Positions 1-64,000 of a stretch of DNA of 64,000 nucleotides are shown here, piece after piece (within the stretch, counting starts at the first letter, position 1; each line of letters opens with the position of its first letter). Made by a program: the position numbers and the translations under genes. The notes below the pieces were generated by a model. It saw only the letters and a list, made by a program, of their open reading frames with translations, was not told the DNA's origin and searched no databases. Origin of the DNA: Octopus sinensis (Eukaryota); assembly GCF_006345805.1 (NCBI RefSeq), contig NC_042999.1, positions 69,378,001 through 69,442,000 of the forward strand, given 5' to 3'.

Positions 1-48
1 CCAGCATGGAAAATAGACGTTAAACGATGATGATGATGATGATTATGA
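1..48 (+). mobile_element. 3' tail of a SINE/LINE with (GAT)n tail
   Basis: ccagcatggaaaatagacgttaaac followed by (gat)n. Confidence 0.4.
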
Positions 49-59
49 CTCCTTCTGCT

Positions 60-860
60 CTGAAGATGTGATAAGAATCAGTTGATGATCTCAATGGGAT
101 AGGAATCACTATCGATAGAAAAGACATCAACAGCCTATGGTATGCTCATGATGTAGTCCTTATCACAACATCAGCAGAGTTGCTACAGAGATTATTGGAT
201 AAGGTAGAAAGTTAAAGATTTGTATTGAGTGAGTACCGGCTGGAAATCAATACAATGAAGACAAAAGTGATCGCAGTAACAAAAACAGAGGAGCATAACA
301 TTCAATGCCAAGGGGTTACATTCAAATGGATCACCAAGTTCAAATGTCTGGATACTATTACAATGAAGAAATCAAGAAACGGAGGCTACGAAATAGGAGC
401 ATGATTCAGGGCAGCGAGATCTGTCCTACAATTCACTCAGTAGAATATGAAATGACAGTGCTTTAAGAACATCAAATTAAAGCTTATGAAGTCACTAGTT
501 TGGTCCGTTGCACTGTATGGATGTGAAAGATAGACCCTGAAAGCAAAGAACGTTGCCGAACTCATATTATTTGAAACAACATACTGTCAAAGAATATTGA
601 AGATTAGCGGGACTGACCATCAAACAAAGGAGTTAGTACTTGTGGAAATGGGAACAGAAAGGGAAATTTTTGATAATTGCCAGGGAGAGAAAGCTGCAAT
701 ATTTCAGGGATGTCATCTGGGCCCGGAATCTCAGCACTGATATCCATGAAGGAAGAGTCAATGGGATACAAGGAACCAAAGAACCGTGAAGACACTAGCT
801 GGACAACATCAAAGAGTGGACTGGAAGAGCTCTGACTGAATATACACAACCATAACCAGC
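60..860 (+). mobile_element. Degraded RTE-clade LINE, RT C-terminal half
   Basis: Broken frames read INSLWYAHDVVL (YADD), EINTMKTKVI, FKCLDT, KSLVWSVALYGCE, RILKISGTD, typical of RTE RT; stops and frameshifts. Confidence 0.75.
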
Positions 861-1653
861 GGCGGAGAGAAAGAGAGAGAGCGCACGTGTCCGTAGTCCC
901 CAACCCTTAGCAGAAGAGAAGCAACAGTTCATCTCTCGTTAATTGCATTATCCCATACCTATGAACTGAGCCCTTAATTTTTAGTGATGAAATCTGATTA
1001 AGTGTAAATACATTTGTTTCTGTGAATCCTGCTTTTAAGCTTGGCGAAAACCCGTAATAAACTCTTCCTGTGCACCAATTTCAATATGAAGATATGAAAA
1101 ATATATTCTTCTCCTCCTTGGATTCTGTGGGTTTCCAACATCTCGTATTTCATTTGATCTTAACAAAAAAGTATTTATGTTAAGAGCAAGATATTAAAAG
1201 AAACTTTATTGTTGTGACTCGTTGTAGAAAGCTCTGGAGAGCAAAAGGGCAATAATTAAGCGTAAAATATAGGTGGTGCCACAAGAGAATGATTGGAGGA
1301 CAGTCTTTTTATTTTTATACTAAAACCACGATGTGAAGCTTAATATAATAAGGAGGGTTTGGACTCTATTACTTTTACTTCACGTAGGGTGCAGCAAAAA
1401 TAGAATAAAATAAATCCTCCCACATTTTTATTCTTGATTATCGCATGGTGGATGCTGGTCCAGAGAATAAAACAAAAAAATAAACAGTAAAACATTAGCT
1501 ACAGGAAGACCCTATTATCTTTGCCAAACTTTATTAGCGCCACGCCAATGGTCGTGTAAAATACGTGAGGTTTTTCTGCTGCACCCTGAATTTTCGATTA
1601 TTAATATTTTCTAACAGGATCTGGCTTTTAATGCTTAATATTTCAAAAGACAA

Positions 1654-1865
1654 GGGTGGCGAGCGGGTAGAATCGTTAGCGCGCCGGGCGAAATGCTTAG
1701 CGGCATTTCATCTGTCTTTACGTTCTGATTTCAAATACCGCCGGGGTTCACTTTGCTTTTCATCTTTTCAGGGTCAATAAAATAAGTACCAGTTGAGCAC
1801 TGGAGTGGGGGGTGCAATCGACTAACGCCCTCCTCTGAAATTGCTGGCATTGTGCCAAAATTTGG
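1654..1865 (+). mobile_element. tRNA-derived SINE family A (tail type 2)
   Basis: A-box-like ggtagaatcgttagc, B-box-like region, body ctttgcttttcatc...aataagtacc, tail ttgtgccaaaattt; multi-copy in window. Confidence 0.85.
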
Positions 1866-2440
1866 TGCCAAAATTTCAAAAGACAAACTTTGATAAATTT
1901 GCTTCAGTAGTTTGTCTATTAAGAAAAGAAATGCTAAGGATTACATTTGAGATCGTGAAGATTTCAGATAATTCGTATGTGTTGCTGAGAAGAGGAAAGT
2001 GGCGTTTTGGGACAGAGAGAAAGAAAGAGAGAAATTGTTTTTACTGTCTTAAGGACAGGGTGGCATCGACGTAGCTAAAAAGGAAGTGAGGGTAGCGACC
2101 TTTTTCCACATTTTTCAAAATTGGCGCCTTTTCAACGTTTCTGTTTAACGCTTTGCTCACCTATATCAGTAGTTGTAAGCTCCGTACATAATGACATTGT
2201 TACCGAAACATAAAATTAATGAATGTAGATGACAATTACGTATTTTATAACTTATGCAATATTTCGTATAATAGAAATGAGTTAAAAATTGTTTGATGTG
2301 TGTCACGACGCCCTTTTTACTGTTTTATGAGCTTACTACTCCTAACTTTAGAACTTGGCTACGCCTCTGCAGGGTGGATTCAAAAATCGTAAGATACTAC
2401 GCATAATATACAAACTTATCAAACTCACCAATATATATAT

Positions 2441-2848
2441 GCGGCGAGCTGGCAGAAACGTTAGCACGCCGGGCGAAATGCGTAGCCGTATTTCGTCTGC
2501 CGCTACGTTCTGAGTTCAAACTCCACCGAGGTCGACTTTGCCTTTCATCCTTTCGGGGTCGATTAAATAAGTACCACTTACGCACTGAGGTCGATATAAT
2601 CGACTTAATCCGTTTGTCTCTGTCTTTGTCCTCTCTGTGTTTAGCTCCTTGTGGGTAGTAAAGAAATATGTATTTCGTGTGCCGTTACGTTCTGAGTTCA
2701 AATTCTGCCGAGGTCGACTTTGCCTTTCATCCTTTCGGGGTCGATTAAATAAGTACCAGTTACGCACTGAGGTCGATATAATCGACTTAATCCGTTTGTC
2801 TGTCCTTGTTTGTCTCCTCTATGTTTAGCCCTCTGTGGGCAACAAAGA

Positions 2849-2851
<3 letters not shown>
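2441..2851 (+). mobile_element. SINE family A, two-unit head-to-tail dimer (tail type 1)
   Basis: Full head at 2441; second unit restarts at tatttcgt (about 2670); ends in (TA)n. Confidence 0.9.
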
Positions 2852-2899
<48 letters not shown>

Positions 2900-2949
2900 T
2901 AGATAATAAATTCTTTCTTATTTGGCAAAGGCCAATTCCGAAGGGAGGG

Positions 2950-3110
2950 AGCAAGATGATTACGACAACTTCTGTACTTAACTGATTTACTTTTATCGAC
3001 TCCGTAAGGATGAAATGCGAAGTCGATCTCGGCGAAATTTGAACTCTGAACGTAAAGAGCTAGAAGAAATGTCGCTTAACATTTTGTTCGATGCGCTAAC
3101 GGTTCTACTA
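2950..3110 (-). mobile_element. SINE family A, degraded, inverted relative to the 2441 copy
   Basis: Reverse complement of the same body (aaggatgaaatgcgaagtcga...tttgaactctgaacg). Confidence 0.8.
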
Positions 3111-3284
3111 GGAATAAAGAAATAAATAAAGTCACAGAACACTAACCAGTTTCTCGGACTCTGATTGTAGCCTCTAAGCAACAAAGAAAGGAGGGGGGAA
3201 AACGGTCTTTATGATTATGATCTTAAATTTTTCAGGAGCTGAAAATGTCATATGTCTGACAACAGCTTCTTTAATTAATATTAA

Positions 3285-3490
3285 CCCTTTCAGCCCGGCT
3301 GGTTCATATTTGTACCAGTCAAAAATTTTACGACTTATGTGATGCAGTATGGTACCGCTCCGGTTTTTCTGGTATGTAGCGCCAGACGTATAATCGGAGT
3401 GTATGACACTATAATGACAGCTCAAAAGGCACGCATGCGTACAAACCCCCCGCCATTACCGACTTGAGAAAAAATTCCAGGTTGAAAGGG
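3285..3490. mobile_element. piggyBac-type MITE (206 bp)
   Basis: TTAA at 3281-84 and 3491-94; TIRs CCCTTTCAGCCCGG / CCAGGTTGAAAGGG (12 of 14 match). Confidence 0.85.
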
Positions 3491-3785
3491 TTAAAGGATA
3501 AATTCAATGGAATATATCAGCAACTGCATAGAAGCTGAGGGCCTCATGGACAGTTCGGACTATGCGCACCAGAAGTGAATAGGTTCAAGGCTGGGGACAG
3601 GAAGTGCAAAGCAGTTAAACTAATGACATTATCTTCTAAATGCTAATATTTTCTGTTAATTCGAGTAATTGACTCTTGAAATCGTCTGTAGCTGCTTGAA
3701 ATTAACTGAGTAGCTGTCCTTGGTCAATATTGGCTGAAATAGTCTCTGGCCAATAAACCACACCCTCTCTCAATAGACATAAATA

Positions 3786-3827
<42 letters not shown>

Positions 3828-4189
3828 TATACACGCATACATAAATACTCTATCACACACACAAACACACTCACATAAACATACATACATATTTGTTGAA
3901 CTGGCAGAGTCGTTGGAGCACCGGATAGAGTGTTTTCCAAACTTGCTCTGGCTGTCTGAGATCGAATCCCGCTGAGGTTAATCTCTCTCTCTCTCTCTTT
4001 CTTGAAAACAATTGCATGTTGACCTTGAGGCGTCTGAGATGCCCAAACCCTGCCACAAGTTACGACGCGCACCTGTGACCCTATTGATTATTGAGAACGC
4101 AAGACATTGTAGACGAACGTGTGTGTGTGTGTGTGTATGTGTGTGTGTGTGTGTGGTGTGTGTGTGTGTGTGTGTATGTGTGTGTGTGT

Positions 4190-4370
4190 GTGTGTTGACA
4201 ACCGACGCTGGTTTGTTTACAACTCTGTAGGTTAGGTGCTCGACAAAAGAGACCGATGGAATACGCACTAGATTTAAAAAAATAAACACTGAGGTAGATT
4301 TGTTCAACTAAAACCTTTCAATGTGGTGCCCCAGCATGGGCGCAGTCAAATGACTGAAACAAAAGATTAA
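4190..4370 (+). mobile_element. SINE family B 3' part after a (GT)n tract
   Basis: gacaaccgacgctgg...ccagcatgg..cagtcaaatgactgaaac shared with other B copies. Confidence 0.75.
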
Positions 4371-4734
4371 AGATAAGATGATGTAGTCGTAAATATTGCT
4401 AAAAAAAGACAGGAGAGTCACGATTGGAACGTCTTTGATCATAAATCTGTTGGTTCTAGAGTGATCTAAGTGTAAAGATCAGAAGTAAGGAAATAACCCA
4501 TTTAAAAGGAATGGATCCCGGAATTAAAGGTTTGACTTGGAGAAATGGTAGTGGTGGTGGGGTGAGTGTTAAGGAGGTTGCAGGGACAACTTCGCAACCT
4601 CTCTACTTTCCTAACTATTTACTTAGGTTGTACTGAGCTTGAAGACGCTGAAATGGGGTCATGGGAGTTTCCCTTCCTTGTTTAATTAAGACATTAGAAT
4701 AAATAGGTTATAAATCTATTACAGCTTAGGGTAT

Positions 4735-4995
4735 TGATAAAAGAGAGATGGGGAAAGAGAGATGGAGAGAGAGGGAAGAAAAGAAGAGGGATAATGGGGA
4801 GACAGGAGGGGACGAAAGAGAAAGACAAAGGGAGAAAGAGAGCGGAGAGGAGGTGGAGAAAGATCGATAGGGGGAAAGAAAGAGGACGAAAGGGGGTGGA
4901 GATGAGAGGAGGAGGGAAGGACAAGGGTGAAAGAAAGCGATAAGAAACAGAAATTAATGATTTTATGAATGGAAAGAGGGAAGGGGAAAGGGAGA
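4735..4995. repeat. Polypurine (GA-rich) low-complexity tract
   Basis: Almost exclusively G/A over about 260 bp. Confidence 0.85.
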
Positions 4996-5016
4996 GAATG
5001 AGCAGGTAATTTAGAA

Positions 5017-5207
5017 TAATTTTGGCACAAGGCCAGCAATATTTTTTTTGAGGGGTGGGGTAAGTCGATTACATCAACTGGTATTTATTTTATCAACCCG
5101 AAAATGATAAAAGGTAAAGACGACCCTGGCGGTATTTGGACTCAGAACGTAAAGTCGTCGTTACGCATTTTGCAGGGCGTGCAGTCGATTCTGCCAGCTC
5201 ACCTCCG
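5017..5207 (-). mobile_element. SINE family A (tail type 2)
   Basis: Reverse complement of the 1654 copy. Confidence 0.8.
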
Positions 5208-5318
5208 CCATTAGAGATAAGTGAATATTGACATAACTTTTTTATGGAAAGCATATTGGAGAGATTTATTAGTGTTCTAATGTTGGTAATGGAATAATAA
5301 TAACAACAACAACAACTA

Positions 5319-6085
5319 GCCCAGAAGGAATATAAGAGACGCCACCACAATATAGCAAGGCTTGTCCATTGGGCACTTTGCAACGGGTATGAACTTGACA
5401 GAGCAAAAAATTGGTACGATCATAAACCTGAAAGCATCATCGAAAAAGATAATGCAAAAATCCTGTGGGATTTTATGATTTAGTGCGAACATGAGATAGA
5501 GAATAGAAAGCCAGACATAGTCATAATTGAGAAAGAAAACAAACAATGTTGGATCATAGGTATAGCATGCCCAGCTGACAACAAGGTATGCGATAAAGAA
5601 GAAAGAAAAGTCGATGGATATAACAGGTTAGCTTGGGAAGTTAAGCGGTTTTGGTTGATGAAAAAGGTGGTAGTAGTACCAATAATTGTCGGAGCCCTGG
5701 GAACAGTGAGTAAAAATCTTGAGAAGTACATGGAACAAATAAGGGCTGCAATTAGGGTGGAGCACTTGCAGAAAACAGCACTGCTTGGAACCGTTCGAAT
5801 ACTCTGGAAAGTGCTCGAAAAATACGAGGTGTTATCTTAGTTCACTGGTAGTGAACAGCTGATACCGCAGTACACCTCCAACGTTAGAAGCTGTGCAAAG
5901 GCAATAACAATAATAATAATAATAGTAATAATAATACAAACAACAACCTATCAGTTGCTGAGAAGTTCAGGACTGAAAGCAAAGACTGAATGTTTCATAT
6001 TGGTGGTACAAGATCAAAGCTTGCTTACAAAAACGTCCATGCTAACATTATTCAAAACGGTTCTGGCCCTAAATGCAGATTCTGC
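5319..6085 (+). mobile_element. R4/Dong-like non-LTR retrotransposon 3' end (restriction-like endonuclease) with (AAT)n tail, plus an upstream-type fragment
   Basis: YKRRHHNIARLVHWALC, KILWDF, RKPDIVIIEK, VVVVPIIVGALG, LQKTALLGT; 3'UTR then (aat)n at about 5903-5935; LKAKTECFILVVQDQSL fragment at 5950-6040. Confidence 0.8.
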
Positions 6086-6129
6086 ATTTAGGGTCAAATG
6101 ACTCAGAACAAGTCACTGATCTCATCGGA

Positions 6130-7310
6130 ACATATATGAAGTGTATAACCTATTCCAGATCGAGTCCTGGTTTCCTAGGATAGGAAGACGCTCTCTTCGT
6201 ACTAGATAGGTATAATAAAGTAGAAATGGAGAGATGTAAGAAACGCCCAATTAAATTCTTTAGAATTTTCGGGCAATCTGTTACTTAGAAAATAATTACT
6301 GTAAGATACATTTTTTTAATGTAACATTTAGTCTGGATACCGGGTTTGAACCACATGATAAACCGAACGAAAACCTAAGGTACTTAAATAAAATATCTAA
6401 TCACCCACTCTCTATAATAAAAGGACTTATAAACAATATATCCAATCGAATATCTAGACTTTCGGCAAGTGAAATGAAATTTAATTCGCATGCACATTAT
6501 TACAATGTAGCATTAGCTAGACCAAGTTATATTGAGAAAATCTATACCTAAAGATAATCGTATTAATGTACATAGTCACAATAATAATAGCACAAAACCA
6601 TAATTAAGAGAAGAAATTATAAACATAAAATAGAGGAAGGTGGTCATAAGAAGGTAAAAGGCATAATAAAAAAAAACTAAAAGGGAAAATAGGGCTAATC
6701 TAAATATTAATTATAACTGGTAATGACCCTACCACAGATTATAGTAGTAGTCATAAACCGAACAAAAGTATAAAAGATGCAATGTTTTGTTGTATAATCC
6801 AATCTTCGGACAAGTATCATACAAAATTGCTAGGAACTTCTTTGCTGCATTGGAGAAGCAGTTTCCAAAATCTAATAAATACTATAAGATTTTTAATAGA
6901 CATACAGTAAAAGTATCGTACACTACATCTAAAACGAATACTATATTCATAAACTCAATAATAGAAAGATAAACCCGGAGTTAACTAACAGAATTGGTGG
7001 AGGTAAAGATAGAATTGATTTATCTAAAAAGAATCGTAATAGTATAGAAGAAACTAATGAAGCACGTCCAAATGGCCATGACAGAAATAATAATGTAAAA
7101 AATAATATGATAAAATAATAATGGCAAAAATAATATGAGTAATAATAGATATGCTGAAAAATCTGAATGATAGAAGCGTTGGAAACAGCAACAAGGGTGG
7201 TAATGAAGAGTATATGAAGAGAACTAATAATAAGCACTGACACAATAAAGGGAAAATTAGAAATAGAAGAAAGACTGGTTACGACCGATTGGAAAACAAT
7301 GTGATAAGCA
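6130..7310 (+). mobile_element. Degraded Penelope-like element (Hydra-type RT/thumb), 5' part
   Basis: Frames resemble FLNVTFSL..KPNENLRYLNKISNHP..NISNRISRLS and YNPIFG..IARNFFAALEKQFPKSNKYYKIFNRHTVKVSY, homologous to the 39-41 kb element. Confidence 0.65.
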
Positions 7311-7316
7311 ATAATA

Positions 7317-8565
7317 TTGGGTCATCCCATAAATAATGCGGTTTTTTTCAATTGCATGAACTACAAGTTGGAGGGGGACGATATAAACTACTTCCATGAA
7401 CTTGTAAAAGCAGGTAGTAATTCTATCTTGTTCGTATTCTTAGTGCAAGTTTTGAAGAGTGCTGTTCGATTTTAACAGTTATTTTTTCAAAGCTATAATG
7501 GAAGTGTCAAAGAAGCATATTCAGCATATTTTGCTTTATGAGTTCAATAAAGGCAATGACGCAACAGAAAGTGCGAGGAATATTAATTCAGTATATGGGG
7601 ATCGGACAATAAGCATAAACCAGTGTCAACGGTGGTTCCAGAAATTCCGAGCCGGAAACTACAACCTAGAAGACGAGCCTCGTCCTAAAAGTTCGGTAGA
7701 ACTCGACGAGAACGTCCTGCACATCCTAGTGGAACAAAATCCGATCGTAACTGTTGAGGAACTAGTAGAGAAGCTTGGATTTGGTCATTCAACCATTCAT
7801 CGACACCTGCGTGCCATCGGAAAAGTCAGCAAAATAGGTCAATGGGTTCCTCACAAACTTTCTGAGTCTAATCGCGCGCAGAGAGTGAATGTGTGCTCTT
7901 CTTTGCTGTCACGTCTCACGAATGAACATTTTTTGGACCGAATAGTGACTAGTGACGAGAAATGGGTTCTCTATGAAAATGTCAATTCACCGGGTAGGGA
8001 AAGGCGAAACACCGGCACCCCAAGCTAGAGAAGGTCTTCACCGACGTAAGGTGTTGTTAACTGTTTGGTGGGATACGAAAGGTTTAATCCACTCTGAACT
8101 TAGAAGCCCAAACCAAACGATAACAAATGATATCTACTGCGAGAAGAAAAACGACCATCTTTGGTTTCAAGACGAAAGGTGTTCTTCCCTCAGGATAATG
8201 CTCGGCCAAATACAGCGAGAATGACATTCCAAAGGCGAGGGCAGTTTGAATGGGAAACGATGCCCCACCCACCATATTCGCTGGACATTGCCCCATCTGA
8301 TTATCATTTATTTTGCAGTCTTCAAAATCATTTGGACGGAAAAAATATAAATTCTGTAGATGAAGTCAGAACAGTATTGGAGGGGTATTTTTCGTCATGG
8401 ACAAGTGAATTTTGGAAGAGAGGCCTTGCAAGTGTACCAGGTAGAGGGAAGAGCATTGTAGAAAATGAAGGAGAGTTTATTTTAGATTTTAAAAAAAATT
8501 TGTTTATCTTAAATTTGAAAAATAAAAGAAGTATTAAAAAACGCATTATTTATGGGATGACCCAA
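7317..8565 (+). mobile_element. Full-length mariner (DD34D-type) transposon, frameshifted transposase
   Basis: TA-flanked TIRs TTGGGTCATCCCATAAATAATGCG; ATG 7498 MEVSKKHIQHILLYEF (HTH); WVPHKL, TSDEKW, QDNARP, HPPYSLDIAPSDYHLF; about 1249 bp. Confidence 0.95.
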
Positions 8566-8571
8566 TACTTT

Positions 8572-8870
8572 CAGTGACAGCAATGTATGTTCACTGAAAA
8601 ATGAATGCCTTCGGAAGAACTTAATGTACAAATTCACAGTGAGAACGCTAGCAGTTGCATTTGGTGCGACTGCAGGTTCCTTCCAAAATCGATATTGAAA
8701 CCATATTGTAGCCTTTAATAAGAGACACTGCACACCCCTCGATGACCTGGTCTAGAGACTTAAGGAAGGTACCGCGCAATACAACATTAAATGGTCGATA
8801 ATAAAAAAAGGCATATCCATATAATGCGTTCTCGAGATTTTTCTAGTCTCTGTTCTGAGGAAGCCCTGTG
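8572..8870 (+). mobile_element. GIY-YIG endonuclease remnant continuing the Penelope-like element split by the mariner
   Basis: CSLKNECLRKNLMYKFTV..AFGATAGSFQNRY*NH..LKEGTAQYNIKWSIIKK matches the CPL..CL..VY..YIG.T..F..RY.NH pattern. Confidence 0.6.
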
Positions 8871-9496
8871 CATTTCAATGAGTGCAGATGAACTGGCGCA
8901 CAGGTTCTCCGAAACAGTTATAAGATGCAACTGAAGATTAAAATGTTTCATTTCGCAGTTTTGTAAAAACAATTAACGTTTGAAACTCTATCCAATCAAT
9001 CTACATCAACCCTCCTCTCTCTATCATTTTATGTATTTGTCTCGGGTTTTCAAAATAGTTCCATGTATGTTAGAAGAATATATACGATTATGTCAGATTG
9101 TATTATCTATCTCAATATTTTACAAACGGTATGAATGTATGTAAGAGGTGTACATACGTGCATATATAAATAGATGTATATATGTATGTAGGTATAAAAC
9201 AATGTGCGTTACTTTGTGCGTGGTTGTCTGGGGCAATGTACATGCGGGGCGGGTATCTTTTTGTCTTTCTTATTGTTTGAAAGCAGCGCATAAAAACTAG
9301 ACGATAATAAATTAACTTTAAACAGAGACTCATTCTAGACTAGGATGGGGAATTGTTTTGTCGCGAGAAAAAGGAGGGTAATTCAGATTTTTTAAAGAGA
9401 CAAGGAAACAGTTCTGAAGGACTGAAGTGATCTGTCTTAACTTCCTTATCAATTTATCATCATTAAACGCCTTATTTTATTCTGTAGTCTGTTAAG

Positions 9497-9847
9497 TGGA
9501 GGCGCAATGGCCCAGTGGTTAGGGCAGCGGACTCGCGGTCATAGGATTGTGGTTTTGTAAGTGTTTATTGAGCGAAGACACTTAAAGCTCCAAGAGGCTC
9601 CGGCAGGGGATGGTGGCGAACCCTGCTGTACTCTTTCACCACAACTTCCTCTCACTCTTTTTTCCTCTTTCTGTTGTACCTGTATTTCAAAGGGGCCAGC
9701 CTTGTCACACTCTGATTCTCCCCAAGGACTACGTTAAGAGTACACGTGTCTGCGGAGTGCTCAGCCACTTACAGGTTAATTTCACGAACAGGCTGTTCCG
9801 TTGATCGCATCAACTGGAACCCTCGTCGTTGCAACAGACGGACTGCC
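9497..9847 (+). mobile_element. tRNA-derived SINE family C
   Basis: Head ggcgcaatggcccagtggttagggcagcggactcgcggtc; tail cgtcgttgcaacagacggactgcc. Confidence 0.9.
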
Positions 9848-10170
9848 GGAAGAAGTCTGTTTAGAAGTCTGACCATTCTGAATGAAAGTCAACATTTACG
9901 CTTGAGTGACTGCGTGTCTGCGTGCGCGCACATGCGTGTATGAATGTAACATGTGCATGTAAGTTGCATAAAAATAACAATAGCCGTCACTCGCAAGCGA
10001 ATATGACTTCGTTATAAAGTAATATATTTTAGTATAATTGCCTTTGTAGTCGGGAACAGACACAGGCATTTTTTCTTCCCACTCCACAATCATTGACTCA
10101 GCTGTCACATCCAGGATGTGGCAGCTGGAGAGAGGAAGGGACGTGTATATATATATATATATATATATAT

Positions 10171-10471
10171 CACCGTGACCGACCAGGCCACCAGATGTTG
10201 TTACACATCGCTGGTCACAATGCGCTTCACATTGTTTTAGCCTTCAAATGTCGCCACCCCGCTGGCTAAGCGAGCAAGCCAACAGAAGAAAGAGTGAGAG
10301 AAAGTTGTGGCGAAAGAGTACAGCAGGGATCGCCACCACCCCCTGCCGGAGCCTCGTGGAGCTTTAGGTGCTTTCGCTCAATAAACACTCACAACGCCCG
10401 GTCTGGGAATCGAAACCACGATCCTACGACCGCGAGTCCGCTGCCCTAACCACTAGGCCATTGCGCCTCCA
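10171..10471 (-). mobile_element. SINE with family C head and body but a different tail (C2)
   Basis: About 185 bp reverse-complementary to 9497-9660, then unrelated tail ending ggtcggtcacggtg. Confidence 0.85.
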
Positions 10472-10529
10472 TACACACACACACATATATATATATATGA
10501 AAACTCCGAATATATATATATATATATGT

Positions 10530-11272
10530 GACTCCGACACTCGGGTTGTTCGGGCTTAGCCCGAGTATAAGTTTAGTAGATTTAGTAAAGTGAACGCGTA
10601 TTTGCAAGCTGATTTAATTTCTGCCAGCACTGACTTCAAGTATGTAATTGCAGCCAATAACTCGGGCTTCTTTTATTGAGCCTGGTCACTGTTCATTTCT
10701 TTTCGTTCAGCGTCTGGCGGTCGTCTTAGAGGTGTCCTGTGTCAAAAAATATCATTCGTAGCAGACGTTCTCTCGGTATCGTTCACAAGAGTCTGACTCG
10801 AGCTCAGAAGTTACAGCCCGAGTTGCTATCTCTAATCGTAAAAATTAAAAGTAATTCAAATTCTATTTTTTCTTGAAACAATGAATTTCTATAGAGATTA
10901 GGATTTAAATTCCAATCTATGTAAAGTTTGCGTTCTACAATATTCTTAAAGGAACACAAAATTATCCAGCCTGGTCGGTGTAAAAGACTAACTGGCATCT
11001 CTTGTCAAGTGTACAGGCGACAGTCAGATCGCTAGTGTTTGTTGTGCACTCCGCTGTCGTTATTTGATTGTCTGTGTGTAAAAATCACTTGTGTTTTGCG
11101 GGATTGCTTTATTTTTACTCCTAACTTAGAAATAGAGAAATACATAGTGTTCGATATAGAAATAGGCTATTTGGGGCTAGAAATAAAGCGGAAAACGGGA
11201 AATTCTTCGAGCAGGCATGTGTCTTATGCGACATCGGTGATGGGCCCGAGTGACGCTGAGGGCCTGAGTCGT

Positions 11273-11278
<6 letters not shown>
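10530..11278. mobile_element. Unclassified insertion between (TA)n tracts with a GC hairpin near the left end
   Basis: TCGGGC-TTA-GCCCGA hairpin at 10550-10564; ctcggg/cccgag motifs near both ends; TA tracts on both sides. Confidence 0.3.
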
Positions 11279-11355
<77 letters not shown>

Positions 11356-11580
11356 AGAGAGAGAGAGATGGGAGCTGTACTAACACTTGGGTTGGTAATC
11401 GTTTTCAGCTGAGTAAATTAGGAATATGAAATGATCCGTCTTATTGAAGGACACAGTGCGCAACTCCGTCCACGAATCGAACCCATGACATTATAATTGT
11501 GAATCCTACACCTTTACCACTTGACTACGTGCCCTCACAGAAATTGTGTTTATTACAGTTTGAATTATTTTTAAATCTCT

Positions 11581-11738
11581 GAGGAGTTTCTGTGTGGTAA
11601 GTAGCTTTCTCCCCAACCACATGATTCTAGGTTCAGTCTCACTGCGTGGTACCTTGGGCAAGTGTCCTCTACTATAGCCTCGAGCTGATAAAAGCCTTGC
11701 AAATGGATTTGGTAGAGGGAAACTGAACGAAGCCCGTC

Positions 11739-11776
<38 letters not shown>

Positions 11777-11820
11777 GTATGTGTGTGCGTGTGTATATGT
11801 GTGTGTGATCACTGCTTGAC
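11581..11820 (+). mobile_element. SINE family B (CORE-like ccttgggcaagtg)
   Basis: tRNA-like head, gtaccttgggcaagtgtc, internal (TA)n. Confidence 0.8.
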
Positions 11821-11849
11821 ACTTGGACCTCTGTACATATTTTTATTTT

Positions 11850-12151
11850 TTGAAGCCTGATACTTAGTTAATCGGTCTCTTTTGCCGAACCGCTAAGTTA
11901 CGAGGATGTAAATACACCAACACCGACTGTCAGGCGGTGGATGGAGGGTGAATAAATGCGCGCGCACGTGGACACATAAACACACATACACGACGGCCTT
12001 CTTTCAGTTTCCGTCTACCAAATCCACTCGCACGGCTTTGGTCGGCCCGAGGCTATAGTAGAAAACACTTGCCCAAGGTGCCACGCAGTGGGACCGAACC
12101 CGAAACCATGTGGTTGGCAAGCAAGCTTCTTAACACGCAGCCACGCCTGCG
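11850..12151 (-). mobile_element. SINE family B, inverted and adjacent to the previous copy
   Basis: Reverse complement of the B consensus. Confidence 0.85.
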
Positions 12152-12691
12152 CTTGCATGTCAGCTACTGATACACGGAGAATACACCTGCATCAGTGGAG
12201 GTTGAAAAACGGATGGCAACCACCCTGGCTACTCTATACATGCCCTGTACTGTTCTCTATTTTGTACTGTCGATGTTATTTAGTTGCAAATCAGCGTTCA
12301 TCGAACATATGACGAAAGACGTTCCAGTTGTGACCATCTTGTCTTTTTCATAGGCGTCTAAGACTACATTAGCGTGATGTGTCCTCTCGGTTGCCTTTGG
12401 TCATGGGTCAACTTAATCATGGTTGATCTGCTTTTTAATAACAATAACTATTTAAGATCATTTGTATTGTTAATGTGTCTGAGAAAAGCATGAAGTTCAC
12501 AAAATCTTATGACCTCCAAGTTTTATAAATCTAACGGCCTATTTAGGGAATGGGTTACTTTAATACAAGGAAATTCTTTACTTTGGCAAAGAAGGTTCTG
12601 CTATTGTAAATGTTTGGTTGTTACAAACTATTACACGAAGGCCGTGATTTACATATTTGACGGATATTTTCCTCATCTTATTTATTGTTAG

Positions 12692-12733
12692 CACAACGTT
12701 TTGGCTGATATACCCTCCAGCCTTCAACAGGTG
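12692..12733 (-). ncRNA. Hammerhead motif with mutated catalytic core
   Basis: Minus strand CAC-CTGTTGA-aggctg..cagcc-AAAA-cgttgtg; both conserved boxes altered. Confidence 0.55.
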
Positions 12734-12857
12734 TCTTGGGGAAATTTCGGACCTGGGGTTTCATGCATAAGGTATTTTTCGTTGTTGTTGTTGTTATAAT
12801 TATTATTATTGAGGTCACTGCCTGGAACGAGAACCCAGGTTCGAAATTTCCCCAAAG

Positions 12858-12899
12858 CACCTGATGAAGGCTGGGAAGTATATCAGCTGAAACGTTGTG
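12858..12899 (+). ncRNA. Minimal type I hammerhead ribozyme motif, core intact
   Basis: CAC-CTGATGA-A-GGCTG(ggaagtatat)CAGCT-GAAA-CG-TT-GTG: CUGANGA and GAAA boxes, stem II, minimal palindromic ACGU stem III, stem I CAC/GTG. Confidence 0.7.
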
Positions 12900-13371
12900 T
12901 TAACAACAAACAAGATGAGGATAAATATCCGTCAAATGTAAATAATGTACATAATTCCTCATCTCTTAAATATAGAACTGCCTAAATACCAATCTTGAGA
13001 AATAAGGCTTCTCAAAACCAGAAAGGAGAAAACTAATTCGAAGACTACAGATTCAATCCGTCATTGGAACAGTAAAAATCTGTAAAACATTCCAGAAGTT
13101 TATCATTTAAGTATATATGAGCTGTCTAGATATGCAACTATATGCATGAGAATACATACATAAAGCAAAGCATACATACATACACTGTTGATGTTGAAAT
13201 TCCAACGAAGGAGCCTTGGATTTGGGTTAGATACCGTTTTTTTCTCGATTAGCAAGAAATCTTGAAATAAAACTGAATAATGACATACATTCATATCTGC
13301 AACACCTTAAGATTTAAAGAACGATGAACAAAACAAGATGCTTTCTTTCACAACCTAAAAATTAACACTAA

Positions 13372-13375
<4 letters not shown>

Positions 13376-13436
<61 letters not shown>
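13376..13436. repeat. (GA)n microsatellite
   Basis: Direct reading. Confidence 0.95.
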
Positions 13437-13438
<2 letters not shown>

Positions 13439-13726
13439 CATACATATTTGAACGTATACACATACAGTAACAAAACATATTCACCTGTTTTCTATTGAGA
13501 CATACACACCCACGGGTGCAAGTTTATCCACACGTACACTCATATGCACGTTATGGTAACACTCATAATAAGGATAGGTATAGACTGCATAAGGAGTACA
13601 CTGGTCACCCTGTATTTCAGATTTTTGAAAACCTTAACCCATTGCCTGCCATGAGCCCCATTTGGGGATCTGCTAAAAACAGTCTCACTGCTGGTTGTTC
13701 GTTGTATTTAAAGTGAATTACTTATG

Positions 13727-14300
13727 TATCAGGTCATCCCATAAGTTCTGTCCGAATTTTAAATAAAGAAAACAACTGATCAAATGTTATATTTAATTGA
13801 AATTTAATCATCAGTGTACTTTCCCTGATTATCTATGACTTCCTTCTATCTATTTACAAGATTTTTAATCCCATCAATATAAAACTCTTTTGGTTTCAAA
13901 GCGAAGAACTCTGAAATGTTAATTTCGACCTCCTCCTGACTTGCGAAAGTTATGTCCCTCAAATGATTCTGTAAACTACGAAACAAATGGTAGTCTGAAG
14001 GAGCAAGGTCGGGAGAATAAGGTGGATGAGGAATTTTTTCCCAACCTAGCTCTTGGCTTGCGAAAGTTATGTTCCCCAAATCATTCTGTAAACTACGAAA
14101 TAAATGGCAGTCTGAAGGAGCAAGGTTAGGAGAATAAGGTGGATGAGGAATTTTTTCCCAAACAAGCTCTTCGATCTTCTGTGATGTGGTCTTTGCAGTG
14201 TGGGGTCGCGCATTGTTTTGATAAAACATCACTCCTTTTCGATTCACTAAAGTGGGTCTTTTTTTCTTCAAAGCTTGGTTCAAACGCTCTAATTGCTGAC
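13727..14300 (-). mobile_element. Mariner 3' fragment with a 117 bp in-frame internal tandem duplication
   Basis: TIR-like tatcaggtcatcccataag at 13727; YQNNARPHTA and two copies of WEKIPHPPYSP(N/D)LAPSD(C/Y)HLFRSLQN. Confidence 0.9.
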
Positions 14301-15055
14301 AGTAGATTGCATTTGCAGAGGTATGTTTAACAATATTTAGTAATTAAAGTCTGTGATTATTAGCTCTGGATAATTCTAGAAGACATTTTATGTCATAAAT
14401 CGCAATTTTTGAACTACAAAAATATTGGCTGTTATTGAAAACGTTTTTTTTTTGGGGGGGGGCATTTCCCATCTATATCATTCATTGATATTTCATATAC
14501 ATTCCCATTTGACACTATAGTTTAAAAATTAGTTTTTAAAAAATGTTTATTATTGCAATTGAATAGCAAAGGATAAATGTGCTTTTTTTCAGCGATCCCC
14601 TTTTGGGACTTTCCGAAAAATTTATCATAATTTCCAAAATAATTCACATATGTAGAAAATTTAAATACTATATATTACTTTAACTCCTAAGACACCTGGA
14701 AAAGCCAAGAAATATGAGTAAAAAATTCGGCAGTGAATGGATTCAATACTGAATTTGATGGCATTTAGGACGCCTTTTTTTTTTCTTCTTCTTCTACTTT
14801 TCGAAAAAATATTTACAAAAATCATCCCAAATCCTATAAGTGAGTTTGGTGCTTCCTCAAAGTTTAAAGCATTTAAAACTCTCTTTGTCCTGAATATGCG
14901 CTGCTGAAATTGAGATGCAGCTAATGTGCCCGTGTGTTTTTTAGGCCATCAGACATTTTTAACCTACAGACCCCTTTGGTTCGCATTTTCCTCTACTGGA
15001 CCCTAAAAAAGATCCTATTATATTTTAATAGCTAAATATTATTAGAAATTGTTTT

Positions 15056-15428
15056 CTTTTATTTGTTTCAGTCATTTGACTGCGGCCATGCTGGAGTACC
15101 GCCTTTAGTCGAACAAATCGACCCCAGGACTTGTTCTTTATAAGCCTATTCTGTCGGTTTCTTTTGCCGAACTGCTAGGTTACGGAGACGTAAACACACC
15201 AACAGCGGTTGTCAAGCGATGGTGGGAGTACAAATACAGATACACAAACACACACACATATATATACGACGGGCTTCTTTCAGTTTCCGTCTACCAAATC
15301 TACTCACTTGGCTTTGGTCGGCCCGAGGCTATAGTAGAAGACACCGGCCCAAAGTGACACGCAGTGGGGCTGAACCCTAAACCATGTGGTTGGGAAGCAA
15401 GCTTCTTACCACACAGCCACGCCTGCTC
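15056..15428 (-). mobile_element. SINE family B, full length
   Basis: Head ggagcaggcgtggctgtgtggtaag; tail cagtcaaatgactgaaacaaataa. Confidence 0.9.
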
Positions 15429-15785
15429 CTAAAAAATTGTTAAAATATTTTGTGCATAGCAGAAGTTTAACCAGTCTACTGGGCATTTTAATAAACTTTT
15501 ATGTGGACCCCAACGGGTCATATGACTCTCTCCCCCCCCCACCGTCCCGGGTTATATGGACTCCGGCTGAGAACGAAATGGTATATGCCATAGGTAAAAA
15601 AAAAAGCAAAGAAACTGAAGTCGTATAAAGATAGGCATGTGTCCATGATGCGATGCACGCGCACACATATGTATGTGTGTGTGTGTGTGTGTTTATCCTT
15701 TTCTCTCGATATACAGGTCAGGCTATATTTATAGCGGTTAATAAATTTAAAATAAAACTAGTTTTAATTAGCACACCCCTCTCTT

Positions 15786-15816
<31 letters not shown>

Positions 15817-16019
15817 CACACACACACACATATATATCTTCAACGAGGACAGGCCAAGGCAAGCAGTGTTCGTGACAGAAAGTGAATTCAGTAGTTCAAA
15901 TATTGATTTCTTCCCAACAAGTTCTTCACCAATCTCTCTATATTTCTAAAACTTTGACATGGTTTCAACCGAGATTAAAATAAATAAATGAAGCCACTTT
16001 TCTGTCAGCTGTTACTTGG

Positions 16020-16119
16020 CTAAGTGACCAAGTCACAGCTGACACGTACGCGCTGGATAGATACATATACACCTATAGTATGCTTATTACACACACACAC
16101 ATTTGTATGTGTGTGTGTG

Positions 16120-16151
<32 letters not shown>

Positions 16152-16510
16152 CATTTGTATATGTCTACATGAAATATATTCGTTACACACACCGTTGTAT
16201 ATACATCCACCTACGGTATGGTTTATCACACGCATACAGACCGATGTATACACTTACCTATGTTTTTATACACATGTATTTGCATACATCTGTTTTCAGT
16301 ATGTTCTATACACATTATACACGTTTATATACAATCTACACACCTTATGTTTTATGCACGGCTACCCACGCTCTTTTACCCACTTTATGTTCTACACACA
16401 CACACACACACACGCATACACACAATTGTATATACCTATACACGTTCTTTACACACACAATTGTATGTATATATACATGAATATATATATATATTTATAT
16501 ATATGTATCT
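16020..16510. repeat. Cryptic CA/TA microsatellite field
   Basis: Degenerate (CA)n/(TA)n; source of spurious HTHT/YIYI ORFs. Confidence 0.9.
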
Positions 16511-16517
16511 TTATCTT

Positions 16518-16650
16518 TTATCTTTTACTTGTTTCAGTCATTTGACTGCGGCCATGCTGGAGCACCGCCTTTAGTCGAGCAAATCGACCCCGGGACTTAT
16601 TCTTTGTAAGCCCAGTACTTATTCTATCGGTACTTATTTGCCGAACTGCT
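16518..16650 (-). mobile_element. SINE family B tail fragment
   Basis: cttgtttcagtcatttgactgcggccatgctgg. Confidence 0.8.
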
Positions 16651-16653
16651 AAG

Positions 16654-16698
<45 letters not shown>

Positions 16699-16850
16699 CA
16701 GTAATCCCTCGACTATCGCGGGTGTTACGTTCCAAAAAACCCCGCGATAGGTGAAAATCCGCGAAGTAGAAACAGTAATGTACTGTATATTTTTTTTAAT
16801 TATTTTTATAATTTGTATCTATTTATTTGATTATAAATGCAAAACAACAG
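16699..16850 (+). mobile_element. pogo/Tigger-type transposon terminus
   Basis: CAGTAATCCCTCGACTATCGCGGG..CCGCGATAGGTGAAAATCCGCG resembles Tigger TIRs. Confidence 0.7.
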
Positions 16851-16908
16851 CACAAAGGACAAGTCGACGTAAGTTTAAGTAATAAACCGCAATATGGCGA
16901 GGGACTAT

Positions 16909-16956
<48 letters not shown>

Positions 16957-17085
16957 CACACACATATAGTATGTTCTATACAAATACACACACACATACT
17001 TGTATACATCTCCACCATATGTTGTTTAAACACACGCATCTACTTCCAGTTTGTTCCTCTCTTTCACACTCACACATACATACAT

Positions 17086-17120
<35 letters not shown>

Positions 17121-17499
17121 GAGTTTCAAATAACTTGAAAATAAACAGTTGAAACATAAGGCACTCGTTTGTCTTCTCTGGACATTTTCGATGTTTACCG
17201 TTCCGGGAAGGGGAATGGAGCGCTGTGACATTCATGCCTTTCCCTGGAGTATTGTCAAAAGCTGAATTGATATGTATGGATGCGTGTTTGTATGCATATA
17301 TATATATATATATATATATATTTGCGGGTGTATGTGTGTTGTATGTATGTATGTGCCGATGTGTATGTTTATATATGTACGTATTACATGTTGGATATAC
17401 GTGTATTTGTATACAAATACAACACACACACACGCTGATGCTTGTTTTTATGTTTAGTTATAATCAAAGCAATTTTACATTAATCTGAGGCATTACTCT

Positions 17500-17570
17500 A
17501 CCCAACGATGGCTTAACCGGCCGAAACTTCGAAGTCGCTCTCAACAATATCCTTCTTTAAGAATACACAC
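17500..17570 (+). mobile_element. pLTR-like fragment with a degenerate hammerhead (palindromic stem III ACTTCGAAGT)
   Basis: ggcttaaccggcc-GAAA-cttcgaag-TC; near-identical copy at about 18722-18790. Confidence 0.5.
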
Positions 17571-17905
17571 ATACATACATATATACTTACATACTCACAC
17601 ACGCATACATACATAATACATACATACATATATACACACACATACATATATACATACATACATATATATACTCACACACGTACACACATATATACTTACA
17701 CACATACACGCACACATACATACATATATACTTACATACTCACACACGCACACATACATAATACATACATATATACACACACATACATATATATATATAC
17801 ATACATATATACTCACACACGTACACATACACACATATATACTTACACACACACGCACACACAAATACATACATATGCATAATATATACACTCACACACA
17901 CACAC
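17570..17905. repeat. Cryptic (TACA)n/(CA)n field
   Basis: Direct reading. Confidence 0.9.
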
Positions 17906-17907
17906 AC

Positions 17908-18128
17908 ACGAAGAGGTGCTGAAAAGTTCCTGGCTTTAAGGGTGTCGCGGAAGGTCTGGCTGGAGGCCTAACCTTCCGAGGTCTTTTACAAGGCTGAGAA
18001 AAACTGAAGGACCTCTGCAATCTGTGTGAGAATCTGAGAAAGGAATATTTTGAATAGAATCATAATTAAATGATCCTCCCGTGTTCTCTTTTACCCCCAA
18101 ACCAGGAAGTTTTCAGCACCCCGTCGTA
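17908..18128. mobile_element. Mariner-derived MITE
   Basis: TIRs acgaagaggtgctgaaaagttcctgg / ccaggaagttttcagcaccccgtcgta; sister copy at 48519-48740 in the opposite orientation. Confidence 0.8.
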
Positions 18129-18721
18129 CAGAAAGAGGGGGGAGAGGAAGGAGGTGTACACATGTATGTTGGTTCCGATGTATGTATGTATGTATGTATG
18201 TATGTATGTATGTATGCCCAAATCTTTGTATACTTAAGTATTAAGTTAACGCGACTTTGTTCAACGATATGACAGCAATACTTGTTAAACAACAAATATA
18301 TATATATACCACAAAGCGTCAATATGCAATCACCATTGTTAAACTTGATTATCACCATAATATAACATATTGTATGAACGTGTCAACTGGTTTCCTTGAA
18401 AAAGGCGATACTGTCACAGCATTCTAGAGAACAATTTACGATTATATCGAAACAAACGAATATAAATTAGCATTGATTTATTTTTCAGTTTATTTATTTA
18501 TTTGCTGCTTTTTAAGTCAGTAAATTTCGTATGTACAACCAACCAGCTGATTTCCGTTTCTGTCCGGCAACACGAAAGAACTTGCCAACACTGGTTGACA
18601 TATTAAGAGAGGAGAAAAAAAAAAGGGGATGTATGTACCAACACACACACACACACACATAAACATGTTGACGCGCGCGCGTAAATTTATTAATCTTAGA
18701 CAAGAATATGACTGGCAGTGA

Positions 18722-18790
18722 CCTCGTCGAACGCTGGCTTAACTGGCCGAAACTTCGAAGTCACTATCAATAATATTGTTGCTTAAGAAT
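18722..18790 (+). mobile_element. Second copy of the pLTR-like fragment with a degenerate hammerhead
   Basis: ggcttaactggcc-GAAA-cttcgaag-TC. Confidence 0.5.
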
Positions 18791-18879
18791 AATAAAGTTT
18801 TACTCTACAGAAATATAGAGTAACCCTCCAGATTAATGTAAAATTGTTTTTATTATTACTGAATATAAAAGCAAACGTT

Positions 18880-19190
18880 AATATGTGTGTGTATGTATGT
18901 ATGTATGTATGTATGTATGTATGCATGCATGTATGTACGTACGTATGAGTGTATGTATGTGTGTGTGTATGTATGTATGTGTGTGTATGTAGGTATGTGT
19001 GTATGTATGTGCGTGTATGTGTGTATATATATGTGTACGTATGTGTGTATGCATGCGTGTATCTGTATGTGTGTGTATGTACGTATGTGTGTGTGCATGT
19101 ATGTGTGTATATGTATGCAGGAGTGTGTATATATATGTGTGTATATGTATGTGTGCATGTATGTATGTGTGTATGTATGCTTATATATGC
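18880..19190. repeat. Cryptic (TATG)n/(TG)n field
   Basis: Direct reading. Confidence 0.9.
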
Positions 19191-19216
19191 GAGCCCACAC
19201 GATGGGTGGAGTAAAA

Positions 19217-19341
19217 TAGTATTTTTATAGAAGCTGGAAAAACTTCACACACTCTTACCAGAGTTTCACGGGACTGATCATCAGACAGTCACAGTCGTAT
19301 TCTAAACAAGTTTGTGAAGTTTTTTCAGCTTTGATAAAAAC

Positions 19342-19343
<2 letters not shown>
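19217..19343. mobile_element. Small fold-back (about 33 bp arms) enclosing a hammerhead-like core
   Basis: tagtatttttatagaagctggaaaaacttcacac versus inverted tgtgaagttttttcagctttgataaaaacta; minus-strand CTGATGA..GAAActctggtaagagt in the loop. Confidence 0.55.
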
Positions 19344-19372
<29 letters not shown>

Positions 19373-20290
19373 ATAGAGAGAGAGAGAGAGAGGGAGATTT
19401 CAACATTCCAAATTCATATATAGATGTTATATTTGTGTGAGGTATGTATAAAAGTAAAAAATGCAGGAAAATATTTTCCGCAAGCTAATATCAAAACTCC
19501 TATTAACAAATGAAACACATGTAATGGGGAATAAATAATACCCAAAAAAGTTTCCAACCCCCTGTTCATATATATATATATATATATATATAAACACACA
19601 GACACACACACACACACACACACCACACGTACACAGAGACTAAAACAGACATATACACATACACTCATCAATGAGCGAATCACTAAAGAAAATTGTGGAA
19701 TTTCTTTGCGAAGTTTGTTTCAAGATAAACCATTTTATATCTTTCGCAACAGAAAGCCAAAAAATTCGTTTTAAAGTTCTTTTACAAAAAGCTTTACAGT
19801 CAGAGGAGTTGTTAAGTAAATGTTGATTTAATGAGGAAATTAGTAAAACTCGATATAAAGAGAAGAAAAGGGTGAAATTATTGTTTCATCTTTCATGATT
19901 TAATTATGTATTTACATTGGAAACCGGGAAAATAGTGTATTTTATTGTGGTTTTCATGAAATTCGAGACTGCTTCCACCATACAGGAGTCATGTCATCAA
20001 CCGGTATCAACTGACAAGATATTTACAGTTTAAAAGCAGAAGAAATACTAGATTGATTGAATAACCGGATAGATCGTTATCCAAATAGAAAGACATTGTT
20101 TAATAAAAAGTGAATTGTGATGAAGTCTTTCTAATGAAAGATCGATCGCTACAATCAATCAATAGTCGTGAAACACATTTGGAAATTTATAAAACATAAC
20201 GACGATCGAGTCGAGACGTGGACTGACAGGAAGTAAGAAAGTTGTTTAAAAGTTTAGAAATCGTGTTGAATGTAATAAAAGGATGCAAAC

Positions 20291-20434
20291 CTCGTCAAGA
20301 ACATGTTCTAAGGGCTGTGAGTTTTTGATAACCTCTTCCTCAAGACCTGTCTCTATTTTACAATCTTCGGTTAGTAAAGTTTCCGAAATTTCATTTGGTT
20401 GGGGCTTCACGAAATGTTGTTGTAGCGCAACCAC
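20291..20434 (-). CDS. ESRP: ESRP homolog, second coding exon (144 nt, phase 0-0)
   Basis: Acceptor tccttcttataaacatacttctacag| and donor GAG|GTTTGC. Encodes VVALQQHFVKPQPNEISETLLTEDCKIETGLEEEVIKNSQPLEHVLDE, matching ESRP1 VGQLHEVLVRP..LTEDCKEETKID..QLDQALRQ. In frame with the previous exon. Confidence 0.92.
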
Positions 20435-20781
20435 CTGTAGAAGTATGTTTATAAGAAGGATTAAATAAGATCTAAACTAAACTAGGATTAAATCAGATTA
20501 TTTCTTAAAATGTATGTATAAACATTTTTTTTTCTCAAAGAATATTTATAAGATTATTTTAAAAACATGAATATTTGAGATGTTTTTAAATGTTAAAAAG
20601 TAGATCGAGAAGAAATGAAAATATTTAAATATTTAATTATGCAAACTAATCAGTTTGTTTTCTAAATTAAAAATTTTCGTATACATTAAAGGCAAGTTGA
20701 AATCAATATTAACAAGGCAAAGTGAGGTGTTGGCTGAGAGAGAGGGGAGTTTTAGAGAAGTTTTGTTTGTGTCTACATTAC

Positions 20782-20907
20782 CTTATTGTTGGTGACATCG
20801 TAGAGTAAATAGACCAGCAGTACAATTTGTTCTTCGTCAACACCCAGCTCTTCGCAGTTTTTCCCAGTTGTGGCACAAAATAAAGCTAAGATATGTGAGG
20901 TAGCCAT
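20782..20907 (-). CDS. ESRP: ESRP1/2 (fusilli) homolog, first coding exon (N-terminal DnaQ-like domain)
   Basis: Manual translation MATSHILALFCATTGKNCEELGVDEEQIVLLVYLLYDVTNNK (42 codons) resembles the recalled human ESRP1 N-terminus ([38 protein letters not shown]). ATG at 20907, in-frame TAA at 20913-20911 upstream, donor AAG|GTAATG at 20781. Not in the ORF track. Confidence 0.92.
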
Positions 20908-20944
20908 CCTTTTACGGAGCCGAGGGAGATGAACAAGGAAAAAA

Positions 20945-20980
20945 CTAAGAGGAAGAAAAGAGAAGAGAAAAAAAACCCCA
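20945..20980 (-). promoter_or_regulatory. Strong 3' splice site 37 nt upstream of the ESRP ATG (implies untranslated leader exon or exons)
   Basis: Minus strand ttttttttctcttctcttttcttcctcttAG| with AG at 20946-20945 and a pyrimidine run of about 30 nt. Confidence 0.65.
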
Positions 20981-21297
20981 AAACACTACAGAAGCCAGTC
21001 TTGACTCTTGGTGTTTTTGCTAAGAAGGTGTTTTGTATTAAGAGTGCCACATTACCTGTAGCCCAACTTCTTTTGAATAAGACCCTAGCTGATTGGATGA
21101 ATTCATCTAACGTGGCATTGACTGGATATCTTAGTTGGTATTCCGCGCTTGCGCGCAGGTGTGTTTTTACCTGTTGATTAACCAGCCGAGTAACACAAGC
21201 AAGCTGTTACAGTATAAAAAAAAATCCGCTCGTACCCAGGTGATTGATTCGCGCAAGTGAATGACAACACTTGTAAAGGGTATCATTTAAGTAACTC

Positions 21298-21352
21298 TCG
21301 CTTGAGGGTACATGAATAAGCCACGGTTTTATATATCCACCCGACTCCACCC
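21298..21352 (-). promoter_or_regulatory. Candidate proximal ESRP core promoter (2x GT-box, TATA, Inr)
   Basis: Minus strand GGGTGG at 21352-47 and 21342-37, TATAAAA starting 21333, TCA(+1) at 21303, so TATA is at -30. Downstream CAG|GTAA donors at 21170 and 21055. Confidence 0.6.
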
Positions 21353-21881
21353 AAAAATACCGACTCGGAAACTTTTTTCTTAGCTAATTGATGTGTGTGT
21401 GTTAACCTCTTCCTTTCTCCTTCCCCTTCTCTCTCTCTCTCTCTCTCTCTTTCTTTCTCTCTTTCTTTCTCTCACCTGTTGCTGATATTGTTGACTACTA
21501 TAATCAGATATCTACCGGACTGACTCAAAACAAAGATAGCAGCAGTTAACACATCAACAATAACTGCAACAACAATATACGAAAGGGCGCGATAACTTAA
21601 AAGTTACTTTCTCCGGTGATAAAGTTTCTTTAACAATGGAATTCCTTGAAGATCAAGAAGGATGACAAAAAACGACACAAAGTTCCTGATAACCAAAAGA
21701 AATTAACACACACTTATCTCTATACGTATATCTTGTCATCGTATCTTTCTTCCGATGCTGGCACAAATATATTTATGTATTCCAGTCGCATGGAGGGAGA
21801 CATTTTTGACCTATCCTAGTTTTTTTTCTCCTTCCCCCCTCTCTCTCGCTCTCTTTCTCTCTCTCACTCACTCTCACTAAC

Positions 21882-22151
21882 CTCGGTACAATTATTTAGT
21901 AGCTAATTACCCATTATCAATCCCATTCATCAGAGATGTCAAGTTTACAGAGAATAACTCGTATCGCAATGATTTTGTTTTTCTCTTCCTCCAAATCAGT
22001 TCTTTCTGACAGAACAAGAATTTTACGAAATAAAGCATTTTACTTTCTGTGTCGAAACCGGAAGAATTCGATGCTTTTGTGTTCTTCTTATTATTTTTAT
22101 TTCTTCTTCAACCAATTGGACGTTGTCGGTAAATTCTCCTCCTTTATAAAG
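21882..22151 (-). promoter_or_regulatory. Candidate distal ESRP promoter and non-coding leader exon
   Basis: TATAAA starting 22148 inside palindrome CTTTATAAAG; CA(+1) at 22117 puts TATA at -31; donor GAG|GTTAGT at 21881. Confidence 0.5.
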
Positions 22152-22405
22152 CTGATGAGTCGACAGAGACCTAATTAGTTGACAAAATTAGTGAATTACA
22201 TACAGCTAATTGCTCCCCGTTGTTGTCTCTACTACATAAAATTTGTATTTCATTTATTCTCTCTTAATTCGGGCGGCAACAGACGACAACATGAAGTTGT
22301 GGATCTGATGGCTTCGCGATCTCTTAAGGCCGATACTGAGAAAACAGCAGTGGTGGTGGTCGTGATGGGATTTAGGATAGAGAGAAAGTGAAGAATAATA
22401 ATTTT

Positions 22406-22800
22406 CAGGTATGGCTCTATGGTAAAAAGCTTGCTTCCCAATCACATGGTCCTGGATTCAGACCCACGACGTAGCATCTTGGGTAAGTGTCTTTTACTAT
22501 AGCCTCGGGCCGATCAAAGCTTTGTGAGTGGATTTGGTAGACGGAAACTGAAAGAAGCCTGTCGTGTGTATGTATATTAATGTGTGTGTGTCTGTGTTTA
22601 TCACCCCACTATCGCCTGACAACAGATGTTGGTGTGTTTACGTCTCCATGACTTAGTGGTTCGGCAAAAGAGACCAATAGAATAAGTACTAGGTTTACAA
22701 AGAATAAGTCCCGGGGTCGATTGCCTCGACTAAAAACCCTTTAAGGCAGTGTTCCAGCATGGCAGCAGTCAAATAACTGAAACAAGTAAAAGAATAAAAG
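22406..22800 (+). mobile_element. SINE family B, full length (bounds the ESRP promoter island)
   Basis: Matches the B consensus. Confidence 0.9.
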
Positions 22801-22849
22801 AATAGAAATGTGAGGTTTTTTTTTTCTGCCCCGGGCACTCCCCAACTGA

Positions 22850-23020
22850 GAAGATACGTGTTCAAAGACATTTCAGTCGTGACCATCCAAGTTTATTTCC
22901 AGATATATCTACGACTTCACAATGTCTATTAAATATTTAAGGAGTTGAGGGAGATATGAAGAATATTTAAATACTATTTCCAGCAGATCGAGTCACTACC
23001 TAGAGGCTCCCTCGTCCGCT
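22850..23020 (+). mobile_element. Unclassified interspersed repeat family E (also about 4390-4480, 12310-12400, 34900-35140, 48055-48260)
   Basis: Shared ttcc/ttcagtcgtgaccatc..ctatttc(t/c)agca..tcga..gaggctccct motifs at five or more loci. Confidence 0.55.
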
Positions 23021-23029
23021 CGATTTTGT

Positions 23030-23352
23030 TTCAGTCATAAGCACCACCTTGAAGAACTTTTAGTAGAACGATTCAACCCCACTACTTATTCTGACGGCTT
23101 CTTTTGCCGAGCCGCTAAGTTACGGGGACATAAATACACCAACACCGGTTGTCAAGCGGTGGTAGGGGACAAACACACACACACATACAGGCATTGAACG
23201 GGCTTCCTTCAGTTTCTGTCAACCAAATCCACTCACAAGGCTTTGGTCGATCCGTGGCTGTAGTAAAAGATATTTCCTCAAGGTGCCACGCAGTGAGCCG
23301 AAACCGGAAACATGTGATTGGGAAACAAACTTCTAACCACACAGCCACACCT
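23030..23352 (-). mobile_element. SINE family B
   Basis: Reverse complement of the B consensus. Confidence 0.85.
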
Positions 23353-23649
23353 TCAAAGCAACGACAATACAATGGAAGGGAGTGTTTGATAATTTTAAGT
23401 GAATACGTTCTTAAGGTTGGAGCTGATTTTTAGCTTTAGGCTTCTATAACAACTTTAAAATAGCCCTCACCTCCTGTCATCAGTATGACACCAACCTATC
23501 ACATGTTGCCCTCGGTGAGGCTTAGGATAACAATTTTAAGGTTCAAGGGAGTGCAATGTAGGGTTTTCCAGTAGGTGTAGGATCCCAAGCGATTAAGTGG
23601 AAAGTCATTAGATATACCCCTGGGCCCTCACAAATTTTTCTAGCCCAGT

Positions 23650-24065
23650 GTTATTAAAAAAGCCCAGCTCGTAGATAGCAGAATCAACTACAGAAACAAG
23701 AAAACACCTGAAGCGTAAATAAATCCACAATGTATGAGATGGTTGTCTGATGATCTATCTACTGGACCAACTCGTCTTTTAATAACCCCTTGTATTGGTG
23801 TCAACTGACAAACACAGATTATACTAGACCCCATACAAGAGAGCATGGCCCAACCACAAGGGAAAGAAGACATTTATGGACCACTGATAAGGAGTTTGCA
23901 AATCCAGTACCCAAAATACACCTTCAGTGTTATACCTATTATTATTATTATTATTAAAGCAATAGAACACGTACCAGCCCACCTGGAATAAAGTAAAGCT
24001 GAACTTCAGTTCTTGGGGACAGAATGCAAATCCTTAATTAAAATGACCACGAGGTCCTTTGCTGC
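23650..24065 (+). mobile_element. R4/Dong-like LINE endonuclease fragment, degraded
   Basis: KEDIYGPLIRSLQIQYPKYTFSVIPII..TECKSLIK resembles the RLE C-terminus. Confidence 0.55.
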
Positions 24066-24199
24066 ACAAACTTGCAATCAAGCTTCCTTGTACGAAGAAT
24101 TCATAAATTGTTAAAAAAAAAAAGAAACTGCTGCAGTCGATGACATTTAAAGGACTAACAACAACTCTATCCGCACAGCTATCGATAAGAACTTTTATT

Positions 24200-24485
24200 T
24201 TTAAGTGGCATTCCGACGTGTACGATAAATGGAACTGTCTGCTCGTGAAGTTAACGCGAAATTTATTCCACAAACACGCGTGCCCTTAACGCAGTTCAAG
24301 GAGATACAGCATGAATCAGGGAGATACAACGTGACACAGAGTGTGACAAGGCTGGCTCCTTTTGAAATACAGGTACATTTTTGCCAGGTAGGTGGACTGG
24401 AACAACGTGAAATAAAGTATCTTGCTCAAGGACACAGCACCCCGCCAGAAATCTAACTTATGACCACTAAACTACTCACGTTCAC
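24200..24485 (-). mobile_element. CORE-like SINE with family C tail, degraded
   Basis: gtgtccttgagcaagatactttatttcacgttg plus C-type tail. Confidence 0.7.
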
Positions 24486-24784
24486 CGATGAGAACTGAAG
24501 CAAAGAATTAGGTTATCGGCAAGAACACATCCCGGTGACAGCTTGTCTAAAGCATTATTCATCCTGGCAGTGTCGCTCTTATTTATGTTGAAGAAATGCA
24601 AAGGAGTTCTAGGACAATTACCCCTAAGGACAACAGATGGCGATTTAAAACTTCTTAATATATTGGAGAGGTGGTAATTAACCAAGAGTAGGTAATTGTC
24701 CTAGGGAGTAGTTGTAGTCGGGTGGGGGTAATTGTCCTAGCGGGGTATATTGTCCTGATACGATGCAAAGGCTGCACCTTTGAG

Positions 24785-25302
24785 CAGTGGTTTCCAACCT
24801 GTGATCCGCAGACCCCTGATGGCCCGCAAAGGTAGTACTGGGGGTCCGTGAACTAAATTAAAAATTCCACACACACATATATACGGCACTCCGTCGGTTA
24901 CAACGACGAGGCGCCCAGTTGTTCCGATCAGCGGAACTGCCTGCTCGTGAAATTAACGTGTAAGTGACTGACCACTCCACAGACACGTGTACCCTTAACG
25001 CAGTTCTCAGGAAGATTCAGCGTGATACAGAATGTGACATGGCTGGCCCTTTGAAATACAGGTACTACTCATTTTTGCCAGCTGAGTAGACTGGAGCAAC
25101 GTGAAATAAAGTGTCTTGCTCAAGGACACAACGCGTTGCTAGGAATTGAACTCACCACCTTACAATCGTGAGCCGAATGCCCTAACCACCAAGCCACGCG
25201 CCTTCACATATATACATAAGGATAAGCATATTAAAAGGGGTCCATGGGAAAACTCACTTAAATAAAAGGGGCCCTTGGTAGTGAAAAGGTTGGGAATCAG
25301 TG
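24785..25302. mobile_element. hAT (Charlie-like) MITE interrupted by a SINE
   Basis: TIRs CAGTGGTTTCCAACC / GGTTGGGAATCAGTG; 8-bp TSD CCTTTGAG / CCTTAGAG. Confidence 0.8.
24885..25208 (-). mobile_element. CORE-like SINE (different tRNA head) with family C tail, nested in the hAT MITE
   Basis: Head gaaggcgcgtggcttggtggttaggg; ttgtgtccttgagcaagacac; tail ccgacggagtgcc. Confidence 0.85.
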
Positions 25303-25337
25303 CCTTAGAGTTTACAGATGAGAGAAAAGATTGTCTT

Positions 25338-25660
25338 TTATCCTTTACATGTTTCAGTCTTTAGACTGCGGCCATGTTGGAGCACTGATTGGAAGAATTT
25401 TTAGTTAAATGAATCGACTCCAGTATTTACTTTTTCAAGCTTGGTATTTATTCTATTGGTCTCTTTTGCCGAATCGCTAAGTTACGGGGACGTAAACACA
25501 CCAACACCCGTTGTCAAGCGGTGGTAGGAGACAAACACAATATCTCTCTCTCTCTCTCTCTCGCACACACACACACACACTCACACACACACACAGAATG
25601 GTGCTGAACCCGGAACCATGTAGTCGGGAACAAAACTCTTTACGACGCAGCTACACCTGC
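25338..25660 (-). mobile_element. SINE family B, internally deleted
   Basis: B tail and head joined across a (CT)/(CA) tract. Confidence 0.75.
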
Positions 25661-26016
25661 ACAATAATTCAGCACCTTTAATGCTCAAAATTGTTTCAGG
25701 TGTTTATCAGGCCCTTGGATAGCCACACAGGTTTCCTCATCAGGGATCAATACTGACCATTATGCCGACCCCTGCTCTGGAGAAAGCCATTAAAAAAAGA
25801 CATTGAATACCTTGGTTTTTCTTTGTCGATTTCAAAGAATCGATTATTATTAAATAATATTAATAAGCAAAACAGAATGGCTTAATAACAAAATTCATAA
25901 ATAAATCAATATTCTGACGTATATAAAACTAAATGACAGCATAAAATGCATAGACAAGCGCCCACTTGGACCACATATGGCACTAATAATTTCAATACGT
26001 GAATAGTAGTTGTAGT

Positions 26017-26385
26017 GTGGAGGCGCAATGGCCCAGTGGTTAGGGCAGCAGACTGCTGGTCGTAGATCGCAGTTTCGATTCTCAGATCGGGCGTTGTGAG
26101 TGTTTATTGAGCTATAACACCTAAAGCTCCACGAGGCTCCGGCAAGGGTGATGGCAAAGTCTGCTGTATTCTTCCGCCACAATTTTCTCTCACTCTTTCT
26201 TCATGTTTCTGTTGTATCTCTGTTTCAAAGGGGCAAGCCTTGTCACACTGTGTCACGCTGAATCTGCCCCGAGAACTACATTAAGGGCACACGTGTCTCT
26301 GGAGTGCTCAGCCACTTACACGTTAATTTCACGAGCAAGCTGTTCCGTTCATCATATCAACTGGAACCCTCGTCGTCGTAACCGT
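26017..26385 (+). mobile_element. SINE family C, full length
   Basis: Same as 9497-9847. Confidence 0.9.
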
Positions 26386-26520
26386 CAGAGAACGACGGGT
26401 AGTAGTAATAGTAGTAGTAGCGGTGGTGGTGGTGGTAATCTGTGACGCTTGCAATCTTTTTAAATATTCTTAAAGATGAATTCGTTCTGTTTTGATAAAA
26501 GTTTACTTGAAAAAACTGAC

Positions 26521-26737
26521 TTAACCATTTAGCGTTTAAACTGGCCATATCTGGCCCAAATATTCCACCTATTTTATATTTAAAATGGCCCTGATCTAGC
26601 TTCTCACATCTACCCTACAAAGCCATTCTTAAAATAAACAATGACAACGTCGAAATTTCGAAGCTACAAGATAATCCACGATTAATTCAAAATAATGTGA
26701 AGAAATAAGCATTAGGTTTGACAATAATCTGAATGCT
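26521..26737. mobile_element. Probable piggyBac-type MITE lacking the right terminus
   Basis: TTAA-CCATTTAGCGTTTAAA on the left; inner TIR match tctgaatgct on the right without AAAGGG-TTAA. Confidence 0.5.
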
Positions 26738-27158
26738 CATTGTTGACGGAGGGAATTTCATTCAGATATTTAAAAAAAAAACTAAGCCTTGGTCCTTATT
26801 TTAGTGAAATCAGTGGGGGTTTTGTAAAATAATCTCTTATCATTTACTTGTTTCAGTCATTGGACTGAGGCCGTGCTGAAATACCACCTAGAAGGGGTTT
26901 TAGTTGAACAGATCGAACCTAGTCGTATCGAATCTAGCAATTAAATACGAATATATTGTGTATGTAGACGTAATGTTTATATTATTTGTAACTTACATTG
27001 TTGGTTTCCTACCACCACTTCGCATTCTTTATTTTTCCGGTGACAGACTAACGTCCGAAACGTCTGGCCTTCTTTATAAGCGTTAAACTAATGAAACATT
27101 TGTTATAAGTTATCCCCCACGAGTATCTTTTTTGTGTTCATTGTTTAATAACTACATA

Positions 27159-27360
27159 CATATTGGGTCTTCCCATAGATAATGCGGATTTTTCATTTGC
27201 ATGAACTAAAAATCGGAGGGGTCGGAATAAATTACCTGCATCAACTTGCTATAAAAGCAGGTAGTAATTTTACCTTGTACTTATTCTTAGTGCAAGATTT
27301 AAAGAGTGCGGTTCGATTTTTTCAAAGTTATAATAAAAGTGACAAAGAAGCATATTTTGC
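27159..27360 (+). mobile_element. Mariner 5' fragment, same family as 7317-8565
   Basis: tattgggtcttcccatagataatgcgg TIR and 5'UTR similarity. Confidence 0.85.
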
Positions 27361-27962
27361 CGTGTGAATTTTCCGAAACTCCTCACTCTACCCCCATCGG
27401 AAAAATTCTTTCCCATAAATTCCTATATACTTTGAAGCCACAATATCTAAGCGATATTTGTAGAAAATTGTGTTAAAAAGTATCCAATTTTCTGGTTGTT
27501 ATGAAGCAACAAAGTCGGGGCGTATACATCTGTAGTAATGCCTATTTTTTTAAAACGATTTTTTCATTTCATATTTATTTCATTCATTGTTTGCAATGTT
27601 CTCTTTCTTTCTCACGCACTCACACTGTAAAGCTTACAGATGGGCTGCTGAATTGAAATCTCTATGTTGCTTTGAGGTGAAGGTAAAACTTGACAAACTG
27701 TTGTTGGACTACCGTGATGTTTGTTTAATAAAGAGAGATTATGACTGATAAAATAATGAAAGCAATATTTACTAGGCAAGTGAGCGCTATTATACAAAGA
27801 AATAATTAGACGTAAAATCTAAAAATTATTAGAATTGGGAATCAAATGTGAAAATATCAAGGGGCTAGCAGAAAACCACCCGGAGGGCAGTCTTACTGCT
27901 AGTTTTTATCAACTTGAAATATTAGTTTTTACATTTACACATCTGTTGAAATGAACAAAAAG

Positions 27963-28478
27963 TACTGGGTCTGATAAAAAAGTAATGGGATTGTTGTTAT
28001 GGTAACGGAGTTAAAGTACGCATTGTGAAACAGCTTGGTACAGATTGATCTTGAACTCTGTCGCACATACACACTAAGTTATAATGTTCTCACTCACTTC
28101 CATTGTTTATTGCAGCAGTACTTGGAAGTAGAGTGTGGTTGTCTCACCATACCTCAGCGGTTCCATCACTGACCATGGCAGAGAAACTGCATCGAATTTT
28201 GCCAAAAGCTTGGTGACACCTGCGCTTTTCCCTTTTTCAAATCCCACTTGAAAAACTAGATTTCAAAACCCAGAGAAAATCTAAGAAAGCGCAACGATCA
28301 GCTGCTCGCCATTCCAAAAAAGGAGTTCCAGGAATGCTTCCATCGATGGAAACAACACTGGATAAAGTGTGTGTCTTCAAAAGGGAACTACTTCGAAGGA
28401 GCTTAAATGCTGGATTGATATGTGTTGTAGTTTTCTTTTCATAGCACCAATCCTTGTACTTCTTGCTCAGACCTCGTA
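27963..28478 (+). mobile_element. Internally deleted mariner (second subfamily)
   Basis: TIRs tactgggtctgataaaaaagta / tacttcttgctcagacctcgta; fragments CIEFCQKLGDT and IPKKEFQECFHRWKQHWIKCVSSKGNYFEG. Confidence 0.75.
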
Positions 28479-29554
28479 TTCTAGAGACATCGAATGGATA
28501 AAGTACAAGTTTTCGCTGCATTATACACTAAATAGTAATATGAAGATGGTTCGTTATTACTGAGAACAAATTAAGCAGACAGAATAACAATGTCTTGTCA
28601 CAAAGGTGACTCACATAGTCTCTAGTAAGATAAGGATTATTCTTGTCAGAATAAGTAGAAAAAGTGAGAACACCTATGATTGAACTGAATGACATACCTC
28701 TGTGTAGCATCAGAGGTCGTTCTATCGAGATATCCAAAATTCCAGCTTTTTATAGCCTTCAGCGGAGTTTCTAGAATGTTCAATCAAACTATTTGGCAGG
28801 AAGGTTCCAGCTCGGTCACACACCAGCTGATTTGATTACCTGAGCTAAGTTCGCATAGGCATTAGTACCTTTTTATGGCAACACAATTTTTTCATAACTG
28901 GCCTTGTTTTTATGGCAATATCGTAGGCTGTGGTCCTCAGCCGTGGAAGATGAGCAATGTGATTCAAGACTTTGTAGGAGTTTTGCTACAATCTATTTTT
29001 TTAATTCTTATTTATTTTAATTTGTCCTTCTTCGCTTCCCGAGAATATATTTGAAATTCTGAGCAGTTTTCTTGTCCGTTGTATCTGATGATACTAAACG
29101 TTAAACCGTTAGCCACAAAGAGATTAAATATCAGACGGTATGTTCACAAAATGTCTATACACAATATTTTCGTTGGACTTCACTCAACAAACTTTACCTG
29201 ACAAAAAATATTTTTGTCATTTATTGTTAAAACTACAGTCGCTCTTAATCTTGTGGTTGTTGTTGATCTTTTCCTTCTCTTTCTACTCTACCCGCCCCAT
29301 CCTCTCTTAATCACCATCATACCTGGAATCTCGTAGCGTTTCAAATCCAAGAATTTCGTGCTTCACCGTTAGGACACGTCACCAACACTGGGCACACTAC
29401 GAGAAAACAAACCTCCACTACTACCAGATGATTCGCCGTGGTGTTTTGTGAAGGTTAAGAGGGGACGTTGAGAATGCCACAAGAATTTTACTTATGGTTA
29501 AAGGAGAAAGCTAAATAGATAGATAGAAATAAGTAGCTAGGTAAGTAGGTATGT

Positions 29555-29795
<241 letters not shown>

Positions 29796-30042
29796 AAATA
29801 GAGGTAGAGAGGGAGGAGGAAGACAGGCCGGCAGTGGGGAGTCAGGTTGACATAAGGGAAAGTGTAAAAAAAAAGGAATTTAGCAGCAGATACCAAGAGA
29901 ACCAGAAATGTTGAGAAAAACAAATAGAGAGAGAAAGAAAGGGGGAGAGAGAGAGAAATAGAGAGAGAGAGAGACAGAGAGACAGAGATTGGACATGAAG
30001 TAGACATAGGAAATTGGAGAATGTGTAGGTGTGCGTGCGTGT

Positions 30043-30080
<38 letters not shown>

Positions 30081-30370
30081 ATGTGCGTGTGTGAGTGTAC
30101 ATAAGTGAGTTGTTTCTATTTTTTTTTTGCTTTATTTTTTTAGTGTTTGTTGTGTTTGTGTGTGAGTGCATATTTCTGAGTGTGTATTTGCGAATGCGTG
30201 TGCGTGTGACAAAAACATAAACATTAACATAGACAGGTAAACAAAGTGTGTGTGTGTGTAATACATGTGTATGCATTTGTGTGGATGTATATTTACGTAA
30301 CTATGTATGGCGAATATAAATCCACGAAACGAGATAAGCAACAAATTAGTAAAAAGCAGTCAAAGGATGT

Positions 30371-30782
30371 GACGCGGGCGTGGCTGTGTGGTAAGAAGCT
30401 TGCATCCCAACCATATGGTTTCGGGTTCAGTCCCGCTGCGTGGCACCTTGCGCAAATGTCTTCTACTATAGCCTCGGGCCGACCAAAGCTTTGTGAGTGG
30501 ATTTGGTAGACGGAAACTGGAAGAAGCCCGTCGTATATAAATGTATATATGTATGTGTGTGTGTGTATGTATATATATGTGTATGTGTGTCTGTGTTTGT
30601 CCCCGCCACCGTCGCTTGATAACCAATGTTGGTGTATTTACGCCCGAAACTGAACGGTTCAACTAAACAGATCGATAGAATAAGTACTAGGCTTACAAAG
30701 AATATGTCCTGGGGTCGATTCCTTCGGCTAAAGGCGGTGCTCCAGCACGGGCACAGTCAAATGACTGAAGTAAATAAAAGAA
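30371..30782 (+). mobile_element. SINE family B, full length
   Basis: Matches the B consensus. Confidence 0.9.
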
Positions 30783-30797
30783 TATGTGTGGGCGTGT

Positions 30798-31140
30798 GTG
30801 TGAAGGTGCATGGCACAGTGCTTAGAGCGTCTAATTCAAAATCATGAGATAGTGAGTTCGATTCCTGGACTAGTCTGTGTGTTGTGTTCTTTAGCAAGAC
30901 ACTTTATTTCACGTTGCTCCAATTCATTCAACTGTGGAAATGAGTTGTGACGTCACTGGTGCCATTCTGTATCGGCCCTTTTGCCTTTCCCTTGGATAAC
31001 ATCAGTGGTGTGGAGAGGGGAGGCTGGTATGCATGGGCGACTGCCGGTCTTCCACAAACACCCTTCTCCAGATATGTACCTTAGAGAGGAACTTTCTAGG
31101 TGCAATCCCATGGTCATTCATGACCGAATGGGGTCTTTAC
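30798..31140 (+). mobile_element. CORE-like SINE with a third tail type
   Basis: Head and agcaagacactttatttcacgttgctcc as in 24885-25208, then unrelated tail ending gaatggggtctttacc. Confidence 0.75.
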
Positions 31141-31145
31141 CCTCT

Positions 31146-31197
<52 letters not shown>

Positions 31198-31429
31198 CAT
31201 ATATACATGTATGTGTGTATACATCACAGAATCCGAAAAACTGGCCTTATGAGTCGATGATTCAGAAAAGAGCTGTGATCTGTTTTTTTATGTATTGTGT
31301 ATATATGTGTGTGTATATGATACTGATGGAAGTATGTATGTGCATGTATGCATGCATACATGTATGGCAGAATCGGTAGAGCGTCGGAAAAACTATCCTG
31401 CCATATTTGCTCTCTGCTCCTTTTCTGAA

Positions 31430-32455
31430 ATGATCAAAAACAGATTTACAAGAATTAGACAGAAAAACTAGGAAGTTACAACGCGTAAAGCATACCGCCT
31501 TAAAAATAATACTGACATATTCTACCGACCAAGAAAGGAAGGAGACGAAGGCTTCTTAAATATAGAAAGCACCATCTGTATTGCGATATTGGGGTTGAAG
31601 AACTAGGTCTTGTGTTTCGAAGAAAGATTATTTCCTGTATCGAGAAATATCAAAGAATTCATTGAAACAATGAAAGAATTCAAGATCACAAAAGAACAAC
31701 AGGACAAACAGCTGGAAAGATAAAGAACTATACAGCCAATTCGTGAAACAAATTGAATTTGCTTGGATTTAAAGATGCTAGTCGTGGCTGACGGTTGGAA
31801 ACCTGAAACAAGAAACTCACTCGCTGATTATAGCAGCTCAGGAACAAGCTGTTCGAAGGAATTTGATAAAGACAAAGACTGCTAAAACTCGGGGAGCAAA
31901 TGAAGAATATCGTTGGAAGAATACAAAAGACAAAAGTAGTAACCATCTCTTAAGTGAGTGCATTAAACTAACATAAAAAGAGTATAAACGCGGGAATGAC
32001 TTTGTGGGTTCGAAGTGCTGAAAAGTGATATGAACAGGAACCAGGCGCTGTGGTAGTTAATGATAATTAAAGGATTTCTCCATGAAGACTGACCATACTA
32101 CAGAAGCAAGGATCCCAGATATGATCGTATTTGACAGAAATAGCAAGGAGTGTAAGTTCGTAGACCTTGAAATGCCAAATGATAATTTGGTGAATGCCAT
32201 AGAAATTGAGAAAATTGAGAAATACCAGGACCTCAGCAGAGAGATGAAGAGAATATGGAAAATAAAAGTGGTAATTGTTTCTGCGATAACTTGGCACGAC
32301 ACGCAAACTGCAGTCTAAGAGACTGAAGGACATTTGAATTGGGACACGTATTGTTGACCTGCAGAGACGTGTAATTCTATATTCTTCAAGAATCTTAAGA
32401 AAGATTTTTGATATTTGAGGAGACATGTCGTCACCAACCGTCGTGATAACACCTG
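31430..32455 (+). mobile_element. R4/Dong-like LINE fragments (post-RT, zinc-knuckle and RLE regions)
   Basis: ELDRKTRK..YRPRKEGR, WLTVGNLKQETHSLIIAAQEQAV, RIPDMIVFDRNSKECKFVDLEMPND..EKIEKYQDL. Confidence 0.75.
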
Positions 32456-32494
32456 TGCTTATTAAATTAGCATGCCGTAACTTTTGTTAAAATA

Positions 32495-32945
32495 ATGGTT
32501 TCACATTTTGGCACAAGGCCAGTAATTTGTGGGGAGAGAATAAATCGATTACACAGACCACCCTCCCCCAGTATTCAGCTGGTACTTATTTCATCAACCC
32601 CCAAAAGATAAAAGGCAAGGTCAACCTCGGTGGAATTTGAACTCAGAACGTAAAGTACCAGAAGAAACGTAGCAAGCATTTTGTCCACTGTGCTAATGGT
32701 TCTGCTAGCTCACTGCCTTAACAACAACAATCCTTTCTACTATAGGCACAAGACCTGAAATTTTGGAGAAGGGGATTAAGTCCATTACATCGACCCCAGT
32801 ACGTAACTGGTACTTATTTAATCAACCCCGAAAGGATGAAAGGCAAAGTCGACTTCGGCGGAATTTGAACTCAGAACGTAAAGACAGACGAAGTATCGCT
32901 AAGCATTTCGCCCGGCGTGCTAATGATTCTGCCAGCTTGCCGCCT
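32495..32945 (-). mobile_element. Two adjacent SINE family A copies (tail types 2 and 3)
   Basis: 32495-32717 and 32733-32945, both reverse-complement A bodies. Confidence 0.85.
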
Positions 32946-32989
32946 TAACAACAACAACAACAAAACAACAACAACAAAACAACAACAAC

Positions 32990-33019
<30 letters not shown>

Positions 33020-33020
<1 letters not shown>

Positions 33021-33555
33021 CGGATATTGTTGTGAAAGACCAGAACAATAAAGTCTGTTTATTGATTGACATGAGCATACCATGTGACCATGATATCTCG
33101 GCAAAAGGAATTGATAGGCTCAGGAAATATAAAGATTTGCTTATCGAAATCGAAAAGATGTGGCATCTCAAAACGGTTACAATACCAGTGATTCTAGAAG
33201 CACTTGGAATGATAAAAAAAGGAACTGAAAATTATTTAAGTATAATCCCTGGCTTACCATCCATGCAGGAAGTGCAAAAAATTGTCTTAACTACCATACT
33301 GAGAAGACCATTGTCACTGTGAATTTTATTTCCTTTTTTCCCCTTTATTTTCTTTGTTTACTTTTATATTTTTCCTTTTTTTCCTTTTCCCTCTGTCTTC
33401 CTTCCCGGTTTTCTCTATCACATGACTTTGTAAATGAAGGATCTGGTGTGTTTATTTTAATGGCCTACCAATGTATACAAAGCGTTTCACTGTCCTAGGT
33501 GTCAGGTAGACACTCGGTAAGAAATGGAAATAGAATTGAAAGAAGATGATAACAA
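33020..33555 (+). mobile_element. R4/Dong-like LINE 3' end (RLE plus UTR)
   Basis: KVCLLIDMSIPCDHDISAKGIDRLRKYKDLLIEIEKMWHLKTVTIPVILEALG. Confidence 0.75.
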
Positions 33556-33725
33556 TGTTTTCAAATTTTGCCACAACGGCAGCCTTTTGGGGAAGGGGAT
33601 GAGTCGATTACATCGACCCCAGTGTTCGATTGGTACGTAATTTATCGACCGCGTAAGGATGAAAAGCAAAGTCGACCTCGGCGGAATTTGAACTCAAAAC
33701 GGAGCGACGGGCGAAATACTGTGAA
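33555..33725 (-). mobile_element. SINE family A
   Basis: A body, reverse complement. Confidence 0.8.
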
Positions 33726-34109
33726 GGAGGCTGTAGAAAATTTATTAACAGTAATAAATAGTTTGTCCTTATCTAATACAAGCCGAAGTTAACAAATTCA
33801 TCATTCAAAATAGTTCCAAAGGAAGAGGTAATAATAACAAGTTCTACTTAGGAATTTTTAAATGAATAGCATGAGACCTTTTGGTTTTCTCTTCACTTAA
33901 ATTCCTGCCTTCCTTTAGTATTCCTGTTGTTGTAGATCGATGGATAGATGTATGTATATATGTAAGTATACTGTAATCTGTTAATATGTATGTATAATAT
34001 ATAATATATATATATTATAAAAATATGTTAGTGTTATTTAATTTCTGAACGGTTTTGCTGCCATTTGTTTATGTAGTTTGATTTATTTATCTATCAGTTT
34101 CTACTAAAA

Positions 34110-34432
34110 TAGAGACACGAGTAAAATTAATAATAGAGAAACGAAAAGAAAACTTTAGAAACAGCCAAAAGCGAGATAACTGAGAAAGACTTGAAAGTCA
34201 ACGTAAGATCGTAATCATGTAAAGTAAAGTAAATATAACAAATAATCCAGAATCCTTGTCCGGTACTGGATCGATCCCAAAATTTAATCAGTTCGTGCCA
34301 ACTACGGGGCCAAACATTCCTGAAAGTTTCTTCTGAATCCATCCAGCGGTTCTTAAGATATCTTGTCTACGGACAAACAAACAAACACGACTGAAAACAA
34401 TACCTCCGCCTTCGCTAAGGCGGAGGCAATAA
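34110..34432 (+). mobile_element. Probable Helentron/HINE-like non-autonomous element with a terminal GC hairpin
   Basis: CCTCCGCCTT-CGCT-AAGGCGGAGG perfect 10-bp stem at 34403-34426, preceded by (CAAA)n and aaaacaatac. Confidence 0.45.
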
Positions 34433-34435
34433 TAC

Positions 34436-34640
34436 TTTCCACTATAGGCACAGACCAGAAACTTTGGGCGAAGGGTCTAGTCGATTATATCGACCACAGT
34501 GTTTCACTGGTACTTATTTCATCAACCCCGAAAGGATTAAAGGCAAAGTCGACCTCTGCGGAATTCGAACTCTGAACGAAAGGACGGACGAAATGCCACA
34601 AAGCACTTCGCCCGGCGTGCTAACGATTCTGCCAGCTTGC
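34436..34640 (-). mobile_element. SINE family A (tail type 3)
   Basis: A body plus gtgcctatagtggaaag tail. Confidence 0.8.
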
Positions 34641-35369
34641 TGCTTTTATATAACAACAACAACAGCAATAATAATAACAATTTCTGACACCAAACTAGCA
34701 AGCGAAAGGCTCTAGTGAAGTCAACGTGAAGCTGACATCAGTGATATTAAAAAGTGAAACATAAAATATTCTGTTTGACGCTGTGACGTTTCTCACATTC
34801 TATCTTTTTCAAAATGATTTCTAACAAAGAACCATCTTGTCTCTTCGATATTTTTCCCATTTTCAAGTCGATAGGGTGGGATTCATGAGAGGTTTGGCGG
34901 TTATATATAAGTATTTTGTTTAGACACCAGTCAGCTTTGATTTAACAGACCCATGGTCAAAGTTATTCCAGCCACGACTATCCAGCCTTATTCTACTCAG
35001 GCGTATTGTTTCCAGGTCATATCATCCAAAGTGTCGTTCGTTTTTGCTTTTCTTTTGATTTTTAAAGTAGCAAGGAAGATTTAGCTTCTATTTCTGTCAT
35101 GTCGAACGACTACGGAGAGGATCCCTGATTTGCTGTTAGCTAAGACTGTGCCAACAGCTGGTCCCAAGAGATCGATTGGAGGAAACAATTTAGAATGAAG
35201 ATTGTCAGATAGTCACAAATGCACGAATGGAGATAAGTAAGACAAGGAAGCACTTCGTGAGGATGTTGAAATAAACGAAATAAACGACTAAAGCCCTTGT
35301 ATTAACAAATACAAGCGGTAATAGGCGCAATAAAATATCGATTTGTGACTCAATTACTAAGCTGCTAAC

Positions 35370-36153
35370 AAGTATGTATGTGTATGTATATATGTGTGTA
35401 TGTGTATGTATATGTGTGTATGTATGCGTATGTATGTACGCACGTATATGTGTACGTTTGTATGTATGTATGTGTATGTATGTGTATGTATGTAGATGCA
35501 CGTATATATATAGGTGTGTGTATGTATATATGTGTATGTATGTACGTACCTATGTGTGTGTACGCATGTATGTATATATGTATGTATATGCACGTATGTG
35601 TATATGTATATATGTGTGTGTATGTATATATCTGTGTGTGCATGTACGAATGTGCGTGTATGTACGTACAAATGTGTGTACGCATGTATATATGTGTGTA
35701 TGTATATATATGCACTTACGTGTGTGTACGTATGTATGTATATATGAATGTACGCATGTATGTAGATGGACGTATATATATATATATATATATATGTGTG
35801 TGGTGTGTGTGTGTGTGTGTGCGTGTGTGTGTCTGTGTATGTATATAAGTGTGTATGTATGTAGGTATGTATGTATGTACGTACGTATATGTGTATGTAT
35901 GTATATATGTATGTACGCATGTATGTGTGTATGTATGTAGATGCACGTATATATATATGTGTGTGTGTACGCATGTATGTATATGCACGTATATATGTGC
36001 ATGTATGTGTGTATGCATATCTGTGTGTATGTGTGCACGTACGTATGTGTGTGTACGTATGTGTATGTACGCATGTATGTATATATGTATGTACGCATTT
36101 ATATGCATGTATGTATGCGTGTGTATATATGTGTGTATATGTATGTGTGTGTA

Positions 36154-36185
<32 letters not shown>

Positions 36186-36190
36186 TGACA
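35370..36190. repeat. About 820 bp cryptic (TATG)/(TG)/(TACG) microsatellite field
   Basis: Direct reading; source of the 278 and 318 aa low-complexity ORFs. Confidence 0.95.
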
Positions 36191-36289
36191 CAAAATCCTC
36201 TGGTCTCAGTAAGTCTACAAACACCACGACTACCGTCTCTTCCTTGTCACAAGCCATTAAATAGAAAAGCTGTGGCATTCATTATCGCC

Positions 36290-36290
36290 T

Positions 36291-36357
<67 letters not shown>

Positions 36358-36389
36358 TGTTGGTGGTGGTAGTAGTGGTGGTGGTGGTG

Positions 36390-36442
<53 letters not shown>

Positions 36443-36515
36443 TATAGTAGTAACAGCAGCAGAAGCAGCAGTTGTAGTACCAACAGCAGCGGTAACGGTA
36501 GCAGTAGTAGTAGTT
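36290..36515. repeat. (GTA)n/(GGT)n/(GCA) trinucleotide tract
   Basis: Direct reading. Confidence 0.95.
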
Positions 36516-36632
36516 GTTGCTGTTGGTTGCCTCCCGGTCCACTTCCGATCAATAAGATCGATTCGACGGACGAGAGCGTCCCAGCCGTTATCCTGGCTTT
36601 GCCGGGGTTTTTTTCAGACTCGTTCTTCCTTT

Positions 36633-36679
<47 letters not shown>

Positions 36680-36739
36680 GATGTTCCAGCCAAAAATTCT
36701 TTTCTACTGGAGGTACAAGGCCTCAAATTTGTGAGGAGG

Positions 36740-37450
36740 GGAGCAGTCGATGTAATCGACCCCAGTGTTTCACTGGTACTTAATTTATCAACACTGAAAG
36801 GATGAAAGGCAAAGTCGACATCGGCGGAATTTGAACTCAAAATATAAAGACGGACGAAATACCTATTTCTTTACTACCCACAAGGGGCTAAACACAGAGG
36901 ACAGACAAAGGGATTAAGTCGATTATATCAACCCCAGTGCGTAACTGGTACTTATTTAATCGACCCCGAAAGGATGAAAGGCAAAGTCGACCTCGGCGAA
37001 ATTTGAACTCAGAACCTAGCAGCAGACAAAATACTTATTTCTTTACTTCCCACAAGGGGCTAAACACAGAGGGGACAAACAAGAACAGACAAACGGATTA
37101 AGTCGATTATATCGACTCCAGTGCGAAACTGGTACTTAATTTATCGACCCCGAAAGGATGAAAGGCAAAGTCGACCTCGGCGGAATTTGAACTCAGAACG
37201 TAGCAGCAGACGAAATACCTATTTCTTTACTTCCCACAAGGGGCTAAACACAGAGGGGACAAACAAAGACAGACAAACGGATTAAGTTGATTATATCGAC
37301 CCCAGTGCGAAACTGGTGCTTAATTTATCGACCTCGAAAGGATGAAAGGCAAAGTCGACCTCGGCGGTATTTGAACTCAGAACGTAGCGTCAGACGAAAT
37401 ACGGCTACGCATTTCGCCCGACATGCTAATGATTCTGCCAGTTCACCGCA
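36740..37450 (-). mobile_element. SINE family A concatemer (one head plus three head-less units of about 180 bp)
   Basis: Four tandem copies of the body; each junction at aaagaaata(g/a)gtattt(c/t)gtc. Confidence 0.9.
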
Positions 37451-37499
37451 TTGTTCCGGGCAGCATATTAGATTGCATCTGTTTGCAAGGCATCAGCAC

Positions 37500-37860
37500 T
37501 GAAGTTCAGGAGTTTTAGTGAGTTTGGAGTTAAATTCTTGAGTCCCCACTCCTCCCATATCCGCTGTGTAATTCAACACTTGCAGGGAAGCCATGAACAG
37601 CGATGGAATTCCAGAGGAATGATTTCCTAATAAAAAAAATAAAAGGACTTGGTACAGGGATCACTGCAGACCCTCGATAGAAGGGGACACAGCAAGAACG
37701 ATGCGAGAAAGATAGACGAACGGATCAAGTATGCCTGAAGTGAGGTGGCACGAACCCAGCCGGCTCCGAAGAGCAAAGGCCACTATAGTAGCGGTGGAAA
37801 AAATAGAATGAGGAGGCAGTGCGCGTTCCTATGAGCGAGAAGCTTGAGCAAATCTTTTAG
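37500..37860 (-). mobile_element. CR1/Jockey-group LINE 3' end remnant
   Basis: LAHRNAHCLLILF.HRYYSGLCSSEPAGFVPP and WNS(I)..P-like segment. Confidence 0.6.
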
Positions 37861-38194
37861 TGACTTCATGGAATTCATTCGGATCGATATGATGAGATGC
37901 ACTGTATTGTATAACTACACGACTTCGTGCACCATGTATCCTTTTGGGTTTTTTTGCATTTACTAGATTGGTTAGAAAAGACATCAAACGAACACTTACG
38001 AAGCCATGTATATTATTTAGTAACTCTCACTGAAGGTTTATATAACATTGTCATTTATATAGAGAGATTCCATTTTATACACCACCAAATTGTTTGAATT
38101 CTAATTTTTTCGCTTAGTGGTTACTAAAATATAATCACTGCTGCACTAACACTCCCATACCATTCTGCTTCTGGGAAGACCAACAGTTCAAAAC

Positions 38195-38241
<47 letters not shown>

Positions 38242-38279
38242 TGCATATATATGTATATATATATATACACACATACGAC

Positions 38280-38560
38280 CATCCATGTTTGTTTTCATTC
38301 GGTTTCCTTGTATGTCTCCACTTTGACCTACCAACTTTGACCCTCCGCAAATCCCAAATTATATTTTGGTTCGCGGGAGCAACTGCCTTTCGAAGTTTCA
38401 TATTGTCGTTCAATGCTCGAAATGAGGAGTAGATGGACAGCCGACAACTTATATATATATATATATGTACATATATGTATGCATATATGCATATGTGTAT
38501 GTGTGTGTGTGAGTAGATAAACTTACTTGGAAAAGGATGCGTGGCGTTCGATCAAATAAT
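38280..38560. mobile_element. pLTR-like repeat family G fragment (also 55480-55910, 56020-56432, 58900-59260)
   Basis: Shared accct(c/t)cgcaaatcccaaatt..gagtagat and gataaacttacttggaa..gatgcgtggcgttc motifs next to TA/GATA tracts; 55590-55720 is inverted relative to 56313-56432. Confidence 0.6.
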
Positions 38561-38611
38561 AATATACAAATATATGCATATATACATACATATATGTACA
38601 TACTATTTATG

Positions 38612-38700
<89 letters not shown>

Positions 38701-38881
38701 TAAAAGTTTTAGGGGCATTTCCTTCACTTTGGTGAAGTGGAACATTTGTCTTAGACGTCTACATGGCTAAGCCCTTTGTGGATGCAAAACCATTGGTCAC
38801 TCTAGACTTAACTACATATAACTACATTACTGCCCTTTGTTTTAGAGTCTGATATGCTTTTTCGGACATATGATACACTGA

Positions 38882-38970
<89 letters not shown>

Positions 38971-38984
38971 AATATATATATATA

Positions 38985-39318
38985 TAAACAAAGTGAAGTT
39001 GTAAGGTACCGCACGAGTGGAAATATATATGAAAGAAGGTTTGAAACTGTACTTTTAAAGATGTTTATTCACTTTTTTAGAAAAAGATTGTTAAAATTAA
39101 AATGTAAAGCTTTGTATAAGCTTTGTTGTGTTTAACATTTTGTTATTATTATCAAAGAATGTATATATTGTATTTTAATACTTTTGTGACAACCAGTACT
39201 TAACACAACAAAGCTTTTACAAAGCTTTACATTTTACTTTTGACAATCTTTTTTTCTAAAAAAGTAAAACCGGTCAGGTGAATAAACATCTTTAAAATTG
39301 CATTTTCAAACCTTCTTT

Positions 39319-39325
<7 letters not shown>
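38985..39325. mobile_element. Short fold-back element (family H) inserted in (TA)n
   Basis: gaaagaaggtttgaaa... and inverted ...ttttcaaaccttctttc; TA tracts on both sides. Confidence 0.75.
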
Positions 39326-39358
<33 letters not shown>

Positions 39359-39361
<3 letters not shown>

Positions 39362-41400
39362 TGTGCGTACCAACGGGTCTTAAAGCTGTTTGACGTCATT
39401 CCGATGTAGGATTTTCTTTTATCGTCAGGGCCTGATCTTACCTCGCATGTATATACTAGGTCCCTCTGTAGGCAGTTGTTGTTGAGGGGGCAGGTGGTTT
39501 TATCAGGGCAGTTGCAATGCTATCGGACGTTGGATGGGCCTCGGAAAAAGTAGATATGTTAAGTTTTTTCACATTGTTGTTGGCTAGGTTCCTGGCTAGA
39601 TTGGGCGTGGTAGAGTAGGAGAGTCTAATAGTGTTCTTATTTAGGATAGTGTAGTACTTATGTTGGGTGGGGAAGTGTTTCTGTAGGAGAGTGAAGAAGA
39701 TTTTAGCTACAGGTGTAGCGACCTCACGGTGAAGGGGGGGGGTTGTACAGCTAATGTGTCTTCGTCTATTTTTCCTGGGTTGGCGTGGGGCTATACTAGT
39801 ATAGGTACTCTTATCTTTAAAGCCACTGCGGGCCAGGGCTCGTTGTAATAGGGGGCTGCGGCCTTAAAGATATCTTCCGTGGCGGACAGGCTAGAAATTC
39901 TAATTGAGACACTTTTTACTAGGTTATCTAATATATTTTGGGGTGGTTGGAATTAATATCTATATATCTAAGGGATTCATTTGGTTTGTGGTACGGGTAA
40001 TAAAGTGAGGTTTTTAAGTCGAGGGTGACATCAAGGAAGTTAGCTTTTGTTAAGTTGGGATCTAAGGTAATCCTAAGGCCTAAGTTTTAAAGAAGGTGTA
40101 AAGATTTTTCCGGAACCCATCCGTGGTCCTGGGGTTTATTTTGTGGAGGGCGAAAAGGCCGTCATCGCGGTAAAGACCACCGGAGAGGCCTGTGAATAGG
40201 GGTTTCAGCCTATGGAGGATGAAAAGGCCCACTAGGTCACTTATTTCAGCAGAGTCGTTAGCACCCATGCTGACGTCGAAGGGGGTCACAGATTTTTTGT
40301 TGATCCAGTGGGATCCGTCATAGAAAAGAAAAGTCTTACGTGCGTGGAGGATCACATCTTGCTCGGCCTCGGTGATGGTGGAGGACCTCCTGGCGAAGTT
40401 AATCGCGTCGATCAGCAAGCTCTCCGATATGGAGGCGTAGTAATCCTCGATATCCAGTTGTAGGAATCGGGTGTTGCTTTTGTCAGGTAAATCCCGGAAC
40501 CAGGTTATTGCCTCGGAGGTCCTATTCCAGAGTGGAAGGGGTGAAGCTTCACGCATTTTTGGTAAAATCCTGTCCAGGATCTTCTTGCTGACGGATCCGA
40601 TGTCAGACTTGGTTGGGTTAATCAAACGGACCGACTGTTTATTTTCGAAATGGTCTTTGTGGTCTTTCAGGGTGAAGTGTGGGGACTTCACCCTCAGGGG
40701 TTCAGTTCGGTCATCGATTTTAAGGGAGGTGGCAATCTCTTTCCCGGCTAAGTTGGTTTCAGTTAGCGCTGCGTCGTCCACTTTCTTGTACTTAGCTGTG
40801 ATGGCGTTATCGGCTAGTCTGTTGTAGGTATCCGGAGTCACCGCATAAATATTTTTTGTCTTGTCCGAAGGGACATGGAGGTTCTGGGAGCTTTTCATTT
40901 TCGAAAGCTTCTCATTCAGTTCCGTTTGGAAAGGTAGGTTGACTCTCCTGAATTGATGTTTTTATCATGAGGAAGAGGTCTTCTTCAAACGGTTCAAGTA
41001 GGCTGTTGGTAGGAGGGGCCTTATTTGATTTGAAGCCGTACTTATCATTATTGGTAGATGCTACATCAGGATGTCGAAGAAGAACGATCTCCATCGAATT
41101 CTTTTGATGAACTCATCAGTCCGTCTAATGAGGGCTTTTTGGTACTGTTTCCTTGGTGGGATAGTAATGTTCTTCAGGGAAGTGTCGAGGTCGATTCTTG
41201 TCAGCATTTTTCTTGGTGATGGTTATAAGGGCACTAGGGTGTGCTAGGATATGTAGGTCCCGGGTGTTTCGGGGTTAACCACAGTAAATAAGGTACTCAA
41301 TACATAGTAGAGTAAAATTAATTTATTATATAGAAGGAGCTTCTACAGGACTAGAACTGTTTCATTCAAGAGAAATCTTCAGGAAGCTAGTTAACAAGAA
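39359..41400 (-). mobile_element. Near full-length Penelope-like element (probably Hydra clade): N-term, RT, GIY-YIG truncated at (TA)n; frameshifted
   Basis: ATG 41207 SLKNITIP..FIKRIRWRSFFF; YGFKSNKAPP; RT FTLKDHK, LDIEDYYASI, FDVSMG..SAEISDLVGLFIL, GLYRDDGL; EN CNCPDKTTCPLNNNCLQRDLVYTCEV..SYIGMTSNSFKTRWYAH. Confidence 0.9.
41338..41388 (-). ncRNA. Type I hammerhead ribozyme motif upstream of the Penelope-like ORF
   Basis: AGCTTC-CTGAAGA-TTTCTCTTGAAT-GAAA-CAG(ttctagtc)CTG-TA-GAAGCT: 6-bp stem I, 4-bp stem III, GUA cleavage triplet; stem II closes with U.U. Confidence 0.65.
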
Positions 41401-41619
41401 TTGTATTGGCATTTATACATTTAGGCAGGTTTAAGGGGTGTTGGTGGGGGACTTTTTGGGGGTAGGCATAGCGCAAAATATCATACTTGGGGGAGTGGTC
41501 AAGGAGTCAGTGTTAAATTAGATAGAAGAATAAATAAAAAAACATATAAAAAAATATATAAAAAATTATATAAAAAAGGGAATAGAGTTTTAGGTAAATA
41601 AGGAGATTCTCACTTATAC

Positions 41620-41911
41620 CTATGCACATATGTATACATATATACACACACATACAATACATATATACATACACACATACGTACACACAACACATATATA
41701 CAATATATACTTACCACTTACCACATACATACTACCATATCTACACAAATACACAATATAGTATAAATAACACACATACACACCACATACTCACCAACAC
41801 GCATACACACACATATACCACACACACATATGCAACACAGTACACTAGTCCCTATATACACATATATACACATACACACACATATACCACACACATACAT
41901 ATACATACATA

Positions 41912-41948
<37 letters not shown>

Positions 41949-42410
41949 GTGTACCTATGCATACCTACACATACACACATATATAATACACATACAAATA
42001 CAGACCCATTCCCTAATTTTAATTTTATTATCTTCATTTATTACTTTGTTATCTTTGATCGCTGGTCACAAAACATCTTGGCTATGACAGCCAGTCCATT
42101 ATCTGTCTACTGGAAAACAAGCACTCATTTACTCACGCACACTCTTTAGCACGTACACTCACTCATTCGCACACTCATACACATACACGCACGCACGCGT
42201 TATATTCATACATACATACATCTACATACATTCACGTATATACACATACGTACGCGTACCTACAGATTCATGTCTACACTCTTAGAAGGCTAGTCTATAC
42301 ATATACACCAATAAATATAAATACACACACATACATATACACCTACATACAAATACATACATGTATATATATATATACATATACATACATATTCACATAT
42401 ATATACATAC

Positions 42411-42441
<31 letters not shown>

Positions 42442-42605
42442 CATATACATACATATACACATATACATATATATATATATACATATACACACACATACAC
42501 ATACATACATATACACACATACCACACATACGTATACATACATACATACCATCCCATACATCCATACATACATACATTTATACACATACACACCCCACAC
42601 ACGTA
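41620..42605. repeat. CA/TA cryptic microsatellite spacer between the inverted PLE copies
   Basis: Direct reading. Confidence 0.85.
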
Positions 42606-42607
42606 GA

Positions 42608-43544
42608 TATGACGGATCCCACTGGATCAACAAAAATCTGTGACCCCCTTCGACGTCAGCATGGGTGCTAACGACTCTGCTGAAATAAGTGACCTAGTGG
42701 GCCTTTTCATCCTCCATAGGCTGAAAACCCTATTCACAGGCCTCTCCGGTGGGTCTTTACCGCGATGACGGCCTTTCCGCTCCACAAAATAAATAAACCC
42801 CCAGGGAGATGGGTTCCGGAAAAAATCTTTACACCTTTTAAAAACTCCTAGGCCTTAGGATTACCTTAGAACCCAACTTAACAAAAGCTAACTTCCTTGA
42901 TGTCCACCTCGACTTAAAAAACACTCTTATTACCCGTACCACAAACCAAATGAATCCTTAGATATATAGATATTAATTCCAACCACCCCAAAAATATATT
43001 AGATAACCTAGTAAAAAGTGTCTCAATTAGAATTTCTAGCCTGTCCGCCACGGAAGATATCTTTAAGGCCGCAGCCCCTATTACAACGAGGCCTGGCCCG
43101 CAGTGGCTTTAAAGATAAGATTACCTATACTAGTATAGCCCCACGCCAACCCAGGAAAAATAGACGAAGACACATTAGCTGGTACAACCCCCCCTCAAAC
43201 GTGAGGTCGCTACACCTGTAGCTAAAATCTTCTTCACTCTCCTAGAAAAACACACTTCCCCACCCAACATAAGTACTACACTATCCTAAATAAGAACACT
43301 ATTAGACTCTCCTACTCTACCACGCCCAATCTAGCCAGGAACCTAGCCAACAACAATGTGAAAAAAACTTAACATATCTACTTTTCCGAGGCCCATCCAA
43401 CGTCCGATAGCAATTGCAACTGCCCTGATAAAACCACCTGCCCCTCAACAACAACTGCCTACAGAGGGACCTAGTATATACATGCGAGGTAAGATCAGGC
43501 CTGACGATAAAAGAAAATCCTACATCGGAATGACGTCAAAAGCT
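42608..43544 (+). mobile_element. Inverted 5'-truncated copy of the same Penelope-like element
   Basis: Reverse complement of about 39375-40325 with many single-base indels; ends in (TA)n. Confidence 0.9.
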
Positions 43545-43839
43545 TATATATATATATATATATAATATATATATATATATTTGTAAAAAATGAAGTTCGA
43601 AAATGCTGCTGTATTATACAATTTTTAATTTTTATATATACATTATAACATGTTTCAGTTCCTGAAATGAACCTTATCAAAAAAAGTTATATATAAAAAG
43701 AGACAGCTCATGCCGTCAAACACAAGAAATTCATTTATAATACACAACGGAGTCAGACATCTTAGAGTTCATGTATAGTTGATATATAGTTCATGTATAG
43801 TTGATATATAGTTTGAAGTATATGTTCAAAGTGTTCGAT

Positions 43840-45705
43840 GCAGTGGCCCACGGTGGCGATACGTATTCAATACAAAAAAACAGATCAAAGTGGTGGAAAG
43901 CGGTCAATACAGAAGATTGATGTTTCCGAAGGAGCGAGGAATTCATTTTTACCTTAAGCAATTGTGATGACCCATGGTGGAAGTTCGCTGGGTGGTTCTG
44001 GTGAGTTTTTGTGAAATGCTCGTTTTATAATGCCTGTTAGGTGGTCAATCTAGCGTAGCGTGACGTCATCAATGTTTTGACCAATCGTTTCGTTAGGTGG
44101 CTTTAACCAAGTGGAACGGGACGTCATCATATTTTGACCAATCGCTGCATTATAACTCCTCTTGTTTGTTTCCTGTCTTGACCAGTCGCTTCGTTAGTCA
44201 AGCATAGCGGGACGTCATCCAGATTCTGCCCAATCACGACTTATAGCTACATTAGATCTGCCCCCTGTCTGTACTTGTTAGGTGACTATTCAAGCAGAAA
44301 GGGACGTCATCAATATTCTGACTAATGACTGTCCCCTGTTTGTATCCTGTCATTCTAGCAGAGCTAGACGTCATCAACTTGTGACCAATCAGAATCGGGT
44401 CTGACCCTAGCTGTATCGTATGTATCAGGGTCAGATTTGCACGAAAGAATTTTTTTCCTTTTTTACTAAGGCATATTTCCGTCAGAGTGAGTGTCTGTTT
44501 GAAGTAGCGGCCGTGGTGAAATTTGGTTCTCCTTTTCGGAGGACTTATCTTTGTTTAGTATTCCTGGCCCAGGGTGTTTAAACTTGGTCTAAATTTTTTA
44601 TGAAATATAGTTCTTATTTTGGCGTTGTGTGAAGGTTGCGTTGTCACTGAATTTATAGAGCGGGTTAGTTGTAAATTCGGATTTACATTTCCAGCACATC
44701 TATCTATGTGTCCGCTGACCGGTATTTTGCGGTAATCAGGGTTTCTAATTTGTGATTTATGCACCGCCATCCTGTTACGTAAGCTATTTTTGTATGGCCT
44801 ATATACTGCCTATTGCAGCCTGCGCATGTTATGACGTAAATTAAGTTTTCTGATGCGCAGGTGAAGTTTGTTCTAATGGTGAACTGGTGGCCTTGTTCCA
44901 GTATAAATTCTGATCCTTCTTTCAAGATGACACAGATTCCGCAGTTGGGCCTTCCACATTTTCTAACTGCTGGTTTTGTGGTTGATGTTGAGTGCAGTGT
45001 AGCTTGGGTTAAAATCCTTTTCAAGGATTTTGGTTGCCGTTTACTTTTAATGATGGTGTGTGTTTCGAGGATCCGGTTCATCTTTGGGTCTCCTTTAGTA
45101 GGGCTGTGCTTGTAGTATGGTGTTGAAGGCCTCATTGTTGAGTGGGTTGTGTGTAGAGATGTAGGGAAGGGTTTTAATTGTTCTTTCTTTTGGTTTGTTT
45201 GTCTCAGGTTTCTATACTTAATTTAAGTACCCGTTGGATTGCACTGTCTATTAGGGGCTGTGGATAGTTTCTATTTGTGAGTGTGGTTCTAAGTTCCTGG
45301 AGACGTGTGTGTCGGGTGTTTGTGTCTGATATTATGGTGCAAATCCTTCTAGCTAAACAAAAAGGGACATTCATTCTAGTGTGTCGTGGGTGGCATGAAT
45401 CAAAGGGTAGGTACTGTTTAGAGTCTGTCGGTTTATAGTAGATATCTGTCTCTATTTTGTTGCCGGTTTCTTAATGAGGATGTCTAAAAATGGTAATTCT
45501 TTTTCGTTGTGGTCCATCGTGAATTGTATATTGTCATTTATTCCATTTAATAGAATTTTAAATTCCCAAGTTTCTCTATGCCTTTGTCCCAGATGATGAA
45601 ACAGTCATCGAGGTATCTTTTCCAGTTGTTATGGATATAGGTGGCGAAGGTGTTTCCATATTTCTCGAGTGTCATCCGGTATAGTATTTTTCGAGGTATC
45701 CATCA
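43840..45705 (-). mobile_element. 5'-truncated Neptune-type Penelope-like element (RT C-half, Cys linker, GIY-YIG, long 3'UTR)
   Basis: YLEKILY..NNWKRYLDDCFIIW, IQFTMDHNEKELPFLDI, KCGRPNCGIC, NLIYVITCAGCNRQYIG, KKFRPSLN. Confidence 0.85.
44061..44389. promoter_or_regulatory. Five GACGTCA (CRE/ATF-like) plus CCAAT composite motifs at fixed 18-19 bp spacing in the PLE 3'UTR
   Basis: GACGTCA at 44062, 44120, 44211, 44303, 44367; CCAAT at 44081, 44138, 44230, 44322 (CTAAT), 44385. Confidence 0.6.
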
Positions 45706-46451
45706 CTATATATATATATATATATATATGATATATATATATATATATATATATTGCACTTAATATATCTGGTGCGGTGTGCATGTGTGTTGGTATATAT
45801 CCGTTCGCCAGTAGACGTTTAAATGTCGACGATATTTCTGCAGCGAGTCGTATGCTGTACATTGGACGCTCGTAAAAAGATGTTAGAGATAAAGGTATGT
45901 CAATGTCAACATATCTTACAATGATTAGTTTTTTTTTCTCCATTGAGACCACATTTATGGATAACAAGTCTTTAGTTCTTAAAGTAAAAAAATGTCCGCA
46001 TATTTCTCATATTTAACGATTTTCTTTAATGTTGTCTTCAAATATTTTTATACACAAAATATTTTGCACACACACACACACAAACATTAACGCAACACAA
46101 ACACACATTGGGTGTGTGCGTGTGTGTGTGCGTGAGCGCGTAATTGTAGATGTTTTTTATGTAACGTTTTAAAAACAATAGAATGATCATTATTTTTTAG
46201 TGGAGTACGTTTCTATTAATATTACAAGGAAAAGATTAAGACTTCAACGTTTCGGTTTACTAATCTTCATCGTCATCATATATATATATAGATATAGATA
46301 TGTGTGTGTGTATATATATACACTCACACGTATATATACATACATACATATGCATATATATATACTGTTGTGGAACATCTCCGTCTATCCCCTCTGTACT
46401 ATTTACACACACACACACACTCACACACCACACACCACACACACACACACA

Positions 46452-46528
<77 letters not shown>

Positions 46529-46559
46529 CACAGACAAACAGAGATACACACTCACACAA

Positions 46560-47270
46560 GCAATATACATAATTTAGAATTATCGAACAAGAAAACTCCT
46601 TTTTCTCGCATGTAAGATTACAGATTCTAAAGCGGTTCAAAGTCGACGTGTTACTGCGGTGTAATGTTATCAAAACTGTCTGCGATATACGAGGTGGGGG
46701 TGTTCTAGTTGGAGCCTCTTGACTGAACCTATAGATCACTGTCTTCGAAAATTGGTAAGACTTCATTTTGGCAGCTGCAGGTGGGAATGTGGGATGAGAA
46801 TTGTGTGGATGCCTTTTTGTCTATTGTTGCTTGTGATGTTAAAAGTGATGATATCTAAACATGAAAAGTTTTGCAAACGGTTATGGGAATTGAAACGTTC
46901 GTGGTATTTATAGGCAATGTTACCCGACTAATGTCAGGAAGCTCCTGTATACATTGATAGCTACGTTTTCCGTGAATGGAGCATTATACCAGATGACGCT
47001 TGTTTTCTCTTTTATGGTTTAGAGGTGAACGTGGAAGGCCTCCATATATACTAACATACTAGTCCCAGCCTTGTCATAACGGAGTGCCACGCTGACAAAG
47101 AGCTCTCTATTCGATGACAAGTTGGAAAATCTTACGCTGATACTTATAGTCAGATTTCTGATTACTGCTAGAGAGTGATTGAAATGTTTACCGCGTTCTC
47201 ATTGGGTTTTCTGTAGGAGCAGTATTTGCCCGTCGAACTTTTCGTTGTGGTGGTTGGTGTATCACACGCG
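46560..47270 (-). mobile_element. Heavily degraded Hydra-type PLE 3' fragment
   Basis: Segments resembling WYNAPF.ENVA.NV and RFRICNLTCEK (CNLC.EEK). Confidence 0.45.
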
Positions 47271-47289
47271 TCTGCGACGATGAAATACC

Positions 47290-47698
47290 ACCTTTTCCGT
47301 AGTTTTAGTTGAGCATGTCCCTTAGTGGCTGACGATATGTGCATCTCTGATCATGAGCAGAAGTAGTGGGGGAGCTTCATAGCCATGTGTTGAGAGGGAT
47401 TCTTTGGGGTTTGAATAATTCACCCTCTGGAAACATTGGTGTTCGTTCAACATCCTTAAACAACCCTTATTCAGGGACCTTTTGAGCGGGATGGGTTACT
47501 CGACCAGAAGAAAATTCTAACTGGGCCCCACCTGCAAGGTCATGTGCTGTTTATCTTGATATGAGATCAACATGCCGCGCACATATGGTTGTGATGCATA
47601 TGCCTAGTGTACCCTTATCAGACGGGTAGTCGTGATGGGTATACTGGGCTTCGTATATTTTACCCCAGTGATACTTTGATGCACTGCTCTCTCACTCA

Positions 47699-47751
<53 letters not shown>

Positions 47752-47765
47752 AATAATAATGATAA
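47290..47765 (+). mobile_element. Retroposon 3' part with (GAT)n/(AAT)n tail, unclassified
   Basis: About 400 bp moderate-GC body ending ctctctcactcaat then (gat)n. Confidence 0.6.
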
Positions 47766-48518
47766 TAAATTATATATATAAATAGATGCTATATAGAGTG
47801 TAACGGTCAATGACTACAAAAATGCTGTCGCACTTTCCAATATAATAGAAATTGTTGACACAACAGAACGTCGGCGTAGACGATTCGGTGTTTTTCTGAG
47901 TCGTAATTTTGTTTTTTCTGAAACAAATGAAGCCTGTGCGAGGTTGCTTGAACTGCGAAAAACAGCAGCCAAAATCTCTCGCAGATAGCACCGCAATCGC
48001 CTCGAATGAGGAAAGCATACGTCAAATAATGTGGCCCTTAATACACTGATTCTGAGTCCGAGCCAACAAGGAATCTCCACGGGCTCATTCGACTTGCTGG
48101 ACATAGCAACCGTATCGTCTTCACTTAGGAAAAGATAAATGGGTTAATGAAGTCCTACGGTCGTTCGTGTTTGTAAAAGGTGGTCACGATTGGAACGTGG
48201 TTTGATCAAGGGTCTGCATGGTCAGTGCTGACCTGGATCTAAATAACAGCAGCAAAATTTCTCTAGAGTTCACCTCGTATCGATAACATAAGTAATACTA
48301 ACAGCAATTTCATTAATTAATAGAAGAGTTCTAGAGAAATTCATCAAATCCAATTATTGACGTTTCGGAGTGTTACTCTTCTTCTGAAGATGAAAAAGAG
48401 AAGGAAAGAAACAAAGAGGGGGCTGCCCGACTTTTTCTAATCACAAGAGTTTCCAACCTTATATTTACATGCTATTATCTATAGCTTTATGTTATGTACA
48501 CACACACACACCACACAC

Positions 48519-48740
48519 ACGAAGGAGTGGTGCTGAAAAGTTCCTGGTTTTGAGTAAAAGAAAATGCAGGACGATCAGTTAATTGGGATTTTATTCAACA
48601 TACGTCCCTCTGAGATTCACACTCTTGCAGCGGTCCTTCACATTGCTAAGCCCTGTAAAAAAAAACATGAAACATTGGGCCTCCAGCTAGGCCTTTCGCG
48701 ACAGTCTTAAAGCCAGAAACTTTTCAGCACCCTTCCGTTA
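48519..48740. mobile_element. Mariner-derived MITE, sister of 17908-18128
   Basis: ggtgctgaaaagttcctgg / ccagaaacttttcagcaccc TIRs. Confidence 0.8.
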
Positions 48741-48772
48741 ACATATACATATACACAGTCACACACACACAC

Positions 48773-48779
<7 letters not shown>

Positions 48780-48811
<32 letters not shown>

Positions 48812-48903
48812 TAATATCACATATATATATAATATAATATATATATATATATATATATACATATATATATCTATATATAAATACATATTATATTATATAT
48901 ATC

Positions 48904-48935
<32 letters not shown>

Positions 48936-49005
48936 TATATACTATATATATATATATATAGATATATATATATTCCTATATATATATATATATATTATAT
49001 ATATA

Positions 49006-49057
<52 letters not shown>

Positions 49058-49163
49058 TATATATATTATGATATATATATATATATAGTATATTCATATA
49101 TATATATAACATATATATATAATATATATATATATACATATATATCAATATATATATATAATA

Positions 49164-49210
<47 letters not shown>

Positions 49211-49227
49211 TTATATAATATATATAA

Positions 49228-49269
<42 letters not shown>

Positions 49270-49350
49270 ATATACATATTATATATATATAATAGATCTA
49301 TATCTATATATATATATATATATATGATATATATATATATATATAGTATA
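48780..49350. repeat. About 570 bp degenerate (TA)n
   Basis: Direct reading. Confidence 0.95.
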
Positions 49351-49929
49351 ATATGTTTACCAGTCAAGGGGAGAGAAATTCATTTAGTGGTGTTAAAACG
49401 AATTTCTTACTGTATTATATAAACATATACATATATAGATATGTTTAAGAGACAGAACCACCGACAAGCAACTCAACCAGTATTGAACGACATTATCTAT
49501 GATAGAGATATATGAGATTAAATATCATCAACTTAATATCTGCAATTACTATTCTGAATCATATATATTAGATAGACTACGCGCGTTTCAATATAACAAT
49601 ATAACAATCGATATTATTAAAATAGAAGGTCTCGTAATTCAATACTTTATCGATCTGACTACACTGCCAACCTTCCGGTCTGGATTATATAAAACTATTT
49701 TACTAATTACAACCTATATAGGAACATGATAATTAAAATTAAAGTTAAACGTTTAGAAATCATCGAAATAATTTATCTTTACTGAAAAATTAAAAATAGA
49801 AAATAGGGAATAGAAACTTTAACTTATCTTTTTGGTAAGTCCCATTACTCGCCGCGAATTAATCACGGCTACTGAATGAACCACGTACGTTGTTCATTCA
49901 GTAGCCATGATGTATATTTGGCAGAATTA

Positions 49930-50790
49930 GCTTTAATTTGTCTATCAAGGTACTCCTAGAAATGCTCGATGGGGTTCAAGTCGGGGCTTTGAGGTACTCA
50001 CCTGAGGGATTTGGTGCATGCGTTTCTTTCTAGAAATTTGAAACTTTGCTGATGAGCCATATTCTTGAAAAAGAAAAGTGTTCTTATCCATTTTACTCAT
50101 GTTGTAAATCAGAAGTCGTCCCTTTTCTAATATATTTCGGACCATCCAACAGGTTTTCCACGAAAATTAGCCCGGATTTCCCTCCAGCCAAGACCCCCCC
50201 CCCAACAAACACACATACACCGAACCATGACTCCAATCCCGCCATTTTTCACGGTAGTTTGCAAACATTCAACCTTCCAAGTTTCACTTTTGTCCTTCCA
50301 TACATAGACTTGCCTTGAACTCAAATACTGGCAAAACATACTTTCATCCGACCATACCACAGACTGCCAGAATTCATCTTCTTTATCCTTGTGCTCCCTA
50401 CTTTTTCCCCTTGTTGATGTCTGAAATCAACGGTTTCTTTCTTGCAATTCTTCTTTCCAATCCTAGTTCTTTTCTTACAGAGTATGGCGACATTTCGATG
50501 TTGTTTGCGACTTCTCTGATTCTAATTTGGCAGTGTCTGATGATTTCTCTCTTCAGTACCCGCTTTTCTCTATCCGAAACGATATTCGGCCTTCCAGAAC
50601 GAGGTTTCACACGACAATGTTCTTCTTCTTGAAACCTTTTGTCAATATTATTAACAGTCTAGTGATTTACCTCAAAATACTTTGCTATTTCTCTGTTCGA
50701 TGTTCCGCACTGATGCCATCCTATGTTTTGCCCTCGTTGAACTCGCTAATTGCTGCACTTTATTTTTCATTTTCGTTGTGAAATAACATT
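49930..50790 (-). mobile_element. Degraded Tc1 transposase
   Basis: KPRSGRPNIVSDREKRVL, RRIARKKPLIS, VWSDESMF, TTVKNGGIGVMV. Confidence 0.8.
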
Positions 50791-50818
50791 TGAAGAAGTT
50801 ATGTATCTGCTCAATATA

Positions 50819-50909
<91 letters not shown>

Positions 50910-51833
50910 AATTTGTTGTTGAAAATGCACCTGAATTGAAAACTTGTAATCGTTTGAAATGAATTTATTTACAATATACCAAACTAGTTTCAATCAACAT
51001 TTTTTGTTTATCAATGGTAAAAATTGAAGATATTAGAAAATCATCTTCGACACCTACACATGGTACACAGAGCACCCTTTTCATCCAACGTCGATTTTGA
51101 TGAAGAGTAAGCTAGTGTGCGGCACGAACATTTGATCACTATAAACGAATCGTTTTGTGAGAGTCGTTCGGCAAAAGGCTGAACGTTCATACGCCGTCTT
51201 CGACGGGAGAGTCCACTCATAATATGTGTGTGTGTTTATTGTATAGTGTGTGTGCGTTTATATGTAAAATGTGCGTGCCTCTGTGTATGTGTGTGTCATT
51301 CTGTCCGTCTGTTTGTCTGTCAGTCTGTGTGTGTAATAGATAAGATTCCTTGAAAGAATATCGATGAATGTGATCACTAGCGCCAGTGAGAAATTATATT
51401 GCAAGTTATGGTCGTGTGAAATTTAAATGGAGAACAGCTTTCACCACAGCACATCGATTGCCCTTATCAGAGAGGAGTCGAGAGACGAACCGAAGCAAGA
51501 CATCTGTGTCAAGAAAAAAAAAAACTTCTCTTAGCGATATACCAGGGCGAAGATTATGCATTGTTTCATTATCATTGGGTTTAGAGTACTGCAGACATCG
51601 AGCGAGGATTTCTAAATTTGCGTTTGCCATATGTACACATAGATGTGCGTCTTTTGTGGGGTGTGGTGGGGAGCAAAGTGAGAGAAATGGATCTACCTAT
51701 CTTTCTTTCTTCTTTCCTTCTTTTTCTTTTTCTTTCTTTCTCCTCTCTCTCTCTCTCTCTCTACATATATATTATATATATAATATATATATATAGATAT
51801 ATATTATATATATATATAATATATATATATATA

Positions 51834-52944
51834 ACGAAAGAAGGTTTGAAAATGCAATTCAAAAGATGTTTATTTACTTACCGGTTCACTCTTGGAAAAA
51901 GATTGTCAAAAGTAACATGTAGAAGTTTGTTGGTTAAATTATTGGTTGTTACAAATTGCTACGTTACATATATACAGTCTTTGGTAGCAGGGACATGTTA
52001 AGGACATAAAAAAGTTCAACAAGTTCCTTAAAATATTGGGCACAAAAGATTACTACATAATAATCGTTCTCAAGGACATGCTTAAGATAGTTTCCAGAAG
52101 GAATTGATATTGGTATTGGTATTGTATCTGTATATTCAAACATGCACAGAATATTGGTTGACACAGAGTACTACAATCCATATAAATATACATGCTTTGG
52201 TGACAGGAGCATGTTGAGAATATAAAAAAGTTTAACAAGCTCATTGAAATAATGGGCACAAAAAATTACAGCAAATATATTATACATTCTGAAGATAATT
52301 TCCAGAAGGAATTATTAAAAAAGTTCAGTATACACGTACAGAATATTATGAGTTCAAAAAGATTTACATTATAATAGTAGTGAAGCTAAAACTGACCTGT
52401 CCGATATAGACTGTCAAAGCAGCCTATGTAAAAATCCTCTCCGTCCGAGAGCTTCACTACTATTATAATGTAAATCTTTTTGAACTCATAATATTCTGTA
52501 CGTGTATACTGAACTTTTTTAATAATTCCTTCTGGAAATTATCTTCAGAATGTATAATATATTTGCTGTAATTTTTTGTGCCCATTATTTCAATGAGCTT
52601 GTTAAACTTTTTTATATTCTCAACATACTCTTGTCACCAAAGCATGTATATTTATATGGATTGTAATACTCTGTGTCAACCAATATTCTGTGCATGTTTG
52701 AATATACAGATACAATACCAATACCAATATCAATTCCTTCTGGAAACTATTTTAAGCATGTCCTTGAGAACGATTATTTATGTAGTAATCTTTTGTGCCC
52801 AATATTTTAAGGAACTTGTTGAACTTTTTTATGTCCTTAACATGTCCCTGTTACCAAGACTGTATGATGTAATATAGCAATTTGTAACAACCAATAATTA
52901 ACGCAACCAAACTTCTACATGTTACTTTTGACAATCTTTTCCAA
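51834..52944. mobile_element. Long fold-back element family H (554 bp left arm, 62 bp spacer), cut by the gap
   Basis: Left arm 51834-52387 is mirrored from 52450 onward; starts in (TA)n. Confidence 0.85.
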
Positions 52945-53044
52945 NNNNNNNNNNNNNNNNNNNNNNNNNNNNNNNNNNNNNNNNNNNNNNNNNNNNNNNN
53001 NNNNNNNNNNNNNNNNNNNNNNNNNNNNNNNNNNNNNNNNNNNN
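52945..53044. other. 100-N scaffold gap
   Basis: Exactly 100 N. Confidence 0.99.
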
Positions 53045-55030
53045 GAAATGAATTATTTACATATATACCAAACTAGTTTCAACAAATTTTTTTGTTTATC
53101 AATGGTAAAAATTGAAGATATTAGAAAATCATCTTCGACACCTGACACATGGTACACAGAGCACCTTTTCATCCAACGTCGATTTGATGAAGAGAGTAAG
53201 CTAGTGTGCGGCACGAACATTTGATCACTATAAACGAATCGTTTGTGGAGGTCGTTCGGCAAAAGGCTGAACGTTCATACGCCGTCTTCGACGGGAGAGT
53301 CCATCATAATATGTGTGTGTGTTTATATGTATAGTGTGTGTGCGTTTATATGTAAAATGTGCGTGCCTCTGTGTATGTGTGTGTCATTCTGTCCGTCTGT
53401 TTGTCTGTCAGTCTGTGTGTGTAATAGATAAGATTCCTGAAAGAATATCGATGAAGTGATCACTAGCGCCAGTGAGAAATTATATTGCAAGTTATGGTCG
53501 TGTGAAATTTAAATGGAGAACAGCTTTCACCACAGCACATCGATTGCCCTTATCAGAGAGGAGTCGAGAGACGAACCGAAGCAAGACATCTGTGTCAAGA
53601 AAAAAAAAAACTTCTCTTAGCGATATACCAGGGCGAAGATTATGCATTGTTTCATTATCATTGGGTTTAGAGTACTGCAGACATCGAGCGAGGATTTCTA
53701 AATTTGCGTTTGCCATATGTACACATAGATGTGCGTCTTTTGTGGGGTGTGGTGGGGAGCAAAGTGAGAGAAATGGATCTACCTATCTTTCTTTCTTCTT
53801 TCCTTCTTTTTCTTTTTCTTTCTTTCTCCTCTCTCTCTCTCTCTCTCTACATATATATTATATATATAATATATATATATAGATATATATTATATATATA
53901 TATAATATATATATATATAACGAAAGAAGGTTTGAAAATGCAATTCAAAAGATGTTTATTTACTTACCGGTTCACTCTTGGAAAAAGATTGTCAAAAGTA
54001 ACATGTAGAAGTTTGTTGGTTAAATTATTGGTTGTTACAAATTGCTACGTTACATATATACAGTCTTTGGTAGCAGGGACATGTTAAGGACATAAAAAAG
54101 TTCAACAAGTTCCTTAAAATATTGGGCACAAAAGATTACTACATAATAATCGTTCTCAAGGACATGCTTAAGATAGTTTCCAGAAGGAATTGATATTGGT
54201 ATTGGTATTGTATCTGGTATATTCAAACATGCACAGAATATTGGTTGACACGAGTACTACAATCCATATAAATATACATGCTTTGGTGACAGGAGCATGT
54301 TGAGAATATAAAAAAGTTTAACAAGCTCATTGAAATAATGGGCACAAAAAATTACAGCAAATATATTATACATTCTGAAGATAATTTCCAGAAGGAATTA
54401 TTAAAAAAGTTCAGTATACACGTACAGAATATTATGAGTTCAAAAAGATTTACATTATAATAGTAGTGAAGCTAAAACTGACCTCCGATATAGACTGTCA
54501 AAGCGCCTATGTAAAAAAATCCTCTCCGCCGAGAGCTTCACTACTATTATAATGTAAATCTTTTTGAACTCATAATATTCTGTACGTGTATACTGAACCT
54601 TTTTAATAATTCTTCTGGAAATTATCTTCAGAATGTATAATATATTTGCTGTAATTTTTGTGCCCATTATTTCAATGAGCTTGTTAAACTTTTTATATTC
54701 TCAACATACTCTTGTCACCAAAGCATGTATATTTATATGGATTGTAATACTCTGTGTCAACCAATATTCTGTGCATGTTTGAATGAAGATACAGATACAA
54801 TACCAATACCAATATCAATTCCTTCTGGAAACTATTTTAAGCATGTCCTTGAGAACGATTATTTATGTAGTAATCTTTTGTGCCCAATATTTTAAGGAAC
54901 TTGTTGAACTTTTTTATGTCCTTAACATGTCCCTGTTACCAAAGACTGTATGATGTAATATAGCAATTTGTAACAACCAATAATTAACGCAACCAAACTT
55001 CTACATGTTACTTTTGACAATCTTTTCCAA
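53045..55030 (+). repeat. About 2 kb direct duplicate of 50956-52944 across the gap (probable assembly artefact)
   Basis: Near-identical; differences are mostly single-base indels. Confidence 0.85.
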
Positions 55031-55132
55031 AGAGTGAAACCGGTTAAAGTAAATAAACATCTTTTGAATTGCATTTTCAAACCTTCTTTCGTATATAATT
55101 CCACTCGTGCGGTACCCCACAACTCCCTTGTT
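53920..55132. mobile_element. Complete copy of the long fold-back element H (about 1.2 kb) between TA tracts
   Basis: Arms 53920-54473 and 54534-55092; right terminal extension matches the left end of the 38985 copy. Confidence 0.85.
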
Positions 55133-55266
55133 ATATATATAATATATATATATATATATAGATATATATATATATAATATATAGATACACCACACGTCTC
55201 TGTATTATATACATATTTACATTTATATATTACATATACTTTGCTCGTTAAAGATATATATGTATA

Positions 55267-55340
<74 letters not shown>

Positions 55341-56419
55341 TATATATATATATATATTACATATATATAATATATATATATTATAATATATATAAATATA
55401 TTAATGTATATATATATATATAGATATATATATATATATGCATAGCTACATACCTACATATATATGCATATACACATGCATATAAGGGTATAAGACGTCA
55501 AACAAAAAACATGGAAAACGAATTTTTTCGAACAACGAAAGAAACAAATAGAGAAACAAGACAGGCAACATAAAGAACATTCTCTTCATCAGTTGTCCCC
55601 TGTTTTATCTACTCCGCGTTTTGAACTTAGGGACAAGACGCGACTCCGTTAAAAGAGTCGTTCCTGCAAAGCAAATTTTAAAAATTGGAGATTTGCGGAG
55701 GGTTAAAGTGGTGAAAAAAAACCCCAGAACAGTTAGAACAAAACAGTAAAAACAAACTGTAAGGGCTGCTAAGCCATAACGAGGTGAAGTGGTGAACACT
55801 GGAGAAACGAGCTTTGAGATGAGACAGGCAAAGCACGTCTTCGCTTTAGGAAGGAAGTGGAAGAAAGATAGATAGCCGTTGGTCACATGTGAGCAACAAG
55901 AGTCAAGGAAGAAGATGGAGGGAGAGAGGGGAACGGTGAAGGGGAGAGGAGAGAATTAGAGAAAGGGCGGGAGAGAAAAACAGAAAAGAAGAACAAGAGA
56001 GGTAGATAGAATAGAGGTAGGTTGTAGAGTGCGCATCGGAATTATTACGATAAAACTAACTTGGAAATCGATGCGTGGCGTTCGATCTTATAATAATATA
56101 AATAATATATATATATATATATGTACATACCTACATATATATGTATATATACATACATATTTGGGTACAGGACATCAAAAAACACGTGAACAAAATGAGA
56201 AACGAGAACATAAGTACCAAAAACATGGTAAGAAACAACTAGAGAAACGAGTCAAGCAACATAAAGAAACATTCCCTTCATCAGTTATTTTCTTCTCACT
56301 GTCCTGTTTTTGTTACCACTTTAACCCTCTGCAAATCCCAAATTTGTTTAATTTGCTTTGCGGGAACGACTGTTTTAGCGAAGTCGCGTTTTGTCCCTAC
56401 GTTCGAAACGCGGAGTAGA

Positions 56420-56492
56420 TAAAACAGGGGACGTAAATACACCAACATCGATGGTCAAGCGATGGGGGTGGGACAAATACAAACATATATAT

Positions 56493-56530
<38 letters not shown>

Positions 56531-56895
56531 ACATACATATATATATATATTCTGAGTCGTCCAATGGATCATAATGTAATCTTTGTATTGTCCTTTGTGC
56601 ACCCTGAGGATTTTCCTTCCAAAGTATTTTAAAATGCAAAATTATATATTTATATGTTTCGTAGTTTTTATTCTGGATGTGAAATGAAACAATTGTAGGT
56701 GAACATGTTAATTAATTAATCGATTAATCTGTATTGATTAAATCTCTCTGTTTTCAAACTTAATTATATCCATTCACAAGGTTTTGGTCGGCCCGATGCT
56801 ATTGTAGAAGACATTTGCTCAAGGTGTCATGCAGTGGGACTGAACCCGAAACCATGCGGTTGGAAAGCAAGCTTCTTACCGCACAGCCACGCCTA
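56420..56895 (-). mobile_element. SINE family B split by an AT-rich insert of about 290 bp
   Basis: B middle part at 56420-56480, head at 56770-56895. Confidence 0.7.
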
Positions 56896-57185
56896 AGGGT
56901 GTATAATTCTCCATTCTTTTCCATGATGTCTTGGTTATATACTCTATATTCTGTATGAAATTCACATGAAGTGACGGGATTTCCTTATCCAGCGAAGTAC
57001 TGTTTAATTATCTATCTTAAAATATTTCTGTATACACCGTCATTCGATTCGGTTAGACAGATCTAGATTAAATCACAGCGCTACTAAAGTACCTGCTCGA
57101 ATTCCAAATCCTTATTTCTTTATGATGCATGTGTATGTAGAGTATATATATATATATAGATATATATATATATTATATATTATAT

Positions 57186-57253
<68 letters not shown>

Positions 57254-57435
57254 TCGTTAGCTACTACACACATTTTTTTCTCTCCTTGTTTTTTTTTTCT
57301 GTGTATCTTTCTGTAGAAGAGTGTAGGCTCAAAACGTAAAAGACTTTTTTCTATTCCTGAGCGCTATACTAATACATCTGTTTGTTTGTACACCACCTGC
57401 CTTCGTCTTTTGTTTATTTTCGTAAACTTTCCCTT

Positions 57436-57467
<32 letters not shown>

Positions 57468-58105
57468 ATATATTTCATTATATTATATGAGACGAATTGG
57501 TTTCTAAAAGACCCAAAGAGTGGCAAGTAACGCTAAGTAAGTGCTATGGACAGAGCATAGTTAAATTCTTGGTTCGATAATGATACGAGTGAGGAGTCTA
57601 ATGTGAGTCTTGTATTAGCATGGATATATATATTATATTATACTATATTATATTACATTATATTATGTTATATTATAAGAGTTGTAGAGTATATAAAAAT
57701 ATTTTTACAAAGTGCAACATTATCTGATACACAACACAATACAGTGAATGGAGTAGACAGATATATTCAAGATATGAAAAGTTGACAGTCAACTCCGAGT
57801 TTTGCCCACACCTACAAACACAGTATGTCCCTGTTTTAAATCTGAATCCAGAATGATATTTAACATTTAACAAACCACTCACCAACTTGTAAATAACACC
57901 CAACTAACTTTAAGGATATTACGAAACCCGTCTTTCTACCTCATAGTCGCGATCAACAGCGGGTGGGCCGCTAAGAAGACTGTCAACTTTTAACACACAC
58001 AAACGCATAACACACAACACTCACATACATAGACACGCTATGTACGTGTGTGTATGTATGTATAATTATATATATAATATATATATAATATATATATATT
58101 ATATA

Positions 58106-58142
<37 letters not shown>

Positions 58143-58147
<5 letters not shown>

Positions 58148-58401
58148 AAAGGGCTTAGTAAAATAAATTACTTTGCCGCATACTGAACTCATTAGAAATA
58201 GCAGCTAAAAAACTTTTTTAAGGCTATTTCTAATACTAAAGAAAATCTCTCTCATATATAGTGTTTGCTTAATTAAGCAAACACTATATATGAGAGAGAT
58301 TTTCTTTAAGTATTAGAAATAGCCTTAAAAAAGTTTTTAGCTGCTATTCTAATGAGTTCAGTATGCGGCAAAGTAATTTATTTTACTAAGCCCTTTATAT
58401 A
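58143..58401. repeat. Zero-spacer palindrome of about 260 bp in (TA)n
   Basis: Centre GCTTAA|TTAAGC at 58272/58273; arms differ only by a few single-base indels. Confidence 0.9.
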
Positions 58402-58519
58402 TGTAATAATTTGAATTCGCCTTGAATGGTCCCTTTGCATACTGAACACTTGGTGAAATTGATTAATAATTAATTAATTTTGCCCTCAATTGTTGAAATA
58501 TATATATTATATATATAAT

Positions 58520-58666
58520 TTATTATATAGAAGGAGCTTCTACAGGACTAGAACTGTTTCATTCAAGAGAAATCTTCAGGAAGATTATTATTATTATTAT
58601 TATTTTTACTCTGCTATGTATTGAGTACCTTATTTACTGTGGTTAACCCCGAATCAACCCGGGACC

Positions 58667-58670
<4 letters not shown>
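58520..58670. mobile_element. Rearranged 5' end of the 41 kb PLE: hammerhead segment plus inverted adjacent segment
   Basis: 58520-58583 matches 41320-41386 in the same orientation; about 58603-58670 is the reverse complement of about 41250-41316. Confidence 0.8.
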
Positions 58671-58700
<30 letters not shown>

Positions 58701-58848
58701 CATATATGTATATACATAAGTATACCTATATAGGTATATACATATTTATAATCGTTAAAGAGGACAGCGATCCGTTACACCACTTACCTAGAGTACCTAA
58801 TCGCTTAGATCACTTGTGAACTAACCCCACCCCTACTTTTTTATGCAT

Positions 58849-58882
<34 letters not shown>

Positions 58883-58957
58883 GTAGGTAGATAGATAGAT
58901 AGATAAACTTACTTGGAAATGGATGCGTGGCGTTCAAGCATATAATAATGTAAATAA

Positions 58958-59044
<87 letters not shown>

Positions 59045-59287
59045 ATATATACATATATATATATATGCATATATACATACATATATGTACATACTTACAT
59101 ATATATGTATATATATATGTGGTATATGGGTACAGGACGTCACAAAACATAAACAACATGAAATACGAAAACATGGAATACGAACTGTTTTATGCGAGCA
59201 ACGAAAGAAACAATTGGAAAAATGAGACAAGTAACATAAAGAACGACCATTCATCAGCTGTCAGCTATATATATATATATATATATA

Positions 59288-59382
<95 letters not shown>

Positions 59383-59469
59383 TATATAGAAGCATTATTG
59401 TTCCAAATCTTGCAATGAGAGATATTTAGTAGCATTACTTTAAAGTAAAAGTTATTTGCCAACCTAATG

Positions 59470-59735
59470 TGGCAGTCCCGTTTGGGACGAATACTACTGT
59501 TGTTTAGCCCCAGGAGACATCACCTCGAGCTGGTTATACGACACACAATCTGTGTCCTTATATTTTCGAACAGAGGAGATTAGCACCCCCACCCAGCACA
59601 AAGCAGCACAGTTTCAAGGTTATTTCCCTTCGTCGACGCAGAATAACTCCTTGGCTGAGATGACGCTGCTAAAACCTCGTCTCAGCGATGGGCGAATCAC
59701 TGACAGATGTACTCATAATTATAATAATTCTTTCC
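59470..59735 (+). mobile_element. Retroposon 3'UTR-like fragment with (AAT) tail, unclassified
   Basis: GC-richer body ending gatgtactcataattataataat. Confidence 0.45.
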
Positions 59736-60194
59736 AACACGTCCATAAGTCACAAATGACTGGAAGAGGGTACAGTCGATTTAATTGGTCCTCAAACTAT
59801 ACTTTATAGATGACCACCGAAGACTAAAAAGAACAAGGTCGATTCTGTTAATATTTCAACACAAAACTTGAGATGCATCAGTATTTCGCCCTCTAATCCA
59901 CTGTTTCCGCCATTTTGCTTAGATGGCTAAAAACCTGTAGACAAGTATGAATAAAATTTCTGGAAGTGAAATAGTAGCAGTAACGTCATGCGAAACAGTT
60001 AACCTTAATAGCATAACGTAATGATAATTGTGCAGACGTGCATGGCTGACTGTACATGAAAGAATGGGAAATATTGTTGATATAACTTTAATGACTTTTA
60101 ACTAACGATGAACTTTACATTCGTGTGTGTGTGTAATATAAGTATATATTGTAGAACGTATATTTTATATATACATACATAAATACGTACGTAA

Positions 60195-62185
60195 TCTGGT
60201 TGACTGACCAAGCAGTTCCCGTTGGGCTTCCCAAAAAGAAGAAACACAAGTCCTGGGTGATGACGAAGGTTAAACGAGAACTTCGACTCAGAGATATTGC
60301 TTGGGCTGAATTCAAAAATCTAGATTCGACTGCGGCTTTTGAGGTGTACAAAACTCAACGAGACCGAGCCGTGAAAATTGAAAAGGAAGAGCGCTTCAGA
60401 TATGAATACAGAATCGCGGCAAACGCCAGTCGCAATCCAAAAACCTTCTTTGTCCATGTCCAACGGAATTCCCGCTTGAACAACCAAATTGCAACTTTGG
60501 TAGACTCAACAGGCGTATCGATTGAGGACCCTTATCAACAGAGTCAATTATTTTCCGAGGCTTTTTCAACAATTGTCAAACAAGATGATGGTCGTGAACC
60601 CCCTCCAGTTGATAGATCGGTACCTCCAACGCCTAGATTGGACATCACTCGGGACGAAGTCGAACGCGTTATTCAAGGCCTCGATGTCAACAAAGGTCAC
60701 GGCCCTGACGGCATACACCCACAGGTTATCAAAGCGTTGGCTCTGGTCATCTGCGAACCTTTAACACTTCTATTCAATATGTCATTGGCGACGGGTGTTA
60801 TACCTGCGGACTGGAGAACAGCGATAATCTGCCCAATTTTCAAGAAAGGGAGCCGCGAAGACCCGCTTAACAACCGACCGGTTTCCCTTACTTCAATATT
60901 CAGCAAGATGTTCGAAACCATCCTTAAGAAAAGTATGTTGCTCCACCTCCAAAACACAGCCTCTATCTCTGATTCCCAACACGGCTTCGTGCCGAAGAGA
61001 TCATGCTTCACCAACTTACTGGTAATGGAAGAATTGGTGACGCGTATCCTGGATGATGGTGATGCTGTGGACATCGTTTTATTGGACTTTGCCAAAGCTT
61101 TTGACTCGGTTAACCACCGCCTATTACTTGTCAAGCTTCAAGCATATAGTTTCCATCCGGATATTGTACGATGGGTTGGTGCCTTCCTCTCAGATCGCTC
61201 CTTCCAAGTCCAAGTTCACTGTCCGACGTCTCCAGTGCGAGCAGTGGCGTGCCTCAGGGTTCAGTGCTCGGGCCCTTATTGTTTTTAGTCTTCATAAATG
61301 ACTTGCCCGACGACCTCACGCAACACACCCTTCTATTTGCCGATGATGTCAAATTGGTCGCTCCTCGCGGTGATATAGATGATCTTCGTCGATGCCTCCA
61401 CCAAGTTTGGAGATGGACTAACGAATGGGACCTGTGTCTGAACGTGTCAAAGTGCTGTCATCTGCCTGTTGGGTCGTCTGCTGCTGGAGAGGACCGACCA
61501 GGTAAAGGACCTGGGTATCTTGGTGGATTCTTCTTTTTCGCCTTCGGCCCAGTGCATCCATGCTGCCAACAAAGCATTCGGAGTTCTGTTTTTGATTCGA
61601 CGGTCATTCGGAATGCTCACAGCAGCCATATTCCTACCGCTATATGTCACGCTGGTGAGACCCATATTGGAGTACGGGATTCAAGCCTCTTCTCCTTATC
61701 TCCTCAAAGACGTACATCATCTCGAAAGAGTCCAGAAGCTGGCTACCTGCATGGTTCTTGATCTCAAGCATTTGTCTTATGAAGAAAGGCTGAAGACGCT
61801 CGACCTTTATTCTCTAGAAAAACGACGACGCCGTGGTGATCTCATTCTTGCTCACAACATCATAAGCGGAAAGTGTAACCTCTCGAAAGAGCTGTTCTTC
61901 ACTCCTGCTTCAGAGCGTCGGCTGCGGAGTCACTCCGAAAAGCTCTATCTGCGACGATTTCATCTCAATCGAAGGAGAGGGGCTTTCTCCGTCCGGGTTG
62001 CGGATCCGTGGAATAAGCTGCCGGACGAGATAGTGAAGATGCCGACGACCGCTCGGTTCAAAGTCTCTCTTGACCAGAAATGGCCTGAACTCTTTGCATG
62101 AACACCCTCCCTGTACATAACTCCATGCCCCCCTACATGGCCTTGCTTTTTGCTTTTTGAGCCAAAAAAATTAACTTAACTCAAC
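60195..62185 (+). mobile_element. CR1-clade LINE ORF2 (RT), 5'-truncated, two apparent frameshifts, (TTAAC)n tail
   Basis: GPDGIHP, PADWRTAIICPIFKKG, RPVSLTS, QHGFVPKRSCFTNL, LDFAKAFDSVNH, SGVPQGSVLGPLLF, LFADDVKL, LERVQKLAT, RRRRGDLI, WNKLP. Confidence 0.95.
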
Positions 62186-62186
62186 T

Positions 62187-62277
<91 letters not shown>

Positions 62278-62289
62278 CTGGCCAAAAAT

Positions 62290-63125
62290 TTGGAAAGAAA
62301 AATGGAATTTCAACCAGAATACAACAGAGAGAGAATACTGTACTAACACTAACAGTAAAACATACAAAATTGATAAGAGACAATTTTCGCTATAGTAACA
62401 GGCAAACTGCAGAGCCTGAAGGCTCCTGGAAGGGACCTAATAGTTGGATATTGGTATAAGAAGCTGACATTTTATAGAAACTAATTGATATGTATGTTCA
62501 AAAGGACTATGGAAGGTCAGACTGGCTTGCTACAGCAAGGACAAATCTTGTTGCCAAAAATGAAATCACCGAGATGGCAGGAGACTACAGGCCCGTTGGT
62601 TGCCTAAACATTATGTACAAACTACACAAGTTACCTCAACCAATTCCTCCAGGACCATTGTGAGTCGAACAATATTGTGACTGAAGAACAAGCTGGTGGA
62701 AAGAAGGGAGTGTGGAGTTGTGTCAAACAGCTTTTAATAAACGAAGCTATATTGTCTGAAGTAAGAAAACAGCGTAGAAACCGTGTTACAATATGACTTG
62801 ACTATAAGAAGGCATTCGACTCTATCCCTCATTCATGGTTGTTGGAGTGCTTACACCTGGCAAAGGTATCCACCACTCTAATTGCTGCTATAGGGAGACT
62901 CACAAATGCATGGACAACTATTCTTACCATTACAATTGCGAACAGAATAATTGTGTCTAATAGTATAGGCATTACAAAGGGGATATTCCAGGGAGATAGT
63001 CTTTCTGTACTTCTTTTCATTTTGGCACTGAATCTATTATCGTTCCTACTGCAGAAAACAAATGGTTACATGCTAGAATCTTCAACTGCTAGAAATATCA
63101 ATGTAATTCATAATTTCTTTGAAGA
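62290..63125 (+). mobile_element. R4/Dong-like LINE RT fragment
   Basis: GQILLPKN, DYRPVGCLNIMYK, EEQAGGKKG, LDYKKAFDSIPHSWL, KGIFQGDSLSVLLFILALN. Confidence 0.85.
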
Positions 63126-64000
63126 CTGGGATTTTCAGAAAGAGAAATTGACCAGTTAGTTCGTACATTACAAGTGCAATCTGTGAGTGAAACTGTAAAA
63201 GTATGCAAGACTTTTCTCACGTTCCAAATGTGAATTTGGTTGTGTTAACTACATCCCAAAGATGGAGCCTTGTATCTTTGTTGGAAACCCGCTCCCTCTT
63301 CGATGGAAGATCTATAATAATTAAAAATTGAAGAGAGACATACATCCAAGCACACAAATTAATCTATATTCCTAAGTACATTTATATACATATATCCATA
63401 AAATAATAAAGACAGCTTATCAATGAGTTATGAATAAGTAATTGTGTACCATGTTCTCCGATAGAACTTTCTTGACAACCTTATAGATAAAAAAAAAACA
63501 TTGATTAAAGAACAAACATCAAATTCGAGTCAACGACTTTATGTAACACCACGCTTCCATACATTTGATCAAATAATTAAATTGGTTCTGCAGCCGTTAT
63601 GCAACTCTTGTGAACGACTAATTGTTGAGATTCCTGTTCATCCTGATGAGGGGGTCATCGCTGAGATGCACCGTAATCGGAACGCGGCAGTAAACTCCCG
63701 AAGTGGTTATAGATGTGCTTTGACTTGATTTTGTAGAATTCTCTAACGCTCCTTGGACTTCAACCTCCATGGTTTTTTATGAAACGAATTTTTTGACATA
63801 TTTTTAATTGAGGGAAGTAAAAACTTTTTTTAGTCGATTGATATTTTAAAAATATTTTTTAAAAGTTTTTTGCTCACCTGACACGCTTTAGTAATTCATT
63901 TTGATTATTTTTAGTTCGTTGTATATACACCGCCTTGAGAGGCTGTTCTATATATTTGTATTTTTATTTGCATATATATATTTTACCTTCTGTATTTTTT

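What the first reader, a model, noticed from the sequence alone, without database searches (positions are those of the whole stretch)
20291..20907. Hidden ESRP/fusilli 5' end missed by the ORF track
Two small phase-0 exons splice into a 90-aa sequence matching the ESRP DnaQ-like N-terminus. ESRP is the known master regulator of epithelial splicing. From memory, both intron positions coincide with human ESRP1 exon 1/2 and 2/3 boundaries, which would indicate deep intron conservation. This turns the first 20 kb into pre-mRNA and gives context to everything below.
Basis: partly seen in the sequence, partly recalled or inferred. Interest (0 to 1): 0.72.

Follow-up and report, generated by a model that had tools for sequence, protein, structure and literature searches.

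The report
Octopus ESRP1 gene's first coding exons
The two small exons are real and encode the first 90 amino acids of the octopus ESRP1 splicing regulator, but public Octopus genome annotations already hold exactly this sequence, so the finding is correct and ordinary.

Summary
Confirmed, and already known. On the minus strand, 20907..20782 (ATG to AAG|gtaatg, 42 aa) and 20434..20291 (ag|GTG to GAG|gtttgc, 48 aa) join in phase 0 to a 90-aa peptide. It is 100% identical to residues 1-90 of annotated Octopus sinensis / O. vulgaris ESRP1 (XP_029633591.1, CAI9719470.1).

Window 1..22907 is 100% identical to O. sinensis chromosome CM016861.1 (window position w = 69,378,000 + w). The only solved-structure match is human ESRP1 (7wrn, E = 2.4e-8). 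An N-terminal-domain profile then finds ERI1/CRN-4 DEDDh exonucleases, so "DnaQ-like" holds, although the ExoI and ExoIII catalytic residues are replaced.

Exact splice maps put both introns (K42|V43, E90|M91, phase 0) in the same alignment column and phase as in a gibbon-family ape, a bat, a paddlefish, Mytilus and the annelid Ridgeia. The human genome itself was not available, so the ape serves as proxy.

Exon 3 is not in the window. Positions 1..20290 all lie inside a 21,566-nt intron 2. The true first exon and transcription start are unresolved, and no octopus RNA-seq could be consulted. This is a correct manual annotation of a known gene. Conserved intron positions of this kind are usual among bilaterians, so interest is low.

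The parts
20782..20907 (-). ESRP1 coding exon 1: start codon at 20907-20905, aa 1-42 (MATSH...TNNK), donor AAG|gtaatg. It carries the degenerate ExoI motif (L9-F10-C11 where DEDDh exonucleases have D-F-E).
20435..20781 (-). Coding intron 1: 347 nt, GT..AG, phase 0. If retained, an in-frame stop follows two codons after K42.
20291..20434 (-). ESRP1 coding exon 2: aa 43-90 (VVALQQ...HVLDE), acceptor ttctacag|GTG, donor GAG|gtttgc.
1..20290 (-). The first 20,290 nt of coding intron 2 (21,566 nt in total, phase 0). Exon 3 (aa 91-164) lies about 1.28 kb beyond window position 1. No ESRP1 residue after 90 is encoded in the window.
20908..20944 (-). 37 nt of 5'UTR between a strong acceptor (pyrimidine tract ...ttcctcttag|) and the ATG. 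The start has a good Kozak context (aaaaggATGg).
21911..22038 (-). Upstream exon used by O. vulgaris model CAI9719467.1 (777 aa). It has an in-frame ATG at 22038, donor GG|gtaatt at 21910, and is spliced to 20944. It is probably 5'UTR. Its 5' limit is unknown, and a TATAAAGG lies at 22148-22141.
21069..21210 (-). Conserved non-coding block upstream of the ATG exon. Six collinear exact 6- to 14-mers (including a CCAAT box and TGCCACGTTA) are shared with the 5'UTR of a related cephalopod's ESRP cDNA (L006). This is a candidate core promoter or true 5'UTR.
7459..8577 (+). Decayed Mos1/mariner-like transposase remnant inside intron 2 (HTH_48, E = 1.7e-22).
13846..14283 (-). Second mariner-type transposase remnant (DDE_3, with an internal duplication) inside intron 2.

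Best explanation
The region is the 5' coding end of the single-copy Octopus sinensis ESRP1 gene (the ESRP/fusilli family), transcribed from the minus strand. Two phase-0 exons (20907..20782 and 20434..20291) encode residues 1-90, and a 347-nt intron separates them. A 21.6-kb intron follows, filling window 1..20290 and running past its edge. The other 12 coding exons lie outside the window; the gene has 14 coding exons over 89.6 kb.

The 90 residues form the first strands and helix of an N-terminal ERI1/DnaQ-like (DEDDh-fold) domain. The ExoI acidic residues of that domain are replaced here, and the ExoIII residues are replaced further downstream. It is therefore most likely a non-catalytic structural or interaction module placed in front of the RNA-binding RRMs, which carry the splicing-regulator activity.

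Shown here: gene identity, exon and intron coordinates, intron-position conservation, and homology of the fold. Inferred: loss of nuclease activity, and an epithelial-splicing function in octopus.
For: - The 90 aa equal residues 1-90 of XP_029633591.1/XP_029633592.1 (O. sinensis) and CAI9719470.1 (O. vulgaris).
- Window 1..22907 is 100% identical over 22,907 nt to CM016861.1.
- The exact splice map has a unique GT-AG solution at every junction.
- Human ESRP1 structure 7wrn is the sole PDB hit (E = 2.4e-8; profile E = 2.1e-34).
- All 16 database hits are ESRP/fusilli proteins of molluscs and an annelid, 63-94% identical.
- A transcriptome contig from a related cephalopod (L006, ESRP 82% identical) is uninterrupted across both junction positions.
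- Both introns are conserved in column and phase in six species.
- The N-terminal-domain profile hits CRN-4, ERI1, ERI2 and ERI3.
- Catalytic residue alignments: the ERI2 D-F-E motif aligns to (gap)-F10-C11. ERI1 ExoII Asp aligns to D114, ExoIII His to E175 and ExoIII Asp to Q180.
Against: - No octopus transcript or RNA-seq data could be consulted, so the junctions rest on the public gene models, on homology and on a cDNA from another species.
- Pfam gives no hit on the 90 aa alone.
- Exon 2 alone has no PDB hit, and exon 1 alone reaches only E = 0.095.
- The ExoI alignment to ERI2 is weak on its own (E = 0.12 for the first 90 positions).
- The 5' end of the mRNA is unresolved, because three first-exon models remain possible.
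Confidence: 0.95

Rival explanations
1. The real protein starts further upstream. Translation would begin at the in-frame ATG at 22038, in an upstream exon (..22038-21911) spliced to 20944. This adds 55 residues before MATSH, as in the 777-aa O. vulgaris model CAI9719467.1, so the reader's exon 1 would be exon 2 and not the N-terminus.
For: Residues 1-43 of the 777-aa model map at 100% identity to 22038..21910. There is a GT donor at 21910 and an AG acceptor at 20946-20945, and no stop codon lies between the two ATGs in the spliced sequence.
Against: - Every ortholog examined, from mollusc to ape, starts at M-x-x-S-[HY]/D-Y, aligned with MATSH.
- The RefSeq isoforms X1-X3 start at MATSH.
- The extension has no homolog, and the main ATG has the stronger Kozak context.
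- A related cephalopod's cDNA reads colinearly with the genomic sequence just upstream of the ATG exon, which argues against this splice being obligatory.
- The exon may well be a real 5'UTR exon without its ATG being used.
Confidence: 0.08
2. The two ORF pieces are a non-functional relic (a pseudogene fragment or duplicated 5' end) and not part of the expressed ESRP1 gene.
For: Only 90 of 722 residues are in the window. The next exon is more than 20 kb away, which could look like an orphan fragment from the window alone.
Against: - In the chromosome the remaining 12 coding exons follow colinearly on the same strand, and the whole 722-aa protein is reconstructed exactly with GT-AG introns.
- There are no stops or frameshifts.
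- O. bimaculoides keeps the exons with 265/270 nt identical and one amino-acid change.
- Esrp is single-copy in most metazoans (PMC5703972).
Confidence: 0.01

Closest known systems
Octopus sinensis ESRP1 (XP_029633591.1/XP_029633592.1; gene on CM016861.1, about 69.31-69.40 Mb) and O. vulgaris CAI9719470.1
   Same: Identical. The 90 aa equal residues 1-90, and the window DNA is 100% identical to this locus.
   Different: Nothing differs. The finding re-derives the annotated first two coding exons.
Human ESRP1 (PDB 7wrn, residues 1-310) and vertebrate ESRP1/ESRP2
   Same: - It is the ortholog: 46% identity over the whole protein to ape ESRP1.
- The domain order is the same, with an ERI1/DnaQ-like N-terminal domain followed by RRMs.
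- The first two coding introns share position and phase, and 10 of the 13 octopus introns are shared by all five species mapped.
   Different: - The octopus protein has a 5-residue insertion (NEISE region) in exon 2.
- Its intron 2 is 21.6 kb, against about 1.2 kb in the mammals.
- Vertebrates have three extra introns (after aa 125, 296 and 606) and lack the one after octopus aa 340.
- The octopus protein keeps a complete C-terminal RRM (Pfam RRM_1 at residues 641-718 of the Argonauta ortholog P0001). The octopus-ape alignment ends at ape residue 656 of 681.
ERI1 / CRN-4 / ERI2 / ERI3 DEDDh (DnaQ-like) 3'-5' exonucleases
   Same: The fold is homologous. Profile E-values run from 1.7e-14 to 7e-8 over about 175 residues, and the ExoII Asp is retained (D114).
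   Different: The ExoI Asp and Glu, the ExoIII His and the ExoIII Asp are not conserved (L9/C11, E175, Q180). Catalysis by the canonical two-metal mechanism is therefore unlikely, and the domain is not a member of the active enzyme family.
Drosophila fusilli
   Same: It belongs to the same ESRP family, going by the names sources give to the hits, for example 'RNA-binding protein fusilli-like' in Babylonia.
   Different: It was not compared directly here.

Membership tests
ESRP/fusilli family (epithelial splicing regulatory proteins) | Sequence orthology: the best database matches are ESRP proteins, and only those | tested here: met
   All 16 hits are ESRP/fusilli-like proteins, 63-94% identical over 96-100% of the 90 aa. 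The 90 aa are 100% identical to annotated Octopus ESRP1. Human ESRP1 is the sole PDB hit.
ESRP/fusilli family (epithelial splicing regulatory proteins) | N-terminal DnaQ/ERI1-like exonuclease-fold domain | tested here: met
   The profile of residues 1-213 hits 7wrn (1.7e-91) and then CRN-4, ERI1, ERI2 and ERI3 (1.7e-14 to 7e-8). Pfam RNase_T matches 12 of 13 family members, with a best E-value of 1.4e-7. Only the first 90 residues of the domain are in the window.
ESRP/fusilli family (epithelial splicing regulatory proteins) | hnRNP F/H-type RRMs downstream of the N-terminal domain | tested here: met
   The full gene product mapped on L001 carries PF28441 RRM_11 and PF00076 RRM_1 and aligns with ape ESRP1 through the RRMs. 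These exons lie outside the window.
ESRP/fusilli family (epithelial splicing regulatory proteins) | Shared gene structure (intron positions and phases) with other ESRP genes | tested here: met
   Introns 1 and 2 fall in identical alignment columns, both phase 0, in octopus, Mytilus, Ridgeia, paddlefish, bat and ape. Ten of the 13 octopus introns are shared by the five species aligned together. The human genome itself was not tested.
ESRP/fusilli family (epithelial splicing regulatory proteins) | Expressed and spliced as predicted in octopus; regulates epithelial alternative splicing | not testable with these tools
   No octopus RNA-seq was accessible. The only indirect support is a cDNA contig from a related cephalopod that is uninterrupted across both junction positions.
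Active DEDDh (DnaQ-like) 3'-5' exonucleases | ExoI Asp-x-Glu metal ligands | tested here: not met
   The ERI2 motif D-F-E aligns to (gap after L9)-F10-C11. Vertebrates have G, N or V at the Glu position. The alignment is weak by itself (E = 0.12) but belongs to a full-domain match of E = 2.9e-8.
Active DEDDh (DnaQ-like) 3'-5' exonucleases | ExoII Asp | tested here: met
   The ERI1 motif TDG aligns with octopus T113-D114-G115, which is invariant in the ESRP alignment. It lies outside the window.
Active DEDDh (DnaQ-like) 3'-5' exonucleases | ExoIII His-x4-Asp | tested here: not met
   The ERI1 motif H-C-G-L-D-D aligns with octopus E175-Y-G-V-H-Q180, so His aligns to Glu and the catalytic Asp to Gln. 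It lies outside the window.

The most novel reading that the evidence does not exclude
The most novel reading still open concerns the 5' end. The roughly 140-nt block at 21210..21069 is conserved between octopus genomes and another cephalopod's ESRP 5'UTR. It may be the true first exon or core promoter of cephalopod ESRP1, with a CCAAT box and an E-box-like TGCCACGTTA. The annotated upstream exon with its in-frame ATG (22038) may then be an alternative promoter yielding an N-terminally extended isoform. This would be a small refinement of the gene model, not a new kind of element.
Probability: 0.3. Interest if true: 0.15.

Novelty: already known. Interest (0 to 1): 0.08.

Why it matters
The finding fixes the context of the window. 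Positions 1..20944 are ESRP1 pre-mRNA on the minus strand, almost all of it one giant intron littered with mariner remnants and microsatellites. Other features seen there should therefore be read as intronic.

It also shows that a prokaryote-style ORF track misses short eukaryotic exons. Scientifically it adds nothing new. The gene, its N-terminal DnaQ-like domain and its wide conservation are published and annotated. Shared intron positions between lophotrochozoans and vertebrates are a well-known general pattern.

Tried and rejected
- Pfam on the 90 aa and on each exon gave no hit even at E = 10. The local copy lacks PF28442 (DUF8400), and RNase_T matches only residues 62-173 of the full protein.
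- Each exon alone against the PDB: exon 1 gave E = 0.095 to ESRP1 and exon 2 gave nothing. Only the spliced product is convincing.
- Later ESRP1 exons were sought in the window with tblastn (word size 2, E <= 10) and with exact 6-mers. Nothing beyond residue 90 was found apart from chance 6-mers on wrong strands or positions.
- The Argonauta hians locus was requested for exon-versus-intron conservation, but the gene range was too long and no DNA was returned.
- O. bimaculoides comparison: non-coding DNA is 85-100% identical, so it does not tell exons from introns. A 556-N assembly gap also covers the position of the upstream exon.
- Human ESRP1 was not among the cluster members listed, so an ape and a bat were used instead.
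- An Rfam scan of the whole window gave no family at gathering score.
- A literature search for PDB entry 7WRN found no descriptive paper.
- The pseudogene and chance-ORF readings were rejected, as set out under the rival explanations.

Full report
**Observation.** Read on the minus strand, the region contains an ATG at 20907. From there an open frame runs to AAT AAG at 20782 and is followed by gtaatg. Downstream, a pyrimidine-rich stretch ends in ttctacag, and a second open frame runs from 20434 (GTG GTT) to 20291 (GAC GAG), followed by gtttgc. The translations are MATSHILALFCATTGKNCEELGVDEEQIVLLVYLLYDVTNNK (42 aa) and VVALQQHFVKPQPNEISETLLTEDCKIETGLEEEVIKNSQPLEHVLDE (48 aa). The mechanical ORF list shows these only as 44-aa and 62-aa ORFs, which explains why an ORF track with a length threshold missed them.

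**Identity.** The joined 90 aa has a single match among all solved structures, human ESRP1 (7wrn_A). It scores E = 2.4e-8, aligning residues 4-88 to chain residues 6-85. To get past the length filter of the large protein search, I padded the 90 aa with X to about the length of an ESRP and scored only residues 1-90. All 16 hits are ESRP1-like or fusilli-like proteins of molluscs and one annelid, from E = 1.7e-45 (Argonauta hians, 94% identity) to 3.9e-27. The 90%-identity cluster of the best hit contains the Octopus proteins. Residues 1-90 of O. sinensis XP_029633591.1/XP_029633592.1 and O. vulgaris CAI9719470.1 are letter-for-letter the 90 aa. O. bimaculoides differs at one position (I68T).

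**Origin of the window.** The genomic locus of XP_029633591.1 (L001; O. sinensis GCA_006345805.1, CM016861.1:69,307,341-69,400,907, reversed) is 100% identical to window 1..22907 over all 22,907 nt. The window is therefore CM016861.1 position 69,378,000 + w. The finding re-derives the annotated start of a known gene.

**Gene structure.** I mapped the protein onto the locus by exact reconstruction with GT/GC-AG introns, and every junction had a unique solution.

- The gene has 14 coding exons over 89.6 kb.
- Intron 1 follows K42 (phase 0, 347 nt; window 20781..20435).
- Intron 2 follows E90 (phase 0, 21,566 nt). Exon 2 ends at window 20291, so intron 2 occupies 20290..1 and continues about 1.28 kb past the window's left edge before exon 3 (aa 91-164).

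In agreement, tblastn of the full protein and an exact 6-mer scan found no ESRP1 residue beyond 90 in the window. That intron carries a decayed Mos1/mariner transposase (7459-8577, +; HTH_48 E = 1.7e-22), a second DDE_3 remnant (13846-14283, -) and abundant microsatellite-like sequence.

**Intron positions.** I applied the same exact mapping to five other ESRP genes:

- the bat Hipposideros armiger (L002);
- the paddlefish Polyodon spathula (L003);
- Mytilus galloprovincialis (L004);
- the annelid Ridgeia piscesae (L005);
- a gibbon-family ape (L007, protein XP_030651121.1/XP_063499532.1), whose residues 6-85 differ from human 7wrn at one position.

The first two introns are K44|V45 and Q87|F88 in the vertebrates, K42|V43 and E90|F91 in Mytilus, and K43|V44 and E91|F92 in Ridgeia, all phase 0. 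In a MAFFT alignment of the five species other than the ape, both introns fall in one column each (columns 43 and 91). The ape's introns fall at the same residues as the bat's. The independent HMMER alignment to human ESRP1 also pairs octopus K42 with human K44, and extends to octopus E90 paired with Q87.

Ten of the 13 octopus introns share column and phase in all five species, and two more differ by a column or a few columns within poorly aligned low-complexity regions. Such conservation between lophotrochozoan and vertebrate genes is the general rule (established knowledge) and is not a peculiarity of this gene.

**Transcript evidence.** No octopus transcript data were reachable. The nearest substitute is a Logan transcriptome contig (L006, run SRR6517992). 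It encodes an ESRP that is 82% identical to the octopus protein over its whole length. Its ORF is uninterrupted across the positions of both junctions. This supports the spliced product in a related cephalopod, but it does not replace junction reads in octopus.

**What the 90 residues are.** A profile of the N-terminal domain (residues 1-213, 13 ESRPs from molluscs, annelid and vertebrates) hits 7wrn at 1.7e-91. It then hits the DEDDh exonucleases CRN-4 (1.7e-14), ERI1 (about 1e-11), ERI2 (2.9e-8) and ERI3 (6e-8). Pfam RNase_T matches 12 of the 13 members. "DnaQ-like" is thus confirmed, and it agrees with the literature (PMC7014300; PMC5703972 also mentions the N-terminal exonuclease domain).

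The residue alignments suggest that the domain is not a working exonuclease:

- The ERI2 ExoI motif D-F-E aligns to (gap after L9)-F10-C11. F10 is invariant, and the Glu position is C in molluscs and G, N or V in vertebrates.
- The ExoII Asp is kept as D114.
- The ExoIII His and Asp align to E175 and Q180.

Of these, only the ExoI position lies in the window. I infer a non-catalytic structural or interaction module. This is an inference from alignment, and the ExoI alignment alone is weak (E = 0.12).

**The 5' end remains unresolved.** The ATG exon is preceded by a strong acceptor (...ttcttcctcttag| at 20946-20945), which leaves 37 nt of 5'UTR (20944-20908). The 777-aa O. vulgaris model CAI9719467.1 joins an upstream exon to this acceptor. 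That exon has an in-frame ATG at 22038, ends at 21911 and has the donor GG|gtaatt. Residues 1-43 of the model map there at 100% identity, and the spliced sequence has no stop between the two ATGs. Because every ortholog begins at the position of MATSH, I regard this extension as an artefact of choosing the longest ORF, on what may be a real 5'UTR exon.

Against even that reading, the L006 cDNA's 5'UTR (nt 216-344) shares six collinear exact 6- to 14-mers with window 21210..21069:

- GTAACAGCTTG
- TCAACAGGTAAA
- GCGCAAGCG
- TGCCACGTTA
- CCAATC
- TCTTATTCAAAAGA

This block lies inside the supposed 5'UTR intron, in a stretch (21299..21000) that is 97-100% identical in O. bimaculoides. The first exon may therefore start upstream of 21210 and run uninterrupted to 20782. 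Alternatively it may end at the consensus donor CAG|GTAATG at 21055/21054. In O. bimaculoides the site of the upstream exon is an assembly gap of 556 N, so that genome cannot arbitrate.

**Verdict.** The feature is the already annotated 5' coding end of Octopus sinensis ESRP1. Its value is contextual, because it labels window 1..20944 as ESRP1 pre-mRNA on the minus strand. It is not novel, and interest is low.

Noticed in passing
window 21069-21210 (minus strand): A non-coding block just upstream of the ATG exon shares six collinear exact 6- to 14-mers with the 5'UTR of a related cephalopod's ESRP cDNA (L006 nt 216-344). They include CCAATC and TGCCACGTTA. The surrounding stretch (21000-21299) is 97-100% identical in O. 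bimaculoides. This is a candidate core promoter or true 5'UTR, and it conflicts with the 5'UTR intron of the O. vulgaris model.
   Followed up: partly
window 21911-22038 (minus strand); TATAAAGG at 22141-22148: An upstream exon in O. vulgaris model CAI9719467.1 has an ATG in frame with the ESRP1 start, which gives a 55-aa extension that is not conserved. In O. bimaculoides the corresponding position is a 556-N assembly gap (L008 about 2500-3060).
   Followed up: partly
window 7459-8577 (+) and 13846-14283 (-): Two decayed mariner/Mos1-type transposase remnants lie inside ESRP1 intron 2 (HTH_48 E = 1.7e-22; DDE_3 E = 1.3e-6). The second carries an internal duplication of the PHPPYSP(D/N)LAPSD(Y/C)HLFRSLQN segment.
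   Followed up: partly
window 60200-62101 (+): Frameshifted reverse-transcriptase ORFs (RVT_1, E = 3.7e-12 and 2.5e-13). This is a decayed retroelement about 40 kb upstream of ESRP1.
   Followed up: partly
window 51386-52001 and 53472-54087 (+): Identical ORF pairs lie 2,086 nt apart, which indicates a perfect direct duplication of about 2.1 kb. It could be a recent tandem duplication or an assembly artefact. Pfam gives no hit.
   Followed up: no
window 40080-40898 (-) and 44704-45135 (-): Two sizeable ORFs (272 aa and 143 aa) have no Pfam match. They are probably remnants of transposable elements.
   Followed up: partly
L001 (outside the window), ESRP1 aa 663-670: Octopus ESRP1 has a 24-nt micro-exon (QSSSRNSQ) that is absent from the other four species mapped. 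The 714-aa isoform X3 is exactly 8 residues shorter than X1, which fits alternative skipping of this exon.
   Followed up: no
window 16000-19700 and 35350-36200: Long tracts of imperfect TG/CA- and TA-rich microsatellite-like repeats generate many spurious ORFs rich in Y, I, H, T, C and V on both strands.
   Followed up: no
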